From a virus: a stretch of 64,000 bases of DNA. A program made the position numbers and the translations under genes. The notes beneath the pieces are model-generated. The model was not told the DNA's origin. It searched no databases and saw nothing but the letters and a program-made list of their open reading frames with translations. Positions 1 through 64,000 of the stretch are shown here, one piece after another; within the stretch, counting starts at the first letter, position 1, and each line of letters starts with the position of its first letter. Location of the stretch: the IMG/VR virus record IMGVR_UViG_3300042691_053605, positions 78,918 through 142,917 of that record; one strand, written 5' to 3'.

Positions 1-385
1 GATCAATAGAAACATTGGCATGTATTGAGCATCTCTCGTTTGTATAACCATTGTTACTTATCCATTCAAACATTTTTATGATAATGTTACGGGCTTCCGT
101 ATATTTCATAGGACCGGTTACCAACTCACACATGGTAAGTCCACCGGAATAATCTGGCTCCAATTTGAAAACGCTATCAGTTGGCTGGATTGGCGAATGA
201 TAAAGAGGCTTTGGCTTATTAATATCACCAAGCGCGTACGGTACAACTACGCGTTTTCCAATAAACTTGGAAATTGAACGTGCAGTTTCCTGTACATCTT
301 TAAAGTTTGAATAGAATTCAAATTCAATTCCAACTTTACCGGCTTCCAGAACCTCTTCTGGGCGATAGCTTTTCTTAATCTTCAT
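1..385 (-). CDS. putative amidoligase (COOH-NH2 ligase) family protein, N-terminal part; runs off the window start
   Basis: Manual translation from ATG at 385: MKIKKSYRPEEVLEAGKVGIEFEFYS...CELVTGP...NERCSIHANVS. The GxEfE, ElvtgP and cs.H motifs are typical of phage amidoligases. Not in the ORF track because it is truncated. Confidence 0.65.
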   Translation of the reverse strand, partial: MKIKKSYRPEEVLEAGKVGIEFEFYSNFKDVQETARSISKFIGKRVVVPYALGDINKPKPLYHSPIQPTDSVFKLEPDYSGGLTMCELVTGPMKYTEARNIIIKMFEWISNNGYTNERCSIHANVSID

Positions 386-1589
386 TTGGGATGGTCAAGA
401 AAATTTTATCGTTGTGTACTCTGTCTACAGTTACCATAACCTTCTCACCTACAACGTATTTTTTCTTTTTATTTTTTGTTTCTTTTTGTGAAATAAGTCC
501 TACAATATCTTTTTGAAGTTTTACCAATGTACCGAACGGCTGAATTGATACAACTTCACCACCTGTAATTACTCCAAGATTCTTTTCTTTGAAATCCTCA
601 ATTTCTTTCATGCGAATACTGGGATCTTCATCGGTAAGTATAATCTTTTTGTCAGCAGTAATTTCTTTAATCCAGAAAGAGATTTCTTCGCCGGCTTTGA
701 ATTTGCCTTCTTTGAATTCTTCACGCATTGCGGGTGTCATCTTACTTGTATGAATCAATCCTGTGAAGATTTCGCTAAATTCAACAAAAATACCAAACTT
801 AGCAGTTCCAGTAATAGTACCTACATATTTTTCAGTAGTACTAAGGCTTTCAATTTTTGAAGGTAAAATGTAGTTCAAATACTTTTTATGGCTAAATACA
901 AAGGCACCTAAATCTTTTAGGTAATCTTCTACCATTACAGCAACTTCTTTGCCTAACATGGAATCAAAATCCCTAACTACGTTGGCAGCAGCAAGCGAAC
1001 CTGGTAAGAACCCTTCTACGCCATTTACGTTTACAAGGAATCCACCTCCGTTTCTGCTAATTATTTTTGCATAATAAGCATTTGTAGGTTTTGCAATTTG
1101 TTCAAAGAATTCTCTGCGAATACCATCAGCATATCCTTTACTTAAGGAGGCAATAGTAAACGGCTTAATAGTTTCAATTGTAGCTTTTCTGTTAGCGTTT
1201 GCTACAAAAGCGTCGCGTGAACCTTCCTGTTGCATCCATTCGTAAAAAGAATGCTGGTCCATTTCGATATTTCTGAAAAATGGCTTTTCCTTTTCTAATT
1301 GAATAACCGCTTCCACCATTCCTGAGAGGGTAACTACCATCTCTTTTTCATTGATACTTACAACAGATACAATGGATCTGCATTCACCAATTTGAGGTTC
1401 TTTTGCGTTTTGCGGTAAGGCTTTTTCGTACGCTAAAAACGCGTCCTCCGCGCCAGCGTCGTGTCTCCATACACTAGCACTGTATTTTGCTAGTATATCT
1501 TTGTTTGGAACTCTCTTCATTCGAAGATCCTCAGCAACTGCCAGGTCCCAATCAAAGTCTACAATTTCTGTGTTATTTTTTATTTGCAT
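375..1589 (-). CDS. ribosomal protein S1-like multi-S1-domain RNA-binding protein
   Basis: Three S1/OB repeats (GGFLVNVNGVEGFLPGS; FGIFVEFSEIFTGLIHTS; FGTLVKLQKDIVGLIS). Confidence 0.8.
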   Translation of the reverse strand: MQIKNNTEIVDFDWDLAVAEDLRMKRVPNKDILAKYSASVWRHDAGAEDAFLAYEKALPQNAKEPQIGECRSIVSVVSINEKEMVVTLSGMVEAVIQLEKEKPFFRNIEMDQHSFYEWMQQEGSRDAFVANANRKATIETIKPFTIASLSKGYADGIRREFFEQIAKPTNAYYAKIISRNGGGFLVNVNGVEGFLPGSLAAANVVRDFDSMLGKEVAVMVEDYLKDLGAFVFSHKKYLNYILPSKIESLSTTEKYVGTITGTAKFGIFVEFSEIFTGLIHTSKMTPAMREEFKEGKFKAGEEISFWIKEITADKKIILTDEDPSIRMKEIEDFKEKNLGVITGGEVVSIQPFGTLVKLQKDIVGLISQKETKNKKKKYVVGEKVMVTVDRVHNDKIFLTIPNED

Positions 1590-1608
1590 ATTGATTTGTG
1601 TTTCTAAG

Positions 1609-1617
1609 CTATATATC
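1609..1617 (-). promoter_or_regulatory. putative late promoter GATATATAG
   Basis: 9-mer recurs just upstream of about 12 structural/late genes in the window. Confidence 0.7.
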
Positions 1618-1621
1618 CATT

Positions 1622-2191
1622 CTACTTAATGCCACCAATAAATACTACTGGTATTTTTGCGGCAGCAATCGCATCGGGAACGGAAAACGTAGGTGAAAGC
1701 GTAAGTTCAATAGGAACCGGATTTAGAATAGCGGAAGCTCCGACTCCAACTGTAAGAGTTCCCGGTGGTATCGTTACCACTAAATCCGCGCGTTTTATAT
1801 TTGTAACTATAATATCGGCTAATAGAGGTGAAAGCTGCGCAACCAGTGCTTTTACAATATCAGAAGAAATATGTGCGGATAGGCAATCTGCCCACTCGGC
1901 AGCAACAACAGTCCACAGCTGATTCTTAAAGTCTACACGTTTTTGGACAGTGTCAAGATTTCCCGGTGCATTTTCAATTGCCCACTTATCAATGGCTTCT
2001 TGCACCGAAAACACGCTGTTTTTTGTATTTTCTACAACTCCGCCTAAACGTTCGTCTTCGTCAACGCCTAATGCGGTATGTAAAGGTAGCGGATCTGCAA
2101 AGTGTGCAAGAAGAGAAGCCTTTATTGTTGGCTCCAGTGACTGAAACGCTGCTGCTAATTCAGTAGCTAACAGAGGTGTGTTTAATGGCAT
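1622..2191 (-). CDS. hypothetical baseplate-region protein
   Basis: 189-aa ORF directly downstream of the gp5-like gene. Confidence 0.5.
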   Translation of the reverse strand: MPLNTPLLATELAAAFQSLEPTIKASLLAHFADPLPLHTALGVDEDERLGGVVENTKNSVFSVQEAIDKWAIENAPGNLDTVQKRVDFKNQLWTVVAAEWADCLSAHISSDIVKALVAQLSPLLADIIVTNIKRADLVVTIPPGTLTVGVGASAILNPVPIELTLSPTFSVPDAIAAAKIPVVFIGGIK

Positions 2192-2201
2192 ATTTTATTT
2201 T

Positions 2202-2942
2202 TTAGATTGTTTTAACTACAGGCAAACCAGTTTTGCCACTTAAATGTTGTACAGGAGTCATGGGTATAACTGGTGGAGACGTGGGAGCTCCCATATTTCC
2301 AATATGTGTATGAGAATTAAAAAGAGCCAGAAATGAATCCCCTAATACCACTCTTTCAATTGCTCCTGCACCTAATTCGACGGTATTTGTATGATCAATT
2401 ATTACGTTTTTTGTAGTAACATTAACAGAGTCTTCTGCATATATGTTAATTCGCGGCCCGATTAACTCAATTACGCTTTTACTCTCTTTGTGTTCAATTG
2501 TAATACTGCTATCTGGGTTAACTATAATTTGCGATTCCTTATGAAATAAATTAAGACCTTTTCCTGGAGTGTAAAAGATTTTTACCTGCTCATCCTCATC
2601 ATAGAGCAATACATGGCTTCCTAAATAACTATCAGAAATTTCTGATTGCATTGCTCGATTAATTGTTTGAATGCCATAATACTCGGGAGAGTATAAATTT
2701 CCTTCTGAAAATTGTATTCTTACAATTGCTCCTATTTTAGGAATCGATAGTGATCCAAATCCGCCTTCGCCTCCTGCAAATACGGTATTTGTGACAGGAA
2801 AAGCCCACGGAATTGCATCATTTTCAAGCTCATCAAATAAACTAAATACTTTTATTCGGCATCTACCAAGCTGTTCAGGATCGTTGTTTTCTACAACTTC
2901 GCCTAACCAAATTCGATCTCTTAGTTCTTGTGTTGATGGCAT
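2202..2942 (-). CDS. baseplate hub/spike protein, gp5 or gpV-like (OB-fold)
   Basis: GEVVENNDPEQLGRCRIKV, IPWAFP, IPKIGAIVRIQF and C-terminal FNSHTH..GAPTSPP. Confidence 0.85.
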   Translation of the reverse strand: MPSTQELRDRIWLGEVVENNDPEQLGRCRIKVFSLFDELENDAIPWAFPVTNTVFAGGEGGFGSLSIPKIGAIVRIQFSEGNLYSPEYYGIQTINRAMQSEISDSYLGSHVLLYDEDEQVKIFYTPGKGLNLFHKESQIIVNPDSSITIEHKESKSVIELIGPRINIYAEDSVNVTTKNVIIDHTNTVELGAGAIERVVLGDSFLALFNSHTHIGNMGAPTSPPVIPMTPVQHLSGKTGLPVVKTI

Positions 2943-2943
2943 A

Positions 2944-5454
2944 TTATTCTAAATCTACGTTTCCTAAATTTGCTTTAACTTCGTCGGTTGGCGGTGCGGT
3001 TAAATCTACAGATCCTTCGGAAGCCTTTGGTTTAATCGGTCCTGTTAGAGGAACTTCTACCGATGATATTTTTTCTGGCGCGGGAGGCGCAACCAATTTA
3101 ACTGGTGCTAACGGCTTTTTACTTGTTTCAGGGCTTTCAAAATTAACTTCACCTAATTTTGGGTTTGCTGGATTTGACGCCTCCAAATCAGTACGGCCAG
3201 GATCTTTATCACTTGGCTGATAACCGGCTAAAACAGTTTTTCCAGGCGTTACTGCTGCTGGGCCAGCTCCTTCAAGATTTGTAGATCCTGGTTTAGCCGA
3301 AGAAATTCCTGCACTTTGAAACTCGGTGGACCCAGGATTAATTGCAGATACTGAAGCTCCTGACAAGTTAACAACCATTGGTTTATCCGAAGAAACTGTT
3401 GGTTCTACCAATTCAACTTTTGTAGAACCTGACTGGCCAGGCGCTGCTCCTTCTAAATCTGAACTTCCAAGAGTTGCATCTTTCTTTGGCGCAGAATTCA
3501 AATCAACCGTAGTACCAGAGATATTACCTGGGTTTGCTCCGGTTAATTGAACACTAGTTGCAGAAGAATTTCCTGTTGGTGGAGCACTTAAATCAACCTT
3601 TGTACCTGATACTGATACCAAATTTGGTGCGGATAATTCTACACCAGAAAGAGCTCTTGGAGCAATTGCCGGTCCGGAGAGTTCAACAGCCGATGGGCTG
3701 CTAGGCGGAGTATTATCAGGACCAAAATCAACTTTAGAAGACGAAGCAGCGCCTACAGGAGGCGATTGCAAATTTACAGTGGAAGACTGCGCTGGAGATA
3801 CGGTAGGTCCACTCAATTGAACTTTTCCACCACCGCCTGACGGTGCAGCTGCACCTTCTAACTGAACTGCAGAAGAACTTGCCGCATTTATAGTAGGGGC
3901 GGACAGAGTAACTGGTGAAACATTTGATGAATTTTCTGGTGGAGCCTGAAGTTCTACGCTTGAAGATGAAGCGGAACCTATATTAGGACCACTTAATTCC
4001 GTATTTGTAGGACTTACCACAGAAGAAATTGCGCTCTGAACCGAGGTTAATTCAACTTGTGCAAGCGATTGAGTAAGTATTTCAGGCGCTTGTAAAACTA
4101 CTTGTTTTGCAATGTTTTGTGAAACCTTTGGCTCAAATGCGTTTGAAAATACTCTTCCAATAACCCGTGCTGCTAAATCGGCTGCTAAATTGTTTGCTGC
4201 GCCAACTGCTATATTTTCAGCCTGTTCTGCAAGTCTACCCAATAAGCTAGAATTTCTTTCATTTTCTGCTTTTAACAAATCCTGATGTTTTGTTTGATCA
4301 CGCAAATTGTTAAAAGAAGAATTCTTAATTCCTAAGAGATAACCAATTTCACTTGAAGGAATTCCTGCGTCATTTGCATCATTACCAGTCTTTTTCCAAA
4401 ACAGCGAATCCACTTTTGAATCATTTCTTTCTGACGCAGTTGGCGTATCTTGTAATATTGCTCCAAGAAGGCCATACGTATTTGATTCCCGGATAATCGG
4501 AGTTGTAATTGTAATTTTGTTGGTCGCCTCTTTTTCCGGAGTTTTTGCAATTGAGTCAAAATAACTCGGTGAATCCTCTTCTATTGAAAACTGACATCCT
4601 GAAAAAGAAAACACCATAAAAGTAGCCAATGAATCAAAATTTTGCATTAACGTAGGGAACGACGAAAACTTTCCAGGGTCTCTTTGTAAAGCATCGGTTA
4701 ATGTATTACTTAGAGCAGTTGTTGCCTGACTTGTTGGTAGCACCGCGTTAACTGCTGCCTGAATTCCTTGTTCAGCCAGCCCAGGTATGTTTATATTACC
4801 AAATAGACCAGTATCAAGAGGATTCTTATATGAATTCATCGACTGCGCAATATTTCGGTCATTCGTAGGAACCACTAGATCTGCAGGTCTTTGCATACTC
4901 CTAATTTCGGTAATTACAAGATCCATATCAAACCACCTTAAGTTTTCTGGCAAAATCCATCGCATATGAACAGAATCAAAGGTTGCCTTTCGGTATAAAT
5001 CCATCAAATATGTAATCTTTAAGTCAATGGATTCAAGGGTTTCAAATGAAAGCTTTTTATCTTTACCGCGAAAGCTATTTCCTGGAGCAATTTTCCAAAT
5101 TTCAGCAAGACCACTTACCTTTGTAAAAAACCAAGGAGTTTTTTCAGAAATATCTTTTAGCCCGGCAATAAATTCCCTAACCATCTGTGCTCGAGTGTAT
5201 TCGCCAATTCTTTTCAAATAACTAATAGCAGAATCAGGATGATCTTCAGAATATAAAAGTCCTCCTGGCCAGGTATCAAGACTTGGCTGTCCGGTAGGTA
5301 ATTCGTTAAACCCATAAAATTTTAGGTAGAACCCAATATATGTAGGATCTTCATAATCCGCAAATTTTGAAGGGCGCTGTGTTGCATACGCGGATCGCCA
5401 TGCTGGTGATGACTGCTCTAAAAATGACCGTGTAAGTGAATCAGCAAATTTCAT
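2944..5454 (-). CDS. putative tail/baseplate protein with a long Ser/Pro/Gly-rich repeat C-terminus
   Basis: 836 aa; globular N-terminal half; C-terminal ~370 aa of V(D/E/Q/N)Lx(A/G)P repeats; baseplate context. Confidence 0.55.
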   Translation of the reverse strand: MKFADSLTRSFLEQSSPAWRSAYATQRPSKFADYEDPTYIGFYLKFYGFNELPTGQPSLDTWPGGLLYSEDHPDSAISYLKRIGEYTRAQMVREFIAGLKDISEKTPWFFTKVSGLAEIWKIAPGNSFRGKDKKLSFETLESIDLKITYLMDLYRKATFDSVHMRWILPENLRWFDMDLVITEIRSMQRPADLVVPTNDRNIAQSMNSYKNPLDTGLFGNINIPGLAEQGIQAAVNAVLPTSQATTALSNTLTDALQRDPGKFSSFPTLMQNFDSLATFMVFSFSGCQFSIEEDSPSYFDSIAKTPEKEATNKITITTPIIRESNTYGLLGAILQDTPTASERNDSKVDSLFWKKTGNDANDAGIPSSEIGYLLGIKNSSFNNLRDQTKHQDLLKAENERNSSLLGRLAEQAENIAVGAANNLAADLAARVIGRVFSNAFEPKVSQNIAKQVVLQAPEILTQSLAQVELTSVQSAISSVVSPTNTELSGPNIGSASSSSVELQAPPENSSNVSPVTLSAPTINAASSSAVQLEGAAAPSGGGGKVQLSGPTVSPAQSSTVNLQSPPVGAASSSKVDFGPDNTPPSSPSAVELSGPAIAPRALSGVELSAPNLVSVSGTKVDLSAPPTGNSSATSVQLTGANPGNISGTTVDLNSAPKKDATLGSSDLEGAAPGQSGSTKVELVEPTVSSDKPMVVNLSGASVSAINPGSTEFQSAGISSAKPGSTNLEGAGPAAVTPGKTVLAGYQPSDKDPGRTDLEASNPANPKLGEVNFESPETSKKPLAPVKLVAPPAPEKISSVEVPLTGPIKPKASEGSVDLTAPPTDEVKANLGNVDLE

Positions 5455-5469
5455 GTAATCTATATATTT

Positions 5470-6993
5470 TTATACCGGTGTCGGCCATTCTCTACGTGTT
5501 AAGTAAACCTTATGTATAAAACCTGGCGGATTTCTTGGATTTTCTTCTGTAGGCATACCCATTGATGAAATAGGACTATCTTGCGAATATGAAAACGACA
5601 TTCCAGCTATCATATAATAGCCACTGTAGAATCTATCCAATATCATGCTAGGGTACATTGCATCAGGTTGTTCCTGTTCAGGCGAATTAAGTATTGTTTG
5701 GTGACGAATGTCATTCATTACAAATAATATCAATGGAATACGTTCACCCCGGTAGAGATTAAAATTGCCTCTTTCAAGATCAATATTAATTGTAATTTTT
5801 TCCAATTCTACATTATTTCGATCATTCCAAAGCTTTGCATAATTGTATTTTTCATGTGCATTGCCTTCGGGCGCGGTATATTGAATTCCCATCCACACAT
5901 GACGAGCCTGTGTTTTCCAATAGTCTTCAGACGGCGTTCCGGGTTTTGTAGTACGGCCTTTTAGAATAATTTTGTTCCCACCAGCGCCTTCAGTATTTAG
6001 AGGATCCACATAGATTGACCAGTATTGTTCAGAGTTTTGCTCAAAAAACTGTGTGTATGTTTTATACCCATAAGCCTGACTTACCTGGTTACTCTTATTA
6101 CTTACGTTGTACCGGTGTATAAACCCAGGAGTTCCTTTATAGTCGGGCCAGTTTGTTAAAATTTTGGAAGTTTGTCCCGTAAGTTCGGTTAGCTGTTTTT
6201 CTGTAGTTTCGCCTCCCATTGTATCGGTAATTCTTAAATTGGTTAAAAGCGCCAAATCTACATTAGTGTCTTCGCTAAATTGATTATTGATATTTACAAA
6301 ATTTAGATTGTAATACACATCAATAAATACGTCAAAGAAGCTTTGCTCGTCCTTCCAGGCATGATCCGCAATAGATAATATGTACTCACGGTAATCTGTT
6401 CTTGGACTTATCCAGGTTTGCTCATCCGCTGTTGCAGTATCGTTGGAGGCAAAACCTAATTTAAGTTCTCTAGCAATTTCTTTTAGAACATTATAGCTGG
6501 TTCCTTTATAGGAAACTACAACCTCATCATATAAATGAGGAACAAACAATTCACCGTTAATTGTATAAGCTCCGTACATACCTTCGGAATCTGCGCCTTT
6601 ACTCGTTACGCTTGTAATTCGATAATCATTTCGTATTGGCTTAAAGGTGTCATTTAATGCACGAATAAAAACAGAGGCAAGATCACCATCTTTGGGAATT
6701 GCTCCAGACGGAAAAGTTTTCCCTTTTACAAATACCTTAAAACTTACTTTTGGCAAAAACCCAGTATAATCAATGCTGAAATTCAAAATTTCATCCTGAT
6801 TAAAGACATAGTTATTAATTTCAATATACGGAAAGTTGGTACCTACGTTCTTTGTCTCTTTGTAATCCCGCGGTTCCCCTTCCATTGAGGAATTCTTATT
6901 TGTACCATAGTCAGCATCGTATATTTCAATACTGTCCAACGGTATTGCTGGATCCATCAAAGACCGTATAATTGCCTTTTCGTTTTGTGGCAT
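5470..6993 (-). CDS. putative baseplate hub protein (gp27/gp44-like)
   Basis: 507 aa; D.FYSGYYMIAGMSFSY C-terminal motif typical of hub proteins; gene context. Confidence 0.55.
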   Translation of the reverse strand: MPQNEKAIIRSLMDPAIPLDSIEIYDADYGTNKNSSMEGEPRDYKETKNVGTNFPYIEINNYVFNQDEILNFSIDYTGFLPKVSFKVFVKGKTFPSGAIPKDGDLASVFIRALNDTFKPIRNDYRITSVTSKGADSEGMYGAYTINGELFVPHLYDEVVVSYKGTSYNVLKEIARELKLGFASNDTATADEQTWISPRTDYREYILSIADHAWKDEQSFFDVFIDVYYNLNFVNINNQFSEDTNVDLALLTNLRITDTMGGETTEKQLTELTGQTSKILTNWPDYKGTPGFIHRYNVSNKSNQVSQAYGYKTYTQFFEQNSEQYWSIYVDPLNTEGAGGNKIILKGRTTKPGTPSEDYWKTQARHVWMGIQYTAPEGNAHEKYNYAKLWNDRNNVELEKITINIDLERGNFNLYRGERIPLILFVMNDIRHQTILNSPEQEQPDAMYPSMILDRFYSGYYMIAGMSFSYSQDSPISSMGMPTEENPRNPPGFIHKVYLTRREWPTPV

Positions 6994-7610
6994 TAAGAAT
7001 TAGATTTTTGATTGTTCTTTAAGAGCTTTGATAAAAATTCAGTTTTTGATAGAGGAGCATTTACCTCATTTGAATTTTTACTTACCGCACTTCCAAAATA
7101 AATTTTGCCTCCTTTGATTTCAATTTCCTTATCACCAAAATTAGCAAAGTTTGGTGGTAACGGAGGCGTGGTTTTACTGGGATCTGCTTTTTTAGGCTTA
7201 TTACGATTATCAAATTTACCTAGCGTTGGATCCAGTTTTGAAATTTTCTCAGGATCAATATACTGGTTACGGATATCAAATTTTTGCTTTTCTGCGGCAG
7301 TACCAAACTTCATATTTATGTTTGCGTAAATTGGATCCGGCACAAACAGCAAATCACCCGTGTCAATTGTAAACGGATTGCTTATATCGTTAAACTTTAG
7401 CATCTTTTCAGTTTGTGCGGTGGATCCCATTGAAATTTTAGTAATGGAATCAATACGCATAGCCAAATCTTCTGTTACTAGCACATAATTGATCATTGGT
7501 TGATCCACCGTAATGTTCATTGATTGTTGTGTCAAATCTACAATCTGATCACCGTTTTCTAGCTGAATAATCGGCTTATTGTCAATTGTTGCAGGAAATT
7601 CTATTGGCAT
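6993..7610 (-). CDS. baseplate wedge gp53-like / LysM-like protein
   Basis: MRIDSI...MLKFNDISNPFTIDTGDLLFVP motif. Confidence 0.65.
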   Translation of the reverse strand: MPIEFPATIDNKPIIQLENGDQIVDLTQQSMNITVDQPMINYVLVTEDLAMRIDSITKISMGSTAQTEKMLKFNDISNPFTIDTGDLLFVPDPIYANINMKFGTAAEKQKFDIRNQYIDPEKISKLDPTLGKFDNRNKPKKADPSKTTPPLPPNFANFGDKEIEIKGGKIYFGSAVSKNSNEVNAPLSKTEFLSKLLKNNQKSNS

Positions 7611-7614
7611 TTAA

Positions 7615-9654
7615 TTAGGCTTTTTTGTTATATCCAAGTCCCCATTTAGCAGCAGTACTGCTATATGTCTTGGTTGCGGTTTGCGTTACTGTATTAATTG
7701 CATTATCCACAGCAGCAGGATCTCCAAGTAGCGCAGATCTTCTATAAAATTTACCTCCAGGTTTGCGAGTTCCAGTATTGCCTTCTCCACCGCTTCCTTT
7801 GTTTTTTCCGGTATACGCATCCACTTTTGTCATACTTGCTGACGAAATGTTTTGCTCATACCCAGGAGGCAAAGAATATAAACGGCCGCCACCTGCGTTA
7901 AACATGGATTCAATTGCATCGCGATCTCGTGGTCTTCCATGTGCCAATGTTATTGTTGCTTTGATTTCTGTAGGAAAATCATCAGGCCCAAGCTCATCAT
8001 TAAATTCAATTTTTGCATTTTCACAAATAAGATTGCCGATCATCATCATTGGATTAAACGGATTGCCTACCATTAAATGCCATTCACCAACAGGTTCTCC
8101 AGTTAAAATTGCTTTAATTCCGGTTACAAATCCTGGTTGTGAAGTCACGGTTGATTTCATATAGTTGCTTCCCATTCCAGCAGCAAGAGACTTAATTGCG
8201 TCAATAGGATTTTGAACCGCGGAAAACAAAAAATCACTTACCGCGCTTGCTGCCTTTGAAAATTGTGAAGCTACTGAATTCATAAAGGCCCCGGGATCAC
8301 CTCGTAACCAGGCAGCACGTCCCGCTTTCCCTCCAAGAAACGGAGCAGCATTTCCAGGCGCTCCTGGCCTAAAACGGTTAGCCCCGCCCCAGAATGTTGC
8401 GGACGCAGAAGTCAATAAGAGTAAATTTGACATAATATCAAGCATTGCTGCTTTAGCGTTTATACCTCCAATACTTCGAGCAGAATACTCAAAAACCAGG
8501 GTAATTTTATGATCAAATTTAAGTCCGCGCTCTCTCATTTTTACCGAGTCAATAACATTTATTGGCCCGATAATTTTATTTTGCCAAGGCCCATCGGTAT
8601 ACGGATCAGGGGGCGCACCTCTTTGAGCCTGTTGTTCATCTCCACCACGATAATCTCCCGAAATAAGTCCTAACCACTTTGCAACTCCAGGAACTGGACC
8701 AGCGCCTGCATCACCAGGCTCTGCAGGTGATACCACATTCATTTCTGATTTGAGGTCTTTCCAATTTAATCCTGTTTCAATAGGACCAAGAATGGTAGAT
8801 ATTTTATTTCCAGTATCTTCTCCAAGCCAGGTAACAGCGGTAGCCACTGGACGAAGCTTTGTAGTATCAAAAGGATTGTCTCCCTTTGGATTTTTTTCGC
8901 CATCGGCCTCTAAATTATCTGCAGTAGGAAACGGATATCTTCTAAGAGTTACTAAATAATTGTTAGGAATTAATTGCCACCATTTGCAATAAGCAAAATC
9001 CTGAAACCTATAAGGCATTCTATCACGATTCTTTTCTTCCTGGCTCCACTCTACTAATTGAGTTACTGTAGGCGATTTGTACCTATGTCCTCTTTCAGCG
9101 TTATATTGATCAACTTCGTACCACCTTGGCTGGTTTTCCTGATCCATTAAAAGTGACATGGCATTTGCATCCTTGGTAGCAGTAAATTGCTGAAAACTTA
9201 TATACGCATTAGGGTTCATAATTGACGGAACCCCGCCAAATTCTTTTAACTCTGAATACGCCGACAGATCTTTTATGTTTTGCGCGGACACCTTTTGCGA
9301 ATCGCTTTGATTAGGATCCTCGGGAAGAACAAAGCCTTCAACAAGAGGCTCAACGGCTTCTGCGCTAAAGCTTAAAAGTGTTGAATTTTTTGAATCCGAA
9401 ATAAAAATAAGTCTTGGATCATGCGGCCCCATCATTAAAGGTGGTTGCCCAGGAGTTGCTTCTTGCGTTACCGACGTATTGTTTTGTGGTTCCAGCGGTT
9501 TTGGAACATACAATGCTACGTTATCAATAAGAAAATCTACATTTGAATCCTCTATCACAAATTGATCAGGTACTCCGACTCTTTGAAGCGGATCCAGATA
9601 ATTGTAATAAACAAACGGGTCTTCTCTCTTAATAAAAATGTAAACTAATGCCAT
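7615..9654 (-). CDS. putative tail tube/baseplate-associated structural protein
   Basis: Long ORF; start moved to MALVYIF (9654) because the late promoter sits at 9671-9679. Confidence 0.5.
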   Translation of the reverse strand: MALVYIFIKREDPFVYYNYLDPLQRVGVPDQFVIEDSNVDFLIDNVALYVPKPLEPQNNTSVTQEATPGQPPLMMGPHDPRLIFISDSKNSTLLSFSAEAVEPLVEGFVLPEDPNQSDSQKVSAQNIKDLSAYSELKEFGGVPSIMNPNAYISFQQFTATKDANAMSLLMDQENQPRWYEVDQYNAERGHRYKSPTVTQLVEWSQEEKNRDRMPYRFQDFAYCKWWQLIPNNYLVTLRRYPFPTADNLEADGEKNPKGDNPFDTTKLRPVATAVTWLGEDTGNKISTILGPIETGLNWKDLKSEMNVVSPAEPGDAGAGPVPGVAKWLGLISGDYRGGDEQQAQRGAPPDPYTDGPWQNKIIGPINVIDSVKMRERGLKFDHKITLVFEYSARSIGGINAKAAMLDIMSNLLLLTSASATFWGGANRFRPGAPGNAAPFLGGKAGRAAWLRGDPGAFMNSVASQFSKAASAVSDFLFSAVQNPIDAIKSLAAGMGSNYMKSTVTSQPGFVTGIKAILTGEPVGEWHLMVGNPFNPMMMIGNLICENAKIEFNDELGPDDFPTEIKATITLAHGRPRDRDAIESMFNAGGGRLYSLPPGYEQNISSASMTKVDAYTGKNKGSGGEGNTGTRKPGGKFYRRSALLGDPAAVDNAINTVTQTATKTYSSTAAKWGLGYNKKA

Positions 9655-9670
9655 GCAAACATTTATTTTA

Positions 9671-9715
9671 CTATATATCAAAGGTTATCCCAAAATGATT
9701 CTCTTAGATATATAG
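9671..9715. promoter_or_regulatory. divergent pair of late promoters (minus 9671-9679; plus 9707-9715)
   Basis: CTATATATC and GATATATAG back to back between divergent genes. Confidence 0.7.
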
Positions 9716-9732
9716 AAGAAAATACATTAAGT

Positions 9733-10002
9733 ATGTCTATAGCATCATTTGGCGAATTCAAAAAGACTCTTAACGAAGAAGAGGAAGGAAAAATGTACTT
9801 GCAGGATTTGCAAGAAATTGCTACTTTAGCCACTAAACTTCGTGAAATGATAGATCCTAAAGAAGATCTTGAAGCCTGGATCCAGGACAAAATAACCATT
9901 GCTCATCACAATATGGAAGCAATTCATGGTTATTACAAATCCGAAGAAAAAGGTGGAACCAATTCCACTGCAACTGGCGACGTCTCAACAACTAGTTTGT
10001 AA
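9733..10002 (+). CDS. small acidic protein with a capsid-targeting-like N-terminus
   Basis: MSIASFGEFKKTLNEE; own late promoter; one of the few plus-strand genes. Confidence 0.65.
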   Translation: MSIASFGEFKKTLNEEEEGKMYLQDLQEIATLATKLREMIDPKEDLEAWIQDKITIAHHNMEAIHGYYKSEEKGGTNSTATGDVSTTSL

Positions 10003-10158
10003 TATGAAACGGGTTTTGCGTTTTGGCAGAGATATGATGCCTTCTGTAAAAAAGGAAAAAACAACCTTTTCAAAGAAGCCACGGCTGTTTAGACGGCTGA
10101 AAAAAATTGCAATAAAAATGGAAACTTTAAGAATGCAAAAAGATCTTGAAGACGGTGC

Positions 10159-10608
10159 TTAATCCTCAAGCGGTATATTATGAATCCACTTAAACAGGGA
10201 ACTCTCTAGCATTCTACACTCTACAATATGAATTTTTTTTACAACAGGGAATATTGCAACGCCATTAAATAATTCATAGTAATCCTCATCTGCTCCTTCC
10301 TCTGTTAAAAATAAGACATCTTGAATGTCTGTATTTTCATTTACGTAAAACACAATAAATCGAATGATATCCTCATTTAGATCCGGGTTAGAATAGATTA
10401 TTGAATGCGCGCGATTTGCTTTCGATACGGTTTTAATCTGCTTCTTTATTTCCTCATTTATTAGGAAGCTGGAATACTCGTCAAGTTCTGACGGGTTATA
10501 CCCAAGAGATTGTATAATTTCGCTAACTGAAATTACATGTTGCTTCCTCATATTTAAGAAAGCCTTCTTTAACTTATCGCGTTCTTCCCGAGTGATGTAG
10601 AGATTCAT
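10159..10608 (-). CDS. hypothetical protein
   Basis: 149-aa ORF within an operon. Confidence 0.55.
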   Translation of the reverse strand: MNLYITREERDKLKKAFLNMRKQHVISVSEIIQSLGYNPSELDEYSSFLINEEIKKQIKTVSKANRAHSIIYSNPDLNEDIIRFIVFYVNENTDIQDVLFLTEEGADEDYYELFNGVAIFPVVKKIHIVECRMLESSLFKWIHNIPLED

Positions 10609-10629
10609 CCTATTGTTTTCTTAATATAT

Positions 10630-10950
10630 TCACGCTTTTCTGCGTGCCTCTCTTTTAGCGAGTTTTTCTGCTCGGGCCTCTTCTATTTGTTTGTTCTTTT
10701 GCAAAATCTCTTCGGCCTGTTCACGAGTGTGCCCAGATTCCATTAAGCTTGCTAATTGTTTTGACCAATTTTCTGCCTCATCATTAATTCTTTGATTTTC
10801 GGCTTCCTGGATATTTTGCAAATATGTTTGTTTAACATATTCTTTTTTGCGGGCTTTGATAGCCTCGCGTTGTTCAAAAGTCATTTGTTTTTCAATTTTG
10901 TGAAAACCAAATTGTTTTTCCATCTGACGACGTTCTCTTCTATTTTGCAT
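10630..10950 (-). CDS. hypothetical coiled-coil protein
   Basis: 106 aa, charged; overlaps the Nudix gene stop. Confidence 0.55.
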   Translation of the reverse strand: MQNRRERRQMEKQFGFHKIEKQMTFEQREAIKARKKEYVKQTYLQNIQEAENQRINDEAENWSKQLASLMESGHTREQAEEILQKNKQIEEARAEKLAKREARRKA

Positions 10951-11476
10951 TGTTAAAGGATTTTTGATACATAACGTTAAACAATCTTAAAAAGGCTCCT
11001 AATAGTAGAGTTTCCGAAGACTGTAAAGCCTCCGATACATCTACCATAGTAAGTTCTGAATTGGCCTCTTGATGAGATCCATCAGGTTGATTATTGCCTT
11101 TTTGAATTCCAGTTACATCAACCGCAAAAGCAGGATATTGACGGTCACTATCTTTGCTATCGTGAAAATTTCCAAGGAACACCCAACGATTTGTATCCGC
11201 GGGATCCAATTTGTATCCGCCTTCCTCGTAGAGTTCTCTTACCGCAGCCTCATAGGCATCCGCATCGGAATTATCAATAGTTCCGGTAATTAGCGTATCT
11301 GCGTAATTGGTTTCTCTAAGTGGATTCCACTCTTTCAAAACTCCAATTTTTTCAATAATTCCGCCTTTGCTTACGGTAAACGGAAGAACTGCAACCGATA
11401 CCGTTTTTGTGTGTACTCCGTACTTACCGTTTACTTCTACAATATCGAAGTACGGCGTTTCAAATAATTTATTCAT
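10940..11476 (-). CDS. Nudix hydrolase
   Basis: Nudix box TGTIDNSDADAYEAAVRELYEEGG; likely start MNKLFE at 11476. Confidence 0.85.
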   Translation of the reverse strand: MNKLFETPYFDIVEVNGKYGVHTKTVSVAVLPFTVSKGGIIEKIGVLKEWNPLRETNYADTLITGTIDNSDADAYEAAVRELYEEGGYKLDPADTNRWVFLGNFHDSKDSDRQYPAFAVDVTGIQKGNNQPDGSHQEANSELTMVDVSEALQSSETLLLGAFLRLFNVMYQKSFNNAK

Positions 11477-11984
11477 TTTTTCCTCTTTTTTTCTTGGTGA
11501 CTGCATCCACTTTTTGTTTAACTATTAATCTGATTTGATCCATTACGGAATCATTGTTTACCGAGCGTACCAAATAATTTGCGATATGAGTGTCGCCTCC
11601 ATTATATGAATCCACAATAACTTTTATGAGTTCGTCAGATGGCATATCTAAATCCAGAGTAATCTGCATTTTGGTCTTCTTTTTCTTACTCATTTCCAAT
11701 AAGTCATATACCGGATTGAGTTCAGCTGGCGGCTGTGTTTTTGCTTCTTTCTTTACCACTTCTTCCTGACGAGGAGCTTTAACGGGTTCAGGTTCCGGCA
11801 GATACGGTGCTTCCGCTGGATTACTAATAGGAAGAATCCATTCTCCTACTAATTGAGTATTACATTGGCTGCCATCTTCAAATACAAAAAACTCCATGTT
11901 ATCATCGTTAATTGTAGTCACGGCTGTAACAATTTTCCCCATTTGGTCGCCGCGAACCCATTGGAACATTTGTGGTTTATCCAT
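11469..11984 (-). CDS. hypothetical protein
   Basis: Likely start MDKPQMFQW at 11984; the longer track ORF overlaps the next gene. Confidence 0.55.
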   Translation of the reverse strand: MDKPQMFQWVRGDQMGKIVTAVTTINDDNMEFFVFEDGSQCNTQLVGEWILPISNPAEAPYLPEPEPVKAPRQEEVVKKEAKTQPPAELNPVYDLLEMSKKKKTKMQITLDLDMPSDELIKVIVDSYNGGDTHIANYLVRSVNNDSVMDQIRLIVKQKVDAVTKKKRGKNE

Positions 11985-11988
11985 CTTA

Positions 11989-12315
11989 TTATAGTTTAAC
12001 ATAACTGTTGTATTCTTTCGTGTACTCATATACCCATTCAGCCGTAATGCCTTGCACAGTCCAACCCAGCATTTCTTCGCGAAAGTTTTCCAAAAACTCT
12101 CTGAAATACTTTCCTGGATCGCCGTTTGACTGATAGGTAAATTGGGAAACTGGGAGCTTAAAGGTGTGCCTGGTGCCTTTAACCCGCCAGAATAGGTACT
12201 GAGCATTTCCAATGTTTTCATACCCAAATTCGATTGTGAGTGGTTCCCATCCATCGGGTTCAACATGGTATTCTCCTGTGTAATCAAGTTCATCAAAATT
12301 CTTATGAAACGGCAT
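11989..12315 (-). CDS. hypothetical protein
   Basis: Likely start MPFHKNF at 12315. Confidence 0.5.
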   Translation of the reverse strand: MPFHKNFDELDYTGEYHVEPDGWEPLTIEFGYENIGNAQYLFWRVKGTRHTFKLPVSQFTYQSNGDPGKYFREFLENFREEMLGWTVQGITAEWVYEYTKEYNSYVKL

Positions 12316-12574
12316 TTTCTTCTGAAGATTTCTTAACGTGTTCTTCCTCAAGTGCTTTTAGCATCATTTCCATAATATCACCGATTCCTGAATTGTGGTT
12401 TTCTGCCATTGCCTCGATATCCTGTCTCATCATTCGGATGTTTGCAAGACCTTTTTCTCCGTGATTAATTTGAATAATCACACTATCCCAATCGGAATAC
12501 GCTTTGTTTTTAAGTGCTTCTTGTTTAAGATCAAACTCAGCCTTTTCCTCTTCGAATGTTTTCTTTTTAGCCAT
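12302..12574 (-). CDS. hypothetical protein
   Basis: Likely start MAKKKTF at 12574, downstream of an ECF-type promoter. Confidence 0.55.
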   Translation of the reverse strand: MAKKKTFEEEKAEFDLKQEALKNKAYSDWDSVIIQINHGEKGLANIRMMRQDIEAMAENHNSGIGDIMEMMLKALEEEHVKKSSEENAVS

Positions 12575-12593
12575 AGTAGTATGTTTACTATAT

Positions 12594-12619
12594 TTATATT
12601 CGCTCATAGAAAAAAGTTT
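12594..12619 (-). promoter_or_regulatory. ECF-type promoter AAAC-N14-GAATATAA
   Basis: Same motif and spacing at 8 sites in the window. Confidence 0.65.
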
Positions 12620-12627
12620 CAGGGCAT

Positions 12628-12662
12628 AAAAAAGCCTTGAACACTGGTAAAAGTTCAAGGCT
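12628..12662 (-). terminator. intrinsic terminator
   Basis: AGCCTTGAAC...GTTCAAGGCT stem followed by a U-tract on the minus strand. Confidence 0.7.
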
Positions 12663-12682
12663 AAGATTAGTGACCTTAGTTT

Positions 12683-13510
12683 TTATAGCTTTACTTCTGG
12701 CTTAATAACCCCACTTGTATATGCGCCAATAAAAATTTCATTTTTTTGCACATTTTTAATTGCAATAATTTCGCCATCTTTAGCAGGCTGTTGGTTATTT
12801 CGTATGAATATAATCGGATGATTTTTGAAGTAGTTTTCGTATGCGACTTCTTGAAACTTTGCTTCAAGATTAGACCATCCTTGAGGATCATTTCTTTTAA
12901 TAACATCAATATCGCCTTTATTAAATTCTTTGGTCTTTTTAATACCGTTTTTGTCAAGTAGATCTGCAAATTCTTGAATAATTGGCATCACCTTATCGGG
13001 AAATGTTCCGCCCATCTTAAAATTTGAAGCAACATTAGCGGAAGAAACATATACCGCTTTCAGCTCATAAGTAGTACCGCCTGATGAAATATCAGCGCCT
13101 GCACTACTGCCACCGCCGATAACAGCATCATTAACCAAAAAGTAAATTAAAACTTCGCCAGGACCAATTCCACCAACTTTATATTTGAAAAGATTTGTAA
13201 ATCCTTGCGCGTTCTCAGATCTCAATTCCCCGATTAATTTATTTATGCCAGCCATATCTACTGATCCCAATGTTGTACTTAAATCAAACTTTGGAAAAAA
13301 GTACTTTTTGAAAAGATACTGAATTGCTTTTTTGTAAGTAACAGTTTTGAAGTCTGCCTCTGTAAGATTAAATCCAGAAACTTTTTCTGCTCGCGCTAAA
13401 AATTTCATATCCTCTTCACCAAGTTCAAGATTTTCAAGAATACCGCGAAAGTACTCTTCACGATTTGCTTCTTCGGTAATAATGAAATTTTTGTAATCAA
13501 GTAAGCTCAT
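12683..13510 (-). CDS. putative head-packaged protein, possible PD-(D/E)xK nuclease fold
   Basis: N-terminus MSLLDYKNFIITEE; GPGE...ADI..GGTTYELK motif. Confidence 0.45.
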   Translation of the reverse strand: MSLLDYKNFIITEEANREEYFRGILENLELGEEDMKFLARAEKVSGFNLTEADFKTVTYKKAIQYLFKKYFFPKFDLSTTLGSVDMAGINKLIGELRSENAQGFTNLFKYKVGGIGPGEVLIYFLVNDAVIGGGSSAGADISSGGTTYELKAVYVSSANVASNFKMGGTFPDKVMPIIQEFADLLDKNGIKKTKEFNKGDIDVIKRNDPQGWSNLEAKFQEVAYENYFKNHPIIFIRNNQQPAKDGEIIAIKNVQKNEIFIGAYTSGVIKPEVKL

Positions 13511-13573
13511 TCTGCGGTTGTCTTTTTTTCTTTTTATATTATCCTTAACACAAATAAAGAGTGATCACTACGA

Positions 13574-13792
13574 TCACTCTATAACTATCTCGGGTCCACC
13601 GATGTACTCTACAATACCGCTTTTTGAAACGGATCTAATTTCATAATCAAAGGTGGTTCCTCTAAATTTTTCTCGTACTTTTGCCTGAGACTCTTCAATT
13701 GTCTCTGCATTTACAAGATAAGTTTCTGTAATGGTACGAACTTTACCATCATCATCGTAACTTGTTTTTACTCTTACTGTCCAGTGAGCCAT
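13574..13792 (-). CDS. DUF4494-like small protein (Bacteroidota type)
   Basis: W.V.VK.SY...G....TETYLVNAET.EE pattern. Confidence 0.65.
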   Translation of the reverse strand: MAHWTVRVKTSYDDDGKVRTITETYLVNAETIEESQAKVREKFRGTTFDYEIRSVSKSGIVEYIGGPEIVIE

Positions 13793-13822
13793 ATTATTGT
13801 GTTTTAAGGGTTGTCTGTTTAT

Positions 13823-14692
13823 TTATCCTTGCAAGAGATTGTTTTCAAAAATGATATTGCAAATTTCTCGTGATATCTGTGTATCGGAAGGATAATGAAT
13901 TCCGGTAACTTCTCGGCTGCGTGCTACTCTTTCTCCCAAATCTTTTAATTCCTTTTTAATCTTGGGATATTTTCTTGAGTAATACTCACTCATTACAAAT
14001 CCGGTTAGCGCATGACCGCTGGGATACGCCGCAGTCATTGCATCTGTTCTGATTAGCGGATAAAGAGGATAGTTGCAACATTTTGCTAATTGATAAGGCC
14101 TTGGGCGATTGATTATGTCTTTTAGAAAATAGAGAATTCCATCTGGCTGAGAGTCAATTCGGAAATACCCACCCATATCTTCCTCATAGCCGTTTTCTTT
14201 TAAGAGATCAATAAAAGACTGCGCTAAATTACTCACATCATCTACATATCTTGCAAAAGTTATCTCCTCAGCGGTGGCTTCTGCTGTAAGTTTAACCAGG
14301 GTTTCTAAATCCTTTTTTGTGGTTTCACTATCATTGGCAGGAGCGGTTGCACGCATTCTTTCGCAAATACCTTTTTCAATAAACCAGTTCTTAATCGGAT
14401 CGTCAGCCTTTTGTGAAATTTCAAAAAGTTCCATTGGAGGATTTCCGTATTGCACAGAATTAACATCGATACCCTCATCAGTAACTCCCATTTGAGCCTC
14501 ATAGAGATCGGTTTTCTTCTTCTTGCCTTTATCCGGCCCACCCTCATGCGGAATCATACCTTGTGCAATTAGAGAAGTTCTAACGCCAAACGGTATTTCC
14601 TTTCCGTCCTCGTATTCTTTTTTGTACTTTTGTAAAGTTTCATCTGAATACGGAGATTCTTTCTCTGTTATGAATTCTTTGTAGTTTTTCAT
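13823..14692 (-). CDS. PAP2-superfamily acid phosphatase
   Basis: K...RPRP, YPSGH and SR..GIHYPSD motifs; N-terminus MKNYKEFITE. Confidence 0.85.
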   Translation of the reverse strand: MKNYKEFITEKESPYSDETLQKYKKEYEDGKEIPFGVRTSLIAQGMIPHEGGPDKGKKKKTDLYEAQMGVTDEGIDVNSVQYGNPPMELFEISQKADDPIKNWFIEKGICERMRATAPANDSETTKKDLETLVKLTAEATAEEITFARYVDDVSNLAQSFIDLLKENGYEEDMGGYFRIDSQPDGILYFLKDIINRPRPYQLAKCCNYPLYPLIRTDAMTAAYPSGHALTGFVMSEYYSRKYPKIKKELKDLGERVARSREVTGIHYPSDTQISREICNIIFENNLLQG

Positions 14693-14985
14693 TTATCAAG
14701 TAGGTCTTCTCTACCAAGTTGTTTGTAAACCTCTTGGCGGGTTTTTTCCATTTTTTCTGCGTACTCGGGATCGGATTTGCGGTTAAACACAATTTGTTGT
14801 GTAAGACTTCCGCTAATCTTTTTTAAGTCTTTTTTGCGTGTTTTAATCAGCCAGGCTGCAAGATCTTTAATACTTAAATCACGAAAACGGCCTTCTGCAT
14901 CCGGAGCATCACTGTCTTTCCAATCTGGAGCGTTAGCAGGTTTTTTCTCTGCTAACCAACTTTCATATAGTTTTACGTACATCAT
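14689..14985 (-). CDS. hypothetical protein with a capsid-targeting-like N-terminus
   Basis: MMYVKLYESWLAE. Confidence 0.6.
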   Translation of the reverse strand: MMYVKLYESWLAEKKPANAPDWKDSDAPDAEGRFRDLSIKDLAAWLIKTRKKDLKKISGSLTQQIVFNRKSDPEYAEKMEKTRQEVYKQLGREDLLDK

Positions 14986-15527
14986 TTAGGTATTCCGATA
15001 AGAACTTTTGTTTTCATTGGACCGCCGGTGAGTTTTCTGTCGTAACTGCCATCAGGATTCATTTTGATATCCTTGTTTAGCACTTTACGAATTTCTTTCT
15101 CATCTTTGATATGGGTCAACCCAAATTTTTGTGCAAGATCTGGATCAACCTCGGCGTAAAAGCCTCTGGTTTTCATCAGTTCAATCATTTTTAGTACTGC
15201 ATCCTTCTTTGCCTGTGTACCACCGTCCTGACCCATTACAGTCATTTTTACTCCATGCGGTGTTGGTTTACCACCAAGTACTACATCCGCGTCAGGATCG
15301 GTATCAACATCTTTTGCAATCCAATAAGTAACATCAGAACCTTTAAGATCTGAACCTTTTTTGAATTCCACGTTTCCGCCTTTACCTGCATACGCCTTAT
15401 TAATAAGATCCACAATTTCATCAGCGTAATCCAGCAGCTCTGATTGCGGTATATCCACAAATATTTGTTTAGGATGTGCATCCGCAAAACTTTCAGCTAG
15501 CCAAGAGGCATAATTTAGAATTTTCAT
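14982..15527 (-). CDS. hypothetical protein with a capsid-targeting-like N-terminus
   Basis: MKILNYASWLAE. Confidence 0.6.
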   Translation of the reverse strand: MKILNYASWLAESFADAHPKQIFVDIPQSELLDYADEIVDLINKAYAGKGGNVEFKKGSDLKGSDVTYWIAKDVDTDPDADVVLGGKPTPHGVKMTVMGQDGGTQAKKDAVLKMIELMKTRGFYAEVDPDLAQKFGLTHIKDEKEIRKVLNKDIKMNPDGSYDRKLTGGPMKTKVLIGIPK

Positions 15528-15534
15528 ACCTTAT

Positions 15535-16143
15535 TTATCTTGGAGTAGTAATGTCCTTAGACTCTAGCAGAGTATATGTAAATGAGTTGCCCCACAGATT
15601 TTTTGCGGATCTGCAAATTTCCATAAAGGTGTAAAAGTCTTTTTTCCTCTTAAACACTTGGCAGCCTTCTGACCAGTTTTCTACATAGGTTGAATCTTCA
15701 CCAGCATGATGGATATTAATTCCAAACCCGGTTCCTTCGTCATATAAAGTGCCATCAAATACCATATCGCGGTCAGAATCCCGGTAAACTTTAAGAAGAC
15801 CTTTTTGACGCAGGGCTTCATAGTTTTTATGTGGACCTATCATATGAGAGCCAGGGTACTGACCCGGAATTAACCGGGCCACACCTTGACGATTTCCATA
15901 TTCCATGACACCTTTTTTCCCAGGATCTGTGGTAATAATCCACTCATGGTATTTCCACACTTCATTAATTTTGTACACAAGACACATTCTGTCGTCAAAC
16001 AAATTCGTTACCGCATTTCCTACATCACTATTCCGAACTCCTACTATATTAAGATTGTAATTTCCTTCGTCAAACCAACGGTAGCCTTTTGACTTTACCG
16101 TGGCCTCAATTTGCCCGTGTGTCCAATTCATTGAAGTTTCCAT
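15535..16143 (-). CDS. putative L,D-transpeptidase-like (YkuD-fold) cell-wall enzyme
   Basis: GINIHHAG...WSEGCQ catalytic His/Cys motif; abuts the endolysin gene. Confidence 0.65.
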   Translation of the reverse strand: METSMNWTHGQIEATVKSKGYRWFDEGNYNLNIVGVRNSDVGNAVTNLFDDRMCLVYKINEVWKYHEWIITTDPGKKGVMEYGNRQGVARLIPGQYPGSHMIGPHKNYEALRQKGLLKVYRDSDRDMVFDGTLYDEGTGFGINIHHAGEDSTYVENWSEGCQVFKRKKDFYTFMEICRSAKNLWGNSFTYTLLESKDITTPR

Positions 16144-16979
16144 TATTTTAGAAGCGCGTAATACTCTTTGAAATGCTTAATGCGGTCAGCCAATCCAATG
16201 GTTCCACCGTTAACTCTTTTAGTTACCGCTGTTACTGTTGCGTCATCCGCGCCTTTATCACAAATACTCCACAATTTGTTGGAATCAAAGAAAAAAGCAG
16301 CAGAAGCCAGCGCATATTTAGAAGCAACTAAATCAGGAGCGGCTACGCAGTCTTCTCCAATAAACTTAGTAAAGGCAGTATAGTTACTTTTACCAGTCAA
16401 TTGGATATATCCACGACCGCGGTAGTTCCAACCATCTTTGGAAGCCTCGTCTCCGTTACCCATACGGCTTGCGTATACTCGAGCGGCAATTTTTTCCGGT
16501 TGACGAGCATAAGAGGCGGAAAGATCTCCAGGAAAGTATTTTCCAAAAATCTTCTTTAGCCCATCTGCACTGTAATTAAGATTTTCAGCAACCGCCTTAA
16601 ATCCTCCACTTTCATGTCCACACTGGGCTAAGAAATGTGCAAGTCTAAGACTGTTAGTGATATTAAATTTTGCAGCAGTGTCAGGAATTTGAGCAAGTAC
16701 AGCGTCAGGAATATGTCCTTTTAATTTGTCTAACTTAAATCCGGAAGCTGATGGAGCAGCCGCAACTGGAGCCGCTGTTTCAGCAACATGAACTGCGCCA
16801 AGACCCATACGTTCCCATGTGGCGTTACCAACAATACCGTCAGCAGACAATCCGTGTTTTTCTTGCCATATCTTTACAGCAGCCTCGGTGCCAGGACCGA
16901 AAGCTCCATCATCAGCAAGTCCTAAAAATCTTTGAAGAGACTTTACCTCTTCGCCAGATGATCCTTTTTTCAATAACAT
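16143..16979 (-). CDS. endolysin: peptidoglycan-binding domain plus GH19 glycoside hydrolase
   Basis: LKKGSSGEEVKSLQ..DG.FGPGT PG-binding domain; FLAQCGHESGGF, YRGRGYIQLTG and TKRVNGG GH19 motifs. Confidence 0.92.
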   Translation of the reverse strand: MLLKKGSSGEEVKSLQRFLGLADDGAFGPGTEAAVKIWQEKHGLSADGIVGNATWERMGLGAVHVAETAAPVAAAPSASGFKLDKLKGHIPDAVLAQIPDTAAKFNITNSLRLAHFLAQCGHESGGFKAVAENLNYSADGLKKIFGKYFPGDLSASYARQPEKIAARVYASRMGNGDEASKDGWNYRGRGYIQLTGKSNYTAFTKFIGEDCVAAPDLVASKYALASAAFFFDSNKLWSICDKGADDATVTAVTKRVNGGTIGLADRIKHFKEYYALLK

Positions 16980-16994
16980 ATTTGATTGTTTATT

Positions 16995-17363
16995 TTAGCA
17001 TTCACAAGGTTCTTGACCACAATTAGGGCAAGTAGAATCAACAGAAACCACTTCAGCAGCCTCCTCCTTTTTTACCGGTGTGGTGGCCTGATTAATATCC
17101 TTTTTTGCAGCAGTAAACTTATCAACAGATGACAATCCAAGAGTTGCAAATGCCAATAGAGCAACTGCATCTACAAGGTATTGCGCAGGAGCAATATCTA
17201 CAGTTGAAAAACTGTTGTGATACATGGTAACGCAAAGTGTAGCAGCACACATAACGCCAACTAGTCTTTTTGATGATGGTACTCCTTTTTCATCTTTGAA
17301 AAGTCCGCCTGACCATTTTTTCAAGTCTTCAAACCATTTTTTGATGTTTTCAAATAGTTTCAT
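16995..17363 (-). CDS. putative holin
   Basis: SSKRLVG followed by two hydrophobic helices; immediately upstream of the endolysin. Confidence 0.6.
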   Translation of the reverse strand: MKLFENIKKWFEDLKKWSGGLFKDEKGVPSSKRLVGVMCAATLCVTMYHNSFSTVDIAPAQYLVDAVALLAFATLGLSSVDKFTAAKKDINQATTPVKKEEAAEVVSVDSTCPNCGQEPCEC

Positions 17364-17380
17364 TGTTTTGTTTTGTTATT

Positions 17381-17953
17381 TTATTCCTTCGTCTCACTGG
17401 CGTATTTAACACCCATTATCGTTCCCACTATTGAAAAAGCATTTGTAAGAAGTATTCCAAACATATTGCTCCAGGTACTTCCTATAATTTGTGTATCTTT
17501 ATCTGTAATCATAGCAACCGCGTACATTCCTGTGGTAATTACTCCCACGCTTCCAATTACAATCAGTGCAACTTTTACAATTAAACCCATAAGCTCAAAT
17601 TGCGATTTTTTCTGTGCAACTTCTAAATCATTTAAAGCTGCATCTTTTGCAGCTTCTGCTTTTTTCTTTGCATCTTCCGCATCTGATAACGCACTTTTGA
17701 GTTCTTCATTTATTCTAACAATCTCTTCTTCGGTTTCCTGTAGCTCACGATTTCTCTCTTGTACCTGTTTAGTAATTTCAAGTCTTCGTTTGCGTGTTTC
17801 CTTATCTTTATCTGTAGATTCTTTTATGTAGGTTGCAAATTCAGTATCGCCAGCATCCGCTTCCAACAACTTAAGAATATTGCCTTCCAGCGTTATTCTT
17901 TTTGTACGTTGTACCTCTAATAGCCAATCTCTTACTGTTTTATCAACTTTCAT
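17381..17953 (-). CDS. coiled-coil membrane protein with two C-terminal TM helices
   Basis: Charged helical N-terminus and hydrophobic C-terminus; start overlaps the receiver stop. Confidence 0.7.
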   Translation of the reverse strand: MKVDKTVRDWLLEVQRTKRITLEGNILKLLEADAGDTEFATYIKESTDKDKETRKRRLEITKQVQERNRELQETEEEIVRINEELKSALSDAEDAKKKAEAAKDAALNDLEVAQKKSQFELMGLIVKVALIVIGSVGVITTGMYAVAMITDKDTQIIGSTWSNMFGILLTNAFSIVGTIMGVKYASETKE

Positions 17954-18384
17954 TATTTGTATATCTTAAAGGGAGCAGACTTACTTTTGTAACTGTCAAA
18001 ATCTTTTTTGAAATCTTCTAAACGAGGCTCAATATCATCACTCTTAATAATCCAGAACTGTGCACCGGCTTTTTGCGCCTTTGTTTGCTCCTCGGGTTCA
18101 TTAGAAGAGGAAATAATGCCAATTACCACGCCATCTCCGTATTCAAAATTTATTTTACGGATAAGTTCAATGCCATCATAAGAAGATCCAATAATGTTTA
18201 GATCTACAAATACGCATTCGGGTTTTCCCGCAGAGTCTTGCTGCCATGCAGCAAATAAACGCGCTGCTTGATCCGCGCTATCAATACATTCCAACGTTAG
18301 AGAGATATCTAACAAACTGCATGCATCTTCAAAAACAAGATGGAAGAGGCTTTCATCGTCAACCAACAAGATTGATTCAATCAT
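17953..18384 (-). CDS. single-domain response regulator (CheY-like receiver)
   Basis: ILLVDDE, VFVDLNI..DGIEL, IISSS and GAQFWIIK; no output domain. Confidence 0.92.
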   Translation of the reverse strand: MIESILLVDDESLFHLVFEDACSLLDISLTLECIDSADQAARLFAAWQQDSAGKPECVFVDLNIIGSSYDGIELIRKINFEYGDGVVIGIISSSNEPEEQTKAQKAGAQFWIIKSDDIEPRLEDFKKDFDSYKSKSAPFKIYK

Positions 18385-19714
18385 TTTGTATGCTTATTTT
18401 CATTTTAGTGCCTTTTGGCAATTTTTCACAATCCAAGCGATAACCGTGTTCCACAAAAATTGCGTTTGTGATGTTAAGACCCAAACCTTCTCCGCCATCT
18501 ACCGCATTTTGAGTATCAATTTTATGCTCCAAAACTTTTTGAAACTCCTTTGGTGATAAGCCTCGTCCGTTATCCTCTACACATATAATGTTATCAGTTC
18601 TATATATCTTTACAGCCTTTTCTGCGCTGTCATTGTACTTTAATCCGTTACGTACTAAATTATCAATACCACTGCAAAAAAGTATCGGATTAACGTTTTC
18701 AGTGCCAAGATCTTCCACTGTTACCTGGGATCCATAAGATGTATTTGAAAAGTATTTCAGCAGTTCATCTTTTAGGTTTACTTCTTTTTTCTCAAGAACT
18801 ACATTTTCTTTTACCAGATTTGTAAATTCGTACACATTTTTATACACCTTTTGTGTATGCGCAAGCCCTTCTTTAATCATTTTTATTGCACCGTCAATCT
18901 TAAGCTCTTTCATTTTTTCTTCATCTACGCGCCTTTCCAGCGATGTTATTCCACGGGGCATATAGGTATTAATACCGCTGTGCATATCGTGACGTATTAA
19001 ACGCGCGGCATGGTCAAGATATGTGTTTTTCTTATTAATGTCTCTTATTTGTTCCTCGATCTCAACATCCTGTACCTGTATTTTTTTCCTTTGTAAAACC
19101 ACTGCGGTAACCAGACCAAGGGCAGTAATTATACCAAAAGCAATATAGAGATATCTCTTTAACTTATTTTGTTCTACCTTTAGTTCATCATTTTGGCCTA
19201 CCAGATTTCCGTTTTCATCTTTTAATTCACCTTCGGTTAACGTTAAATTAATGATGCTCTTTTCTTTTTCCAACACAGTCAAAGTTCCTTGTTTTGACTT
19301 AATAAGTTCCTGTTTTGCTCTCTCTTTAATTAACTTATCAATTTCCTGTTTTAATTGTGCAATCTTATTGTCAATTTGTATTAAGACAGTTTTCAAATTT
19401 TCTTTAGGCAGTTCCTCATAAGAAGGCGGAAGATCTGCCATAAATTTAACGTCCTCCTCTAAAAGTTTAACGTCCTCTTGCGTTAGTTCCTCTTTTGGCT
19501 CCTCAAAGATTTTTTCTGGCTTAACCCAGTTTGGGACAATTTTGTCAATCATATCCGTAATAATGTTTGACTCTAAAACGGTGTCCTTTTTTAACACATC
19601 AAGTTTCTTTTCCGGGTTTACCCAACTTGGATTAATTCTTACGTCATCCAGCGTATCTTGCGAAAACGCACCAATTGAAATGACAAATAATGGTATCAAT
19701 AATAATGTTTTCAT
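18377..19714 (-). CDS. membrane sensor histidine kinase
   Basis: Signal peptide, coiled coil, one TM, H-box IRHDMHSGIN, NLVRNGLKYN, EDNGRG and GLGL. Confidence 0.9.
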   Translation of the reverse strand: MKTLLLIPLFVISIGAFSQDTLDDVRINPSWVNPEKKLDVLKKDTVLESNIITDMIDKIVPNWVKPEKIFEEPKEELTQEDVKLLEEDVKFMADLPPSYEELPKENLKTVLIQIDNKIAQLKQEIDKLIKERAKQELIKSKQGTLTVLEKEKSIINLTLTEGELKDENGNLVGQNDELKVEQNKLKRYLYIAFGIITALGLVTAVVLQRKKIQVQDVEIEEQIRDINKKNTYLDHAARLIRHDMHSGINTYMPRGITSLERRVDEEKMKELKIDGAIKMIKEGLAHTQKVYKNVYEFTNLVKENVVLEKKEVNLKDELLKYFSNTSYGSQVTVEDLGTENVNPILFCSGIDNLVRNGLKYNDSAEKAVKIYRTDNIICVEDNGRGLSPKEFQKVLEHKIDTQNAVDGGEGLGLNITNAIFVEHGYRLDCEKLPKGTKMKISIQND

Positions 19715-20376
19715 TGTTTTGCCTCCTTATCAAGACGGTTCCATTTAGTACGGTATTTCCAAACTTTTCTTTTTGTGGATTCTTCGCTACCTAAACGTTG
19801 GATTTTTATTTTGCTTCTGAATTCAAACCAGGCGGCCTGATTGACGCCATAAGTTTCTACAAATTTCTTATATTTTTTATACTCTTTCTTTGACATTTTT
19901 TGAAGGGAATACCCAAAGTCATAATTTATTAAGTAGTACTCCGATAAATCCATTATGTATATAGTAGTGTCGTCGGGATACTGGGTATACACTAGTGAAG
20001 GGCCAAGCGCCCAGCTCCATAGGCTGTCCAGGACATACTGGTTTTTTGTTTCTCCGCTGCCATTTATTTTAGCTATTGAGTCTATTATGTTTTTTTGTAT
20101 TCCATTTAGCTGTTTTAGCACTCGGTTTTCTTCTAACAAAATTTGATTAATTTGACTTAGGCTATCAATAAAAAGTTTGTTTTTAGAATCTTTTTTCCGG
20201 TATTCCTTAGTCTCCGCAACTTTTTTATCAATCATTTGATTAATTTTTTCAGATTGCTCAATGGTTAATATGATAACCGAATCGCCTTTGAAGATTGTTT
20301 TGATAGGGTACTGGTTTTGTGATAAACCAACTACCACTGAAAAAAAGATTGCAGTGGTAAGCAGAAAATTTTTCAT
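19711..20376 (-). CDS. exported protein of unknown function, between the two kinases
   Basis: Signal peptide MKNFLLTTAIFFSVVVGLSQ followed by a coiled coil. Confidence 0.65.
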   Translation of the reverse strand: MKNFLLTTAIFFSVVVGLSQNQYPIKTIFKGDSVIILTIEQSEKINQMIDKKVAETKEYRKKDSKNKLFIDSLSQINQILLEENRVLKQLNGIQKNIIDSIAKINGSGETKNQYVLDSLWSWALGPSLVYTQYPDDTTIYIMDLSEYYLINYDFGYSLQKMSKKEYKKYKKFVETYGVNQAAWFEFRSKIKIQRLGSEESTKRKVWKYRTKWNRLDKEAKQ

Positions 20377-20377
20377 C

Positions 20378-21640
20378 TTAATGTAGACTTATTTTCATTT
20401 GTGTGCCACCTTGCGGCAGCTTATTGCAATCTACCGAAAAATTGTGTTCTTCTAAAATTGCAATACAGATGTTTAGGCCTAAACCGGTACCGGTTTCTTT
20501 TTGGCCTTCCTTTCGAGTATACGGCTGTGACAAGTGCTTAAAGTCTTCTTGACTCATTCCACGTCCATTATCTTCTATAAAAATATCATTGTCAATACGA
20601 TAAATCTTTACCTTTTTGCAATCGCTATCATTATACTTTAGTCCGTTTCTTATTAGGTTATCAACCGCGGTACAAAAAAGAGCTTCATTAACTTCGGAGG
20701 TTCCCAGATCTTCAATTTCAACTTGTGGACGATACGCGGTAGCAGAGAGATAGTCCTCTAAAATTTCTTTAAGATTGCAACTTTCTGTATTTAGCACCGC
20801 ATCTTTTTTGACAAGATTTGTAAATTCGTAAACGCCTTTGTAAACTTTTTGAGTATGACGAAGACCTTCTTTAATCATTTTTAGCGGAGCATCAATCTTT
20901 AATTCCTTTTGTTTATCTTCAGGCATTCTTCGCTCAAATGAGGAAAGGCCACGCGGCATATAGGTATTAATACCGCTGTGCATATCGTGACGAATAATTT
21001 TTGCGGCATGTTCTAAATAAGTGTTTTTCTTTTCAAGCTCCTTTGAAGATTTTACAATATCTGTAATGTCTTGCCGAATAGAGGAAAAGCCTTCAAGCTC
21101 TCCATTTCGATCAAATCGGGCACGAATGTAGGTATCTACATAATAAAGTTCTCCACTTTTTGTTCGGTTGGTTACTACGTCGTTCCAAATGCCACCAGCT
21201 AGTACAGTTTTATACATTTCTCCCCAATATCCATCTGGTTGAACTCCGGAATTTACGATACTGTGATCCTTTCCAATTACTTCTTCTAGTTTCCAACCTG
21301 ACACCTCTTCAAATTTCTTATTTACATAAGTAATTTTGCCGTATCGATCTGCAAGCGAAATAATTGAAGACGCATCAATAAAGCCGTCGGTGCCAGCAAT
21401 TCGCCTTTGCATATCATCAATATGTTCTTTTTGAATTTTCTTAATAGCGCCAATTGTACTTCTAACCAAATAGGTAAACAGCGGAATAAATGAAAGAAAG
21501 CAAATGTATTCAATACTTCGCGTAAGACTGGTTGATTCGCAAACCTCAATAAATACTAAGGTTTTTACTATTGAAAAGATTACGATATCTACACAAGTTA
21601 GTGCAAATATAGCTTTTGTTAAGAAGGAATAGATTTTCAC
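20378..21640 (-). CDS. PAS-domain sensor histidine kinase
   Basis: Two N-terminal TMs, PAS/PAC (ITYVNKKFEEVSGW..EEVIGKDH; NRTKSGELYYV), H-box IRHDMHSGIN, NLIRNGLKYN, EDNGRG and GTGLGL. Confidence 0.92.
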   Translation of the reverse strand: MKIYSFLTKAIFALTCVDIVIFSIVKTLVFIEVCESTSLTRSIEYICFLSFIPLFTYLVRSTIGAIKKIQKEHIDDMQRRIAGTDGFIDASSIISLADRYGKITYVNKKFEEVSGWKLEEVIGKDHSIVNSGVQPDGYWGEMYKTVLAGGIWNDVVTNRTKSGELYYVDTYIRARFDRNGELEGFSSIRQDITDIVKSSKELEKKNTYLEHAAKIIRHDMHSGINTYMPRGLSSFERRMPEDKQKELKIDAPLKMIKEGLRHTQKVYKGVYEFTNLVKKDAVLNTESCNLKEILEDYLSATAYRPQVEIEDLGTSEVNEALFCTAVDNLIRNGLKYNDSDCKKVKIYRIDNDIFIEDNGRGMSQEDFKHLSQPYTRKEGQKETGTGLGLNICIAILEEHNFSVDCNKLPQGGTQMKISLH

Positions 21641-22704
21641 AGCATGGATTTGACTTTTTGAACGTACTCGTCCACAAAAGCCCGGAGTTTATCCGCTGCG
21701 GCCTGGGCGGCTGGAGTCGTTATTTTATCCAATTTAGATGAGTTTGCAGCGGTATACATTTTATCAATATACCGGTTTCTAACCGCATCTAAAAGTTCCG
21801 CTCCTGATTTGTACTTAATGACCGTACCGAATTCACCTAATTGCTCAAGTGTATCTGCAACTGCGCGGATTCCATCGCATAAGTCTTCAAATCTTGGATT
21901 GGACGGATCAATACCTTTCCAGCTTTTTAATGACTGGGAAGGGTTAAACTCTTTTTCCGTACCCGACTCTTGCCAAAAGAACTTGGCAATATCCACCATA
22001 AATGTATTAATGTCTTTTGTTATTAACCGGTCTTCAACACCGGCTCTTTTACTGTATGAAACCATTTGAGTGCCCCCAAATTTAGCACGGATTCCGCGAG
22101 GCTGTATACTTATTTCCAGAACCTCTCCAAAAGACGAATAGAGGTTTCCAAGTACAAATCCTTTTACATTTCTGATTGGCGTCATTCTAAAAATTGCCCA
22201 GTCTTTATACCCAGTATGAGTAACCACCATGTCCACCTGAATCCAGCCATCGCCTTCTGGAGTGGCCACCTTCATAATCAGTTTTACCGATGACGGATCT
22301 GAAATTTTCCGTGATTCCTCAATGTCAATAAATGAATATGACTTCTTGGAAAGGAAGTCAAGTAACTCATTATTGTAAAGTTTTACTGTAGCAATTTCGT
22401 TGGATCTTTCATCCTTGCCAGTTAAATCAAGCGTAGGATAAGCAACCATAAAGTCTATGTCGCCATAGACTTTATCAGGCTGCGAAATAATATCGTCTTC
22501 ATACCAGGTTCCGCTTCCAATAGGTTTGGAAAAATCAAGTGGAGGCAGCTCAATGGTTTTACAGTGAGCTGCAAATTCGGAACCAATGATCTGAAGTTTT
22601 TTAACGCCGTCTGCTATAATTTTTGGCTTAATGAGAGTGGACTGGGTCTTTACAGATGCCCAGCCGCCCTCGGCTAACCAGTTTTCATACAGACGTACAT
22701 ACAT
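21637..22704 (-). CDS. putative Pol-beta-like nucleotidyltransferase with a capsid-targeting-like N-terminus
   Basis: IGSG...YGDIDF...QVD motif; MYVRLYENWLAE. Confidence 0.55.
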   Translation of the reverse strand: MYVRLYENWLAEGGWASVKTQSTLIKPKIIADGVKKLQIIGSEFAAHCKTIELPPLDFSKPIGSGTWYEDDIISQPDKVYGDIDFMVAYPTLDLTGKDERSNEIATVKLYNNELLDFLSKKSYSFIDIEESRKISDPSSVKLIMKVATPEGDGWIQVDMVVTHTGYKDWAIFRMTPIRNVKGFVLGNLYSSFGEVLEISIQPRGIRAKFGGTQMVSYSKRAGVEDRLITKDINTFMVDIAKFFWQESGTEKEFNPSQSLKSWKGIDPSNPRFEDLCDGIRAVADTLEQLGEFGTVIKYKSGAELLDAVRNRYIDKMYTAANSSKLDKITTPAAQAAADKLRAFVDEYVQKVKSML

Positions 22705-23294
22705 TATTGTTCGGTTGTTTCGTTACCAGGAAGAACTTGATCAACTACGTTTTCCTTTCCATAAACTGCCAAGTTAACTTGGTGAGTAATTGGAACATTA
22801 CGTAAAACTTCTGAACCAATCATATTGTTATAGCTAGGATAGGTTTGGAAATTTTCAGCAAGAAAACTTTCAAAATCTGCTACCGCATTGGCAGAAACAC
22901 CTTCTTTAATTTTGTAAGTTTTACCTTCAAATTCAAATTCAGTCTTTCCTTCCTCTTTTGCTTTTGCAACGGCACCAGAAAATTTGTTTCCTTCATCAAC
23001 CTCAGTGTCGTCTTCTACTTCAGCATTTACATCATCGGCGGCGTCAGAAGCAGGAGTTTCGGTATCATCACCTTTTGGATCTTCAGCAGGCTCTTCGTCA
23101 GGACGCTCTGTATTAGAAGGTTCTGTGCCTTTTGCATCCGGAGTTTCTTCAGGCTTTTCTGCTGTTGGAACTTCATCTTTTGGAGCTTCGGCATTGGCGG
23201 TAGTTTCCGCATCGCCTGTTTCAGGCTTTTTCTTAGGATCCGTATTAGGATTTTCATCCTGCAGGAACTCGTCAAATTTCTTTACGTGTTTCAT
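22704..23294 (-). CDS. acidic low-complexity protein, putative internal head protein
   Basis: MKHVKKFDEFLQDE; E/D/P/T-rich; late promoter upstream. Confidence 0.6.
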   Translation of the reverse strand: MKHVKKFDEFLQDENPNTDPKKKPETGDAETTANAEAPKDEVPTAEKPEETPDAKGTEPSNTERPDEEPAEDPKGDDTETPASDAADDVNAEVEDDTEVDEGNKFSGAVAKAKEEGKTEFEFEGKTYKIKEGVSANAVADFESFLAENFQTYPSYNNMIGSEVLRNVPITHQVNLAVYGKENVVDQVLPGNETTEQ

Positions 23295-23314
23295 ATTTTG
23301 CTTTATTTTCTAAG

Positions 23315-23323
23315 CTATATATC
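23315..23323 (-). promoter_or_regulatory. putative late promoter GATATATAG
   Basis: Recurring motif; heads the gene run leading through the kinases to the lysis genes. Confidence 0.7.
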
Positions 23324-23329
23324 ACAGAA

Positions 23330-24025
23330 TTATTCTGATACTCCGTACGATTCTAGCAAAGAGTTGATTAGTGTTTCTATTTGTAGGTAGAGATTAAACT
23401 GTAAAGTGTTTTCCATTGTGACAGAAACGTCCTTCATAGGAATGACTGTGTTGTCACGAAATGAAATAAGTCTTTCAACCGTGCCATCAGTGTTTCTTAA
23501 TGTGGTAGGAAAGTTAGGGTCTGTAAAGGTATCAAAAGAAATATCCGGTGAATACTTTATGAATGACGAAAGAGTTTCAATATTAGGTATAATCTTTGTT
23601 TCTTCTTTTACAACTATTTCATCACGATTAACACTTAAATCATCAGAGTAGATTTTAACATCACTAAAGCTTGCAGGGACTGTCGCATCTATGAGTGCTG
23701 CGCTAATCTCCCCAACCCAAGAACCTACTGCATCCCAGTTATATGTTACTTCAGCAGATTTAAGCACCGGTAAAAAGAGATCCTTTACGCCGTATAACTG
23801 AACACTGGTAAGAAGAACTTCCTTGTCTAAGTCTTTTCCACTATAATCAATATTTACTGTAAAGGTTGATCCGTATCCACCAGATATAGTGGTAACATTT
23901 GCAATTTCACCGCTATAAGCAGTGCCATCTATTTTAACTGATGCAGTTCCTACGGTGGTTGGCTCATTAAATTCTATACCTTTTGAAGATGCGTATAGAG
24001 TAACGTTAATTTGTATTGCTGCCAT
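23330..24025 (-). CDS. hypothetical late (probably structural) protein
   Basis: Beta-rich; late promoter at 24040-24048. Confidence 0.55.
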   Translation of the reverse strand: MAAIQINVTLYASSKGIEFNEPTTVGTASVKIDGTAYSGEIANVTTISGGYGSTFTVNIDYSGKDLDKEVLLTSVQLYGVKDLFLPVLKSAEVTYNWDAVGSWVGEISAALIDATVPASFSDVKIYSDDLSVNRDEIVVKEETKIIPNIETLSSFIKYSPDISFDTFTDPNFPTTLRNTDGTVERLISFRDNTVIPMKDVSVTMENTLQFNLYLQIETLINSLLESYGVSE

Positions 24026-24050
24026 GCTTATTGGTTTTACTATATATCAC

Positions 24051-24078
24051 AAAAAAAGCCAGACCGTAGTCTGGCTTT
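24051..24078 (-). terminator. intrinsic terminator
   Basis: AAAGCCAGAC-cgta-GTCTGGCTTT with a U-tract on the minus strand. Confidence 0.8.
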
Positions 24079-24097
24079 GAGCATGGATGAACCTTAA

Positions 24098-25231
24098 TTA
24101 GTTCATCGTAATCAAACGTTTGTAATCAACCTGTACCGGAGTTGCCACGTCTTCCAAATCCAATTCCTTTTTGAACAAAAGATTAGAGGCCTGAATTTGC
24201 AATTTCAAACGATCATCTTGATCCATTAAGATTTCTTGCGGATGGGAAGCCAAGTAGGTCAAGTGATTAAAGAAGTCATAACCATTAATTCCACTGTTAG
24301 CAGTGGTTTTCCATTTGTTAGACTTTGCCTTAATGTCAGTACCGTAGGCCTGAAAGAACGGCTTGTCATCAAAGTAGAGAGCCAAAATACGGTCGTACTT
24401 TCCGTTGGTATTACGGCTTTCAAAGAAGTTCTTGTAGGAATAGAATTCCGCCAAAGAAACATTATTTTCTTTTAAGTGCTTAACCGCGTCAGACAGCAAG
24501 ATTGGAATATCATTGTTACGCTGAGTAATGGCTTGACGAATTGACGCCTCAATTTTTGAGTTGTTGTATCGTTGTTTACTGATGTCAGCTTTTCTTCCGT
24601 ATTGACGAGCAATATTACCATTAGAGCAAACCAATCTTTCAAAGAACGGAGCATAATTGTAATACAATCCCGAGAAGGTAAATTGCTGACCGCTTTTCCA
24701 CAAGTCCAATCCAGTGCCAAATACATCCAACTCATGATCGTGTTCCAACAGTGTGATATTGAAAGCATCTTTCCTATCGTTGTAGTTAAAATTCTTTAAG
24801 CCATATTCCTTTTCAGATTGGCCTAAGCTATCAGTCAACCAACGGAAGTAGTTTTCGTAATTGACTTGGTCATCAGAACGCTTTTTGTTTTCGTTAACAT
24901 CATAAACATTTACAATCTCACGCTCATCGCCTTTTCCAATAATCGCGCCATGCATACGGATTTCTCCTTCGGCCTGCTTTAATTTGTAGGAAACCGCGGA
25001 CCAGTCCTCTGGAGACATTTTGTGTACCATATCGGTAAAGTTCTTCTTTACACGAAGAGATCCTAACACCTTAGTAGCGGCTGCTCCACGAACTGGAATA
25101 CCGCGTAGGGTTAAGCCATTGTCAAAATCAAGTTCTTTTAGAGAAAACTCAGTAAAAGCCCTGTCGTTCATAGAAGACAAAACCTCTTGAGATTTTTCTT
25201 CAATTTGTTCAATAACTAATTTGTTGTTCAT
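24098..25231 (-). CDS. DUF932-like protein
   Basis: FFERLVCSNG motif; ECF-type promoter variant at 25256-25281. Confidence 0.5.
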   Translation of the reverse strand: MNNKLVIEQIEEKSQEVLSSMNDRAFTEFSLKELDFDNGLTLRGIPVRGAAATKVLGSLRVKKNFTDMVHKMSPEDWSAVSYKLKQAEGEIRMHGAIIGKGDEREIVNVYDVNENKKRSDDQVNYENYFRWLTDSLGQSEKEYGLKNFNYNDRKDAFNITLLEHDHELDVFGTGLDLWKSGQQFTFSGLYYNYAPFFERLVCSNGNIARQYGRKADISKQRYNNSKIEASIRQAITQRNNDIPILLSDAVKHLKENNVSLAEFYSYKNFFESRNTNGKYDRILALYFDDKPFFQAYGTDIKAKSNKWKTTANSGINGYDFFNHLTYLASHPQEILMDQDDRLKLQIQASNLLFKKELDLEDVATPVQVDYKRLITMN

Positions 25232-25271
25232 TTGATGAATTATTTTATTTAGTGCTTATATACCCAAGTGG

Positions 25272-25676
25272 TTAAGAGTTTTTACGTTTTACCGAAAAGT
25301 TATTATCATCATCCGTATTAACTACATAAAAGTCGTCCCAAGAGTTTCCAATTTTTACGGAGTCCTTGGTGATTTCTGCAATGTACTGATTGATTAACGG
25401 ATTTTCTTCATTTTCAAATCTGCCGTCCATTTCAGTTATTACAAATACCGGTTTTTCTATCGCGTCAGATAGTTTTCTCAGCTTTTGACAGTCCTTTGTA
25501 AGATCCAAATCTCCGTGCCAGATTTTTTCAACGGTTCCTCCAAATGCACCAGTTTTAACAACTACATTTGAATTAAAGATCGGAACATTTTCAGGATACG
25601 CACTGTAATAACCGCTTTTTGATCCTGCAATTAAACGGCCAGCGTGGCCAAGTTTTTCTTCAGCAATTTTTTTCAT
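25272..25676 (-). CDS. hypothetical protein
   Basis: 134-aa ORF. Confidence 0.55.
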   Translation of the reverse strand: MKKIAEEKLGHAGRLIAGSKSGYYSAYPENVPIFNSNVVVKTGAFGGTVEKIWHGDLDLTKDCQKLRKLSDAIEKPVFVITEMDGRFENEENPLINQYIAEITKDSVKIGNSWDDFYVVNTDDDNNFSVKRKNS

Positions 25677-25679
25677 GGT

Positions 25680-26204
25680 TTAAGGTTTTAATTGATATGA
25701 ATGTACTCTTTCAGCGTATTCATTTACGCAAGGTCTTCCAGTATTGTAACAGCCAAAAACAGTTTTCCAGTCACCGTAACGATCATATAGGTATCGTAAA
25801 AGTTTCATGCTTGTCTTTGCATTGAATTCAATATTCGTTCGAAGTTCCTCTTTATCTATTTCCCATTTTGGCCACATCATTTTTGCCGTGGTAGGCATAA
25901 TTTGCATAGGACCAACTGCACCAACTGATGAGGTTTGAGCAGGATTGTAACTCCAGTGAAACGGGCCGCGATAACCGGTTTCAACGTGTGCAACTCCGTA
26001 CGCGTATGCTTTAGGAATGTTATATTCTTCTGCATATTTGTCAATGTAATAGTACAACTGAATACACGGAGGAGTGTTTTCATTAACAGGGACAGCCCCC
26101 AAGTCAATCAGATTGATTGACTTGGAAATAGGACTGCTGTAGGCAGCATACGCCAAAACAAATAGAACGGCTGCCAAAACGATAAAAATTTCCAGCCTTT
26201 TCAT
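25680..26204 (-). CDS. lytic transglycosylase (SLT domain) with an N-terminal anchor
   Basis: AHVETG, GAVGPMQIMP and YNTG motifs. Confidence 0.88.
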   Translation of the reverse strand: MKRLEIFIVLAAVLFVLAYAAYSSPISKSINLIDLGAVPVNENTPPCIQLYYYIDKYAEEYNIPKAYAYGVAHVETGYRGPFHWSYNPAQTSSVGAVGPMQIMPTTAKMMWPKWEIDKEELRTNIEFNAKTSMKLLRYLYDRYGDWKTVFGCYNTGRPCVNEYAERVHSYQLKP

Positions 26205-26205
26205 A

Positions 26206-26526
26206 TTATTTTGAATTGATGTTAGTATACATTTGATTTGCGTATGTGTTAAATACCGCGTCGCCTACCTCTTTGGAATAAATTGAATATCTTCCAGTTT
26301 CACGGTCAATTAATAAGAATTCACCGCGTTCATTAACCGCAACCGAGGTTTGGCTTAAGGTTTGCGTAACCGGCAATTTGGCAGTTTTGTTTCTATAATC
26401 ACGGTAAATACCGTAAGAAAAATGTGCGCCTGCGCCAATTACAAAAGCAGCAGCTATTACAATAACACGGTTAAAACTGTTAACTAAGGCTTTTGCCTTT
26501 TCTTTCATGGTTTCTTGATTAAACAT
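26206..26526 (-). CDS. hypothetical membrane protein
   Basis: One TM helix; adjacent to the SLT gene. Confidence 0.55.
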   Translation of the reverse strand: MFNQETMKEKAKALVNSFNRVIVIAAAFVIGAGAHFSYGIYRDYRNKTAKLPVTQTLSQTSVAVNERGEFLLIDRETGRYSIYSKEVGDAVFNTYANQMYTNINSK

Positions 26527-26545
26527 AATATGTGGTTTTAAGGGT

Positions 26546-26911
26546 TTACTTTTGAGTTGAACGTTTACGTGCTTCTACTAACAAATCGGAAATGTTGGCA
26601 GTCATTACCTCATGGCCGCCAAAAATAATATCCTGATAGTCCGCTTCGTAAACAGCCTGGAACTCAGGATACTTTTCGTAAATCTGTTTAAGATCCAGCA
26701 ATTGATGATCCACTTGTTCAAAATCTCCGTATTCCGTAAGAACATGAAACATTCCGGTCCAGCCCGATGACATAATTTTTACAGCAATTGGTTCCTCATC
26801 AGAAGGACACAAATTATAGCAAATTTGACTGCGGCCTTTTTCCAATGGAATATCCATTACAATGGATTCAGAAGTTCCATCCTGGTGTCTAGTTGTTTGG
26901 GTTACTTTCAT
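26546..26911 (-). CDS. hypothetical protein
   Basis: Likely start MKVTQTT at 26911. Confidence 0.5.
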   Translation of the reverse strand: MKVTQTTRHQDGTSESIVMDIPLEKGRSQICYNLCPSDEEPIAVKIMSSGWTGMFHVLTEYGDFEQVDHQLLDLKQIYEKYPEFQAVYEADYQDIIFGGHEVMTANISDLLVEARKRSTQK

Positions 26912-26915
26912 AATT

Positions 26916-27182
26916 TTACTTTGTTTCAATAATTGTATAAGTTCCTTCGATAACTCCCCAGCTTGATTTTTCAGAAAAGTTATATGTATCGTATGACGTA
27001 TCGGCGGTGGTACGAGTTTTAGTAAGAACCCAGAGTTCATCGTTTTTCCATGTAACATTAACCAACTTTTGGTCAGATTGCAGATTCAAAACAGCGGTTC
27101 CACCAAAGTTTTTTACCCTTGTGTTATCGGTGCAGGAACTGAAAGCAGCGAGTACCAAGGCACTTAAGAATACTTTTTTCAT
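26916..27182 (-). CDS. putative lipoprotein
   Basis: MKKVFLSALVLAAFSSC lipobox; start at 27182. Confidence 0.65.
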   Translation of the reverse strand: MKKVFLSALVLAAFSSCTDNTRVKNFGGTAVLNLQSDQKLVNVTWKNDELWVLTKTRTTADTSYDTYNFSEKSSWGVIEGTYTIIETK

Positions 27183-27257
27183 ATTGTTTATTATTAATTT
27201 GATAAGATAAAAATAATACAAAAAACCCAAAGAAAAAAATCTTTGGGCAATTAGTTA

Positions 27258-28406
27258 TTAACAATTTTTACAGCATTCCGACGGATACTTTCGAACCATC
27301 CAGTCGAGCTCTGTTCTTTCCGGATATTCCTCATACCAGCCTTTTGGCTGTTTTGCCAAGGTTACTGTATGAAAAAACTCCTCGTACATTGGTGCAATCG
27401 CATCAAGAGAATAGTTATTCATTGCCCATTCACGGCATGCTTTTGGACTAATCTTATCAATGTTTTTGGTAGCCCAAACAAACTGTTCCATAGTACGGCA
27501 ACGATAACCTGTAACGCCATGAAGATTATTTTCTGCAAATGTTGCCCAGTCCGTTGAAATTACCGGGGTTCCTGAGAAAAACGCTTCAATCATTACACCA
27601 CCAAAAGGCTCAGGATAATATGTTGGAACAAAAACCGCTTTGGCACCAGCCATAAGTTTTTTTCTCTTTTCAACATCAGCGTATCCTGCAAGTTCCACAT
27701 GATCGGGTTTTTTGCCAAAAGTTTTTTCAAAATCTCCTTGGCCTGCAATTACCAATTTAACGCCGGCTCTTTCTGTTGCTTGAATTGCAATATCAATTCC
27801 TTTAACTGTGACCAGTCTTCCGATATAGAGAAAGTAATCATCCTTTTCTTCTCGGTATTCAAAATCTTCTGGCTCAAAATAGTTTGGAATAACTGCATCA
27901 TACCAACCAGGGTTACCCCATTTCATTCGTTCATACGCAATACCTAAAACGCTATATGATTCAAAAACTCTGTAAGGAGCAAATAGCCCTGAATGATAAC
28001 CAATTCCAGGTTCAACTGGAATTAGATCAGGATGCGCGTTTGCAACAGGCTGATGACCATAACCCCAGAAGCAGAGGAGAAAATCTCCTGGCTGCTTTCT
28101 GGAAGTGATTTCATTTATTGCATTTTGATTAAATGTGGTTTGAGCCAAATCAGAAACATTATGGACAAATTGATTGCTTTTCCAATCGTATTCACCGTAT
28201 GTTTCTATTAACACTTTGTCATTTGTAACCGGTATCAATTCATCGCAAATTGCATCAGAACGATCGTGTGCATAGAGATAAATTGTGTGTCCTCGCTCTT
28301 TCATCATCTTACAGAATTTTACCACCTTCTGAGTATACGCACAAGATACGTATTCTTTAGATGCTACTGTATGTGCAAGAGCGAGAACGTGAAACCGGTA
28401 CTTCAT
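27258..28406 (-). CDS. GT4 (GT-B) glycosyltransferase
   Basis: YIGRLVTVKG and EPFGGVMIEAFFSGTPVI. Confidence 0.9.
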   Translation of the reverse strand: MKYRFHVLALAHTVASKEYVSCAYTQKVVKFCKMMKERGHTIYLYAHDRSDAICDELIPVTNDKVLIETYGEYDWKSNQFVHNVSDLAQTTFNQNAINEITSRKQPGDFLLCFWGYGHQPVANAHPDLIPVEPGIGYHSGLFAPYRVFESYSVLGIAYERMKWGNPGWYDAVIPNYFEPEDFEYREEKDDYFLYIGRLVTVKGIDIAIQATERAGVKLVIAGQGDFEKTFGKKPDHVELAGYADVEKRKKLMAGAKAVFVPTYYPEPFGGVMIEAFFSGTPVISTDWATFAENNLHGVTGYRCRTMEQFVWATKNIDKISPKACREWAMNNYSLDAIAPMYEEFFHTVTLAKQPKGWYEEYPERTELDWMVRKYPSECCKNC

Positions 28407-28846
28407 TATGCTTCAGTTGTAGGAGTTGCTGTTGTAGCCGCGGTTGTAGTTTTCTTAGGCGCGCGTGGTTTACGTGGCTTATTTGCCTTTTTTGCAGTTT
28501 CGCCAGCAGGCTTATCTGCCTTTGGCTTAGCCGCCTTAGGAGTTTTAGCAGGTTTTGCTGCCGACATTTTTGCAGTTTCATCAACCAATTTTTCTGGACG
28601 ATACACATAACTTAAATGGTAAAAGTCAGAATTTCTCAAGTAAATTGGAAACACTTGATCTGCCAAATTTCCGCCAGTCAAAATAGCCCATGCCATTTTG
28701 AATCTTTGGCCAAAAGTCATATTTTGGCTTTCCATGTCAACCGCGCTTACTTTTGTTAAGCTGGTTTTCATATCTTTATCGAATGATAAAGTATACGATT
28801 TGTTTGTTGCCTTCATTCCGAAGGTCTTGTTTGGATCAATACTCAT
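28406..28846 (-). CDS. hypothetical protein with a histone H1-like K/A/P-rich tail
   Basis: AAKPAKTPKAAKPKADKP...; likely start MSIDP at 28846. Confidence 0.55.
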   Translation of the reverse strand: MSIDPNKTFGMKATNKSYTLSFDKDMKTSLTKVSAVDMESQNMTFGQRFKMAWAILTGGNLADQVFPIYLRNSDFYHLSYVYRPEKLVDETAKMSAAKPAKTPKAAKPKADKPAGETAKKANKPRKPRAPKKTTTAATTATPTTEA

Positions 28847-29118
28847 ATATTTGATTTTTGTTTGTTGATTTCTTCGTATTCGTCTAGCGTGTACCATCTC
28901 ACTTCTTGCGCTACCGGATCAAAATTTTCTCCTTCTGGATAGGCAACATAGATTTGGCCTGCTTTGTCTTTTCCAATTGCTGATAACCCACAACCTTCAC
29001 AGAGTACAACTTCATAGGTATCAAGTTGTAACTCTTCAGAAATGCGATAAACATCAATATCCGCTGTTAGCTGCGTGCCAAAAAGATGCGCGGAGCACTT
29101 ATTACAAAAGTCTGCCAT
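28843..29118 (-). CDS. small Cys-motif (putative Zn-binding) protein
   Basis: MADFCNKC...LCEGCG. Confidence 0.6.
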   Translation of the reverse strand: MADFCNKCSAHLFGTQLTADIDVYRISEELQLDTYEVVLCEGCGLSAIGKDKAGQIYVAYPEGENFDPVAQEVRWYTLDEYEEINKQKSNI

Positions 29119-29120
29119 AA

Positions 29121-29339
29121 TTATAGAAAATCGTCTTGAAAATGTTCGATAGAATAAATTTTGTGCTTGGAAATATCATTATAGCAATCCCAGGTTCCGC
29201 GAATTGTTAAATGCATAATGTTATCGCCTTCGGAAACGGTTTGTATCAGTGAGCATCCACTGTATTTACTAACTGTGCCTGCAATAATTGCCACCTCATT
29301 AAGATGAGCAGAGACATAAAATTCAATAATTTCTTTCAT
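29121..29339 (-). CDS. hypothetical protein
   Basis: 72 aa, directly behind an ECF-type promoter. Confidence 0.5.
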   Translation of the reverse strand: MKEIIEFYVSAHLNEVAIIAGTVSKYSGCSLIQTVSEGDNIMHLTIRGTWDCYNDISKHKIYSIEHFQDDFL

Positions 29340-29344
29340 ATGTT

Positions 29345-29370
29345 TTATATTCAGAAAGAGAAAAAAGTTT
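29345..29370 (-). promoter_or_regulatory. ECF-type promoter
   Basis: AAACTTTTTTCTCTTTCT-GAATATAA on the minus strand. Confidence 0.65.
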
Positions 29371-29582
29371 TAGTTAGGAGTTTTCTCATCGATTATTTGT
29401 TGCATTACGCCAAAGGTCATTGATCGGGACTCCAAGTCCTCAATAATTACTTTAATTGCATAAAACCTCTCAAGCGGAGGAAGATCTTTAATGGCCTCTG
29501 CTATTAAAACAGAGATTTCCGAAATTTTTGTATTGAGTTCATCTGTGTATTCGACCTCAAGATTCTTGTTGACTGTTACCAT
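29370..29582 (-). CDS. hypothetical protein
   Basis: 70-aa ORF. Confidence 0.5.
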   Translation of the reverse strand: MVTVNKNLEVEYTDELNTKISEISVLIAEAIKDLPPLERFYAIKVIIEDLESRSMTFGVMQQIIDEKTPN

Positions 29583-30006
29583 TTGTATTATTTTGTATAT
29601 CTATTTGTGGTATGAGAAGGGTTATTCTGTGCTTTCCTTTTTCTCCGATTGGAATAGGATTTCCTTCCTCATCAATATGTACAAATTTAATGTGGGTTCT
29701 CAAGACAATAATTTGTCTTCCTGTGTACACATTATGGGCTCGGGCTTCCATATACAGAGTTATTGAGGAATTACCTACCTCAGAAGGACAACCGTAAATT
29801 TTTACCAGCTGTCCTTCCCGAGCAGGTTTTTCAAAATAACATTTGTCAATACTGACAGTTACCATTCTGGGAGAATCGCATAATTGCATTGCGTATCCCG
29901 CGGCAGCGGCATCAATCCATGCCAAAAGCTTGCCGCCAAAAAGATTTCCGTGAAAGCCTAAATCGCTTTTCTTAATTGGGTGTGTGTTTAGTAATTCCAT
30001 TACCAT
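29557..30006 (-). CDS. acyl-CoA thioesterase (hotdog fold)
   Basis: HGNLFGGKLLAWIDAAA...VTVSID..F..P. Confidence 0.88.
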   Translation of the reverse strand: MVMELLNTHPIKKSDLGFHGNLFGGKLLAWIDAAAAGYAMQLCDSPRMVTVSIDKCYFEKPAREGQLVKIYGCPSEVGNSSITLYMEARAHNVYTGRQIIVLRTHIKFVHIDEEGNPIPIGEKGKHRITLLIPQIDIQNNTNGNSQQES

Positions 30007-30677
30007 TCTGCTCCTTTATGTGAATCTACATAAGCAATTTCCTTTTTGCTCATAATTTCAGAAATTTCGTCAAAGGAGTACGGACGAAATTCTGGGTGTG
30101 TATCTACTCCTACATCCATTGTTTTCCCGTTTGCACAGCGAGTTGGATGCGTTCCGCTTGCTAAGGCGTACAAATCATCATATCTCTTTGTGTTTAGGAG
30201 TTCCATAATTACGTGTGCAGAAACCGATGGCTCTAGTGTTCCGTGACTGTGTCCGTGTAACATCCAGGATCCTTCATGGGATCTATTCCATACCCGATGA
30301 GCATAATGGCTCATAATAATTTTTTGGCCATTAATAGTTGCCTCCCGGTAAAAATCTACAGATGAAAACAGCGACTGCAATTCTCCATCATTGCGGATAA
30401 TCCGTTCGTCATGATTTCCGTAAATCAAATGAATGTTTTGGCAATTAATGCGGGAACGAAATTCACGGTAGTACTTTATGTCGTTAAAACAGTAGTCGCC
30501 TAATAGGAAGAGCACGTCATTTGTATCTACTGTGCTATTGATATTATTTGCCAAGGCGTCATCCATGTCCTGTAAAAGTTCAAAGTCTCGACATCGGCTT
30601 TTATCCGTCCAGCTTGAACTGCCGCGGCAGATATTTTTATGATGATAGTGTGTATCACTAGTAAAGAAAACATTCAT
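30000..30677 (-). CDS. calcineurin-like metallophosphoesterase
   Basis: SDTH, LGD, GNHD and HGHSH motifs. Confidence 0.9.
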   Translation of the reverse strand: MNVFFTSDTHYHHKNICRGSSSWTDKSRCRDFELLQDMDDALANNINSTVDTNDVLFLLGDYCFNDIKYYREFRSRINCQNIHLIYGNHDERIIRNDGELQSLFSSVDFYREATINGQKIIMSHYAHRVWNRSHEGSWMLHGHSHGTLEPSVSAHVIMELLNTKRYDDLYALASGTHPTRCANGKTMDVGVDTHPEFRPYSFDEISEIMSKKEIAYVDSHKGAEW

Positions 30678-30681
30678 AAGA

Positions 30682-30966
30682 TTAAATTTTTGCGGATTCG
30701 TGTAACGGATCTTCTACTTGCTCAAGAACCCATCCCGCTAATTGGTAGTTTCCTATCAGCCGTGGAACATCTTTTGCAATAAAGATACTTCTATTTTTTA
30801 CCTTTGAGGTCTTACTCTCAAGCGTGTACTCATAAATAAACCAAGGATCTTCCGGATCTTCCGTAAATGTCATAACTGATTTAGCACGCGGCTTTTTCAT
30901 TTTGTATATGATTCTGCCTGTTACCACGGTTGACGTAGGATCCGGTTCACGTTGCCATTTACTCAT
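30682..30966 (-). CDS. hypothetical protein
   Basis: 94-aa ORF. Confidence 0.5.
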   Translation of the reverse strand: MSKWQREPDPTSTVVTGRIIYKMKKPRAKSVMTFTEDPEDPWFIYEYTLESKTSKVKNRSIFIAKDVPRLIGNYQLAGWVLEQVEDPLHESAKI

Positions 30967-31153
30967 TGTCCGCTATTTTGATGTAGTTATCATAACTTAA
31001 CTGTACGCCAACTAAATGGTATTCCTTTGGCGTATTGAGATCCAAGTGCCAATGGCGACGAATAATCGTGCCATTGGTCTCTTCATCAATTCCCTGAATA
31101 AACTGATAAAAGCTATCCAGGACTTTCTTTTCAACATATACAGTTATTGTCAT
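30959..31153 (-). CDS. hypothetical protein
   Basis: 64-aa ORF with coupled overlaps on both sides. Confidence 0.45.
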   Translation of the reverse strand: MTITVYVEKKVLDSFYQFIQGIDEETNGTIIRRHWHLDLNTPKEYHLVGVQLSYDNYIKIADNE

Positions 31154-31602
31154 ACCTTATCGGCCATTTGTGCGTATACTACAGGTTCTTGCAATTTTTG
31201 AATAGTTTGGTTAACCATTCTTTCGTAAGCAGTGCCTTCCCAGGTAGCTCCAATTTCTAGTGAAGATCTACGAAATACCGGATAAATTACTGCTTCATTT
31301 TTAAGTGGTGAAATTTCTTGCACCTTAAATACCGAAAGAGCATATCCGTTTTTATCCTCAAACGCCTTTGAAATAAAATCCCCTGGAGCAATAGGTACTA
31401 GCGCCTGTTTTTCCGAATCTTTCTTCATATACACCGCAGACTTATGCGTAGTATCAGAATTAAAAACTACGGTTGCTCTGCGCAAGTCTGAAAAGTCAGT
31501 TGAACTTTCCCATAAACAAGGAACACCAGTACGAGTTCTTGCAATTTTGATTGTTTTGGTGGCCACTCCTTCTGGTGCCATTTCCATCTTTGTTGTTTCC
31601 AT
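31150..31602 (-). CDS. hypothetical protein
   Basis: 150-aa ORF. Confidence 0.55.
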   Translation of the reverse strand: METTKMEMAPEGVATKTIKIARTRTGVPCLWESSTDFSDLRRATVVFNSDTTHKSAVYMKKDSEKQALVPIAPGDFISKAFEDKNGYALSVFKVQEISPLKNEAVIYPVFRRSSLEIGATWEGTAYERMVNQTIQKLQEPVVYAQMADKV

Positions 31603-31603
31603 C

Positions 31604-32509
31604 TTATTGAATTAAAAATATATGTGATAAAGCATGTTTACATTTTTCGTGTGTGATTTCACCGGAAGCCACGATTTCTTCCATTTCTTTTTGAAATTCT
31701 AGAGTTTCTTTTGTTAACTCGTGTTTGTCGCTTTTAATCTTAAATAGCGGTGATTTTGCGTAAAAGAAAATTGGTACATTATTTTGTGAACGTTCTTCTA
31801 GCATTTTATCGCCAAGTTCAAAATGTCTTTCATAATAATGAATGTTATCTGCGCAATGGTAGTACTTTCCAAGTTTAAGGTCTGGATAGTGTTCGCGTAA
31901 ATTATGCCACATGGTTTGCATTACTGCGGCAAAAAACGGAACATCATAGCTGTAACCGTAAAACAAATCATTGGAACGCATTTGAACTTTCATATGTAGT
32001 TCGTCTTGGCGAATCCAAAAATTAAGATAAAAAGTGCATACAAAATCCTTGTTACCTTCATACTGAAACTCAGGACGATTAACAAAAGAGATTGCCTGAC
32101 GGCTTTCTTTATCTTTTACCAAGGAATCGTATGCCCAAATTAGCTGTTTGCTGTAGAACAAGAGATTTCCATAATTGGAATTGATATTGCCATCCTCGTC
32201 TGCAATACGGTTCCAAAAAGAGGAAAAGTTCTTGATGTACTCAATGTTCCTATCGCCATTTAGATACCAGTACATTTCACCTGCAAAGTATTTCCAATTA
32301 AACGGACGTGATTGGAAATCCGGAATTGGAAACTGCGGAGAAATTGGAATAGTTTCAAGGACAAGCTCGCGGACTTTTTGTCCTCGAGGCGCGGTTTCTA
32401 GCCCGCTTTCTTTTAATTTGTTTAGGGTATCAAGAAACGCATCAGAGGCAGACGAAACTCCTGATTTGATTAGATAACTCTTCAAAACTTCGATATTGGT
32501 CACCTTCAT
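31604..32509 (-). CDS. thymidylate synthase-family enzyme, dCMP hydroxymethylase (T4 gp42-like)
   Basis: DFVCT...QMRSNDLFYGYSYD; Asp at the specificity position that is Asn in dUMP-specific ThyA and Asp in gp42. Confidence 0.8.
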   Translation of the reverse strand: MKVTNIEVLKSYLIKSGVSSASDAFLDTLNKLKESGLETAPRGQKVRELVLETIPISPQFPIPDFQSRPFNWKYFAGEMYWYLNGDRNIEYIKNFSSFWNRIADEDGNINSNYGNLLFYSKQLIWAYDSLVKDKESRQAISFVNRPEFQYEGNKDFVCTFYLNFWIRQDELHMKVQMRSNDLFYGYSYDVPFFAAVMQTMWHNLREHYPDLKLGKYYHCADNIHYYERHFELGDKMLEERSQNNVPIFFYAKSPLFKIKSDKHELTKETLEFQKEMEEIVASGEITHEKCKHALSHIFLIQ

Positions 32510-32999
32510 TTACTTTAATTATTAGTTTGTTCTTTATTTTGCTGTTTTCAACTGCTCGGTCAAACGCTTCAATCTCTGATCTTTTCTTTTCTACATCAGC
32601 AGAATACGAATTGCCATCATCCTGTGTTACAATAAACTCAGGATCTGCTTTTAGGTATATGAGAAATACCTCATTATCATGGTCAATACCAAATTTTGGT
32701 TCCATACGGAGAACCCATTCCTGCGGATCACTGTTTCGATAGAGCGAACCCCAGACAAGTTCGCCAAGGTGAGCACGATTCCAAAAGAGTACCTGATTAG
32801 GCATTCTTTCCCGTAAAAAAATGTAATGGGAAAACTCTTCAAAGAAAGACTGTTTTTGATAACTGGTCTTTTCTTCATTGGTATCGCCTTTTGGAAAGGA
32901 CCAATGGCGAACGGAATAATTGCGAAGGTTTTTAGTTAGTTCCGCAATATGACTGTCTTTGCCACAGCGGTCCAGGCCTTCAAAAATGATTAACTTCAT
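32442..32999 (-). CDS. thymidylate/dNMP kinase
   Basis: IIFEGLDRCGKDS P-loop; NRAHLGE. Confidence 0.85.
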   Translation of the reverse strand: MKLIIFEGLDRCGKDSHIAELTKNLRNYSVRHWSFPKGDTNEEKTSYQKQSFFEEFSHYIFLRERMPNQVLFWNRAHLGELVWGSLYRNSDPQEWVLRMEPKFGIDHDNEVFLIYLKADPEFIVTQDDGNSYSADVEKKRSEIEAFDRAVENSKIKNKLIIKVNEGDQYRSFEELSNQIRSFVCL

Positions 33000-33017
33000 A
33001 AAATAATTTGTTTATGA

Positions 33018-33043
33018 TTATATTCTCAGTTTACAAAAGGTTT
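33018..33043 (-). promoter_or_regulatory. ECF-type promoter
   Basis: AAACCTTTTGTAAACTGA-GAATATAA. Confidence 0.65.
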
Positions 33044-33047
33044 TAGA

Positions 33048-33803
33048 TTAAATTCCAACAGAATCTTTTATGTGTTGAGGAATTTCAATTATTGGCTGAT
33101 TATGCGTTGCAAAATACCATTTTTCAATTTCTTCTTTAGATTGTTTTCTATAATGCCAATTATAGTTGTTTTTAACAGTATTGCTGGACCACTTTAATTT
33201 TGAATACCTAATGTGTCTTTCTGTACATATATTAAAATCAAAACGATGTAAATGCAGCAAAAGCAAATCTTTTTCGAGAGGTATTTTAGTTTGGCTTTTT
33301 ATTTCATCCATATTTTCATGCAATCCAATACACCAATTAATAGGTTTGTTTGTTATCAAAGTTTTATTATAGTAGTTGCTTCTAACCCAAAAATTTCTTT
33401 GCGAAAAAATTGGTTTCGAACCATCAAACTCAGGTTCTTTATTAGGCAAATGAATTATTTCATACCCAGTGCATTTAACAAAATCTTTATCCAATTTATG
33501 AATATAGTTATCTAGGCCTTCTGGATGATAAATTATTTCATCTACGTCAGTTGGAATTACATATTCATACTCTTCCAACAGTTTTTTATGAAATTCTTTT
33601 ATTGCCTCAAAAAGTTCTACCGCATCAAGGATATTCCTTTCAGTATGTACAACACGGCAGCCCGTTGGCTTTATTTCAGAATTAAAGTCTAAAAAATAGA
33701 TATCTTCCACCGATAAAAACCTGGAATAATAGGCTAACCAGACAGGAGAAAACGTAGTTTCGTCTTTTACGGGACAAAATACTGCAAATTTTTTCTTTTT
33801 CAT
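33048..33803 (-). CDS. GT2-like glycosyltransferase
   Basis: PVKDE...W..YY; TDVDE DxD motif. Confidence 0.75.
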   Translation of the reverse strand: MKKKKFAVFCPVKDETTFSPVWLAYYSRFLSVEDIYFLDFNSEIKPTGCRVVHTERNILDAVELFEAIKEFHKKLLEEYEYVIPTDVDEIIYHPEGLDNYIHKLDKDFVKCTGYEIIHLPNKEPEFDGSKPIFSQRNFWVRSNYYNKTLITNKPINWCIGLHENMDEIKSQTKIPLEKDLLLLHLHRFDFNICTERHIRYSKLKWSSNTVKNNYNWHYRKQSKEEIEKWYFATHNQPIIEIPQHIKDSVGI

Positions 33804-34483
33804 TTTGCTTGTAATTCAAATGTAGTAAGTATTGGAAAATGATCCGAAAGCTCGGAAGGCATAACCTCTTGTTTAATAGGAACTGCTCGGCCACGGCCTA
33901 CACAATAATCGATTCTTCCAAATTCCGTAGTTCGGTCTTCGCCAATATCCATGCATTCGGAAAGAAAAACTTGTGCCTCTGGTGTATTCGGTAAAACATT
34001 CATGTCTCCACCAAGTATAAGATCTTCGGGAAACTTTATGGCATGCAAATTTTCCCAGGATCTGTCAGTGTGTACAATTCCAGTGTAACCATCATACGGC
34101 ATATGTACATTTACTACCGAAATTAGTCCATCAATTTCAACAATAATTTCTTGCGCGTAACAGGCCTCTCGATTAAGATCTGAAAGCAAATAGCTTTTCT
34201 TTTCAAAAATTGGAAACCGTGAAAGTATACATATTCCATATTCGCCGGCTCCTCTGAAATTTAGACGTTTTGTCCAATAGGATTCCCAGCCTTCACCAAA
34301 TCCTTTGCGGAATTCTTCTACCTGATCTCCAGCGCCTGAACGATTTGCAAATCGGTCAACCTCTTGTAGCAGAATAATATCGGGTTCAAACGATACCGCC
34401 TCCTCTACAAATGCGGGTATATCTATGTAGCCTTCGTTTGTTAGTCCGTGACGTATGTTCCAAGTGAGTACTTTTATGTTCAT
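33800..34483 (-). CDS. endonuclease/exonuclease/phosphatase (EEP) family protein
   Basis: TWNI, LQEVD, GDMN, RIDY and SDHFP motifs. Confidence 0.9.
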   Translation of the reverse strand: MNIKVLTWNIRHGLTNEGYIDIPAFVEEAVSFEPDIILLQEVDRFANRSGAGDQVEEFRKGFGEGWESYWTKRLNFRGAGEYGICILSRFPIFEKKSYLLSDLNREACYAQEIIVEIDGLISVVNVHMPYDGYTGIVHTDRSWENLHAIKFPEDLILGGDMNVLPNTPEAQVFLSECMDIGEDRTTEFGRIDYCVGRGRAVPIKQEVMPSELSDHFPILTTFELQAK

Positions 34484-35289
34484 TCAATATATTTAGATGC
34501 AATCCAGGAGAAAGAACATGTATTAGGTTTTTCTCTTAATCTTTGTTCGTTCCATTTTTCAATTTTGTTATGATTAACTGAAGTGTCATATAAATGTACA
34601 CTATAAGAAACCGGCAGGATAAGTTCTGGAAGAAACTTATCATACAGTTTCTCAGACTCCGTATAGCGGTACGGATAAAAAGCTTCCCACTGCAGAGTTT
34701 TGAAATGACCTTGTAAACTTTCACGAGCAACAAGTGTGCTGTGCATTTTTACGCTGTGCTCATCCCAGTATTTGTCCTTTCCTTTACTCCGAAACCAGGT
34801 GTATTCTGCGTACCATTCCTCAAGGTATTTTGAATTAGGCGGGCTTACAAGTACACCGTTTCCGTATTTCCAATCGCGCGATCCCAGTTTACCTACAATA
34901 AACTTTTCTTCTGCAATAAGATCATCAAATGACTTAATAGTAATAGTATCAAAATCAGAATACACTCCGCCTTGCTCCATAAGCAATTTTATTCTGAATA
35001 CATCAGAGGTGTGTGCGGGATGCACCAACGGGTTTCCAAAAACTTCGGTTGGCGGTTCTACAATATGTAAATTAACAAATGATGAAACCTTTTCCCAGTA
35101 TTCACCGGTAGGCTGCGCGTTTGTATAAAAGTTAATAGAGTAATCCGGATTATGCTGATGAAATGACTTAACTGCCAAGTATCTCATCAAATCCCATTGC
35201 GCTTCCCGTTTACTTTTATCGTTGTAGAAATAAATGTAGTGAGCCTTCTTATACTCCGGGTTAGCCGTTTTTGTTTCAAACAGAGACAT
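34480..35289 (-). CDS. GT32-like DxD glycosyltransferase
   Basis: SDVFRI..L...GGVYSDFD. Confidence 0.85.
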   Translation of the reverse strand: MSLFETKTANPEYKKAHYIYFYNDKSKREAQWDLMRYLAVKSFHQHNPDYSINFYTNAQPTGEYWEKVSSFVNLHIVEPPTEVFGNPLVHPAHTSDVFRIKLLMEQGGVYSDFDTITIKSFDDLIAEEKFIVGKLGSRDWKYGNGVLVSPPNSKYLEEWYAEYTWFRSKGKDKYWDEHSVKMHSTLVARESLQGHFKTLQWEAFYPYRYTESEKLYDKFLPELILPVSYSVHLYDTSVNHNKIEKWNEQRLREKPNTCSFSWIASKYIE

Positions 35290-36485
35290 TAAAATAGTGA
35301 TTTAGAGGTTTGATCGGTTTTACTATCTATCCGCTTCGCAAGATTGTCCTGTCTGAAATAATCTGTACCGCTATCCGCAAGTTCGCCGTTCATCCACTTA
35401 AGAACCTGCAGTGTCCAATCTGCTGCTGTATTAACTGGAACATTTTGAGAGATTTGTGAATACCCTTCATGTGATAACTCAAAGTTTTCATCCATGCCCA
35501 TCAGCCACATAATCTCTTGAATGTTCATCCAACGATTTTCGGTAGGATGCACTGATTGTTGAAGAGTTCGCCCAACCACCGCAGGTATATCAACCGCATT
35601 AATATGAGGAGTGCTGTCCCATACCCTCTTTTGCATTGCACGTTCAAAAAGTTTTAAGTACTTTTCAGATTTTGCATCTGTACGGCCTTTCAGATAATCA
35701 ATAACACTCTCAGCTCGAGTCTGCTCACGAAATGCGTATATCAGAATTGAACGGTTGCCTTCAAGTGCAGCCTCGTGTGGAGTTTTCTTTTCCACATCAG
35801 TTAACCACTGAAATAGCGGATCTTCTAAAAGATTGTCTTTTAGGAAAAACTTATCGGTGTATTTTCCTTGTGGAACACGACTTAAATACTCCTCAAGTGT
35901 TTCCTTTGGTTTTTCAATCCATTCCAGTATCGGAGCAGTTTCTGACTTCCAAAAGAAGTAAAAAGATCTTACGCGATTCTGCGGAATACCGTGCATTGCA
36001 GTGCTAGTCTTTATTACGCTAAAAGAGTAACCGTGACGTTTTCCAATTTCGTATAGCGTATCTGCCACTTTTTTACCCAGTGCGGTATACAAGCCCGGAG
36101 CGTTTTCTCCCCAGAGTACTCTGGGTTTTACATTTTCCAACACATATTCCGAGGACTTGTACATCCATTCGTTTTGAACTGCATCAGCGCCTCGTGCCTT
36201 TGCACTGCCTTCTTTATTAGAAGAATTTAAGGCAGATAGCCCAGCACATGGACAGAGGCTTACCACCATATCCACCCCTTCAATATTTTCTGTAAAGGTA
36301 CGGTCCCAGGCTATTCCGTCTTCACCAATAGTTCCATACGGAACTTCAGGAAAGTTTAGTCGGCAATGACTATCATTACTCTGAAATTGTTCATAAGATA
36401 ACATAAATTGAGGATCTTGACCTGTGGCCTTTTTTGCTCCTAATACCATTCCGCCAATCAGCGGTACAATTGCTCCGTACTTCAT
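35289..36485 (-). CDS. C5-cytosine methyltransferase-like protein, paralog 1 (atypical motif I)
   Basis: PC (CPCAGLS), EN (GENAPG), Q.R.R and QNVP motifs; motif I reads IVPLIGG rather than FxGxGG. Confidence 0.8.
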   Translation of the reverse strand: MKYGAIVPLIGGMVLGAKKATGQDPQFMLSYEQFQSNDSHCRLNFPEVPYGTIGEDGIAWDRTFTENIEGVDMVVSLCPCAGLSALNSSNKEGSAKARGADAVQNEWMYKSSEYVLENVKPRVLWGENAPGLYTALGKKVADTLYEIGKRHGYSFSVIKTSTAMHGIPQNRVRSFYFFWKSETAPILEWIEKPKETLEEYLSRVPQGKYTDKFFLKDNLLEDPLFQWLTDVEKKTPHEAALEGNRSILIYAFREQTRAESVIDYLKGRTDAKSEKYLKLFERAMQKRVWDSTPHINAVDIPAVVGRTLQQSVHPTENRWMNIQEIMWLMGMDENFELSHEGYSQISQNVPVNTAADWTLQVLKWMNGELADSGTDYFRQDNLAKRIDSKTDQTSKSLF

Positions 36486-37705
36486 TAAAATAAACAGGTT
36501 GAGTTGCAGGGTTCCTCCACTTCTTTAGGAGCTCCTGATAAATTATTTTGTTTGAAAAACTTTTGTCCAGAGGACGGTAGTTCTCCTTTTATGTATTTGA
36601 TAACTTCAAGCGTCCAATCGCGTGCTGTTGCGGTAGGAACATTTTGTGCAATATGATTCCACTGGTTTTTGTTCAACAATTGAAAATCATGCGGTAGACC
36701 CATTAAATGCATATACTCGCGGATACTGATAAATCTCTTCTCTTCGGGATGGGAACCGCAAATCATATTTTTGGAAATAACTGCCTTAAAAGTATCAACA
36801 CCTAATCTTGGTGAAACATCCCAGAATCCTTTTCCTTCTGCCAGCTTTTTCTTTATATGATGCAGCGAACGTGAATCCACCGAGTCTGGAAGAACTTTAT
36901 CCGTGTACGCAATGCATTCATCCAACCAACCTTTTTTAATTAAGAGGTAGTTCATAGTACCCGAGTCTTCTGACATAATTTCTTTCCAGGTCATACCTTT
37001 TTCCTCCTCCATAAACTTGATGATAGGCAGTCCTTCAAGCTTCCAGGTATTAAAAGTTTCTTGCAGAGTTGCATCAGCAGGAACCTCTTTTAAGTATTCA
37101 CCAAGAGTTTTTCTTTCCCGATTGTAGAAATTCATAATCGGCGCGTATTCACTGTCCCAGAAGAAGTAAAATGTTCTTGGTCGTTCCTGTGGAATTCCAT
37201 GTTTACTTGTAGTAGTTTTCATCAAACTCATACTGTAACCATGTTTTTGACCAATTTCAAACAGTTTTTCTGCTACGCCTTTTCCGATTGCTCCAAAAAG
37301 CCCAGGTGCGTTTTCTCCAAAGAAAACTCTGGGTTTAAGAGTTCCCAGAACAAATTCAGCAGATCGGTACATCCACTCATTCTGAGCGGCATCTGAACCT
37401 CTAGATTTGCCTCCACCATTCTTGGAATAGTTTAACATAGACAATCCTGCGCATGGGCATGTAGTGCTTACAAAGTCCAAACGATCTACCACTTCTTCGG
37501 TTTCATCAAGATTAATGTACGGAACATCCGGCCAGTATTCGCGTAAATGGCTTTCATTTTCCTGAAACCCTGTATATGTGTAGAGAGCCTTTGGCTTATT
37601 ACCCGTTGCCATGGAATTACCAATAGCGAATCCTCCAATAAGAGGTACAATTGCTGCCCAGCTTAATCCACTATCTTCAGTGCTTGTTTTACTGTTGTTT
37701 TCCAT
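36485..37705 (-). CDS. C5-cytosine methyltransferase-like protein, paralog 2 (atypical motif I)
   Basis: IVPLIGG, TCPCAGLS, GENAPG, PQERPR and QNVP. Confidence 0.8.
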   Translation of the reverse strand: MENNSKTSTEDSGLSWAAIVPLIGGFAIGNSMATGNKPKALYTYTGFQENESHLREYWPDVPYINLDETEEVVDRLDFVSTTCPCAGLSMLNYSKNGGGKSRGSDAAQNEWMYRSAEFVLGTLKPRVFFGENAPGLFGAIGKGVAEKLFEIGQKHGYSMSLMKTTTSKHGIPQERPRTFYFFWDSEYAPIMNFYNRERKTLGEYLKEVPADATLQETFNTWKLEGLPIIKFMEEEKGMTWKEIMSEDSGTMNYLLIKKGWLDECIAYTDKVLPDSVDSRSLHHIKKKLAEGKGFWDVSPRLGVDTFKAVISKNMICGSHPEEKRFISIREYMHLMGLPHDFQLLNKNQWNHIAQNVPTATARDWTLEVIKYIKGELPSSGQKFFKQNNLSGAPKEVEEPCNSTCLF

Positions 37706-39153
37706 TCTTCTAAAAAATTGTAATAGTTAAAGTGTTCTTTTAATTCGTGCATTACTTGTGCCTTTTCCTCGGGATGGCTGTCGTAATATGCAATTCTTTC
37801 CAGGATTTCTTCATGATCGTGAACCACAATCTTTTTCTGTAGCCACTCGGGTATTCCCAAAAATTCCGGGTCATACCGATAATCAAGAAGAGGAAAAACG
37901 TCCAGTGAAAGATAAAGGGCAGGCCTCCAGTTGATGATATCGTAGTGCGCAATATTCTTTGCAACCAAGGAGTATTCGTATTTGGCAAGTGTTCCATTTA
38001 GTTCTTGTGTATCAATATATCCTCGGTAGTTTGGATGCGTAGAAACCGATTCCCAGAGTTCTGAAATAATTGGATCCTCTTCAATTCTCTTTTGAAAACG
38101 GGAAACACTGCGGTTTTCTTTCTTTCTTTCCGAAATATGTCCGTCTACTTTAGGCGGCACATAGATATCAATTCCATCTCCGCGAAGATTTCTTAGGTAT
38201 GTATTCCAAACATCTCTGCGTGTATTTTTACTCAAGAATACTGTTCCGTAAAAGCAAAACTTATGTTTCTTGGTTTTGTCGGTTTCCCAAGGTTTGTCAT
38301 AGAGAAAATGTTGCATTTCTGCCACTGGAAAGGCTTCAAAATCTCGGGTTCCACGATAATCACGAGCAAGCGCAAAATTGGTATGTGCAGGCGAAATGCT
38401 ATCAAATAGTCTATAATAGGATCCTGGATCTACAACATAATAATAAGACCTCTTAAAATTTCCATTAGCAACCGCGTTATCAATACACCATTTGCCAAGA
38501 TTAAACGCCAAGTTTTTCATCCAATAGGTAAAAGTAAGAATACCCACATGGTAATCATACTTGGCAGAAATCTTTTTGCAGTTCTTATGGATAAAGTCAA
38601 TTATTTCCGGGTCGTTTCCAATGTAGTCATGAAATTCATTACCTTTGTTTACCGCGGAGGAAGTTCGGATCTTTTCTGAAACATCTCGTTTTGCCCAGTA
38701 ATCTTTAAGCGGAAGGAACGCCCAGCGTTCATCCAACCACATAACATATTCAGGTGTGTACTTAGGCATTTCAGCATTGAAATGATGTATTACAACATCG
38801 CGATTATGTTCCCACGAAAGATTATCATCATCTTCGGAAACTTCAGCCGCGCGCTTAAACTTCTTGGCTTTGATTTCCTCAAAATCATTATGGTGTATAG
38901 AATATATGTTGCTAAACCCCATGTCAACCAATCGGCTAGGATCATTATCAACTCCTAACCATATAAGATTAAAACGTGGCTCAAGAACCTCTTTTACCAT
39001 TTGACGGTACCAACCAATAATATGATCCTGTTCTTTAGAAAACACAAGCCTTGAAAAGATCAAGGCCATGGTTTCTTTGTTAGGATCCAGCGGCTTAACG
39101 TTGTATGAACGTATAAGCTTAAGAGTTTTTTCGGGTGCGTCAAATAATGCCAT
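37663..39153 (-). CDS. DNA beta-glucosyltransferase-like (GT-B) protein
   Basis: C-terminus DIINWR...FPLLDYRYD...VHDHEEILERI...EWKTTVKQAL resembles the T4 BGT C-terminal domain as I recall it. Confidence 0.55.
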   Translation of the reverse strand: MALFDAPEKTLKLIRSYNVKPLDPNKETMALIFSRLVFSKEQDHIIGWYRQMVKEVLEPRFNLIWLGVDNDPSRLVDMGFSNIYSIHHNDFEEIKAKKFKRAAEVSEDDDNLSWEHNRDVVIHHFNAEMPKYTPEYVMWLDERWAFLPLKDYWAKRDVSEKIRTSSAVNKGNEFHDYIGNDPEIIDFIHKNCKKISAKYDYHVGILTFTYWMKNLAFNLGKWCIDNAVANGNFKRSYYYVVDPGSYYRLFDSISPAHTNFALARDYRGTRDFEAFPVAEMQHFLYDKPWETDKTKKHKFCFYGTVFLSKNTRRDVWNTYLRNLRGDGIDIYVPPKVDGHISERKKENRSVSRFQKRIEEDPIISELWESVSTHPNYRGYIDTQELNGTLAKYEYSLVAKNIAHYDIINWRPALYLSLDVFPLLDYRYDPEFLGIPEWLQKKIVVHDHEEILERIAYYDSHPEEKAQVMHELKEHFNYYNFLEEWKTTVKQALKIVD

Positions 39154-40574
39154 TAGAATAATTTTGTAGAGTTTGTTACTGGCGCGGGTTTAGGCGCGTT
39201 CCATTTTACAAATACCTGCTTTGCTCCATCAAGGTAACTTAATTGTTTTCCCATAACTTCTTGAATTCCAAGAGCCGGAATCTTTCCTTCTTCCTCAAAT
39301 TTTGCAATTTCTTCGGCGTATACCGAACCGCAAAGATTTGTTAAGAGTTCGCGCTCGTCAGAGTATTTTCCAGTGTCTTTACCCATTGAAAAGATATGTT
39401 CCAAGGTTTCTGGAATAACACGGTCCGCATTAAACTCCTCGTATGCAACTTCAAAAGAAGTTTGTTGATATCTTTTCATGGTTGGAATATCATGACTCAT
39501 TTCCACAATTTGTGCAGCCACGGCTTCCACATCAGTTCCGTCAGAAAGAATACAGAAGTTTGGAATATCCGCATACAAGGTTCCATCACTGATGCGATTA
39601 TGTTCTGCCCAGTGACGATCAAAAAGAGGAACTGCGCCAGTACCAATAATTTCAATCTGTGTATATTCCATACGGTCACCGTAATTTTGCGCCTGTTTTG
39701 GTAAGGAATAGAATGCAGAACCAAACATATGTGTTGCAAAATGGTTTAGTGCAAAATCACGAGTACATGGTTCCCATGCTTTTACTGGGCCATCGCCGTA
39801 AACGCGGTTTTCGATATTTTTATTGATTTTTGTATAGGTGGTCCATGGATGATCAATAATCTGGAATTTAGCGCCTACCGATGCCTCAATACCGTGAATT
39901 TCCGTAACAAATGTGGGATCAATTTGGTGGGCATGATAACCAACTTCTACCGTACGATCAATGTTTTTAAGAGTAGACCAACGACCAACATAGGTTAAAC
40001 CACGTTTGCGTGTTTCAATTGGATATTTTTCTTTGTACATTAAAAGTTCCTCAAAGTTCATCCACATTTTGAAACGGCACATACGTTCATTTGCCTTTTT
40101 GGACGGCATCATTGTAATTACCTGTTGAGCCATCCAGGTATCAGTACCAAAGTGATAAACCAGGTCTGCCTCATTTAACATGGGAACGAGATAAGTAATC
40201 TTATCAACATTTGCCTTTGAGATCTCGTGAACAAACATTACCTTCAAGGCTTGCAAAGGTTTGAAAAGATTATGGTAGAACTTACGAATTACATTGTGTT
40301 CGTACTTATTGTTTGGATAAGAATTGAAGATCACCAAGTCATACTTTTCCAATCGGTTCTTAATTTCATCAATGTTACCTACATTAAATGAAACATAATT
40401 TAATTTGTGTGATCCTCGACGAGTATAAAACTTCTCATCGTAAGAATAGGTGTCAAGTTGACAGCCTACTTTTTTGGACCAGAGTTCAAGTTCTGCTCCT
40501 ACTCGGGTTACTCCACAGCCTTCAATTCCTTGGCCATAGACTACCGCGATCTTTTTGTCTTTCCAGTTAGTCAT
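39153..40574 (-). CDS. DNA alpha-glucosyltransferase-like protein
   Basis: GIEGCGVTR, NSYP, VGRWSTLK and MEYTQIE..G.GAVPLF match T4 AGT motifs (GLEGCGVTK, IGRTTTWK, LEYTHLE). Confidence 0.85.
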   Translation of the reverse strand: MTNWKDKKIAVVYGQGIEGCGVTRVGAELELWSKKVGCQLDTYSYDEKFYTRRGSHKLNYVSFNVGNIDEIKNRLEKYDLVIFNSYPNNKYEHNVIRKFYHNLFKPLQALKVMFVHEISKANVDKITYLVPMLNEADLVYHFGTDTWMAQQVITMMPSKKANERMCRFKMWMNFEELLMYKEKYPIETRKRGLTYVGRWSTLKNIDRTVEVGYHAHQIDPTFVTEIHGIEASVGAKFQIIDHPWTTYTKINKNIENRVYGDGPVKAWEPCTRDFALNHFATHMFGSAFYSLPKQAQNYGDRMEYTQIEIIGTGAVPLFDRHWAEHNRISDGTLYADIPNFCILSDGTDVEAVAAQIVEMSHDIPTMKRYQQTSFEVAYEEFNADRVIPETLEHIFSMGKDTGKYSDERELLTNLCGSVYAEEIAKFEEEGKIPALGIQEVMGKQLSYLDGAKQVFVKWNAPKPAPVTNSTKLF

Positions 40575-40575
40575 A

Positions 40576-42165
40576 TTAGTTATTTGAGTTATTTATCGTG
40601 ATTAAATTAATGAGTTGTCTTCCGCGTGCAAACATGGCTTTTTGACGATCCGGATTATCCGCATGAAACGGAATTGCCGTAATCAGCAACAATATTGCCA
40701 GTCTTTTTAAGAGATCTACATCATAACCGTGGCCTTGTAATTCGCTTTCCAAAAATGTGGAAAGACTTTCTGTTCCAGGAACCCAGTCAATTGTAACGTC
40801 TTCACCGTCCCATGAATATCGATTTGCTACAATCATTGCGTATCCGCAGTAGAAATCCTGTAGCAGTTTTCCCATATCATATCGTAAATCTCCTTGAGTC
40901 CACATTTGGCCAAAGATGCCACGAGGATCTACAAATTTAATGCTTCCACTGTGTGGATCATAAATGATATTTCCAAGATGGCTATCACCGTGCATTACCT
41001 GAGACCAGGTAGGAGACGCTGAAAGCTCCAATGCAGTATCAAGTAGGAATCGTGTTTGGTTTTTGCGAAGAGGAACATATTTTGAAATATCATCCAGGCG
41101 ATTACGTGTTTTGATAAAATAGTGATCAAAACAATATTTAGCTGCTTCATCACGGTTAACTGTTTGAATCGTGGATGAATAAAAAACATCATGATGCACT
41201 TGCAAAATTTTGCGGATAATTTCGTGCCAAATGTCAGTACGCAAATTATCGTAAACCAGGACTTCATTTAATGCAGTTCCAGGTTCAAGACTCATTTTTA
41301 GAGTACCGCCAGGACTTTCCAATATCCGCGGACAAAACAGAGACTGCGCCTCATTTAAGTTTTTGAACCAGTTTTTCTCAGCTTCAATTTTTTCGGCCTT
41401 TCCTAAATCAGAGGAACTCTTGGTTACGGTTCCGTAAAAAGTATCAACATCAATATGATTAAAGGAACGGGCTGTCATACTCAGTAATTTTGCCTTTGAT
41501 TCATAATAGGTATTAAGTTCTCCACAGTCATACCAATTATGAACCTCTGATAAATTCATTGGGCCTCTTTTCATATAGGATTCCAATAGAGCAGCAATTT
41601 GATATTCACCTTTATGCGTTGGCTTTTTCATACCCGCGGTTAGAGCTTTATCAAATTTTTCGCGGCTAACAAAATTGTAAACGCCGATTAGAGCCTTATC
41701 AGTTGGAACCTCGTTGTCAGGTTTGTCATATAAAATACCATCTTCATCAACCAAACACCAACGGTGTGGATCCGGAACCGCGTGAACTGCCAAGAAGTCA
41801 TAGCTGTAATTAAAATCATCCAGGCAAATGGTATCGCCTAACCACACAGTAATGGCAGTGTCCTCAAATTCCAGAGCAGTATAACCAACATTAATTGCGT
41901 GAAGCGGACCCAGCTTCTCGGCTTGCACTACGCATTTGATATTTTTGTCGGGATATACTCGGCTCGTAAACTCCGATATGTCCCCAATCTCGTTTTCCAC
42001 TATTACTATCTCGGAAACGTTCGTATCTTCTAAGATTTTTTCTACGACGTACGAGATCAAGGGCCTCCCATTCACTGGGATCATTGCCTTGCTGACCCCG
42101 CGAGACAGAGGTTTCATTCGGGTTGCTAGACCCGCCGCTGGAATAATTACGCTTCTCTTCTTCAT
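40576..42165 (-). CDS. sugar-phosphate nucleotidyltransferase fused to an APH/choline-kinase-like domain
   Basis: IPAAGLATRM..K.M.PV (NTP_transferase); HGDSHLGN, FVDPRG and YDMGK (APH-like). Confidence 0.88.
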   Translation of the reverse strand: MKKRSVIIPAAGLATRMKPLSRGVSKAMIPVNGRPLISYVVEKILEDTNVSEIVIVENEIGDISEFTSRVYPDKNIKCVVQAEKLGPLHAINVGYTALEFEDTAITVWLGDTICLDDFNYSYDFLAVHAVPDPHRWCLVDEDGILYDKPDNEVPTDKALIGVYNFVSREKFDKALTAGMKKPTHKGEYQIAALLESYMKRGPMNLSEVHNWYDCGELNTYYESKAKLLSMTARSFNHIDVDTFYGTVTKSSSDLGKAEKIEAEKNWFKNLNEAQSLFCPRILESPGGTLKMSLEPGTALNEVLVYDNLRTDIWHEIIRKILQVHHDVFYSSTIQTVNRDEAAKYCFDHYFIKTRNRLDDISKYVPLRKNQTRFLLDTALELSASPTWSQVMHGDSHLGNIIYDPHSGSIKFVDPRGIFGQMWTQGDLRYDMGKLLQDFYCGYAMIVANRYSWDGEDVTIDWVPGTESLSTFLESELQGHGYDVDLLKRLAILLLITAIPFHADNPDRQKAMFARGRQLINLITINNSNN

Positions 42166-42566
42166 GGTTTAACAAATCTTCTGATTGTGATTGATTCATA
42201 ATTTTCAATTGGTTGATAGGCAAAATCGGATGGCGAAAGGGCTTTATCGTCTACATAGTAAACATTAGGACCCCAAGGCTTTCCCATAACAAGCGTGTCA
42301 TACGGAACCTCATGTTCCTTAAGCCAGTCCTCAAGAACTGGACGAACATTTGCCTCAATTGCTGCAACATCGCCTTTGTAAGTTTTCATACCACGAGCCG
42401 TATGCAAAATAACCGTGTGCCCTTCAGCTTTAAGCTTCTGTAATTGTTTAATCACAGGTTTAATAGGCACGGCGTTTGCATAGTCAAACGGGCTGGTTTC
42501 ATCTGGGTATCTGCTAGCTACGCAAATAGTTCCATCGATGTCCATTACAAATGTTGATTTTACCAT
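42162..42566 (-). CDS. HAD phosphatase (capsule biosynthesis phosphatase-like)
   Basis: MDIDGTIC, HTARG, GKP and YVDDK. Confidence 0.88.
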   Translation of the reverse strand: MVKSTFVMDIDGTICVASRYPDETSPFDYANAVPIKPVIKQLQKLKAEGHTVILHTARGMKTYKGDVAAIEANVRPVLEDWLKEHEVPYDTLVMGKPWGPNVYYVDDKALSPSDFAYQPIENYESITIRRFVKP

Positions 42567-42587
42567 AAATTATTGATGTTGTTATAG

Positions 42588-42613
42588 TTATATTCTTGGC
42601 CTTAAAAAAGTTC
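42588..42613 (-). promoter_or_regulatory. ECF-type promoter heading the DNA-modification operon
   Basis: GAACTTTTTTAAGGCCAA-GAATATAA. Confidence 0.65.
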
Positions 42614-42752
42614 TTTCAGAATTGCAATAAAGTTATCAAATCTGAATTCATCTGGTGTAATCTGGGATCTTTCTTTATTTGTGTAAAGGTAAACCATTTA
42701 ACACTACAAAAGAGTCATTAGAATGACTCTCTTAAACCGCTTTTGGAAACCT

Positions 42753-42863
42753 TTATTGCGGAACTTCTACCTTGTCGTAGGCAGCGCATTTTGGATGCTT
42801 AGAAACACAGCTTGACGCAAATATTGCAGCAAGGATGATGAGTACGGTGATTTTAGTTTTCAT
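42753..42863 (-). CDS. 36-aa small lipoprotein (below the ORF-track cutoff)
   Basis: MKTKITVLIILAAIFASSCVSKHPKCAAYDKVEVPQ; lipobox ASSC. Confidence 0.6.
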   Translation of the reverse strand: MKTKITVLIILAAIFASSCVSKHPKCAAYDKVEVPQ

Positions 42864-43002
42864 ATTCTTTGATGTATTTGATTGATTCAGATGATCCTAT
42901 AAGCATATCAGCTTTTTGGTAATACTGAAGTGCTTTTGGATTTGTCTCAAGTTCTTTTTTCAGTGTATGTATCTCGGGTACAAACTTCTTATTAAAGCTC
43001 AT
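42853..43002 (-). CDS. 49-aa hypothetical protein (below the ORF-track cutoff)
   Basis: MSFNKKFVPEIHTLKKELET...; overlaps both neighbours. Confidence 0.5.
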   Translation of the reverse strand: MSFNKKFVPEIHTLKKELETNPKALQYYQKADMLIGSSESIKYIKEYEN

Positions 43003-43202
43003 CTTTTAAAGTGTAGATAATAGGTTGAGTCTTTATCAAATTGGTAGCCTCCATTTTTTGTAATTACAATTCCCAGCTTTTTTATAGCTGCTACAAAAGA
43101 GGTTTCTTTCATAATACCTGCATCGACCATTTTTTTGTAGGCAACAATGAAGTCTACTAGTTCAGGCTCAGATACAATGCCGTTTTCTATTACTTTAATC
43201 AT
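42999..43202 (-). CDS. hypothetical protein
   Basis: 67 aa, translationally coupled. Confidence 0.5.
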   Translation of the reverse strand: MIKVIENGIVSEPELVDFIVAYKKMVDAGIMKETSFVAAIKKLGIVITKNGGYQFDKDSTYYLHFKR

Positions 43203-43461
43203 TTTCTTTTATTTTTTGTGGTACTTTAAATGTGTGAACAGTATTGGTTGTGGCCACCTCTATCAGTGAAGGATTCGGCCATTGATTAAATCTCACATTT
43301 AAGATAGTGATCTTTTTAAGATCCGCGCAATAGGCTTTTACCAAATCCAGTGAAGCCTCCACTTCGTTCTGTTCAATAATTTCCTTAATTTTTGCCTTTT
43401 GAATTTTGTTAAGCATTTCGTACTTTGGTACGATGTCATTAACGGAATACGCTCTTGCCAT
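43195..43461 (-). CDS. hypothetical protein
   Basis: 88 aa, coupled to the sigma gene. Confidence 0.5.
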   Translation of the reverse strand: MARAYSVNDIVPKYEMLNKIQKAKIKEIIEQNEVEASLDLVKAYCADLKKITILNVRFNQWPNPSLIEVATTNTVHTFKVPQKIKEND

Positions 43462-44069
43462 TAGAATAGTTTATTTTGATTAGATAGTTTCTTTAAGAGT
43501 TCTTTGCCTTTTTTCAATTTATACCATACAATATTTATATCACAACCAATTTCCTGAGCAATCTCTTCATGAGAATACCCTTTGAAATACTTTAGTGAAA
43601 TCGCTTTTGAAATGTCTTCTGGTAGTTTTGCCACAAGCAGTCTTACAAGTTTTACCACCTGTTCACGATCAATGTTTTGCAAAATATCCGTATTGTCCGC
43701 TTCAAAAAATTGTGAGGAATCTGCGCCAACTCCGTACGGCTGTGTTTGCACAGTCTTTTTCTTCTTGGGAATGCAGTTAACATAGTTATGAAGACACGCA
43801 ATCATCCAAGTAAAAAACTTGGATTTTTCTGGATCATATTGACGAATCTTTACAAAGGAGTTTCCCATAACCGCCATTACAATATCCTCCAAGTCTTCTT
43901 CATCGGCTTGTGGAAGCCTGCGTTTTGCGGCAGTGTACAAGATAGGTTTGTACTTTTGGGCTAATTTGTTATAGGCTTTTTCATCGCCATCAATTGCTTC
44001 TAAAACCAAGGCCTTATCCTCTTCGTGGGTTAAGTATTTAACGGGCTTATAGCCTTTTCGGATCCTCAT
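43461..44069 (-). CDS. ECF-type RNA polymerase sigma factor
   Basis: Region 2 (GDEKAYNKL..KY...EDLEDIV...YDPEKSKFFTW) and region 4 (LPE....I.LKYFKGYSHEEIAQEIG). Confidence 0.9.
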   Translation of the reverse strand: MRIRKGYKPVKYLTHEEDKALVLEAIDGDEKAYNKLAQKYKPILYTAAKRRLPQADEEDLEDIVMAVMGNSFVKIRQYDPEKSKFFTWMIACLHNYVNCIPKKKKTVQTQPYGVGADSSQFFEADNTDILQNIDREQVVKLVRLLVAKLPEDISKAISLKYFKGYSHEEIAQEIGCDINIVWYKLKKGKELLKKLSNQNKLF

Positions 44070-44074
44070 ACAGT

Positions 44075-44100
44075 TTATATTCCGGAAGTTGAAAAAGTTT
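44075..44100 (-). promoter_or_regulatory. ECF-type promoter directly upstream of the sigma gene
   Basis: AAACTTTTTCAACTTCCG-GAATATAA. Confidence 0.7.
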
Positions 44101-45722
44101 TACTTACGGCTTTCGATAGAATCCCAAGTATCAATAATTGCTTTTGCAAATACCGGTTCACGGCCGGTCCAGCCTGCAAGAATTGCTCCGCGGTAAAGAT
44201 TTTCAGGAAGCACAGAATTGTTGTAACCAGCAACCTGTACAGTAAAGACATTAACTTTTGGATTAACCTTTTTACGATAGTCGCTCACCAACGCAAGTAC
44301 ATCAATATATGAACCGCGTTTCTTTGGGTGAATGTACTCATTGTATTCATAAGAATTTATACCGTAAAGGTTACCGTGACCGGCCTGCATATCTGAGTAG
44401 ATAAAGACGGTATCATAGTGCTTTTTATTTTTAATAGCGTCCTCCCAAAATAGCCAAATGCCGTTCTCAGTTCCGGCTCCTTGGTTTTGTCCGCGATTAG
44501 AAGTTTCCGCTAATTGCGTAAGTAAACCGTTTCTTTTTGAAACTGGCTCAAGAGAAAGACGATCTCCAAATACTCCTACATATCCTTCATCTGCCTGTTT
44601 GGCCGTAATGAGAGAGGAAAGATTTGCAATTTCTGCAACAGTAACAGTACCGTACTCGGAATTACAGGCGCCCCAAGCAGATCCACTGTTATCACTTAAG
44701 CATGCAACTTTTCCAGCCAACTTTGGCATATTTTCTACTGCGACATCCATACATACCTCGATAGCGTCAAGCACCATTTGTTTATTGTGGATATTCGCAG
44801 ACTTTACTGCTTTATATGCGCTCCAATAACGAAACGGAAACTGTTTGCCTGAAAGAACTGTGTGCTGCAATTGATCCAGAATCTTTTTAGCGGTTTCACG
44901 GTTTTCTACTTCAGTAAAAATACCTCGTAGGTTTCGCAAAAGAGCCATGTGAGGGATTCGGATTTGCTTAATAATTTCCTCCCAAGTTTTACCAGAAGAA
45001 CGAAGAGATTCCCAAGTCATTTCAGTACTTTCCACTTTTATTGTACCGGTTTTCATCAATTCGTTAATGTCCGTGCTGTTGGCATGTGACAGGCGAACCA
45101 GGTCAATTAAAGACTTTCCTTTGTACTTATTCAATTGGTAACGGCTATACTCCGCCAAACGCTCAGCCCATGTACGCTTTAATAAAGAAGGCAAGCCGTT
45201 TTTAGAACCGTTAACAAACATATAGTAATTCAATTGATTTGTCAAGTCATCTGGACGGCCTGCAATCGCTTTACCAATAGTTTTCATATAACCAGGATTT
45301 GCCTCGTTAAAAGCAACGCGGTTTTCATGCAAGGTTGCTCTTACATAAATAACGGCTGGATTCAAACGCATGTTATAGACTTCACGAAGTTCTTTTGCAA
45401 AATCCAAGGTTGCCTTAAAATCTGTGCTTAGCGCTGCATCAATTGACGCGGTAAAGATATCAACCGCGGTATCAGAGCCAAATGCCTCATTAAAAATATC
45501 GTACTCACGAGCAGATAAGTGCTTACTGATAGTTTTTTCCGTGCCTAGTCCATCACGGTAATACTGCGGCTCACCAAAAATGGAGGAGGCTGCTACAATT
45601 CGAAGAGTATCAAGTGGGTTAAGCGTGTAAGAAGTGCCACCCATGAAATTTTGCACCGAGGTTTCTGCTAACTTATTCAGTGTTGCAGTTTCTTTGTTAC
45701 CGTACTGTGTTAATCTGCTCAT
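44100..45722 (-). CDS. TROVE-domain Ro60-like RNA-binding protein with a vWA domain
   Basis: NFMGG.SY, YQL.KY, MALLRNLR, QFPFRY.SAY, DNSGS MIDAS and SDMQ. Confidence 0.9.
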   Translation of the reverse strand: MSRLTQYGNKETATLNKLAETSVQNFMGGTSYTLNPLDTLRIVAASSIFGEPQYYRDGLGTEKTISKHLSAREYDIFNEAFGSDTAVDIFTASIDAALSTDFKATLDFAKELREVYNMRLNPAVIYVRATLHENRVAFNEANPGYMKTIGKAIAGRPDDLTNQLNYYMFVNGSKNGLPSLLKRTWAERLAEYSRYQLNKYKGKSLIDLVRLSHANSTDINELMKTGTIKVESTEMTWESLRSSGKTWEEIIKQIRIPHMALLRNLRGIFTEVENRETAKKILDQLQHTVLSGKQFPFRYWSAYKAVKSANIHNKQMVLDAIEVCMDVAVENMPKLAGKVACLSDNSGSAWGACNSEYGTVTVAEIANLSSLITAKQADEGYVGVFGDRLSLEPVSKRNGLLTQLAETSNRGQNQGAGTENGIWLFWEDAIKNKKHYDTVFIYSDMQAGHGNLYGINSYEYNEYIHPKKRGSYIDVLALVSDYRKKVNPKVNVFTVQVAGYNNSVLPENLYRGAILAGWTGREPVFAKAIIDTWDSIESRK

Positions 45723-45746
45723 ATATGTATGTTTTAATTGTTTCTA

Positions 45747-45786
45747 AAAAAGAAAACCCCGCCAAGTTGTTTACTGGCGGGGTTTC
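45747..45786 (-). terminator. intrinsic terminator between the Y-like RNAs and the TROVE gene
   Basis: GAAACCCCGCCA...TGGCGGGGTTTTC followed by a U-tract on the minus strand. Confidence 0.75.
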
Positions 45787-45825
45787 AGAATAGCAAGGTT
45801 TACCAAGTAAACCTTTAATGTCTTT

Positions 45826-45897
45826 CCGAGAATATTGAAGTTGCGTGTGTTTTGTTCGAAATAGTTGAATTAGAAGTAACGCATCTTCCCGCTTCGG
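45826..45897 (-). ncRNA. Y RNA-like (Yrl-type) RNA 1, about 72 nt
   Basis: CCGAAGCGGGAAGAUGCGUUACUUC...ACGCAACUUCAAUAUUCUCGG; 5' and 3' ends pair; upstream of the Ro60 gene. Confidence 0.65.
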
Positions 45898-45910
45898 TCA
45901 GTATATAAAG

Positions 45911-46133
45911 TCCTTATTTCCTGAGAATAATCTGATGAGTGATTGACGGTTACGCCGCCGAATCGTCCCCGAATTTCTAGTCAAGAGGATAAAACCGGGC
46001 TACTTGTTGAACGCCTTCTATCGAAGGTGCCGGCTTTCTGTAGCAGTACTTGGCCTGTGTTAGATTCAGCCTCGGCTGAATCCGTTGAATTATAGTCTTG
46101 AAGTAACCCATTACAGCCGCTTCAGGATAAGGA
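45911..46133 (-). ncRNA. Y RNA-like (Yrl-type) RNA 2, about 220 nt
   Basis: Same GAAGCGG..GUUACUUC...AUUCUC scaffold; closing stem UCCUUAUCCUGA/UCAGGAAAUAAGGA; internal hairpins. Confidence 0.65.
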
Positions 46134-46176
46134 TTAGAAATTTAAGAACGTTTTGTAATTTTTTGAATTACAGATT

Positions 46177-46202
46177 CTATATTCACCAGGATTAATTAGT
46201 TT
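46177..46202 (-). promoter_or_regulatory. ECF-type promoter upstream of the Y-like RNAs
   Basis: AAACTAATTAATCCTGGT-GAATATAG. Confidence 0.6.
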
Positions 46203-46233
46203 CGGTGGTTGTTAACTTTTTTTTATTTTGCAC

Positions 46234-46259
46234 AAAAAAAGACACCGTAGTGTCTTTTT
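46234..46259. terminator. intrinsic terminator
   Basis: AAAAAGACAC-cgta-GTGTCTTTTT. Confidence 0.8.
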
Positions 46260-46272
46260 CAAATAAGGTTTA

Positions 46273-46689
46273 TTAGTCGCGAGCTCCTACAAAATATGTA
46301 ATTGTGGCAGAACGAATAGGATCGTTATTTCGTGCTTCAATTTTAATTCCTGCAGAATCTGCTGCGTACACCGGAAGGTATAAAACATCGCCAGGAATTA
46401 ATCGTGCAAAATAAGCAGAGTCATTTGTAGTATTGTTAGTAATATACAAATCAATTGAATACCCTGCTGAATTAGCGCTTGCGGATTCGGCGTACAAATA
46501 AAGAATGCCAGAATTTCCTAACAAACTATTATTTGTAAAAAGCGTTTCAATTTCAGCAGCAGGTATTACGTTTGACTGAAATGCTCCGTATTCTCCACCA
46601 ATTTGTTCTGTCGAAATTTTTGTTACATTGATCGGTGTAGGAAACAGTGTAGTGGACTCAAGTTTAACGGTAGTTTTTAGTGTTGACAT
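46273..46689 (-). CDS. putative virion protein, paralog family member A
   Basis: Shared ~130-aa domain (LFPTPIN...LYLY....N...PGD..YLP...ITYF.G). Confidence 0.6.
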   Translation of the reverse strand: MSTLKTTVKLESTTLFPTPINVTKISTEQIGGEYGAFQSNVIPAAEIETLFTNNSLLGNSGILYLYAESASANSAGYSIDLYITNNTTNDSAYFARLIPGDVLYLPVYAADSAGIKIEARNNDPIRSATITYFVGARD

Positions 46690-46710
46690 TTTTATTTACA
46701 ATCTTTTTTC

Positions 46711-47121
46711 TTAGTTTTCAGCGGGAGCTTCTGTTGCAGATTCATCCTCTGATACTGGTTCTACCGTTTCAGATACGGGTTCTACTACTGGCTCTTCCGC
46801 TTTAACCGGCTTTACAATTTCCTTGTACTCAATAACTGCAGAAAATGAAAGTCCATAATCAAGTACCGCGGAATCATCTGCTAGAATTCCGTTTTTTCCG
46901 CGTAGTTCTACCTCTTTGATTCCAGTGAAAAGGTTTAGCTTTTCTTTAATCTTTTCTTTAAGTTCGTTTGCAGTAAAAGTGGCGTCTTTTGAGCCTGCAT
47001 TTACGTTAAACCCTTTTTTAGCTGAAAGCTCTTTTACATAAACAGGGGCATCCGTGCTATTTTTTGTGTTGCGGTTTGCAACTACTTCTCTATAAATTTC
47101 TGCTGTTATTGTATAGTTCAT
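46711..47121 (-). CDS. hypothetical late protein with an acidic tail
   Basis: 136 aa; EPVSE repeats at the C-terminus. Confidence 0.55.
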   Translation of the reverse strand: MNYTITAEIYREVVANRNTKNSTDAPVYVKELSAKKGFNVNAGSKDATFTANELKEKIKEKLNLFTGIKEVELRGKNGILADDSAVLDYGLSFSAVIEYKEIVKPVKAEEPVVEPVSETVEPVSEDESATEAPAEN

Positions 47122-47144
47122 AATGTGTTATTTCTTTTTTGATA

Positions 47145-49454
47145 TTAGTCGTTCCACCAATCGTAATCGTTAATAACTATGTTTGGATCATTTTCACCAA
47201 TAGTAATTGTTTTATGATTAAGCAAATTTGATAACATAAAACACTTATACGTATCTGCAGCAGAGTTTCTTAATAAGAAGAACGATCTGTTATTTACCGT
47301 GTTACTTATATTAACAATTGGCAATCCCGAATCAAATGAATAGAGTTTTTTCAAATTCAAATCATATACATCATATTGCCAATTGCTATTTTTTGTAGGG
47401 TCTGCATAGCCGAAAATAAAGTTCTTTTCAGATATTGACCAGTCAAATGATTCAGTGTACACAGAAGGAGCTATTTGTACTTCATTGGAAATTGTTCCGC
47501 CGGAAAGAATTCTTGCTTGAATTGAAAGCGGATTGTCTATAGAAACTAAAAGCATAAATCCACTGCTTAACCCGGTTGTTGAAACTCCCCAATTAGGTGT
47601 GTATACTCCATATTCTTTAGTGAGATTCACCCATTTGTTGGTTTTTACATTAAAATAATAGCTAGTATTAAGAGGACTCCACAATATGCTGTTTCTTTCC
47701 CAAATAGTAAAATTTTGATTATCATCGTTTACCGTTACTGTGTCAAGAATAGCAGCTCCTTTAATAACAGAAACCGTGGAATATGCTGGGCCGTCTCCAT
47801 CATTATCTCCGGTATAAAATAAAACACGGTAGTCGCCAGCCGGAAACCATTGATGCGAATCGTTTGAATATACGTTAATTAGGTTTGCAATTACTTGAAA
47901 GGATGTAGGTTCGCCGGTTTTTGTTAGTACTAAAGAATTAAGAGCCCCGCTGGTAGAATCCTCAGACCATAAAAGCTGAGCATCCGTATTAGTAGGATTT
48001 ACTGAATTAAGAGCTACAAATAGAGTGCTGTTGGTGGTAACTGTATGAGTACGCAAATTACCGTCGTCTATGATGTAATGAAGATCCAGGAATGTAACTT
48101 CGGTTCCGGTTAGCCAATCAAAATTGGTGTCTATTGTTTTATGAAAAGCAACAACAACAGAATCACGGTTATATTCTCTTTTGGAGATTAAACTATATGT
48201 GTTTCCTGAAATAGTAAAATTTGGATAGTTTACGCCTCTTGGATGGACCCATGTTTTGTCCTCTCCAATCATTCTTCCAGTCTTTTGATTGTAATTAAAT
48301 AAAATATAGTCCTTTGTTGTATCATCGTTATTTAGTAGAACCACTTGCAATCCAGTAGATCCATAAAATTGGTATTCGAAGTCTGTTATGGAATCGGCTA
48401 CATCAAGAGTAATCTTTTTAAGAAGAGATCCACTTAGATCAAAAATACTAAAAGAGAGGTACAATCCACTGTCATCATCAAATTCTGTTACAAAGCAAAA
48501 ATTGGTATAATCATATAAATAGACATCGTAAATAATAAGAGTATCGTCGTAATTTGTGTCGGCTAATAGGGTTTTTCTATCGCCTTTAATTAAATAATGT
48601 GTTTCTTGTCCAACTATTCCATCACGCTCAAATACATATAACGCAAATGTTCCGTTAGCTGCGGAATCGTCATAAGTGAATTCGGGGGAAATGCTGGTTG
48701 CGTTGTAAAATTCATGATTGTAAATTGCGTCGCCGTCAAAATGTTTCCAACGAAGATAAAGGCCATCTGTATATTTGATTCCAAATCCTTTTCCGCTAAA
48801 CGTATATGTAGAATGCGTTACATTGTTTGTGTTAAATTGCTCTATTAATCTACCTTTTGCATCTACAAAATAGAAAAGATTGTATCCAACCTCGATATTG
48901 CCAAAACGAATAATGTACCCTTTGTTTTGAACAAAGTATTCCAGATTCATGGTCCATTCGTTTATCAAAAAACCGGTGTCGTACTCCTCAGTAGGAACAC
49001 AAGAAGCAGAATCCATTATGAAGTATTTCCAAGTAGTAGAACTATCGTAAGAAAAAATAATAGCGCTTTGACCAGCAGCGTCTCCACGGTTTCCAATAAA
49101 ATAGTCTAACTCAGCAGGACCCCATGTGGTTCTTGCCTGCAAATTACCTTGATTAGTTGATATTGGGGCAAACCCGCTTTCGCCAGGGAAAACGGTAATA
49201 ATAACATCTCCGGCTTCGCCAACAATCTCAATACCTGCGTTTTCTGGGTTGGATGACGGTGAACTTACATAGAGATATTTTCCCTTCCCGCTTAAATCGT
49301 TTACCGCAATATCTAAAGTTGTTCCGTGAGAAAGACTTAATTTTCCAAAATTACTATCTCCAGTAACTTGGTTATTTGCGATTGCTGTATAATTTACAGC
49401 CGTTGGAAAAATTGAGGCAGACTCAACTTTTAATGTGGTTTTCAGTAATGACAT
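47145..49454 (-). CDS. large putative virion protein: family domain plus a beta-rich extension
   Basis: N-terminus matches the paralog family; ~640-aa aromatic/beta-rich C-terminus; late promoter at 49496-49504. Confidence 0.6.
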   Translation of the reverse strand: MSLLKTTLKVESASIFPTAVNYTAIANNQVTGDSNFGKLSLSHGTTLDIAVNDLSGKGKYLYVSSPSSNPENAGIEIVGEAGDVIITVFPGESGFAPISTNQGNLQARTTWGPAELDYFIGNRGDAAGQSAIIFSYDSSTTWKYFIMDSASCVPTEEYDTGFLINEWTMNLEYFVQNKGYIIRFGNIEVGYNLFYFVDAKGRLIEQFNTNNVTHSTYTFSGKGFGIKYTDGLYLRWKHFDGDAIYNHEFYNATSISPEFTYDDSAANGTFALYVFERDGIVGQETHYLIKGDRKTLLADTNYDDTLIIYDVYLYDYTNFCFVTEFDDDSGLYLSFSIFDLSGSLLKKITLDVADSITDFEYQFYGSTGLQVVLLNNDDTTKDYILFNYNQKTGRMIGEDKTWVHPRGVNYPNFTISGNTYSLISKREYNRDSVVVAFHKTIDTNFDWLTGTEVTFLDLHYIIDDGNLRTHTVTTNSTLFVALNSVNPTNTDAQLLWSEDSTSGALNSLVLTKTGEPTSFQVIANLINVYSNDSHQWFPAGDYRVLFYTGDNDGDGPAYSTVSVIKGAAILDTVTVNDDNQNFTIWERNSILWSPLNTSYYFNVKTNKWVNLTKEYGVYTPNWGVSTTGLSSGFMLLVSIDNPLSIQARILSGGTISNEVQIAPSVYTESFDWSISEKNFIFGYADPTKNSNWQYDVYDLNLKKLYSFDSGLPIVNISNTVNNRSFFLLRNSAADTYKCFMLSNLLNHKTITIGENDPNIVINDYDWWND

Positions 49455-49530
49455 GTTTCATACTTTCTTTTTACTGCGTAATTGGAATTACAAAACTATA
49501 TATCTATAGAAAGTTTGAAAAGATACAATA

Positions 49531-50334
49531 CTATACCTCTAAAAGAAGGCCTTCGTGCTCAGTGTCCAAACAATCAATATAGTAATGTTTGGTAGGTTTT
49601 TTGGTATCAATTTCCACCATTTCTATTCCCGGTTTTGCTGTATGGCCAACAATTTGAGTTGTGCCAGCCAGAAAGTTTCCGTTAAGAGTTTTTGGACGTA
49701 CCCAAAAAGGGCCAGCCCACATAGAGGTTCCGCCTGAACTTCCATCTACATTATATAGCGAATCCAAATCAAGATCCCAGGCAAATTGTATTTCGTCGGC
49801 AAGCGTGTATGTACGGTCCTCTGCTACGTCAGAAATCTTTTTTGATCGAACAGTGTTAAACATTTCTTTTCGCATTTCTTTTAGCCAACCGTAGGTTACA
49901 CCGGCATGCGTCCATAAGGTATTACCTATTTGATACGCTGCTTGAAATAGTTCTCGGTTCTCTCGGAAAAGTTGGTAGAGATCATGCTGCATTTCTGGAC
50001 GATAGCCGGAACAGCCGTGGCCTTTGAAAATATACTGGATGTCATGGTTTCCAAGTAGGAGTACTACTCGATCACCTAATACCTTTTTGAATTCAATAAT
50101 TTCTTTTAGATTGTGAAGAATTTCTACGCTACTTATATCAAATGAATCTACATAATCACCAACGAATATGATACGATCCGCTTGCATAAAAGGATAATCT
50201 CTCCAGTAATCGCTGTCAGGAGTTGCTCCGTGATTCACTGCAGTTTTCCAGTCACGGTATTCATCGTATGAATTGTGGGTTATCTTTTTCCAGCAGTCTT
50301 TTCCGTGTATATCTCCAATACTTAAGGTTTTCAT
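49531..50334 (-). CDS. calcineurin-like metallophosphoesterase
   Basis: GDIHG, GDYVD, GNHD, THAG and VGHT. Confidence 0.9.
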   Translation of the reverse strand: MKTLSIGDIHGKDCWKKITHNSYDEYRDWKTAVNHGATPDSDYWRDYPFMQADRIIFVGDYVDSFDISSVEILHNLKEIIEFKKVLGDRVVLLLGNHDIQYIFKGHGCSGYRPEMQHDLYQLFRENRELFQAAYQIGNTLWTHAGVTYGWLKEMRKEMFNTVRSKKISDVAEDRTYTLADEIQFAWDLDLDSLYNVDGSSGGTSMWAGPFWVRPKTLNGNFLAGTTQIVGHTAKPGIEMVEIDTKKPTKHYYIDCLDTEHEGLLLEV

Positions 50335-50340
50335 ACAATG

Positions 50341-51135
50341 CTAATCCTTGAATCTTTTGCGTGTTAATTTTTTATTTTGAAATTTTTGTAGAATCGGTAT
50401 TTCAGCTAACGCATCAAAATCGGTATGTTGAAAAAAATCATCATCATGTTTTATCTTAAAATAACGGTCTCTTGAAGAAATTTTATTATACCCATCAGTA
50501 TCAACTCCGTCGGCATATAACTCATTATTTCTATATTTAACTATATTGCGTTTTAACACTCTTCTTTGTTTTGCCTGCAAAGTATTAAACAAATAATTGT
50601 CCACATTCATTTTTTGTTTACTTTCAGGCAGCATTTTAATTAATGAAGTTAGCCATGCCATATTTAATCTACATGGGTGTTCATTTTTTCTTTTACGATT
50701 AAATAGTATTGTTTTGTTTAATCTAAAAGAATAAAAATAGCCACGTTCCTCATCATAATAATCAATTTTTGATGACAAGAAAGCTGAACAGGTAGACTCT
50801 ATTCTCTTGGAATGTGCATAGCAATCACCAGCTTGTAATATAAAACATAGGGTGTCATCTGCTGCGTCAGCAATTATTTTCCACTTCTGTCCAAGAGGAA
50901 CCCATTCAGGCAGCTCAATATATTTTATTGAAATACATCCAGCTTCTTCCAAACGTTCTTTATAGCTTTGAAGAACTTCGTTTCCTAATTTTTCCTCTGT
51001 ATTTTCTTCGCATACTATAAGTTCCCACTTATATTGAGTTTTTTGGTTAGCTAGCCCCTCCAGCGCAAGCTCTGCAATTACACCCATATTGTATAAAGGC
51101 ATTCCAACGGTGGCAACTATGTTTACATTTTCCAT
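50341..51135 (-). CDS. GT-A (GT2-like) glycosyltransferase, duplicate copy A
   Basis: VGMPLYN...WELIVCEE; acidic motif region QAGDC; start MENVNI at 51135. Confidence 0.65.
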   Translation of the reverse strand: MENVNIVATVGMPLYNMGVIAELALEGLANQKTQYKWELIVCEENTEEKLGNEVLQSYKERLEEAGCISIKYIELPEWVPLGQKWKIIADAADDTLCFILQAGDCYAHSKRIESTCSAFLSSKIDYYDEERGYFYSFRLNKTILFNRKRKNEHPCRLNMAWLTSLIKMLPESKQKMNVDNYLFNTLQAKQRRVLKRNIVKYRNNELYADGVDTDGYNKISSRDRYFKIKHDDDFFQHTDFDALAEIPILQKFQNKKLTRKRFKD

Positions 51136-51173
51136 AAATGTGTATTCTAAATTATTAGATATTTCATGCAATG

Positions 51174-51950
51174 CTAATCCTTGAATCTTTCGTGTGTTAA
51201 TTTTTTATTTTGAAATTTTTGTAGAATCGGTATTTCAGCTAACGCATCAAAATCGGTATGTTGAAAAATTCCATCGTTGTGTATCATCTCAAAATGGCAA
51301 TCTCTTGAAGAGATTTTATTATATCCGTCAGTATAAATGCCGTCGGTATGTAACTCGTTATTTCTATATTTAACTATATTGCCTTTTATTGCCTGCAAAG
51401 TATTAAACAAATAATTGTCCACATTCATTTTTTGATTACTTTCAGGCAGCATTTTAATTAATGAAGTTAGCCATGCCTTACTTAATCTACATGGGTGCCA
51501 ATTATGAGTAAAATTATATAGTATTGTTTTGTTTAATCTAAAAGAATAAAAATAGCCGAATTGCTCATCATAATAGTCAATTTTTGATGACAAGAAAGCT
51601 GAACAGGTAGACTCTATTCTCTTGGAATGTGAATAGTCATCGCCATCTTGCAATATAAAACATAGGGTGTCATCTGCTGCGTCAGCAATTATTTTCCACT
51701 TCTGTCCAAGAGGAACCCATTCATCTAATTTGATGTATTTTATAGACACGCATCCTGCATTTTCTAATTTCTTTCTATAACTTTCTATAGTATCAAGACC
51801 TAGTTTTTCAGAGGTGTCTTCTTCGCATACTATAAGTTCCCACTTATATTGAGTTTTTTGGTTAGCTAGCCCCTCCAGCGCAAGCTCTGCAATTACACCC
51901 ATATTGTATAAAGGCATTCCAACGGTGGCAACTATGTTTACATTTTCCAT
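51174..51950 (-). CDS. GT-A (GT2-like) glycosyltransferase, duplicate copy B
   Basis: Near-identical to copy A; QDGDDY motif. Confidence 0.7.
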   Translation of the reverse strand: MENVNIVATVGMPLYNMGVIAELALEGLANQKTQYKWELIVCEEDTSEKLGLDTIESYRKKLENAGCVSIKYIKLDEWVPLGQKWKIIADAADDTLCFILQDGDDYSHSKRIESTCSAFLSSKIDYYDEQFGYFYSFRLNKTILYNFTHNWHPCRLSKAWLTSLIKMLPESNQKMNVDNYLFNTLQAIKGNIVKYRNNELHTDGIYTDGYNKISSRDCHFEMIHNDGIFQHTDFDALAEIPILQKFQNKKLTHERFKD

Positions 51951-52000
51951 AAATGTGTATTCTAAATTATTAGATATTTATACACAAAAAGAAAAAAGTT

Positions 52001-53236
52001 TTACAAATCGGAAATTCCGCTGTACGCGTAAATCTTTTGACCTACTAGATTAAGGCCAGCTTTTGCTGGATGACTCCACGCATCATACGCCTGTTTGAAA
52101 CCTGCATAAGCATTAAGATCCGGATTGGACTCAAACCAGGTTCTCATATTAACGTCATTGTTTCCGTTGGCAGCCCAGAGAATTGTAAAGTCTTGAACTT
52201 TATCTGCTGCAAGAGCAGCCGTGCCCAAAAGTATTAACTGATCTTTTCTTACCTGGCTAAGACCTTTATTGTTATTGTAAGTTGATTCAGTAATATAGGC
52301 AACTAGATGCACGGTATCATGGTATGCTACAACATGTTCTGCTACCTCTGCATCACTGTAAGTTCCAATATAGTCTTCCAAACGGGAAACGTATATGTCA
52401 TAAGTCATATTATTGGCTTGACAATAGTTATAGATTGCTATGTCATCAGGAATAAAATCTGCAAACGGGCCGTACGGATTGTTTGAATTCCAGAATTCCC
52501 ATTCCTGAGTAAACCCGGTAAACTTTTCTGTGTTGTTGGCGCAGCCATTATTGTAAGAAGCCTCGGTTCCAGGATCACTTTCATTAATGCAATTATCTGC
52601 TTGAGTCACATTGCTAAAAACTCGTGTTTGACCTGCATTTTTTAATTGAGTTACGAGTGCTCTCATAGCTGTGCGGTTACCCGAGGTATTGAGCAGAGTA
52701 CTCATATAAAAAGTAAGATCATTCATATTCTTGGAAGCAATAAAATCTAACAGATCTGCTTCCATAAGTGGGAACCCAAGAATTGTGTTAAACTGATTAA
52801 CGTACATTCCACTTAAAAATCCGGCTGGCGGCACCGTATTTTGGCCGGAATAGAAGAAACTTAAATACTGTGGATTAGCAGATGGGTTAACCGCAGAAAG
52901 CGTTAAGCCTGATTGGTTAGACGCATCAATCGGAAGAAACGCAAAGTCTCCAGGGAAAATTCTTAAAATTTGAACTGGGCCTGCCTCAGAATTTTGTTCC
53001 AATGTTACTGTTATTGGAAGAGTATTTTCTGATGGCGCTGCCGCGTATACAAATAAAATAGATTTGCCGGTTCCTGCTGTTGAGGAACTATAGAGTACTT
53101 CTGTGCTGCTTCCCGAGATGTTTCTAAGTTGAAAACTAGTAGAGTCAGTTTCAGAAGGAGTGACTCTACTAGTTTTATCAATAGGATACGGAAAGAGGTC
53201 GGAAGACTTTATATTAAGTATTCCTTTGAAACTCAT
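52001..53236 (-). CDS. putative virion protein: family domain plus a possible glycoside-hydrolase-like domain
   Basis: N-terminal paralog domain; C-terminal GMYVNQF...FTQEWEFWN resembles a TIM-barrel. Confidence 0.55.
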   Translation of the reverse strand: MSFKGILNIKSSDLFPYPIDKTSRVTPSETDSTSFQLRNISGSSTEVLYSSSTAGTGKSILFVYAAAPSENTLPITVTLEQNSEAGPVQILRIFPGDFAFLPIDASNQSGLTLSAVNPSANPQYLSFFYSGQNTVPPAGFLSGMYVNQFNTILGFPLMEADLLDFIASKNMNDLTFYMSTLLNTSGNRTAMRALVTQLKNAGQTRVFSNVTQADNCINESDPGTEASYNNGCANNTEKFTGFTQEWEFWNSNNPYGPFADFIPDDIAIYNYCQANNMTYDIYVSRLEDYIGTYSDAEVAEHVVAYHDTVHLVAYITESTYNNNKGLSQVRKDQLILLGTAALAADKVQDFTILWAANGNNDVNMRTWFESNPDLNAYAGFKQAYDAWSHPAKAGLNLVGQKIYAYSGISDL

Positions 53237-53652
53237 TATCCCTTTTCTCCGTAAAAATATGAAAGTACCGCGGGAGTTGTGGCAGCAGTGTTGGTAGCCT
53301 TGATTTGGATTCCGCTAGCTGCATTTGCAGATACCGGTAAGTACGCAAAATCAGAAGGGTATAAACGAATTACATCTAGTTCATCGGTAGATAATACATC
53401 AACAACAGAGATAACAATAGGATCTACTGCTGAATTTGTTGATTTTGATTCTAGGTAAAAATAGAGAACTCCGGTATTACCAGAAGCTCCGGTAGAAGCA
53501 AAAATTGTTTCAAATGTATCTGCTGCAATTACGTTAGTTTGAAAAGAGCTGTGATTGCCTGCTACAGTTTCGTTTGCCGTTAAACTAAAGTTGATCGGTG
53601 AAGGAAATGTATTTGTAGAGGTAATTGTTATTTTGGATGTTAGTGTTGCCAT
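53236..53652 (-). CDS. putative virion protein, paralog family member
   Basis: MATLTSKITI..FPSPINF...LYFY..S...N...PSDFAYLP...YFYGEKG. Confidence 0.6.
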   Translation of the reverse strand: MATLTSKITITSTNTFPSPINFSLTANETVAGNHSSFQTNVIAADTFETIFASTGASGNTGVLYFYLESKSTNSAVDPIVISVVDVLSTDELDVIRLYPSDFAYLPVSANAASGIQIKATNTAATTPAVLSYFYGEKG

Positions 53653-53670
53653 TTCAATTCAAATATATTT

Positions 53671-54075
53671 TTATCCTTTTTCACCGTAGAAGTAATTAAC
53701 TGTAGCAGTATTACTCTGGTCAAGGTTATTTAAGGTTACTTTTACAGAAGCTCCATCAGCAAGCAATGGGAACCATGCAAAATCTCCGGGAATTAATTTC
53801 ATTGCCGTAGAATTGAAAGAACCAGAGTCTTGAATGCTAACTGTAATGCCTGCAGCAGGATTTGTAGAAGGAGACTGTAAGTAAACGTAAACTACGTTGC
53901 TGCTGCCTACCGCTGCTGCTGGATCGTAAATGATTGCGGAATCGTCTGCTTCCACTACTACAGTGGAAAACGCCGCGTCAAGCGCTACAGTTTCGGTCAC
54001 AGGCAGCGTGAAATTCACGGGCGTTGGGAACAAAGTAGTTGTAGCTAACTTGATAGTTGATGTAATTGTTGCCAT
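53671..54075 (-). CDS. putative virion protein, paralog family member
   Basis: MATITSTIKL..LFPTPVNF...PGDFAWFP...YFYGEKG; late promoter at 54110-54118. Confidence 0.6.
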   Translation of the reverse strand: MATITSTIKLATTTLFPTPVNFTLPVTETVALDAAFSTVVVEADDSAIIYDPAAAVGSSNVVYVYLQSPSTNPAAGITVSIQDSGSFNSTAMKLIPGDFAWFPLLADGASVKVTLNNLDQSNTATVNYFYGEKG

Positions 54076-54109
54076 CTCATAAGAAGTTATTTTTAGTTTT
54101 TTATCAGAA

Positions 54110-54550
54110 CTATATATCCAATTCTATGTGATTATTACGGCCACTTATCCATTCTCTTTCCGCAATAATCATGGCTTCTGCCGGAGTAAGTCCCGGAACT
54201 TCCGCCTGTGTATACAAAGCAGTATACACTATGTTTACTTCCAGGTCGTGGCGTCTTGAATTACGTAAAACATCCCGAATGGTTCGTAATTCCCAAGATC
54301 TGGATAACGGTTCATATGTAACTTCCATAGGTCCGATGGTTTCACAGAGTGTCACTAGATCCCTTTCGGCATCTTGTATTAGGTTATACATTTCGGGTTC
54401 TACTGTTAACTGCAATGGGCTTCTAAATGATTCACTTTCTGTAGAATACCGTGCAAGCGGCGAACATAGGGTGCCAACGTTCAATCGGTTAACCCATTGA
54501 AAAAAGAGGTCAAACTCATCTTTCTCAATATAAATTACTACCTTGATCAT
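54110..54550 (-). CDS. hypothetical protein
   Basis: 146-aa ORF. Confidence 0.55.
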   Translation of the reverse strand: MIKVVIYIEKDEFDLFFQWVNRLNVGTLCSPLARYSTESESFRSPLQLTVEPEMYNLIQDAERDLVTLCETIGPMEVTYEPLSRSWELRTIRDVLRNSRRHDLEVNIVYTALYTQAEVPGLTPAEAMIIAEREWISGRNNHIELDI

Positions 54551-54575
54551 ATGTATGTTTTTTTATCTATCTCAG

Positions 54576-54584
54576 GATATATAG
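54576..54584 (+). promoter_or_regulatory. late promoter GATATATAG pointing into a non-coding region
   Basis: Exact motif on the plus strand with no substantial ORF downstream. Confidence 0.65.
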
Positions 54585-54589
54585 TATGT

Positions 54590-54871
54590 AGGTCAGGGTT
54601 TCTGTAACCAGGAGTGAAGGAGCAAATTGCACCATCTTCTATTAGGGACTTGAAGAATGAGCAATTTCAGGCTTCAGCCAACGGTTGACAGACTTTCCCA
54701 ATGATCGATAACTGAAAATGTAAGGTGCTGATTGGAGAATCCCAGTCACCCGAAGATTTTTGAAGAACTCAATGGTCTAAAAGGAAGCTTAAACACTCAA
54801 AGGCAGAAAAACACACATTGTAGTCCTCTAGGGATTCTCAAAAGAAAAGGAGCTCAAAGGCTCCTTTCTTT
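54590..54871 (+). ncRNA. candidate structured ncRNA of unknown family
   Basis: Bounded by a promoter and a terminator; several nested helices; no sizeable ORF. Confidence 0.6.
54840..54871. terminator. bidirectional intrinsic terminator
   Basis: AAAGAAAAGGAGC-tcaaag-GCTCCTTTCTTT. Confidence 0.75.
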
Positions 54872-54889
54872 ATGCTGAATGTTTGTTAT

Positions 54890-55429
54890 TTATTTTTTCC
54901 TAAATACTGCTAACGTATTATCATTTTTTCCAAAGGAATTGTATTCCTCTATAAGCTCTATTTCCTGATTTTTTAATAAACTATGATATCTTGGTCGATA
55001 CCAAAAATCATGCATAATTAAAATACCACCAGACTTTAGCGAATGCATGGAAGAAACTGCAGAATTTACTCTATCTCTGCCATCTACCAAAATTACATCG
55101 AATTGATCAGCGTCTAAATTCTTAATAAATTTTAGATAGTTTTCAAATTGTCCTGGCTGTGCTGGCTGAAATGTATGCGTTTGTGGAAAGTTAGGAGAAA
55201 TTAAATGTATTTTCCATTTGCATTTTGCCTTGTAATTTAATTCTTTTGCAATTTGCTCGGACCATTTTTTGTCGTGCTCTATCGAAACAATACTATTAAC
55301 AATTTTTGAAAAATATAGAGTGCTGCTTCCACATCCTATTTCTAAAAGATTAGTATCTCTGCTAATATATGTCGTTAAATGACATATTTCCTCGTAATTC
55401 ATATAAGGAAGATTCTTAATATCTGGCAT
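54890..55429 (-). CDS. class I SAM-dependent methyltransferase
   Basis: LLEIGCGSST, SIEHD and FDVILVDG; likely start MPDIKN at 55429. Confidence 0.8.
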   Translation of the reverse strand: MPDIKNLPYMNYEEICHLTTYISRDTNLLEIGCGSSTLYFSKIVNSIVSIEHDKKWSEQIAKELNYKAKCKWKIHLISPNFPQTHTFQPAQPGQFENYLKFIKNLDADQFDVILVDGRDRVNSAVSSMHSLKSGGILIMHDFWYRPRYHSLLKNQEIELIEEYNSFGKNDNTLAVFRKK

Positions 55430-55433
55430 ATAA

Positions 55434-56117
55434 TTATTTGGTTTGGGCTCCACGAGAGTAGAACCAATCCTTTCCGTAAGTAATGGAAAGTTCTTCTCCA
55501 GGTTCAATATCGCGTTTTGCATAGAAAACAATTGACTTCTTGGAAGGATCTACTTCATAGGTAACGTTTGGCTGGTTATTGTGATTATAGATTGATCCGT
55601 AACCAAAAACAACAGCGCAGCGCTCGTCGTCAATTGTAAAGAGATAATCACAGATTGGTTCAACCTGTAAAAGATCCATTGGAACCGTAACATACGGAGC
55701 CTCCTCAATAACCTCTTTAGATTTTAGAGGATGCAGAGCAAAAACTCCACGGCCACCGTTAATTGATTTGCCAACTCCAATTTTATGCCAGTTCTTAGCA
55801 GAAACCGAACGCGAAAGAAGAGTACCAGGCTCGCGAATGTATTCGGGTTCTACCTCTTTTCCTTGCTTAAGAGCATCCGGTTTTTCTGCCTCGTTGGCTT
55901 CTTCGCGAGTTTTCTTGGCAATAAGTTCGCGCAGCCCAGAAAGAAAATCTTCCGATTTGGCTTTCATGTAGAGCTCCAAATCATTGGCGGCGGGTTTGCC
56001 ACATGTTTCCAACTCCTGGTTTAATTGAGCAATCATTTCTGGAGTCGGGAAATAATTAAAAGTCTTAATGATTTCTTCCAGACGATTTGCTACTATGTAT
56101 TTATTGTATGCTATCAC
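55434..56117 (-). CDS. SET-domain protein lysine methyltransferase
   Basis: GRGVFA, YNHNNQPN and DIEPGEELSITYG; late promoter at 56140-56148. Confidence 0.88.
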   Translation of the reverse strand: MIAYNKYIVANRLEEIIKTFNYFPTPEMIAQLNQELETCGKPAANDLELYMKAKSEDFLSGLRELIAKKTREEANEAEKPDALKQGKEVEPEYIREPGTLLSRSVSAKNWHKIGVGKSINGGRGVFALHPLKSKEVIEEAPYVTVPMDLLQVEPICDYLFTIDDERCAVVFGYGSIYNHNNQPNVTYEVDPSKKSIVFYAKRDIEPGEELSITYGKDWFYSRGAQTK

Positions 56118-56171
56118 AGTATTGAAATGTTTTTCTAAACTATATATCCATTGGTGTCTTGGAGTGAGGAC

Positions 56172-56200
56172 AAAAAAAGAGAGACCGAAGTCTCTCTTTT
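56172..56200 (-). terminator. intrinsic terminator after the capsid gene
   Basis: AAAAGAGAGAC-cgaa-GTCTCTCTTTT (UUCG loop on the minus strand). Confidence 0.85.
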
Positions 56201-56222
56201 AAGTATGATTGTAATACTAAGA

Positions 56223-58145
56223 TTACGCGATGTTGATTGGCAAAGTACCGCTGTTCCAGTTTGCACCAGTAGTTGTATCAGTGAAAGTGTTAACTACGAA
56301 AGTCAAGTACTGAGTTTCTGGGTGGAAACCAGCTTCAACCAAAGCATAGCGAGATTTAACCGCGATCTTTGGAGCCATTGTACCTTCAGCAATAGTCTGG
56401 ATAGACTCAGCCATCAAGTAAGGCATGAATTTCAAACCTGGCTCTTCGTCAGCTCCTTTACGTCCTACGCAAACACGAGTGTCATTGTAATTCATATTAG
56501 GATCAACATAGATAGTCAAACCAGCAAGAGTACCGATTGGGTAAAGAGCACCGTTGTTTTGGTTGATTGTGTTAGCCAATGGATAGAAAGTAAACTGTGC
56601 AGAATCTTGCAATGCAGTAGCAATTTGCAAGTTAGTTACCGCAAAGTTTGCAGGACCACGACGGCCACGTTGAGCTACCATGTTAGCAGCAGCCAATACT
56701 TTAGATTGGATACGACGTTGAATAGTTCCTTGGTTTTCAAAAGCAGAAGTTGTACCACCGTAAATTGGGAAAGTGCTAATTGGAATAGACAATGTTGAAT
56801 ATATTCCAGATGCAGGAGCAGTTTCTTCATTACCCAATCCTAATGCAGCGGTTACAGCAGGTGAAGTCGCAGGATCCAACTGTACGTTGAAGTTAGTTCC
56901 CTCTACATTGTTAACGTTGTAGTGGTTCTGCCATCCCAATGCAAATGCACGGAACAAGATGTGCTTATTGATTGACTGAGAAATGTCGTTAACCAACGCA
57001 TTTTCCATCATAGAAAGAACATCGATACCGTATTGACGGTTCAAATCTTGGATTTGCTCAGTAGTTACAGTAGCAGCAACTTGGAAAGTTTCAGCTTCTA
57101 CAAACTTAGTGAATGCCTGCATTCCCATAGTTCTGTACTGAGTAGTTTCACCAACACCACGACGCATTGGCTCATAAGCAGACAAAGCATTTACAGAGTT
57201 TCCGCTGAAAGCTGCATTGTCATTTGGACCTGAACCAGCAAAACCTTGTACGTGATCTTCTAGAGCACGTACCAATTCAACAACACCGTCTACATCACCA
57301 GCAGCAGAACCACCAGTTAATGAAAGTGTACCAGTTGTCCAAGTGTTTCCAGCTAAAGTAGCAGAAGCAGCTGTGTAAATAGCAGAATCAGCGCCTGCAA
57401 CAATTACGTCAGCAAAAGTTATACCTTGTGTAGCGTTTGAAGGTATATTGGAATAGTCAACTACACCAGCAGTTACTGCAGATACATCAGCAGATTCACC
57501 AACTACACGGAAAATCAATCCGCCATCGATACGAGATTTACCAACCCATGCAACAAGAAGTCCTTTTACGTCGGTGTCTACAGCGTCAGCAGTAAATACG
57601 TAGTATGTACCAATAGCAGATGCAGCAACTGCATTGTAAATTGCAGTCGTAACAGAATTACGAGCAACTTTGAACACCAAGAATTTGTCAGTGAAATTAG
57701 CATTGTTAGTCAATGGGTTACCTTGACCTGCAATACCAGGGGCGTTTACATCACGGCCACCAGCATATACATAATCCAAATAGGTCAATACTCCTGAAGG
57801 ACCGTTCATTGGGATAACAGGAACGATATCAAAACCAACAGTTCTTGCAGCAACTTGAATTGCCAATGGAAGAAGTGAAGGGAATTTATCGCCAGATCCT
57901 TGAGAACCAGCACCATAGAAGTTCAACGCGCCACCAGCAACTGTAGATGCAGGAGCAACGTTACCCATACCTGGGGTGTTAAGAAGAGATGCCTGTGGGT
58001 AGGTGAATCCTTCGTTTAGAGAGTGATAGTGAGCATACTTACTCATCCATCCCAATTTTGCATTGTCAGAAATTCCGGTTTGCGATTCGATAATCGGTGA
58101 CCAGGTCTCTAACACTTGCGCTTCATTAATAAGCTTACCGTTCAT
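56223..58145 (-). CDS. major capsid protein (T4 gp23-like)
   Basis: VPVIPMNGPSG, TTEQIQDL, RRGPANF, MPYLMAE and KSRYAL. Confidence 0.93.
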   Translation of the reverse strand: MNGKLINEAQVLETWSPIIESQTGISDNAKLGWMSKYAHYHSLNEGFTYPQASLLNTPGMGNVAPASTVAGGALNFYGAGSQGSGDKFPSLLPLAIQVAARTVGFDIVPVIPMNGPSGVLTYLDYVYAGGRDVNAPGIAGQGNPLTNNANFTDKFLVFKVARNSVTTAIYNAVAASAIGTYYVFTADAVDTDVKGLLVAWVGKSRIDGGLIFRVVGESADVSAVTAGVVDYSNIPSNATQGITFADVIVAGADSAIYTAASATLAGNTWTTGTLSLTGGSAAGDVDGVVELVRALEDHVQGFAGSGPNDNAAFSGNSVNALSAYEPMRRGVGETTQYRTMGMQAFTKFVEAETFQVAATVTTEQIQDLNRQYGIDVLSMMENALVNDISQSINKHILFRAFALGWQNHYNVNNVEGTNFNVQLDPATSPAVTAALGLGNEETAPASGIYSTLSIPISTFPIYGGTTSAFENQGTIQRRIQSKVLAAANMVAQRGRRGPANFAVTNLQIATALQDSAQFTFYPLANTINQNNGALYPIGTLAGLTIYVDPNMNYNDTRVCVGRKGADEEPGLKFMPYLMAESIQTIAEGTMAPKIAVKSRYALVEAGFHPETQYLTFVVNTFTDTTTGANWNSGTLPINIA

Positions 58146-58174
58146 GGTTTTATTGTGTTTTTTGTGTTTTTAGT

Positions 58175-60070
58175 TTATCGTTTGTTGTAACGATTTAGAC
58201 CTTGTTTTACACTTTCGATGTAAGCAGCATTATAGCCTAATACTGGTGTTTTCTCATCAATTGTATTTTCTGGTGTAGCGGATTCGTTAACTACTCCTAC
58301 CTCAGGTACGAATGTAGCGCCCAAACCACGGGTTTGCCAGAAATTTTTGACTTGGTAGTCAGTCTCTAAACGATAGACTTTTGATTGACGAATAATACGG
58401 TCTTTTGTCTCAGCAGAAGCGTTTTCCCATAAAGGAAGGAATTCCGCAGGAATATCAGACAACCATTTTTCATTAACCTCAGTCTTTGCAAGAGCATTTT
58501 CCCAAACTGAGCAAACTCCAGCCTCATCATATGCAGGCTTAGCATTCCAAGCATTTGTGACCCTCATCTTATCGGCCTCGCTCAAAGCAGAAAAAGCATT
58601 TACTTTTTCTTCACTTAAGAACTTTACAAATGGATAAGTTTTGTCCAAAGAAGTTGATTCCATTCTCTGTTTTTCAATGGATTCAAGGACATTTTTGATT
58701 TTTTCATTCAAGTTAGAGTAGCGTGACATAATACCACGGCTCTCTGTAACAGCACCATTAAGGATGCCTTTTTCTGATTTGTTCTTTTCTTCTTCTTCCT
58801 CTTCAACCTCGTTCAAATCATTGTTGCGGCCTTTAACGCCACCATTGATCCCTTCAGCAATGTACTCAGCGTACTCAGTAAGTGCTTTAAGATCTTCTTT
58901 AGTAGCAGAATTTTCCGCCAAATATTCTGAGTAACGAATAGAGTTATCAGCGTGCTCAGCAATATGCTCAGCGTAACCGATAGTCTTTGTTAATTTCTCA
59001 GCAAGGTATTCAGCGTAACCAAGACCTTGGTTTTGCTTTTCAGCCAAATAGTTAGTGAACTCAATAGTCTGACCAAGTTTTTCAGAAATGCTTTCAGCAT
59101 ATTGAATTCCTTTGTCAGTTCTTTCAGCGATATGCTCTGCGTAAGCAATACCAGCGTCAGCCTTTTCAGCAACGTGTTCAGCGTATTCAATTCCTTGGTT
59201 TACTTTCTCAGCCAAGTAATTTGAATAACCTAAAGCCTTATTTTGTTCTTCAGCAAGGTAAGAAGCGTATTGCTTCAAATTATTTACCTCTTCTTGAAGA
59301 GCCAATATCTTTGCCTCTTTGTCTTCTGACTCAGAGATTTTTTCCAAACGACCATTGATTCTTTCAATTTCTTCTTTGATAATTAAAGAATACTTGTTCA
59401 TGTCGTCAATTGTAACAAATTCCTGCATTTTTTCTGGTGTTTTTTCAGTATTTGGATTATTTATCTCCTCTGAATCCATGCTTTCTAAAAAAGCCTTAGA
59501 AGTCTTATCGGACATATCATAGATAGCAAGAGTATCATCATCGTTGTACCCAAGGCTTTCGTTAATACGCTTCATTTGCGCGTTTTCAAAACCAGGATCA
59601 GCAACCAAATCGTAAGTGAAGATTCTCTTAATCTGTACTTTTTTGTTTTCTCCAACAACACCAGCCGCGCGAGATGAAATACTAATAGGAACTCCGCTGT
59701 CTACCAAGTTCTTGGCAATTTGGCCAGAAGGAGTATCAAGCAATTTGATCTTTCCTACGATTTGACGCTTTTTAGAATCATAACGGATATCCTCAATAAG
59801 GTGAGATACCTTATTCAAAGAGATATCAAATTTCTCAGGATGATCCAATTCTCCAAGAAGACGCTTTTCTTCAATCTTCTTTTTCAAATAGTCCAAGTGA
59901 GGAAGGTATTCCTTTTCTTCGTATATGCGGTGGTTGTTATTCTCAACTCCAAACTGAGCGAAGATACCCTCGAGTACATAATCATCATTCGTACGAGAAA
60001 CGCTTAGGTTTTCGCCAGAACGCTCGAGAATCATTACAAATTGTTTATTGCTCATCAATTCTGTTTTCAT
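58175..60070 (-). CDS. prohead core protease (gp21-like) fused to a scaffold-like repeat region
   Basis: LEGIF..ENNNHRIY, LGELDHP, VSH, ISSRAAG and YDLVADPGF; YAEYLAEK repeats; late promoter at 60076-60084. Confidence 0.9.
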   Translation of the reverse strand: MKTELMSNKQFVMILERSGENLSVSRTNDDYVLEGIFAQFGVENNNHRIYEEKEYLPHLDYLKKKIEEKRLLGELDHPEKFDISLNKVSHLIEDIRYDSKKRQIVGKIKLLDTPSGQIAKNLVDSGVPISISSRAAGVVGENKKVQIKRIFTYDLVADPGFENAQMKRINESLGYNDDDTLAIYDMSDKTSKAFLESMDSEEINNPNTEKTPEKMQEFVTIDDMNKYSLIIKEEIERINGRLEKISESEDKEAKILALQEEVNNLKQYASYLAEEQNKALGYSNYLAEKVNQGIEYAEHVAEKADAGIAYAEHIAERTDKGIQYAESISEKLGQTIEFTNYLAEKQNQGLGYAEYLAEKLTKTIGYAEHIAEHADNSIRYSEYLAENSATKEDLKALTEYAEYIAEGINGGVKGRNNDLNEVEEEEEEKNKSEKGILNGAVTESRGIMSRYSNLNEKIKNVLESIEKQRMESTSLDKTYPFVKFLSEEKVNAFSALSEADKMRVTNAWNAKPAYDEAGVCSVWENALAKTEVNEKWLSDIPAEFLPLWENASAETKDRIIRQSKVYRLETDYQVKNFWQTRGLGATFVPEVGVVNESATPENTIDEKTPVLGYNAAYIESVKQGLNRYNKR

Positions 60071-60102
60071 TTTTACTATATATCAACACTGTTTTTTGTT
60101 GG

Positions 60103-60591
60103 CTATTCACTTTTTGGCTTTTCTATGTTACCCAGATTGCCTAAAAATTCAAATTGCTTTTCTTGTAAATTGCAGGTAAAGAAAGGGTTAATTTTTGAAA
60201 ATCTGTCAATGTATTCGTCATCCAAAATGGTTTGAAATACCGTTACGCCATGATTGCGTACATGTTCCACGTAAAACGGATTGTCATCAAAGAAAATGTC
60301 AATATCGTATTTTTTAATAAGAGCTAATTTATGGTCCCGCATTCTGAGAAAATGTGAAGAGTTCATATTCTTTTTATCGTACTCATATCCAGGAAGAATA
60401 TCAGTATAGCTGTCTCGCGGAAAACCCAGTACTTCAAGTTCATCTTTTACCTCTTCCAATTTAGAAGCAGGGGTTCCAGTAACAATGTAGATATTTCCGA
60501 ATGCTTTCCAGGAAGAGAAGAAATTTTGAAAGAATTTCGGATTGTAACTCAGTGTGTCATGATAATCGACACCAATGTTCATTTTGCTCAT
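60103..60591 (-). CDS. HAD-like phosphatase
   Basis: GVDYHDTL, VTG, K and FFDDN; likely start at 60591. Confidence 0.7.
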   Translation of the reverse strand: MSKMNIGVDYHDTLSYNPKFFQNFFSSWKAFGNIYIVTGTPASKLEEVKDELEVLGFPRDSYTDILPGYEYDKKNMNSSHFLRMRDHKLALIKKYDIDIFFDDNPFYVEHVRNHGVTVFQTILDDEYIDRFSKINPFFTCNLQEKQFEFLGNLGNIEKPKSE

Positions 60592-60592
60592 A

Positions 60593-61015
60593 TTATTTAA
60601 GTGAAAGTATTTTTTCTTTAAGTTCCGTTGTGGAAATCCCCTGCATTCGTGGAATGTATACCACTTCGATACCGGCATCGTGGCATTTTTCAATGGCAAT
60701 ACGGTGGGCTTCCAAATACCCAAATTCTTCGCCAACTGCAAGCACCTCAACTCCTAAAAAATCTACCATTTTGTAATAGTCTAAGTCGCGGTAAATTACC
60801 GTGGAATCCACAAGATCCAAGGAATCCAACACCTCTCTTCTCCATATATCGGTTACTACTGGTGGATTATCTTTGGTAACACATACCATTTCATCGGAAC
60901 AGACTCCTACAATTAATTGCGTACCGTGTTTTTTGGCTTCACGAAGAACATTTAAGTGGCCAACATGAAATAAGTCCCAGACGCCTGGGATATAGACTCT
61001 CTTTATCTTTTGCAT
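60593..61015 (-). CDS. cytidylyltransferase (TagD/GCT-like)
   Basis: GVWDLFHVGH and RMQGISTT. Confidence 0.9.
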   Translation of the reverse strand: MQKIKRVYIPGVWDLFHVGHLNVLREAKKHGTQLIVGVCSDEMVCVTKDNPPVVTDIWRREVLDSLDLVDSTVIYRDLDYYKMVDFLGVEVLAVGEEFGYLEAHRIAIEKCHDAGIEVVYIPRMQGISTTELKEKILSLK

Positions 61016-61623
61016 AGGAAAAACATTTGCTTGGTTGAATACGCGCTTTCTATTTCATCAGGAAATGCGCGGCTAACAGTTACATTAGAAAAACTCTTTT
61101 TGAAAATTTCCACATATTCATCAGCTGTTCGGTAACAGCCGGAATAGTCGGTTTGGAATTCTTCAGAAAATTTGTTAATGACCAGCCTCTCATTATTGCA
61201 GGAGATCCGTGCAATAAAGATATCCGACTTTATGGACTTTACAATTTCTTCTACTTTATGATCATCAAAAACATACATCAGCATATTCATTGAAATTGTA
61301 ACATCGGTATCTGGAAGTTCTCCGTTTTCTTCATTACCGTTCCACACATGCGTATGCAGATTGCTATCACGGTTTCCTCCAATAGTGTTAAGCATGCCCT
61401 GACTAATATCATAACAATAATATTCACTAATGTAAGTAAGTTCTCGTAAAAGTATTACGGTGGATCCGTTTCCGCAGCCAAGGTCCAACAGAGATTTGGC
61501 GGTATGCGGAATTTCTTTCAGAAGATAATCTATCTCATGCTTTCGTCTCTCTTTGACAAATGGATAGTTTGGATAAAAATCGGTGGATTCCCAAAAATTC
61601 TGGGAAACCGTTTCGTTTTGCAT
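61003..61623 (-). CDS. class I SAM-dependent methyltransferase
   Basis: LLDLGCGNG and YDIS. Confidence 0.85.
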   Translation of the reverse strand: MQNETVSQNFWESTDFYPNYPFVKERRKHEIDYLLKEIPHTAKSLLDLGCGNGSTVILLRELTYISEYYCYDISQGMLNTIGGNRDSNLHTHVWNGNEENGELPDTDVTISMNMLMYVFDDHKVEEIVKSIKSDIFIARISCNNERLVINKFSEEFQTDYSGCYRTADEYVEIFKKSFSNVTVSRAFPDEIESAYSTKQMFFLCKR

Positions 61624-61634
61624 AAAATAAGGTT

Positions 61635-62372
61635 TTAAGAGGTTCTAACTTCTCCCGTGTGTGTTGCCCAGTTGTAATAATACGGTCCGTGTTCTTTCTT
61701 GGGAACTATGTAAAAGCCTTTGTTTTCTTTACTGCTTACATAATGAGGATCGGGTTCTTTCCAGCCTTTTCCAAATACGTGTTCAAGATAGCCTTCAACC
61801 GGCTTAGGTGTTTTGAAAGTATTGCCTTCAAATGTAAGTTTATCTAGGCTATCGGTAAATTTGTTTGGAATTCTAAAATAGGTTCCACCCAGCTTAAACA
61901 ATCGGTAATCTTTGTGAGGATAGAGGATAAACATATCCGTCCAAATTTGGCGGCCTTTGAAAGTGGTTCTTTTGCCGTTCTTTTCAAGTGAATGGTATTT
62001 TAGAGACTTTGGCTGTACAAATTTTTCTTTATCTTCCCAATCCGGAAATTCGTTTGGCTGCATAAAGTTTCCTTTGTTTTCCGGAGATACGCAATGCTTT
62101 TCAAGATCCTTTAAGAATTCTGGAGTTATATCCGATGACATAATAGAAATATCGTTGTCGCTATCGGCTTTGATAATTTTCTTATCGCGGTACAGACCTA
62201 ATAGAGTTCCGCCGTCCAGAAAATACTTTACTTTATGCTTATCACAAAGCTCGCAGGTTTTTACAAGGTTGTCAAGCTTAAGTTTTTCAAACTCTTTATG
62301 ATCTGCGTCAGACCAACCAGTGGTGCGGATTCCGGATTCAGCAAGCCATTCTTCGTAATTGTACATAGTCAT
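61635..62372 (-). CDS. LicD-family nucleotidyl/phosphotransferase
   Basis: YFLDGGTLLGLYR....DSDNDI; YLEHVFG.GW..P; N-terminus MTMYNYEEWLAE. Confidence 0.85.
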   Translation of the reverse strand: MTMYNYEEWLAESGIRTTGWSDADHKEFEKLKLDNLVKTCELCDKHKVKYFLDGGTLLGLYRDKKIIKADSDNDISIMSSDITPEFLKDLEKHCVSPENKGNFMQPNEFPDWEDKEKFVQPKSLKYHSLEKNGKRTTFKGRQIWTDMFILYPHKDYRLFKLGGTYFRIPNKFTDSLDKLTFEGNTFKTPKPVEGYLEHVFGKGWKEPDPHYVSSKENKGFYIVPKKEHGPYYYNWATHTGEVRTS

Positions 62373-62615
62373 TTACCAATTTTGAATATACGCAACATAT
62401 CGTTTTCCTTCTACCATTGATGCCTGAACAAAATCATCATTCCATTCTGACAGTTTTACCTCTTGCAGAAAATAGTCAACAGCTGGTTTGCTATCAAAAA
62501 GTACCGATACACCGGATTCGTCTTCTCTAATGAAATAGAGTTCAGAATCAAATCCTGCTCGGTCAAGCAAAATTTCAACAATTTTCCGTATTTCTTTCAC
62601 ACCACGCATAGTCAT
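62373..62615 (-). CDS. hypothetical protein
   Basis: 80 aa; late promoter at 62627-62635. Confidence 0.5.
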   Translation of the reverse strand: MTMRGVKEIRKIVEILLDRAGFDSELYFIREDESGVSVLFDSKPAVDYFLQEVKLSEWNDDFVQASMVEGKRYVAYIQNW

Positions 62616-62656
62616 TGCGATTTAGACTATATATCATAATTGGTGCGGACGCCTTT

Positions 62657-62923
62657 TTATTTTTTTCGGTCAACTAGTATTTGCTTAAACTTTTCAATAA
62701 TGTTCATACCAAAAAGAACAACTGGAGTTTTGCCATCCTCTTCTATTACTAGAGTAGGGACAAATTTTACGCCAAGAGCGCTTGCCATTTTCTGGTTTTG
62801 ATTGTAATTTAAGTCTTCAAAAGAGAGTTCTGGAGCCATGTGCTCCAGAACTTTAGTCATCTGCTCCTTAAAAGGCTGGCAGGCTTTGCAATGAGTATTT
62901 GAAAAAACTGTAAGTTTCATCAT
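62657..62923 (-). CDS. thioredoxin/glutaredoxin-like protein
   Basis: CKAC motif and VPT. Confidence 0.8.
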
Positions 62924-63351
62924 TCAACAATTTGTATTTCAATAATCTTGTCTCCTTGACGGATTTGATCAATTACTTCTAAACCGCTAACCACCCTTCC
63001 AAAACAGGTATGGTTGCGATCCAAATGCGCGGTATTTTGACGACTATGACAGATAAAGAATTGTGATCCACCGGTGTTTCTACCCGCATGCGCCATTGAT
63101 AATACTCCTCGATCATGATATTGGTTTTCACCGCTAAGTTCACAGACAATTTGATAACCAGGTCCACCGGTTCCATCGCCTTTTGGACACCCGCCTTGAA
63201 TTACAAAGTTTGGAATAACACGGTGAAAATTTAGTCCATTATAGAATCCTTTGCGGGATAAGTCAACAAAATTGTTAACGGTTTTAGGAGCGTCCTTTTC
63301 ATAGAGCTCCACATTCATGTCACCTTTTTCTGTTTTAATGATTGCTTTCAT
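62920..63351 (-). CDS. cyclophilin-type peptidyl-prolyl isomerase
   Basis: [13 protein letters not shown] and [16 protein letters not shown]; start MKAIIK at 63351. Confidence 0.95.
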
Positions 63352-63622
63352 ATATTTGTTTGTAGATTGTGTACAAGTCATCGGATGTTTTTAATCCGGT
63401 AAGAGTTTTTACGGGCTTTCCATCTTTAATAAAGACTGTATGCGGTATGGATCGAACGCCATATTCATTAGAGATTTCCGCATTTTGCGCTTCATCAACA
63501 TCAAGATCCAAGACCTCAATATTGGATTCTGCAATCATTTGCTTAAACTGCTCCATGTGTGGTTTCATGGCTTTACATGGTCCACACCATTCCGCGCCAA
63601 ATTTAATTATTTTGTTATTCAT
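63335..63622 (-). CDS. thioredoxin
   Basis: WCGPC and VRSIP; start MNNKII at 63622. Confidence 0.92.
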
Positions 63623-63917
63623 ATCCTTTGTTTTCGTAATGTATCGGGTTTTTGCAATTTCCTTTATGGGATCCCCATTGGTGATTTCCGTAACCAACCA
63701 CAATATACTCGCAGCCTTCCAAGGTAAAGACCGTATATCTCTTATTGTAATACTGCGATGTGCTGTCCAGTTCTAATCGATTTGTTTGGACTACAGGTTT
63801 TGCTCCATTTTCTTTTGCAGGGTTACAGCCTGTTAGCAAAATAGCAGCCACCAGAATTACAAATAGAGTTAAAAATACAATAAGGAGTAACTCTAGTGGT
63901 TTTGGATCTTTTTTCAT
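63615..63917 (-). CDS. putative lipoprotein/membrane protein
   Basis: Hydrophobic N-terminus ending LTGC. Confidence 0.55.
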   Translation of the reverse strand: MKKDPKPLELLLIVFLTLFVILVAAILLTGCNPAKENGAKPVVQTNRLELDSTSQYYNKRYTVFTLEGCEYIVVGYGNHQWGSHKGNCKNPIHYENKGYE

Positions 63918-63931
63918 ATCATAAATTTTAG

Positions 63932-64000
63932 TACCCCGTGTAGGACTCGAACCTACACCCGAAGACTAGATCCTAAGTCTAGCGCGTCTACCAATTCCGC
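63932..64000 (-). tRNA. tRNA-Leu(TAG), 5' end cut off by the window edge
   Basis: D arm GCGGAATTGGTAGACGC; anticodon arm CTAGA-CTTAGGA-TCTAG; T arm GTAGG-TTCGAGT-CCTAC; CCA not encoded. Confidence 0.9.

Follow-up and report, generated by a model that had tools for sequence, protein, structure and literature searches.

The window, 64,000 nt of a 142,917-bp IMG/VR contig, contains a run of eight minus-strand genes between 21640 and 15535, which encode in this order the membrane-anchored histidine kinase HK1, the putatively exported protein EXP, the second kinase HK2, the stand-alone receiver RR, the coiled-coil two-transmembrane protein ccTM, the small holin-like protein HOL, a GH19 endolysin (LYS) and a YkuD-fold enzyme (Table 1). 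All eight open reading frames were verified at their coordinates; neighbours either overlap by 1-8 nt or stand 1-17 nt apart, in agreement with the initial annotation of overlapping or abutting genes with no obvious terminator. The signalling pathway looks intact, judging from kinase and receiver domains that score above the Pfam cut-offs and from the retention of catalytic and acceptor residues. With a CheckV completeness of ~50% for the record, the earlier description of the system as "complete" is true of the pathway, but not of the genome. The DNA comes from an uncultured T4-like jumbo phage, of which the record represents a fragment and whose host probably belongs to the Bacteroidota.

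Between 24055 and 13580, no strong minus-strand terminator was found; the only strong hairpins are those at the two ends of this interval, which are likely the upstream limit and the end of the transcription unit. A promoter-like motif, (G)ATATATAG, was counted 20 times across the 143-kb record; 16 of the 20 copies are followed by a same-strand start at a distance of 13-49 nt. Upstream regions show a 50-58-fold enrichment of GATATATAG, and one of the genes it leads encodes a head maturation protease, which suggests a late-type promoter. The late motif previously noted at 23315 is real (copy at 23322), and a further copy at 18607, absent from the earlier list, might serve as an internal promoter that drives RR, ccTM and the lysis genes, although it may be due to chance because it is one of only four copies outside the 13-49 nt range. 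Genes are tightly packed throughout the genome, with 144 of 151 called genes on one strand.

Table 1. Genes and putative regulatory features of the locus (window coordinates).
Feature	Position	Strand	Description or basis
Terminator-like hairpin, strong	24055..24078	-	closes preceding gene; 10-bp stem, 5 GC pairs, then TTTTTG
Promoter-like motif GATATATAG	24040..24047	-	22 nt before start of gene 23330-24025
Promoter-like motif GATATATAG, second copy	23315..23322	-	28 nt before gene 22704-23294
355-aa gene, no family	21637..22704	-	stop overlaps HK1 start; next to the module in 0/43 related loci
HK1, membrane-anchored histidine kinase	20378..21640	-	2-TM hairpin ~9-62, PAS 91-194, H-box, HATPase_c
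EXP, 221 aa	19711..20376	-	signal-like N-terminus (sequence reading)
HK2, paralogous kinase	18377..19714	-	HATPase_c 1.5e-12
GATATATAG, third copy	18600..18607	-	inside HK2, 223 nt before RR start
RR, stand-alone receiver, 143 aa	17953..18384	-	Response_reg 34.6 bits (cut-off 30.2)
ccTM, coiled-coil 2-TM protein	17381..17953	-	start overlaps RR stop
HOL, 122 aa, no family	16995..17363	-	two hydrophobic segments, charged C-terminal tail (sequence reading)
LYS, endolysin	16143..16979	-	PG_binding_1 + Glyco_hydro_19 (Pfam, PHROGs)
LDT-like, YkuD-fold enzyme	15535..16143	-	AF2 model; H145...S-x-G-C161 motif
Terminator-like hairpin, strong	13558..13580	-	next one downstream; hairpin scan

Signalling proteins and lysis genes

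The kinases possess a DHp histidine and a GHKL ATP-binding domain with N, G1 and G2 boxes (read from the sequence as H-box IIRHDMHSGIN, N-box NLIRNGLKYN, G1 EDNGRG, G2 GxGLGLN), and their HATPase_c domains reach 56.1 and 48.3 bits (cut-off 26.4). Pfam HisKA did not match either of them, and the DHp domain therefore appears atypical, resembling the HisKA_3 "HD" type. HK1 displays two hydrophobic segments at its N-terminus on reading of the sequence, PAS (2e-7) and HATPase_c (6e-15) matches that both exceed the Pfam cut-offs, and an H-box (IIRHDMH) in which H218 is likely the phospho-accepting histidine. HK2 shares 59% identity with HK1 over 231 aa of the transmitter half (DHp and CA) and is read as beginning with a signal-like segment, followed by ~170 aa of periplasmic coiled coil and one transmembrane segment at ~189-208. 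EXP had no family match; it was detected by tblastn only in loci that also bear an HK2-type kinase, several HK2-type loci being devoid of it, and it may act together with HK2 in the periplasm.

The PAS domain of HK1 is similar to solved FAD-PAS domains of the redox sensors MmoS (3EWK, 4.7e-26), Aer (8DIK, 3.5e-15) and NifL (2GJ3, 1.4e-9). H126, W152, N158 and R189 of HK1 align with H53, W79, N85 and R115 of Aer, respectively, and S91 occupies the position of Aer T18. In Aer, H53, N85 and R115 are residues of the flavin pocket (PMC9668731). The W/N/R set is kept in about 75 of 135 PAS domains of related kinases. Similarity and pocket residues together point to a FAD-type redox sensor of the Aer/MmoS/NifL type with predicted flavin binding, through which the main conserved kinase (HK1 type) probably senses the intracellular redox state. 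The extracellular cues envisaged in the initial annotation are thus not what this kinase appears to read.

RR shows the acidic pocket, phospho-Asp, Ser/Thr and Lys of a receiver, with D9, D10, D61, S92-94 and K114 invariant in 32 homologues, and Pfam and family searches found no output domain beyond the receiver. The original reading of a receiver that retains its phospho-Asp, Ser and Lys and lacks a DNA-binding domain is therefore upheld. Mean column identity is 85% over 32 phages, and conservation across the 501 IMG/VR loci with RR matches indicates strong purifying selection. Homologues with 62-72% identity are present in Bacteroidota contigs, and this closeness to cellular proteins makes cross-talk with host proteins possible.

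ccTM consists of an N-domain (residues 1 to ~70) followed by a signalling helix, or coiled coil, whose length varies, and by TM1 and TM2. Its AF2 model (pLDDT 85) comprises one long helix, 37-149, into TM1 and TM2 at 155-188, and both ends are predicted to be cytoplasmic. TM2 is near-invariant and polar-faced (WSNMFGILLTNAFSIVGTIMGVKY), with the small-residue/polar motif S174-x-x-G177-x-x-x-G181. The sole family match of ccTM was phrog_4730, which has no function attached, and searches of Pfam, PHROGs and NCBIfam gave no holin family for either ccTM or HOL. ccTM is a new, virus-only family. It is also larger than most holins, which speaks against a holin reading.

HOL abuts the endolysin gene in the window, and its family was found by local jackhmmer in 35 fetched loci, also beside the PAS- and GAF-fused ccTM variants described below; as far as can be read from its sequence, it could be a conventional holin or an antiholin. 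LYS was assigned to the GH19 endolysins by matches to PF00182 (36.7 bits, cut-off 25.5), PF01471 (49.6 bits) and phrog_181 (endolysin, 6e-71), and reading of its sequence gave no obvious SAR signal. The LDT-like protein did not match Pfam, the YkuD model included. Its AF2 model (pLDDT 86), however, retrieved only YkuD-fold structures in the top 20 rows of VIA-align (Z 8.9-5.8; next row Z 3.1), led by Pgp2 (Z 8.9, rmsd 3.8, 125 aligned), YkuD 5BMQ (8.8), Csd6 (8.6) and Bd1075 (8.5). H145 and S158-E-G-C161 are invariant, and PHROGs returned phrog_3000 as well as a weak match to the endolysin phrog_33083. This YkuD-fold enzyme is probably a second peptidoglycan hydrolase.

Linkage of the module to lysins in related phages

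In related IMG/VR phage contigs, which represent one related phage group and whose genomes are not independent samples, kinase, RR and ccTM form a near-invariant module. Of 85 unique loci, 84 have RR and ccTM side by side, and in nearly all the RR stop overlaps the ccTM start or is only a few nt away from it; an HK1-type kinase adjoins RR in 75 of 78 testable loci. The three unique loci without an adjacent kinase are L126 and L129, with no kinase match within the fetched flank, and L032, where a gap of ~730 nt intervenes.

In 34 of 43 unique loci, RR-ccTM has a lysin of the GH19 or YkuD type no more than 5 kb away; a recognised lysin is absent from this range in 7-9 of the 43, and the nine other flanking genes of the window are kept in 0-1 of them. 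The link between the module and the lysins is specific in that lysins stay near while other neighbours change. At least seven arrangements of lysin and module were found, including divergent ones, with varying order and strand; in many loci the GH19 gene follows ccTM immediately. GH19 is single-copy in each near-complete relative and lies 0.7-2 kb from RR in four of five, these four (290-430 kb) each having a single RR. Lysins of other families can occupy the same place, in two loci beyond these 34: in L100 an unrelated phrog_7 endolysin directly follows ccTM, and in L109 a 153-aa ORF in this position is a candidate for a different endolysin. The module thus sits beside lysis genes in most relatives, as the hypothesis of the initial annotation required, and so do ccTM variants devoid of kinase and RR, whose neighbouring lysins belong to three families. 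Of the gene order it had put forward (kinase, kinase, receiver, membrane protein, holin, lysin), the kinase-RR-ccTM part is kept, but not the exact order, since HK2 with EXP and the small holin-like gene occur in a minority of loci only.

The sensor-swapped variants carry other domains in place of the N-domain: GAF-cc-2TM in L141, next to a faint GH19 match and a Glucosaminidase; PAS-PAS-cc-2TM in L142, next to a PG_binding_1+GH19 gene; and PAS-cc-2TM in L148, next to a Peptidase_M15_3 gene. Kinase and RR are absent beside all three, which indicates that the 2-TM hairpin is the regulated output even then. Conversely, N-domains fused to HisKA and HATPase or to FecCD occur in proteins encoded directly after an RR with 61-72% identity to that of the phage, one such context being a Bacteroidota chromosome; the N-domain kinase P0146 has no adjoining RR. 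The proposed action of RR on its coupled membrane protein is supported by this recurrence of the N-domain after the same RR and by the start/stop coupling. We read the locus as a signalling pathway that was captured from Bacteroidota and wired to phage lysis genes.

A phosphorelay model and its alternatives

ccTM is placed where a holin normally sits, beside a cell-wall-degrading enzyme, and we propose that it is an RR-gated holin-like effector. Building on the observed gene content, domain identities, conserved linkage and domain swaps, we lean somewhat towards a phosphorelay that gates this effector, for which we infer phosphotransfer, binding of RR to the N-domain, a membrane activity and the direction of the effect. 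HK1 would be held in the inner membrane by its hairpin, with the cytoplasmic FAD-type PAS domain reading redox, and HK2 would combine the transmitter of HK1 with a periplasmic sensor, ahead of which the presumably exported EXP is encoded. Both kinases would phosphorylate the single stand-alone RR, which would be made in step with ccTM and could dock on its cytoplasmic N-domain. A long helix would join this domain to the almost invariant polar-faced hairpin, and binding of phosphorylated RR would alter the packing or oligomerisation of the hairpin, which might either make a lethal membrane lesion itself or restrain the adjoining small holin-like protein. In this way the respiratory or redox state of the host, together with envelope signals, would govern the release of the GH19 endolysin and the YkuD-fold hydrolase. 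Other phages may exert the same control within one protein, in which PAS or GAF is fused directly to the hairpin. The locus suggests that the phage times lysis by reading the redox or envelope state of its host. In this form the lysis-timing switch of the initial annotation is partly supported, by the lysin linkage and the RR-ccTM coupling, but not with respect to the exact gene order or the extracellular cue.

TM2 of ccTM is far more conserved than is usual in holins, which could mean a fixed host target or a channel, and the conventional-looking small holin candidate next door implies that ccTM need not form the hole. The module might accordingly control another membrane function, such as superinfection exclusion, a membrane potential or channel activity in host takeover, or envelope remodelling, with lysins adjoining it because envelope-directed genes cluster. 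A near-invariant polar-faced TM2 does suit a typical, fast-evolving holin less well than a channel or a fixed partner, and the missing holin family match of ccTM, the separate holin-like gene and the loci without a recognised lysin nearby point the same way. We nevertheless consider this unlikely, as the lysin linkage outlasts many rearrangements in which all other neighbours change, as well as replacement of the sensor and of the lysin family, and in many loci the endolysin gene comes right after ccTM.

That RR mimics a host regulator appears quite unlikely. It would then be phosphorylated by phage or host kinases and act mainly on host partners, for example in an N-domain kinase cascade, so as to reprogramme host signalling, with ccTM as a membrane tether or phosphate sink. 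Such a role would suit the identity of RR to Bacteroidota chromosomal receivers partnered with an N-domain HisKA kinase, its conservation well above that of its neighbours, and the two kinase-less loci L126 and L129, but it sits poorly with the constant, translationally coupled company of ccTM and with the PAS- and GAF-fused variants, in which the hairpin is regulated in the absence of RR. Very improbable, finally, is that the adjacency has no meaning and the two-component genes are a host-captured moron co-inherited with the lysis genes by descent. Shared ancestry of the loci, whose counts are not independent, and the tight packing of the genome would allow for it; purifying selection on RR, the retained proximity of lysins despite varying order and strand and the loss of other neighbours, and the repeated lysin association of independent domain architectures all argue against it.

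Comparison with known systems

The phosphorelay model resembles T4 lysis inhibition (holin T; antiholins RI and RIII) and that of ICP1 and N4 in that lysis time would be adjusted to a signal via proteins acting on a holin. Of the T4 regulators, RI exerts its effect from the periplasm and RIII from the cytoplasm, and the phage studied here is likewise T4-like. The T-type holin PF11031, however, matched neither the record of the window nor five relatives that are 91-100% complete, and no sequence relationship to the T4, ICP1 and N4 lysis-inhibition systems was found. Those depend on superinfection-triggered direct antiholin binding, whereas a His-Asp phosphorelay with sensor kinases is proposed here.

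In bacteria, LytSR and CidR control the holin- and antiholin-like LrgAB and CidAB. The likeness lies in a two-component system tied to holin-like membrane proteins and murein hydrolase activity. LytSR, however, is cellular rather than viral; LytR is a LytTR DNA-binding transcriptional regulator, whereas RR (143 aa, receiver only) has no LytTR output and is coupled to a membrane protein, and LytS senses by a 5TM-Lyt domain as opposed to the FAD-type PAS of HK1. RR is closer to CheY, as in CheY-FliM, being a stand-alone receiver with all phospho-acceptor residues that is expected to bind a partner. It differs in that this partner would be the new N-domain, found on a 2-TM hairpin, HisKA kinases and a FecCD permease, and in that there is no chemotaxis context.

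Class II or pinholin-type holins such as S21 68 have two TMDs in an N-in/C-in topology. ccTM shares with them the two TM helices, the predicted cytoplasmic location of both ends, the small-residue/polar motifs in TM2 and, in many relatives, a gene position directly upstream of the endolysin. It differs by its cytoplasmic N-terminal signalling part of 120-150 aa, the extreme conservation of TM2 and the lack of a family match. HK1, finally, is anchored in the membrane by a hairpin and keeps the pocket residues, as does Aer; unlike in Aer, MmoS and NifL, its output is a histidine kinase in a phage, and the domain order of hairpin, PAS and DHp-CA departs from that of Aer.

Gene chain and transcription signals

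ORF and domain analysis recovered the run of minus-strand genes exactly as the initial annotation had described it, leading from a PAS histidine kinase (HK1) through an exported protein (EXP), a second kinase (HK2), a 143-aa stand-alone receiver (RR), a coiled-coil protein with two transmembrane (TM) segments (ccTM) and a small holin-like protein (HOL) to a GH19 endolysin (LYS) and a YkuD-fold enzyme. Neighboring genes of the chain overlap by 1-8 nt or are separated by gaps of 1-17 nt, and only two strong terminator-like hairpins were found on the minus strand (see table). Further genes of the same terminator-free run lie downstream, among them those for a DUF4494 fragment and a soluble protein of the PAP2 family (1.4e-8); relatives keep neither beside the kinase-RR-ccTM module.

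Features of the signaling and lysis region, in window positions
Feature	Position	Strand	Content
Terminator-like hairpin	24078-24055	-	strong
Promoter-like motif copy	24040-24047	-	17 further copies in record besides the three listed
Promoter-like motif copy	23315-23322	-	
HK1	20378-21640	-	PAS + HATPase_c
HK2	18377-19714	-	HATPase_c
Promoter-like motif copy	18600-18607	-	inside HK2
RR	17953-18384	-	receiver only
ccTM	17381-17953	-	coiled coil, 2 TM
HOL	16995-17363	-	2 TM, holin-like
LYS	16143-16979	-	PG_binding_1 + GH19; phrog_181 endolysin, 6e-71
YkuD-fold enzyme	15535-16143	-	AF2 model pLDDT 86; no Pfam match
PAP2-family protein and DUF4494 fragment	13574-14692	-	
Terminator-like hairpin	13580-13558	-	strong

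The promoter motif proposed in the initial annotation is real. The 143-kb record contains 20 copies of (G)ATATATAG, which is enriched 50-58-fold in upstream regions; 16 of the 20 sit 13-49 nt before a start on the same strand. It is probably the late promoter of the source phage, analogous to TATAAATA of T4, and a late-type reading fits the head maturation protease, one of the genes led by the motif. The copy within HK2 was unexpected and may be an internal promoter from which RR, ccTM and the lysis genes are transcribed. The motif GATATATAG showed no consistent presence upstream of the module in relatives, scans for sigma-70-type and Bacteroidota-type (TTTG...TAnnTTTG) promoters gave no enrichment, and plain TATAAATA and GATAAATA occurred at chance-level frequency. 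Among sequencing runs, no RNA run was listed as covering the region.

Source phage and conservation of the module in relatives

The window represents the right-hand 64 kb of one 142,917-bp IMG/VR virus record with a CheckV completeness of about 50%, and 144 of 151 genes (simple greedy ORF call) lie on the minus strand. Because relatives of 91-100% completeness measure 290-430 kb and neighbor genes in related contigs match T4-type PHROGs (among them Srd anti-sigma factor, endonuclease VII, UvsX-like recombinase), we assign the source to the T4-like jumbo phages, and it is known from metagenomes only. Among GenBank phages (INPHARED), nothing closely related to HK1 or RR was found, and the GH19 part alone was matched, distantly, in Flavobacterium phages and others. 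A third HATPase_c match lies outside the window (G000:C1:8204-8512) within a 606-aa ORF whose product may be not a kinase but an ATPase of the topoisomerase or GHKL type.

In IMG/VR, 65 loci carry a relative of HK1 and 501 a relative of RR at 73-88% identity. We fetched 137 loci, 85 of them unique, and analyzed them by local tblastn and ORF analysis. The gene order proposed in the initial annotation held for its core: the kinase gene immediately precedes RR in 75 of the 78 loci that could be tested and ccTM follows RR directly in 84 of 85, the RR stop and the ccTM start overlapping or lying within a few nucleotides in nearly all loci. The order in full did not hold, since HK2 with EXP, as well as the small holin-like gene, occur in a minority of loci only. 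RR and ccTM are non-adjacent solely in L135, where a 255-aa gene of no known family is inserted between them (L135:10429-11196). Three loci (L124, L126, L129) have RR and ccTM without an upstream kinase and with a divergent GH19 gene directly upstream; their kinase may be encoded elsewhere in the genome or be supplied by the host.

The linkage to lysins was followed in the 43 unique loci that extend 5 kb or more to each side. Of these, 34 have a lysin of the GH19 or YkuD type within 5 kb, in at least seven arrangements including directly after ccTM, upstream and divergent, and upstream on the same strand; nine other flanking genes of the window were each kept in 0 or 1 of the 43 loci. Ten neighbor ORFs from twelve apparently lysin-less loci were scanned singly and one was an endolysin, a 152-aa protein of a different family (phrog_7, 3e-58) that overlaps the end of ccTM in L100. 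In L109, a 153-aa ORF takes the same position, and in a bulk scan of these loci two proteins matched phrog_7. Of five near-complete relatives, four (genomes of about 300-430 kb) carry a single RR and a single GH19 gene 0.7-2 kb apart, the fifth having no GH19 gene, and a T4 T-type holin was found in none of the five.

Domain architecture of the ccTM family

The ccTM family is virus-only. Its members consist of an N-terminal domain (N-domain) with the conserved motif LEGN...KRLxITKQVQxQNxEL, a coiled coil of variable length, a variable TM1 and an almost invariant TM2, the latter displaying a polar face (W161, N163, T170, N171, S174, G177, T178, G181). In the AF2 model, one unbroken helix runs from the cytoplasm into TM1 and is followed by a hairpin. 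In fold searches with this model, BFVD yielded its own family alone, and the PDB matches were helical hairpins or coiled coils of a generic kind, with Foldseek E values of 5 or worse and VIA Z scores of at most 9.6, below the meaningful level for long helices. Matches in the ESM Atlas were confined to virus-only clusters of this family, auto-named 'GLE1-like' (uninformative), and the match to GLE1 itself was below the cut-off and was disregarded; PADLOC gave coiled-coil noise only. A DNA-binding (HTH) reading of the N-domain, based solely on one structural row of the Atlas (TM 0.28), was rejected because PDB support is absent and the same domain occurs on kinases and a permease.

A profile search against 1.84 billion representatives yielded 273 clusters and revealed modular domain swaps at both ends of the protein. 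In sensor-swapped forms the hairpin is joined to GAF-cc (P0017), PAS-PAS-cc (P0048) or PAS-cc (P0053, P0037), and in their contigs neither a kinase nor an RR lies beside them. These forms adjoin a faint GH19 match and a Glucosaminidase in L141 and PG_binding_1 plus GH19 in L142, while in the PAS-cc-2TM locus L148 the start of a Peptidase_M15_3 gene overlaps the ccTM stop. Homologues of the small holin-like protein adjoin them in L141, L148 and L149.

In output-swapped forms the N-domain is instead fused to HisKA and HATPase_c (P0122, P0132, P0137, P0146) or to a FecCD permease (P0080). Four contexts were examined, and in all but that of P0146 the gene is immediately preceded by an overlapping or abutting gene for the same 143-aa RR (61-72% identity). 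One context, L153, belongs to a genuine chromosome of a Bacteroidota member, on which Por_Secre_tail, CHU_C and CreD are also encoded. A multi-PAS kinase and an RR (62% identity) likewise occur amid ordinary cellular genes on a Bacteroidetes MAG contig of 967 kb. In cellular and unplaced contigs (L153:5709-9090, L143, L146, L161) a Bacteroidota signaling cascade takes the order multi-PAS kinase, 143-aa receiver and then either the N-domain kinase or the N-domain permease. The N-domain looks like an undescribed portable receiver-recognition module. According to the simplest reading of these architectures, it would be the docking or input domain for RR with the 2-TM hairpin as the regulated output, and the phage pathway would have been captured from the host phylum.

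Sensory input and proposed lysis control

HK1 and HK2 share 59% identity across the 231-aa transmitter, whereas their sensor halves are wholly different. The PAS domain of HK1 matches MmoS PAS-A (3EWK, 4.7e-26), Aer (8DIK, 3.5e-15) and NifL (2GJ3, 1.4e-9), all three FAD-binding redox sensors. Its residues H126, N158 and R189 align with H53, N85 and R115 of Aer, which the paper on the Aer structure lists as residues of the flavin pocket that MmoS also has (PMC9668731). The W/N/R set is kept in about 75 of 135 PAS domains of related kinases, consistent with MmoS-like tandem PAS arrangements. The two TM segments of HK1 are joined by a short loop, and we therefore regard it as a cytoplasmic sensor anchored in the membrane. 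In HK2, a signal-like N-terminus and a single TM segment accompany a region of about 170 residues that lies outside the membrane. This kinase may add a periplasmic input because of its extracytoplasmic region and because all loci with detectable EXP homologues also have a kinase of the HK2 type, although several loci with such a kinase are without EXP. A weak match of EXP to Abi_alpha was below the cut-off and was discarded. The length of the kinase encoded before RR ranges from 420 to about 718 aa (about 717 aa in L077 and L090; about 590 aa in L100, L104, L109 and L118), depending on whether it has one, two or three PAS domains; its sensor end evolves fast while transmitter and RR stay fixed.

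In the mechanism that we posit, the kinases would transfer phosphate to RR, phosphorylated RR would bind the N-domain of ccTM, and the signal would pass along the ccTM helix to the hairpin, whose action in the membrane would trigger or delay the release of the endolysin. ccTM would either act as the holin or regulate the small holin-like protein. Holins classically respond to the collapse of the membrane potential, so coupling a lysis effector to a respiratory or redox sensor would be a coherent design.

The kinase/receiver pathway looks intact and is tightly coupled to ccTM, and we are rather confident that RR signals to this protein; that RR instead mimics a host regulator, with ccTM as its tether, seems quite improbable. 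ccTM is linked specifically to endolysins of three families, and this association survives rearrangement; an adjacency inherited without meaning can hardly be the explanation. On balance, we lean slightly towards lysis control as the function of the module. The main observation not well explained by a holin is the extreme conservation of TM2 and RR, and a membrane function other than lysis is an unlikely, if somewhat stronger, competitor than a tether.

A more far-reaching version of lysis control is possible rather than probable: ccTM may found a family of sensor-gated holins, in which a conserved 2-TM lesion module is driven via a signaling helix. The one-component driver would be a directly fused PAS or GAF sensor, and the two-component driver a docking domain for the phosphorylated receiver, fed by the FAD-PAS and periplasmic kinases of the phage. 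Under this version, giant Bacteroidota phages would time lysis by the respiratory state of the host, with the first phage lysis clock under phosphorelay control, and the N-domain would be a new portable receiver-recognition module that cellular kinases and transporters also use.

Lysis timing is a central phage life-history trait, and signal-responsive timing is already known. Its known adjustment to conditions, the lysis inhibition of T4, ICP1 and N4, rests on antiholins without a phosphorelay, unlike the putative phosphorelay described here. Bacterial LytSR-LrgAB differs in mechanism, acting transcriptionally through a LytTR regulator, and CheY-type receivers act via protein contact but with other partners than the phage RR. 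Full-text literature searches retrieved no description of phage lysis control by a histidine-aspartate phosphorelay, of a phage two-component system tied to lysis, or of PAS or GAF sensors joined to a holin-like protein; ccTM and the N-domain are new protein families. If lysis control is correct, widespread environmental jumbo phages, as represented by the 501 RR loci, would have direct sensors for envelope cues and for the redox or energy state of the host, and their decision to lyse would follow from these signals at the post-translational level. It would also add a new membrane effector family, a new receiver-docking domain that Bacteroidota signaling proteins share, and a compact lysis module, gated by a ligand or by phosphorylation, that is easily tested and a possible tool.

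The last enzyme of the chain could contribute to lysis as well. Its AF2 model matched YkuD-fold chains only (top 20 rows, Z 8.9-5.8; next row, Z 3.1), and H145 and S-x-G-C161 are invariant. A DpaA-like enzyme, cutting outer-membrane lipoprotein tethers, could serve as a spanin stand-in. The Z scores are tied between hydrolytic members (Pgp2, Csd6, Bd1075, DpaA) and L,D-transpeptidases, and Foldseek ranked DpaA first and Pgp2 third.

Follow-up and report, generated by a model that had tools for sequence, protein, structure and literature searches.

Two adjacent genes of a phage genome, here named MT-A and MT-B, encode proteins that probably perform a DNA-modification step so far undescribed: they have the fold and catalytic residues of DNA cytosine C5-methyltransferases (C5-MTases), their cofactor pocket is rebuilt, and their family travels with genes for glycosylated 5-hydroxymethylcytosine (hmC). 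The broad claim, that this is a dedicated, non-ordinary step of hmC hypermodification, is held with slightly better than even confidence. The best guess about its chemistry, a clamp-tethered non-methyl C5 reaction on hmC DNA, is more tentative. The hypermodification of phage DNA keeps yielding new enzymology and tools for sequencing epigenomes. Here, a large phage-confined clade is fixed in hmC-glycosylation modules, in which an ordinary C5 methylase would be expected to be idle.

Tandem paralogs with a rebuilt cofactor site

The window is the whole 64,000-nucleotide stretch analysed, part of a viral record (IMGVR_UViG_3300042691_053605) that is about 50% complete. The two genes are as follows.

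35289..36485, minus strand: MT-A, C5-methyltransferase-fold enzyme of the PLxGG clade, 398 aa; PF00145, 58.6 bits
36485..37705, minus strand: MT-B, paralog with the catalytic residues of MT-A, 406 aa; PF00145, 54.9 bits

The gathering score of PF00145 is 22 bits. In the Pfam profile search, the alignment begins at profile position 10 for MT-A and 55 for MT-B, leaving out motif I in both proteins and motifs I-III in MT-B. A sequence-only reading had described two adjacent paralogs, and both ORFs were found intact and adjacent exactly where it placed them. They share 42% identity over 388 aa (E 8e-105) and are thus true paralogs rather than a chance resemblance. Identity is 66% in motifs IV-VIII and 22% in the variable/target-recognition region, where the differences are mainly concentrated. 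Overlapping TAATG stop and start codons are found at 36485 (MT-B/MT-A) and at 35289 (MT-A and the downstream glycosyltransferase gene), so that the genes form one operon. MT-B has its own orthologs (54-71% identity), the B clade has an SH-aLRT support of 99 in the tree, and MT-B is nearer than MT-A to the bulk of the PLxGG clade. The tandem arrangement recurs in one of 87 other family loci. The pair is rare but old, with anciently diverged members; as a tandem it holds for this lineage and not as a family trait.

The same reading had stated that the PC, ENA and QxRxR motifs are kept while motif I is IVPLIGG, and this is read directly in both translations. Motif I is AIVPLIGG, motif IV is CPCAGLS and motif VI is GENAPGL in both proteins. 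Motif VIII is PQNRVRSFYFFW in MT-A and PQERPRTFYFFW in MT-B, and motif X is QNVPVNTA and QNVPTATA, respectively. MT-A Cys80, Glu127, Arg171, and Arg173 are intact. Conservation was counted in an alignment of 132 diverse PLxGG-clade members. Both paralogs have C80, E127-N128, Q169, R171, and R173, which align to HhaI and HaeIII and are kept in 129-132 of the 132 members; the motif IX-X residues are likewise about 100% conserved. An AF2 model of MT-A (pLDDT 87, pTM 0.87) matches M.HaeIII (1dct) over model residues 1-365 (VIA Z 24.2, rmsd 3.0 A, 269 residues aligned) and the phage enzyme CmoX (PDB 8yf3) with a Z of 23.7. On this model, MT-A is predicted to have the full two-domain C5-MTase fold.

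The motif I FxGxGG forms the SAM loop, and its Phe stacks on the adenine. In the PLxGG clade it is replaced by (I/V)-P-L-(I/V)-G-G, with P8-L9-x-G11-G12 in about 95% of the 132 members. The remodelling of the SAM motif that had been noticed from the letters goes further than motif I: motifs IV and X are changed too, and their new residues are family-wide. The motif IV residue after PC is A in 102, S in 22 and G in 7 members (131/132) and never the Q of the usual PCQ. Motif X has Q347-N348-V-P in 97% of members, aligned to N-A-V-P of M.HaeIII, and the usual GN(A/S)V is absent. The position after strand 2, which corresponds to HhaI Glu40 (an acidic residue that ends the strand and binds the SAM ribose), is residue 32 according to the secondary structure of the model. 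MT-A has Glu there and MT-B has Thr, and the residue is acidic in 34 of the 132 members; at this model-derived position the usual acidic residue is not conserved. The family does conserve Asn37-Asp/Glu38, five residues further on, as well as an acidic residue after strand 3. Asn37-Asp/Glu38 might substitute for the missing strand-2 residue, and together with the acidic residue after strand 3 they could still bind adenosine; PLxGG enzymes may bind SAM in a non-canonical pose. When an 82-position N-terminal family profile was compared with the PDB, no methyltransferase was found at E<=10, and the N-terminal 80 residues of the clade cannot be recognised from sequence. The cofactor site was rebuilt beyond motif I and then frozen by selection, the new residues being invariant across the clade.

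A module for hmC and its glycosylation

The neighbouring genes in the window are listed below.

31604..32509, minus strand: gp42-type dCMP hydroxymethylase homologue; PF00303, 72.9 bits; T4 dCMP hydroxymethylase 1B49, 1.4e-16
32442..32999, minus strand: dNMP (thymidylate-type) kinase homologue; phrog_761, 3.8e-09; weak PF02223
33048..33803, minus strand: weak GT2-like glycosyltransferase candidate; PF13704, 18.7 bits, under the cut-off
33800..34483, minus strand: endonuclease/exonuclease/phosphatase (EEP)-family protein, within the operon; PF03372, 67.6 bits
34480..35289, minus strand: DXD-motif glycosyltransferase, directly downstream of MT-A with overlapping TAATG; PF04488 (DXD sugar-binding region), 45.9 bits
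37663..39153, minus strand: GT-B-type glycosyltransferase-like gene, directly upstream of MT-B; PF13524, 24.1 bits, just under the cut-off of 25
39153..40574, minus strand: AGT-like DNA alpha-glucosyltransferase homologue; PF11440 AGT, 27 bits; phrog_2888 alpha-glucosyltransferase, 2e-86
40576..42165, minus strand: nucleotidyltransferase/APH-type kinase fusion; PF00483, 58.3 bits; PF01636, 21.1 bits
42162..42566, minus strand: small HAD-like phosphatase candidate at the operon head, by module position; HAD name by analogy
43461..44069, minus strand: sigma factor with the tail ...NKLF; phrog_1740, 3.4e-21

The closest solved relative of the hydroxymethylase homologue is the T4 dCMP hydroxymethylase, with Cys148 and Asp179 aligned. 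It carries the catalytic Cys (DFVCT), RSND and YD, and has Asp at the position of E. coli N177. Asp at N177, an acidic residue at L143 and a retained Asp169 are known markers of dCMP hydroxymethylases (PMC13326640), and the homologue here carries this signature. A gp56-like dCTPase is encoded outside the window at C1:15586-15939 of the record (E 4.6e-20; phrog_173, 2.2e-19). Thus, the T4-type replacement triad of gp42-like hydroxymethylase, dNMP kinase and gp56-like dCTPase is complete in this genome, and bare C should be scarce because the dCTPase is present. The paradox raised by the sequence-only reading, that a classical C5 methyltransferase would have no substrate here, is real and is strengthened by the full triad.

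The DNA glycosyltransferase-like flanks also proved to be as described, with the AGT-like and PF13524-like genes upstream and the PF04488 gene downstream. Homologues of the PF13524-like gene form a cluster present in 28 of the 87 family loci, and glycosyltransferases are the commonest functional neighbours of the methyltransferase family. The nucleotidyltransferase-APH kinase fusion, which probably serves sugar activation, is also found in the module of Pseudoalteromonas phage XG4. ORF 930-1325 of XG4 has the same module position as the operon-head gene and a similar C-terminal peptide; the HAD label is borrowed from phage G gp310, which is so annotated and has an analogous position. The C-terminal tails are ...SKSLF in MT-A, ...STCLF in MT-B, ...STKLF in the AGT-like enzyme and ...NKLF in the sigma factor. 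Among the long genes, the LF tail is confined to these four, and it may serve for docking to the sliding clamp.

Is the linkage to hmC genes common in the family? The clade comprises 272 clusters at 50% identity with E<=1e-30 and is found in more than 547 viral contigs. Among 185,579 species genomes there are 15 family loci, all in MAGs and none in isolate genomes, and the PLxGG clade is discrete and essentially phage-only. A thymidylate-synthase homologue lies within 10 kb in 36 of the 87 viral family loci, and all 36 have the hydroxymethylase signature. Such a homologue was found in 13 of 13 records that are at least 29% complete and in 12 of the 15 MAG loci, while 0 of 42 Dcm-like control loci had a thymidylate-synthase homologue. 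The co-occurrence test of PLIGG-type enzymes with hmC genes, proposed by the sequence-only reading, is thus strongly positive, and the data rule out a distribution independent of hmC genes, which that reading had named as one part of its refutation. The gene row in XG4 is hydroxymethylase-HAD-kinase fusion-GT-GT-MT-gp56, and in T4-like relatives from metagenomes the MT gene is flanked by the beta-gt/42 region on one side and uvsX-40-41 on the other. From this gene linkage, the PLxGG clade appears to be a standing component of pre-replicative hmC and DNA-glycosylation modules. Single-sequence searches found no gp56 homologue in three near-complete relatives, so C replacement may be incomplete in parts of the family.

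Comparison with known C5-methyltransferase systems

The likeness to M.HhaI, M.HaeIII and Dcm extends over the whole length of the fold (Z 22-24, rmsd 3.0-3.5 A) and includes motifs IV (PC), VI (EN), VIII (QxRxR) and IX, the large and small domains and a variable target-recognition region. In contrast to these enzymes, the PLxGG clade has PL(I/V)GG and QNVP, lacks the motif IV Gln, does not conserve the strand-2 acidic residue, is phage-only and is tied to dCMP hydroxymethylase genes.

The T4 hmC system, with gp42, gp1, gp56 and the alpha- and beta-glucosyltransferases, resembles the present one in that homologues of gp42, the dNMP kinase (gp1), gp56, and AGT occur here. However, the present module adds one or two C5-MTase homologues, extra glycosyltransferases and sugar-activating enzymes. 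T4 is not known to have a C5-MTase homologue.

CmoX of Synechococcus phage S-B43 (PDB 8yf3) is a DNA cytosine C5-carboxymethyltransferase, defined by an SPPC motif, Arg350 and the partner CmoA, and acts on unmodified C in GC sites (PMC12783734). It is likewise a phage C5-MTase homologue; what it uses is not the methyl group of SAM, and its product enters a hypermodification pathway. The PLxGG clade is set apart from it by the SPPC and CmoA criteria: its motif is (C/P)PCA, and this record, XG4 and three near-complete relatives all lack a match to CmoA (TIGR00740). On these two criteria, and within the records searched, the clade does not match a CmoX-type enzyme.

In other phages, a C5-MT and a TET/5mYOX enzyme act in succession to make 5hmC after replication, in pathways with glycosyltransferases (PMC8256090; bioRxiv 10.1101/2023.12.21.572611). 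Those pathways also cluster a C5-MTase homologue with DNA glycosyltransferases and sugar-nucleotide genes for glycosyl-hmC, whereas here 5hmC is pre-replicative, made by a gp42-type enzyme. No TET/JBP (PF12851) match over the cut-off was found in this record, S-TIM5 or phage G, or in 39 related records, three of them complete. Thus, a TET-coupled C5-MT was rejected for this record, at its partial completeness, and for the 39 relatives.

Gln82 and Asn304 of M.HhaI are conserved residues beside the transferable group, and Q82A lowers methylation 16-fold and favours bulkier groups (PMC3526304). Engineered atypical C5-MTases include M.HhaI Q82A/Y254S/N304A (PMC3526304) and eM.SssI, which acts on 5hmC with thiols (PMC7176277). 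The PLxGG clade naturally has a small residue in place of Gln82, and its motif X is changed; laboratory mutation of these same two conserved positions served to open space beside C5. Unlike the laboratory variants, which still bind SAM analogues, it is also changed in motifs I and II. The atypical reactions of engineered C5-MTases have no known natural enzyme.

Possible reactions of the pair

In the preferred explanation, MT-A and MT-B would each ride the sliding clamp after replication via the C-terminal LF tail, and each paralog would recognise a short sequence context of its own through its target-recognition region. It would flip out a base of the cytosine type, which in this phage is nearly always hmC. 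Cys80 would add to C6, while Glu127 and Arg173 would hold N3/N4 and O2. No methyl group would come from SAM; instead, the activated base would react at its 5-CH2OH side chain. Loss of the hydroxyl would leave an exocyclic methylene, a step of the thymidylate-synthase type. The methylene would capture a group held in the rebuilt former SAM pocket, and Cys80 would then leave, giving 5-(X-methyl)cytosine at a subset of sites. That hmC itself is the flipped base is possible but short of an even chance, and I infer both the non-methyl chemistry and the group X. In vitro, C5-MTases can condense thiols onto 5hmC and hydroxymethylate C (PMC7176277), and the reactions on 5hmC are the chemical precedent. 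A further, rather speculative claim is that the PLxGG clade is the first natural SAM-independent (or non-methyl) family of the C5-MTase fold, using covalent Cys-C6 catalysis on DNA either to convert hmC to 5-(X-methyl)cytosine, which would be new, or to act on residual C directly by hydroxymethylation or alkylation. If the new chemistry is true, it would be the natural counterpart of the laboratory "atypical" C5-methyltransferase reactions and would probably yield a new DNA base. On the SAM-independent or non-methyl reading, abundant aquatic phages would carry an unseen base in their DNA, here in two sequence contexts. The proposed hmC chemistry has no known natural example. The glycosyltransferases of the operon compete for the same hydroxyl, and no gene that supplies the nucleophile or cofactor is evident; both observations count against this explanation.

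The serious rival, though on balance unlikely, is ordinary SAM-dependent C5 methylation of C that escapes hmC replacement, each paralog in its own context; the remaining bare C would thereby be hidden from restriction by the host or from C-specific nucleases of the phage itself. The PF00145 membership and complete fold agree with it, and most PF00145 proteins are plain methyltransferases. Every catalytic residue for methyl transfer to C5-H is present, and conservation extends to the motif I GG, to Asn37-Asp/Glu38 and to the acidic residue after strand 3. The contrast between core and target-recognition identity is a classic sign of different specificities, and the family could be linked to hmC phages because any bare C is selected against. 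However, the changes affect motifs I, II, IV (Gln) and X alike and are invariant in the family, and the change equivalent to that in motif IV is the one that impairs methylation by M.HhaI (Q82A, above). With a gp56-like dCTPase there would be very little substrate, and yet the gene has been maintained, intact and in duplicate. Such an enzyme would also be expected outside hmC phages and in bacteria, and was found in neither. Cyanophage S-TIM5 has a distant family relative beside a thymidylate-synthase homologue that has N177D; its CH motif, however, is TS-like, and position 143 is not acidic. This homologue may make 5-methyl-dCMP, which would fit a role of finishing the job. Since 5-methylcytosine has no leaving group, the S-TIM5 case counts against the proposed hmC chemistry. 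If ordinary methylation is true, hmC phages routinely finish off leftover C, which changes the view of how complete base replacement is.

Less probable again is a mop-up of residual C behind the fork, in which a donor other than the SAM methyl (formaldehyde, folate or a SAM-derived cofactor) installs hydroxymethyl or another group. The residues for cytosine recognition and C5-H chemistry are intact, the pocket is rebuilt, and a clamp-type tail suits a proof-modifier that follows the fork. M.HhaI hydroxymethylates GCGC sites in vitro (PMC7176277), and nature offers a precedent in CmoX, a C5-MTase homologue that works with a non-methyl derivative of SAM (PMC12783734). On the other hand, this record, XG4 and the three near-complete relatives yielded no cofactor synthase such as CmoA, and the family has CPCA/PPCA rather than the SPPC of CmoX. 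A mop-up enzyme should act regardless of context, whereas the two target-recognition regions differ in the way that specificity domains do, and formaldehyde is doubtful as a physiological donor.

A host-directed weapon that damages or marks unmodified host cytosine DNA for host shut-down, for example by covalent trapping or SAM-free C-to-U deamination, would be safe for the phage given the family's obligate co-occurrence with C replacement and has an EEP-family nuclease/phosphatase in its operon, but is very improbable: the tail common to the sigma factor and the DNA glucosyltransferase homologue points to phage replication and transcription machinery, the genes are set among glycosyltransferases and sugar-nucleotide enzymes rather than host-shutoff genes, and the conserved new pocket suggests ligand binding. 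Equally improbable is a non-catalytic role, in which the proteins would flip out hmC in given contexts and, as readers or targeting subunits, offer it to the neighbouring glycosyltransferases; translational coupling to glycosyltransferase genes and their frequency as neighbours agree with it, but near-complete conservation of the Cys, the ENA Glu and both Arg in the 132 members is unexpected of a mere binder, and T4 glucosyltransferases work without such a partner.

The family is also present in cultured phages: the same module occurs in Pseudoalteromonas phage vB_Psh_XG4, and more distant relatives are carried by Bacillus phage G and the S-TIM5 group. Thus, the question is directly testable.

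The methyltransferase-like pair and its hmC operon

Two adjacent genes matching PF00145 were found in the window; the viral record has no others.

35289-36485, minus strand: MT-A, 398 amino acids; PF00145, 58.6 bits (cut-off 22)
36485-37705, minus strand: MT-B, 406 amino acids; PF00145, 54.9 bits (cut-off 22)

The two proteins share 42% identity (E 8e-105). Both have AIVPLIGG at motif I, CPCAGLS at motif IV, GENAPGL at motif VI, PQxRxR(S/T)FYFFW at motif VIII, and QNVP at motif X. The translations and Pfam thus bore out the sequence-only reading of two adjacent C5-methyltransferase-like paralogs which keep the PC, ENA and QxRxR motifs and have IVPLIGG at motif I. A TAATG stop/start overlap lies at each end of MT-A. 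The operon is co-directional and begins, at its upstream end, with a HAD-like gene, a nucleotidyltransferase/APH-kinase fusion, an AGT-like glucosyltransferase homologue (phrog_2888, 2e-86), a GT-B-like gene, MT-B, and MT-A. These are followed by a DXD glycosyltransferase, an EEP-family protein, a weak GT2-like gene, a dNMP kinase, and a thymidylate-synthase homologue. As had been claimed, the pair lies between DNA glycosyltransferase-like genes (the GT-B-like gene upstream and the DXD glycosyltransferase downstream).

Among solved structures, T4 dCMP hydroxymethylase (1B49, 1.4e-16) is the best match of the thymidylate-synthase homologue, and the alignment pairs the catalytic Cys and Asp179. 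It is known that, in such homologues, specificity for dCMP comes from an Asp at E. coli N177, hydroxymethylation from an acidic residue at L143, and the formation of 5-hydroxy-dCMP from an Asn at D169 (PMC13326640). By these rules, the operon's homologue reads DFVCT / RSND / YD, the 5-hydroxymethyl-dCMP signature, and the 5-hydroxy signature is absent from it. The viral record (G000) is 142,917 bp long and about 50% complete according to CheckV; the window makes up its second half. Outside the window, the record has one more gene of interest.

G000:C1:15586-15939 (= locus L181 of the family survey, 1084-1563), minus strand: homologue of the T4 gp56 dCTPase/dUTPase

This protein has 34% identity to T4 gp56 (E 4.6e-20) and matches phrog_173 (2.2e-19). 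No match to Pfam MazG (PF03819) was obtained in G000 or its relatives; since the T4 gp56 protein as a query found matches in G000 and in Pseudoalteromonas phage XG4, the Pfam miss was a false negative. The gp56 homologue was not found in three other relatives, which may be a false negative of the same kind. A dCMP deaminase was not found within the half-complete G000 record and is present in all five fuller relatives. The hydroxymethylase, the dNMP kinase and the gp56-like dCTPase are predicted to complete a T4-type triad which depletes dCTP and supplies hmdCTP. Thus, unmodified C should be scarce in the DNA of this phage. The paradox noted from the sequence, that C5-methyltransferase homologues lie inside a pathway for 5-hydroxymethylcytosine (hmC), is sharpened by the dCTPase gene.

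Some other genes in and around the operon were also noted. The EEP-family protein (33800-34483, minus strand; PF03372, 67.6 bits) may either attack unmodified DNA as a nuclease or act as a phosphatase on sugar phosphates. The nucleotidyltransferase-APH kinase fusion (40576-42165, minus strand) and the small HAD-like protein (42162-42566, minus strand) stand at the head of the operon. XG4 has the trio of nucleotidyltransferase, APH kinase and HAD-like protein too, and many loci of the family have it in the form of separate genes; it probably activates a sugar other than host UDP-glucose. Directly downstream of the operon (29557-30677, minus strand), a small hotdog-thioesterase-like ORF and a calcineurin-type metallophosphoesterase-like ORF were read by eye.

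Distribution of the PLxGG family

A phmmer search of 1.84 billion representatives gave 707 matches at E≤1e-3 and 272 at E≤1e-30, and IMG/VR contigs carry at least 547 relatives. The phage relatives with PL(I/V)GG at motif I (the PLxGG family) form a discrete clade, distinct from the general C5-methyltransferase population. In a cellular survey of 185,579 prokaryotic species (one genome per species), 15 loci were found, every one in a metagenome bin rather than an isolate; the bins are taxonomically scattered.

A thymidylate-synthase homologue lies within a flank of up to 10 kb at 36 of 87 viral loci, and every one of the 36 has the hydroxymethylase signature (D-x-x-C-T, RSND, Asp at N177). When 38 records were searched whole, a hydroxymethylase gene with a readable signature was found in all 13 records that are at least 29% complete; the records with no match are fragments of 7-26% completeness. 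Canonical thymidylate synthases, where found in those records, come in addition to the hydroxymethylase. Twelve of the 15 MAG loci also have a hydroxymethylase gene within 10 kb. As a control, a thymidylate-synthase homologue was found at none of 42 Dcm-like loci of viral contigs, a narrow set of redundant enteric proviruses. The expected co-occurrence of the family with hmC genes was therefore confirmed, and the idea that its distribution is independent of them clearly fails. The PLxGG family is confined to phages and linked with dCMP hydroxymethylase.

Frequent neighbours at the 87 loci are NAD-dependent sugar epimerase/dehydratases (41 loci) and a GT-B-like family (28 loci), along with AGT-like genes, nucleotidyl-/cytidylyl-transferases, dCMP deaminase, PolB, UvsX, and a gp41-type helicase. 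In T4-like contigs, the methyltransferase gene is at the position of T4 beta-gt/42/uvsX. In loci L008-L014 and L065-L093 of this type, it lies between the hydroxymethylase/glycosyltransferase genes and uvsX-gp40-gp41, a spot occupied by the segA homing endonuclease in T4 itself. No paper on the PLxGG clade or on a C5-methyltransferase homologue in ThyA-type hmC clusters was found, in a search that did not cover the 2013 survey by Iyer et al.

Is the tandem arrangement common? Tandem copies were found at only one of the 87 loci (L015), with the B-type gene upstream and the A-type gene downstream as in the window. In a quick IQ-TREE tree, the A-type clade (nine close sequences) has an SH-aLRT support of 100 and the B-type clade 99, with one L015 copy in each. 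Since both clades are well supported and share this locus, the duplication or double acquisition is old, with both copies kept intact. Several A-type and B-type metagenome proteins come from equal-sized contigs, which suggests that further A/B pairs exist in metagenomes. MT-B is nearer to most of the family: of 352 relatives, 243 give a higher score with MT-B than with MT-A. The two proteins are 66% identical over motifs IV-VIII and 22% over the 115-residue variable region. A conserved core with a diverged variable region is, in C5-methyltransferases, the usual sign of different target sequences. Prediction of an MT-A/MT-B complex with two alignments gave a score of 0.00, which is no answer and is evidence neither for nor against a heterodimer.

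Blastn found no nucleotide-level relatives in cultured phages, where the relatives are at the protein level only. The whole module is present in one cultured phage, which makes it a ready experimental model.

L135 (Pseudoalteromonas phage vB_Psh_XG4, PP712099.1), 82-7549: XG4 module, in an unannotated phage

Its gene row consists of a hydroxymethylase (signature DFMCT/RSCD/PND), a HAD-like gene, an NTP-transferase/kinase fusion, two glycosyltransferase-like ORFs, a PLIGG methyltransferase homologue, and a gp56-like gene. Bacillus phage G has a relative, gp301, with an alpha-glucosyltransferase, a sugar-1-phosphate nucleotidyltransferase and a HAD phosphatase five genes away, and a hydroxymethylase-type homologue elsewhere in the genome. 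In the cyanophage S-TIM5 group, the relative lies about 2.4 kb (three genes) from a gene annotated as ThyA (L001, 8766-9602). This ThyA has the Asp at N177, a TS-like C-H motif, and Cys instead of an acidic residue at 143. It may be a dCMP methylase and no thymidylate synthase, in which case 5mC DNA is implied in S-TIM5.

Fold and cofactor pocket

An AlphaFold2 model of MT-A from a 19-sequence alignment (pLDDT 87, pTM 0.87) superposes on M.HaeIII (Z 24.2, rmsd 3.0 Å, residues 1-365), on the phage C5-carboxymethyltransferase CmoX (Z 23.7), on M.HhaI (Z 22-23), and on the DNMT1 catalytic domain. According to the model, MT-A has a full methyltransferase fold. Among 132 diverse family members, Cys80, Glu127-Asn128, Arg171, Arg173, His313-Pro314, Arg318, and Glu324 are nearly invariant; these residues carry out the attack on the cytosine and keep it in place.

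The cofactor side is different from that of the solved enzymes. The family profile aligned with solved methyltransferases over motifs IV-VIII and IX-X only, and the N-terminal profile (82 positions) found no methyltransferase among solved structures at E≤10. With hhalign, only the core (columns 68-182, probability 22%) aligned to E. coli Dcm. The P-L-(I/V)-G-G of motif I is kept in about 95% of the 132 members. The Gln of motif IV (PCQ) is replaced by Ala in 102, Ser in 22, and Gly in 7; ENA stands in place of ENV in 131; and motif X is Q-N-V-P in 97%, aligned to N-A-V-P of M.HaeIII. In M.HhaI, the ribose-binding Glu40 is located just after strand 2. The residue at that place, with motif II assigned from predicted secondary structure, is acidic in only 34 of the 132 (Glu in MT-A and Thr in MT-B).

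Since these changes are conserved and an abandoned pocket would drift, they argue for a pocket that was rebuilt, then frozen, and is still in use for something altered. In M.HhaI, the transferable group has Gln82 and Asn304 as its closest conserved residues, and Q82A lowers methylation 16-fold and favours bulkier groups (PMC3526304). The natural substitutions of the family coincide with these two positions used in methyltransferase engineering. Asn37-Asp/Glu38 and the acidic residue after strand 3, both conserved, could still hold adenosine, and a changed pocket would be no proof against SAM binding.

Possible roles of the pair

No TET/JBP domain exceeded the cut-off in 39 records, which rules out the MT→TET→GT route. 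CmoA, the partner enzyme of CmoX, had no match in this record, XG4 or three near-complete relatives, and this, together with the lack of an SPPC motif, rules out membership in CmoA/CmoX-type carboxymethylation. Thus, the two known phage C5-methyltransferase hypermodification routes do not apply.

I slightly favour the view that MT-A and MT-B perform a dedicated, non-ordinary step of hmC hypermodification. That hmC is their substrate is a more tentative proposal, somewhat short of an even chance. The abundant hmC would be flipped out in specific sequence contexts, Cys80 would add to C6 of the flipped base, and a group bound in the rebuilt pocket would react with the 5-CH2OH side chain. C5-methyltransferases condense thiols onto 5hmC and hydroxymethylate C in vitro (PMC7176277), and these reactions provide a chemical precedent. 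The derivatisation of hmC is made less likely by the S-TIM5 context with its possible 5-methyl-dCMP, by the glycosyltransferases that compete for this hydroxyl, and by the absence of any visible gene for cofactor supply.

The main rival, ordinary SAM methylation of leftover C, is unlikely but has to be taken seriously; the dCTPase speaks against it, as do the restriction of the family to phages and the loss, without exception, of the Gln in motif IV. It is rather improbable that the pair mops up C with a donor other than the SAM methyl. Action directed at the host is hardly to be expected, and a purely non-catalytic role would be just as surprising.

If the pair acts on hmC in phage DNA, where would this occur? 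MT-A ends in SKSLF, MT-B in STCLF, the AGT-like enzyme (39153-40574, minus strand) in STKLF, and a sigma factor (43461-44069, minus strand; phrog_1740) in NKLF. No other long gene in the window has a (K/C/S)LF ending. In T4, C-terminal hydrophobic tails attach the polymerase (gp43), gp33 and the late sigma factor gp55 to the sliding clamp. By analogy, the LF tail is perhaps a shared docking peptide for the sliding clamp, and with such docking the enzymes would act on the phage DNA at the fork or behind it. The C-termini of the family vary by lineage, with LF in 28 of the 132 members and FF, FA, FS or IF elsewhere.

Follow-up and report, generated by a model that had tools for sequence, protein, structure and literature searches.

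The window analysed here is the last 64 kb of an IMG/VR record of 142,917 bp, which is judged to be about 50% complete and belongs to a T4-like phage. Between two open reading frames (ORFs) on the minus strand of this window lies a gap of 339 nt (54551-54889). To judge from the sequence, the stretch from 54576 to 54875 on the plus strand is a promoter-to-terminator unit that lacks a protein-coding frame and is antisense to the surrounding genes of the head module, that is, a candidate gene for a folded non-coding RNA (ncRNA) of about 285 nt, counted from the presumed transcription start to the terminator. The features of this locus, and one more distant gene that is relevant to its interpretation, are the following.

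44100-45722, minus strand: TROVE/Ro60 gene, 540 aa (Pfam E 3.5e-13)
54110-54550, minus strand: gene for a 146-aa protein, one flank of the gap and the sole constant neighbour of the RNA
54576-54584, plus strand: late-type promoter motif GATATATAG, followed by ATG-TAG
54846-54875, plus strand: intrinsic terminator, made up of a hairpin (54846-54867, from a terminator scan) and a T-tract
54890-55531, minus strand: gene with a methyltransferase domain, 213 aa, the other flank of the gap
55434-56117, minus strand: SET-domain gene
56223-58145, minus strand: gp23-type major capsid gene
58175-60070, minus strand: gp21-type prohead protease gene

The window contains the motif GATATATAG 12 times, where 0.38 occurrences would be expected, and in 100 shuffled sequences the count never gets so high. 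Ten of the 12 sites are located 15-35 nt upstream of an ATG, including those before the protease and SET genes. Because the motif is both enriched and placed before start codons, we regard it as a real promoter-type signal, and we term it 'late' by analogy with the T4 late promoter, TATAAATA, and on account of its position ahead of structural genes. On the plus strand there are just two copies, one of them at 54576. As the original prediction described, this one is an exact late motif that is followed by no sizeable ORF and, further on, by a terminator. Transcription would begin a few bases downstream of the motif, near 54590, and the RNA is presumably expressed late, from a promoter motif that it has in common with the head genes. 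The terminator probably also ends the convergent methyltransferase gene on the minus strand. At 54110-54118, on the minus strand, there is another copy of GATATATAG, which shares bases with the stop codon of the 146-aa gene and stands ahead of the gene that follows (53671-54075). The 146-aa gene is thus enclosed by the terminator on one side and this promoter on the other. Elsewhere in the window, at 9671-9715, two GATATATAG motifs stand back to back, 27 nt apart and in opposite orientations, each with an ATG about 17-19 nt downstream. This arrangement looks like a divergent late promoter pair, and thus the phage would use two separate motifs for divergent transcription.

We gathered homologous loci by way of the 146-aa protein, the capsid protein and conserved DNA patterns. 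The RNA region is present in at least ten loci (nine of them distinct), all from metagenomic T4-like phages, namely the window and the loci L002, L139, L136, L137, L138, L141, L257, L122 and L144. Each of the ten copies is antisense to a homologue of the 146-aa gene and immediately upstream of it. The SET gene precedes the RNA region and is separated from it by zero to two small genes that vary. The promoter core, ATATATAG, is invariant in all aligned copies, and all ten have retained the terminator stem together with the T-tract on the plus strand. No ORF is common to the homologues, in which frames, starts and lengths all differ, and the lengths of alignment gaps, as read by eye, are not multiples of three. 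Mean pairwise nucleotide identity is 70% for the RNA, compared with 64% for the adjacent coding gene, and it is the RNA that is more conserved in 31 of 36 pairs. Invariant or nearly invariant blocks are GGAGTGAAGG, CTTCAGCC, CCAATGATCGA, GARTCCCAG, ACTCAATGRTCTAA, AAGCTYAA, ACATTG and GGATTC.

Broader searches yielded little beyond these loci. With blastn, a collection of GenBank phages gave no match to the RNA, and a 14-mer scan of IMG/VR returned 119 chance matches and otherwise only a known relative. A metagenome scan with a gapped pattern gained at least one member, L257, among the matches listed, and a tighter pattern found no new member in IMG/VR and 185,579 prokaryote genomes.

The RNA is also patchily distributed among related phages. 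In loci L140, L143, L146, L312 and L313 the SET gene abuts the 146-aa gene without a gap. The two covariance models that we built (R1 and R2, see below) detected no RNA copy in related loci without the gap, and R2 detected none in four related virus records of 136-429 kb, whose capsid protein is 44-71% identical; in the window's own record it found just the one copy. When the 146-aa proteins are arranged in a tree, RNA-less loci appear in at least three places, and one of them (P0015, at locus L313) adjoins the RNA-bearing L257 in a well-supported group of three members. Homology between L257 and L313 begins only about 15-25 nt before the ATG, and the DNA further upstream is unrelated. The scattered RNA-less loci and the break between L257 and L313 therefore point to a recombination-prone slot, whose content was lost or replaced several times. 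The RNA is an accessory function, and it is dispensable, since it was lost in at least three lineages and is absent from several close relatives.

The RNA does not correspond to a known family. At gathering thresholds, Rfam 15 finds only a tRNA in the whole window, a truncated one at 63932-64000 on the minus strand, and no family at the RNA. When the RNA region was searched at E-values up to 10, the best match scored 22.4 bits against a cut-off of 51.4. The original prediction saw no tRNA or tmRNA signature in the RNA, and ARAGORN agrees in that it reports neither kind of gene in the window. In L139, a tRNA gene (3233-3306, plus strand, 70.9 bits) is located about 2.5 kb downstream of the RNA locus. 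Five homologous loci gave only sub-threshold matches to SraG (RF00082) in Rfam 15. These matches recur over the 3′ end of the RNA in four copies, with 18.6-30.7 bits against a gathering score of 50; in the window copy the alignment consists of an A-rich run and the terminator hairpin, and the opposite strand matches too. Since the scores are far below gathering, the match covers the terminator region and both strands are hit, we consider the likeness to SraG to be a terminator artefact and not homology.

The predicted free energy of the single sequence is unremarkable (z = -1.37 for the plus strand and -1.18 for the minus strand, no better than shuffles), and it is therefore the comparison with relatives that makes the case for structure. 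We built the two covariance models from MAFFT alignments, reading helices from the window copy and realigning all copies. The 5′ domain (model R1, alignment A6) is predicted to form one long hairpin that comprises five helices.

54591-54706, plus strand: 5′ domain, one long hairpin, P1-P5
54591-54598 with 54697-54706, plus strand: P1
54601-54609 with 54683-54692, plus strand: P2, TCTGTAACC/GGTTGACAGA
54611-54619 with 54672-54679, plus strand: P3, TGAAG/CTTCA
54624-54630 with 54661-54667, plus strand: P4, AAATTGC/GCAATTT
54634-54639 with 54652-54658, plus strand: P5, TCTTC/GAAGA
54640-54651, plus strand: hairpin loop
54698-54708, plus strand: conserved block CCAATGATCGA, at the end of the 5′ domain

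As controls, we slid the 3′ partners by 1-3 columns. In the 5′ domain, 79.6% of the alignment cells form standard pairs (31-49% in the slid controls), 15 of 36 pairs have changed on both sides (4-10 in the controls) and the covariation score is 0.30 (0.07-0.12 in the controls), figures that come from alignments fitted to the proposed structure, with nine distinct sequences, modest statistics and no formal significance test. The numbers nonetheless show a real covariation signal. P4 is the strongest helix, with all seven pairs covarying, and it reads AAAUUGC/GCAAUUU in the window, AGUCUGC/GCGGACU in L139 and CGAC/GUCG in L257. In P1, read by eye, GGG/CCC is replaced by GGAA/UUCC in L136 and by GGAAA/UUUCC in L122. 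The remaining four helices, P2-P5, had been proposed in the original prediction; all four are found where they were placed and are kept in relatives, and there are compensatory changes in P4, P2 and P5, but no covariation in P3. P2 is 61% paired and still poorly aligned, and its bulge positions differ between copies.

The block CCAATGATCGA is conserved in eight of ten copies, while it has diverged in L122 and is deleted in L144. In the window copy its core, CAATGATC, recurs with one mismatch at 54770-54777. This recurrence lies within a second block (54768-54781), seen as CCAATGATCGATAA and CTCAATGRTCTAA, which also reads as a two-codon mini-ORF, ATG-RTC-TAA, and this may be a coincidence. Two further resemblances in the 5′ domain, a sarcin-ricin-like P5 loop and an SRP-like 5′ end, were rejected by eye, as the positions concerned vary or are deleted in relatives.

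The proposed elements of the 3′ domain are these.

54724-54839, plus strand: 3′ domain
54724-54730 with 54743-54750, plus strand: hairpin Px, GGTGCTG with CAGTCACC; its loop carries the near-invariant GAGAATCC
54735-54742 with 54832-54839, plus strand: P6, GAGAATCC with GGATTCTC (in RNA letters GAGAAUCC/GGAUUCUC)
54762-54766 with 54824-54828, plus strand: P7, GAAGA with TCCTC
54770-54774 with 54816-54820, plus strand: P8, CAATG with CATTG, invariant
within the P7/P8 arm: a loop of 41 nt with the blocks RTCTAA, AAAGCTYAAA and CTCAAGGCA

In this domain, 92.6% of cells pair, as compared with 32-48% in slid controls. P7 covaries, with pair 51/113 being AU in four copies and UA in four, and pair 47/117 being GC in six and AU in three. 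The outer pairs of Px covary as well, for example GGUG/CACC versus UUUAUG/CGUAAA in L002 (read by eye), and pair 8/30 is UA in five copies, CG in three and UG in two. P6 has 92.5% of its cells paired; five of its eight pairs never vary, two copies change A-U to G-U, and GGATTC in its 3′ strand is invariant in all copies. P6 (GAGAATCCC/GGGATTCTC in the original prediction) and P8 (CAATG/CATTG) are thus present as had been proposed, but covariation neither supports nor refutes them, because they are invariant or nearly so. Two other proposed pairings fared worse: CCAAT/ATTGG is not kept in relatives, according to alignments read by eye, and the long-range pairing of the loop TAGGGACT with AGTCCTCTA is not supported, since the 3′ positions covary with P7 instead and L122 lacks the loop.

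P6 and Px share a segment, which is the loop of Px and the 5′ strand of P6, and a pseudoknot is the only way for both helices to exist at once. Such a pseudoknot looks geometrically feasible, the loop strand being preceded by 4 nt and followed by none; failing that, P6 and Px would be alternative folds. When Px is not imposed, RNAalifold picks P6 together with P7 and P8.

The locus thus has the properties that are generally asked of a stand-alone ncRNA gene, i.e. a promoter, a terminator, no conserved ORF, conservation above that of the coding neighbour and covarying helices. The main proposal of the original prediction, a new structured ncRNA that is located near the capsid genes and has a late-type promoter and a terminator to itself, stands up well, given ten loci, the invariant ATATATAG, the covarying helices and the lack of a match in Rfam 15.

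As a kind of thing, a stand-alone phage ncRNA is not unprecedented. ROOL and GOLLD are orphan structured ncRNAs of phages and prophages that were found by comparative genomics (PMC12286853), and a catalogue based on IMG/VR lists over 8,000 candidate structured RNAs (csRNAs) of 29-151 nt, each required to occur in at least three IMG/VR regions (PMC10690425). Like these, our RNA is stand-alone, phage-borne, non-coding and mostly metagenomic, and has a conserved, covarying fold. At about 285 nt, however, it is much shorter than ROOL and GOLLD and longer than any csRNA of the catalogue, with which it was compared by length range. It also differs from orphan phage ncRNAs in its location, which is in a head-gene module behind a late-type promoter and not beside tRNA genes. 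Among possible roles, the original prediction suggested that of a packaging or assembly RNA, next to a sponge or a ribozyme. The prohead (packaging) RNA of phi29 is likewise a phage RNA of a few hundred nucleotides that is linked by position to head genes. However, there is no homology between the two, we saw no conserved pair of complementary loops that could serve in ring formation, and our RNA is absent from close relatives that share the same head genes. To our knowledge, T4-type packaging motors do not use RNA, and we know of no well-studied T4-type phage that carries a large structured RNA in its head-gene module. Both the family itself and the presence of a large structured RNA, preceded by a late-type promoter, among T4-type head genes appear to be new, the comparison with the csRNA catalogue being one of size range.

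What, then, might the RNA do? The best overall explanation, to which we assign a probability of roughly 0.6, is a stand-alone gene for a structured ncRNA, of a family so far seen only in some metagenomic T4-like phages, with a late protein-binding role as the less certain part. Outside the covarying helices there are long invariant stretches, which suit an RNA that a partner recognises better than one that has a simple antisense action, and such a conservation pattern would be expected of a protein-recognised RNA or of a specific tertiary core, not of a simple antisense transcript. As for the protein-binding role, which we hold tentatively and with less than even confidence, the RNA may be a stable scaffold or decoy that binds protein and works in trans late in infection. 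The invariant 3′ domain could then be the surface that the partner protein recognises, and the 5′ hairpin, variable in sequence while remaining base-paired, could be a structural handle. No candidate for the partner protein emerged from the analysis. The constant neighbour of the RNA, the 146-aa protein, has no match in Pfam and PHROG, and its fold is predicted with confidence (AlphaFold, pLDDT 87) but is not a recognisable one, with nothing found by Foldseek in PDB and BFVD. A function in base pairing with other transcripts is not supported. In the 143-kb record, which is a half-genome, there are 131 ten-mers complementary to the RNA, compared with 97 (maximum 150) for shuffled RNA, so complementary ten-mers are no commoner than for shuffled RNA. 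None of them involves the invariant blocks, and the record holds no extended complementarity to other transcripts.

The constant position of the RNA could instead mean that it is a cis-acting element that throttles or times expression of the 146-aa gene by antisense action or transcription interference. The late promoter would fire head-on into read-through from an upstream late promoter at 56140, a two-way terminator would add to the effect, and the fold of the RNA would mainly serve its stability. The RNA always abuts the 146-aa gene, whose ATG is 25 nt from the RNA promoter and is oriented away from it. This gene also has no late motif of its own, the next one (54110) being located only at its 3′ end, and in relatives without the RNA it directly follows the SET gene, with which it is presumably co-transcribed. 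However, such an element needs no conserved fold, yet compensatory changes keep the helices. The RNA also has long invariant blocks and is conserved more strongly than the coding DNA alongside, and it shares no position with the coding part of the 146-aa gene. We therefore consider this mechanism unlikely.

Another question is whether the conserved fold belongs to the opposite strand, as a long structured 5′ leader of the 146-aa gene that is riboswitch-like or protein-binding. Structured leaders upstream of genes are common, this one would run in the same direction as all neighbouring genes, and the helices can form on either strand. The RNAalifold energy of the 3′ domain is even slightly lower on the minus strand (-27.4 versus -20.8), a value that does not clearly separate the strands. 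On the other hand, RNAalifold prefers the plus strand when given the 5′ domain or the alignment as a whole, and the paired cells include 38 G-U or U-G combinations versus 17 A-C or C-A, when the reverse would be expected for an RNA made from the minus strand. The plus-strand T-tract is found in all copies, whereas that of the minus strand is missing in L122 and weaker in L138. Moreover, the invariant late motif is oriented against the direction of such a leader, and on the minus strand no late or ECF-type promoter motif separates the terminator from the leader that the 146-aa gene would have. Finally, RNA-less relatives presumably express the 146-aa gene without any leader. The functional strand is thus very probably the plus strand, and a minus-strand leader is distinctly unlikely.

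The ECF-type motif just mentioned, AAC-N14-GAATATA, has seven exact sites on the minus strand of the window, between 12595 and 56823. It stands directly before an ECF-like sigma gene (43461-44069) and before a non-coding region upstream of the TROVE gene (46178-46201). If one mismatch is tolerated, the count rises to 15 sites, where 8 would be expected. Within or next to the RNA region there is none with up to one mismatch on either strand, and so none ahead of the 146-aa gene.

The TROVE gene itself raises the idea that the RNA is associated with Ro60, as a third Y-like RNA or as an RNA dedicated to the phage TROVE protein, which it would serve as substrate or decoy. Binding of structured RNAs is a property of Ro60 proteins (PMC4201824), the host phage encodes such a protein within the window, and the L002 phage carries both the RNA and TROVE, 4 kb apart. 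Like the Y RNAs of the YrlA and YrlB types, our RNA is a structured small RNA that ends in a terminator and whose phage encodes Ro60/TROVE. YrlA-type Y RNAs, however, are recognised by a size of 80-130 nt, a conserved GNCGAAN0-1G motif close to the 5′ end, a tRNA-like module and a position no more than about 4 kb from the Ro60 gene, on the same strand (PMC4201824). Our RNA is about 285 nt long, is located 8.9 kb from the TROVE gene on the opposite strand and has nothing tRNA-like. Its copies contain no conserved instance of the motif; the only CGAA in the window copy, seen by eye, is in CCCGAAG (54749-54755), in a variable linker and without the leading G. Furthermore, TROVE genes also occur in relatives without the RNA (G001, G002 and L146; the TROVE match of L313 is only faint). 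As the presence of the RNA does not track that of TROVE, an obligate link between RNA and Ro60 is disfavoured, and the window holds a better Y-RNA candidate in a separate non-coding stretch upstream of the TROVE gene. We therefore give an association with Ro60 very little weight.

That stretch (45723-46272, 550 nt) is located directly upstream of the TROVE gene, has a terminator at its end and is homologous to L146:4078-4521; taken together, TROVE gene and stretch cover 44100-46272 on the minus strand of the window, with L146:4078-6140 as their counterpart. It contains two related modules of the form GAAGCGG ... GTTACTTC ... ATTCTC, and Rfam gives no match to it. Within the stretch, CUUGACUAG resembles what we take to be the 3′ strand of the Ro-binding helix in metazoan Y RNAs. 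These modules are candidate phage Y RNAs.

A ribozyme or a ligand-binding RNA, with the invariant junctions and the possible 3′ pseudoknot as its catalytic or binding core, would typically show invariant unpaired blocks framed by covarying helices along with a pseudoknot candidate, as is seen here, but Rfam 15 gives no match to a self-cleaving ribozyme or riboswitch at E-values up to 10, there is no downstream gene to regulate and no processing site can be deduced, so that we consider this very improbable.

An RNA of this size (about 285 nt) that is conserved, follows a late-type promoter and has covarying helices as well as a 3′ domain that hardly varies points to as yet undescribed biology of late infection. 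There is an outside chance that a new late-phase ribonucleoprotein of T4-like phages is built around the RNA, or that the RNA is catalytic. If so, the RNA might have a role in, for example, head assembly or maturation, given its place beside the protease, capsid and SET genes, or alternatively be a decoy that disarms an RNA-directed defence of the host, and the invariant pseudoknotted 3′ domain would be an RNA module without a known counterpart. Even if its function should be mundane, such as that of a local antisense regulator, the RNA would still be a new family fit for Rfam. It is a compact and well-bounded target, for which the close relatives without the RNA are natural controls. Since these phages also encode Ro60 and candidate Y RNAs of their own, they seem to be unusually rich in RNA-based functions.
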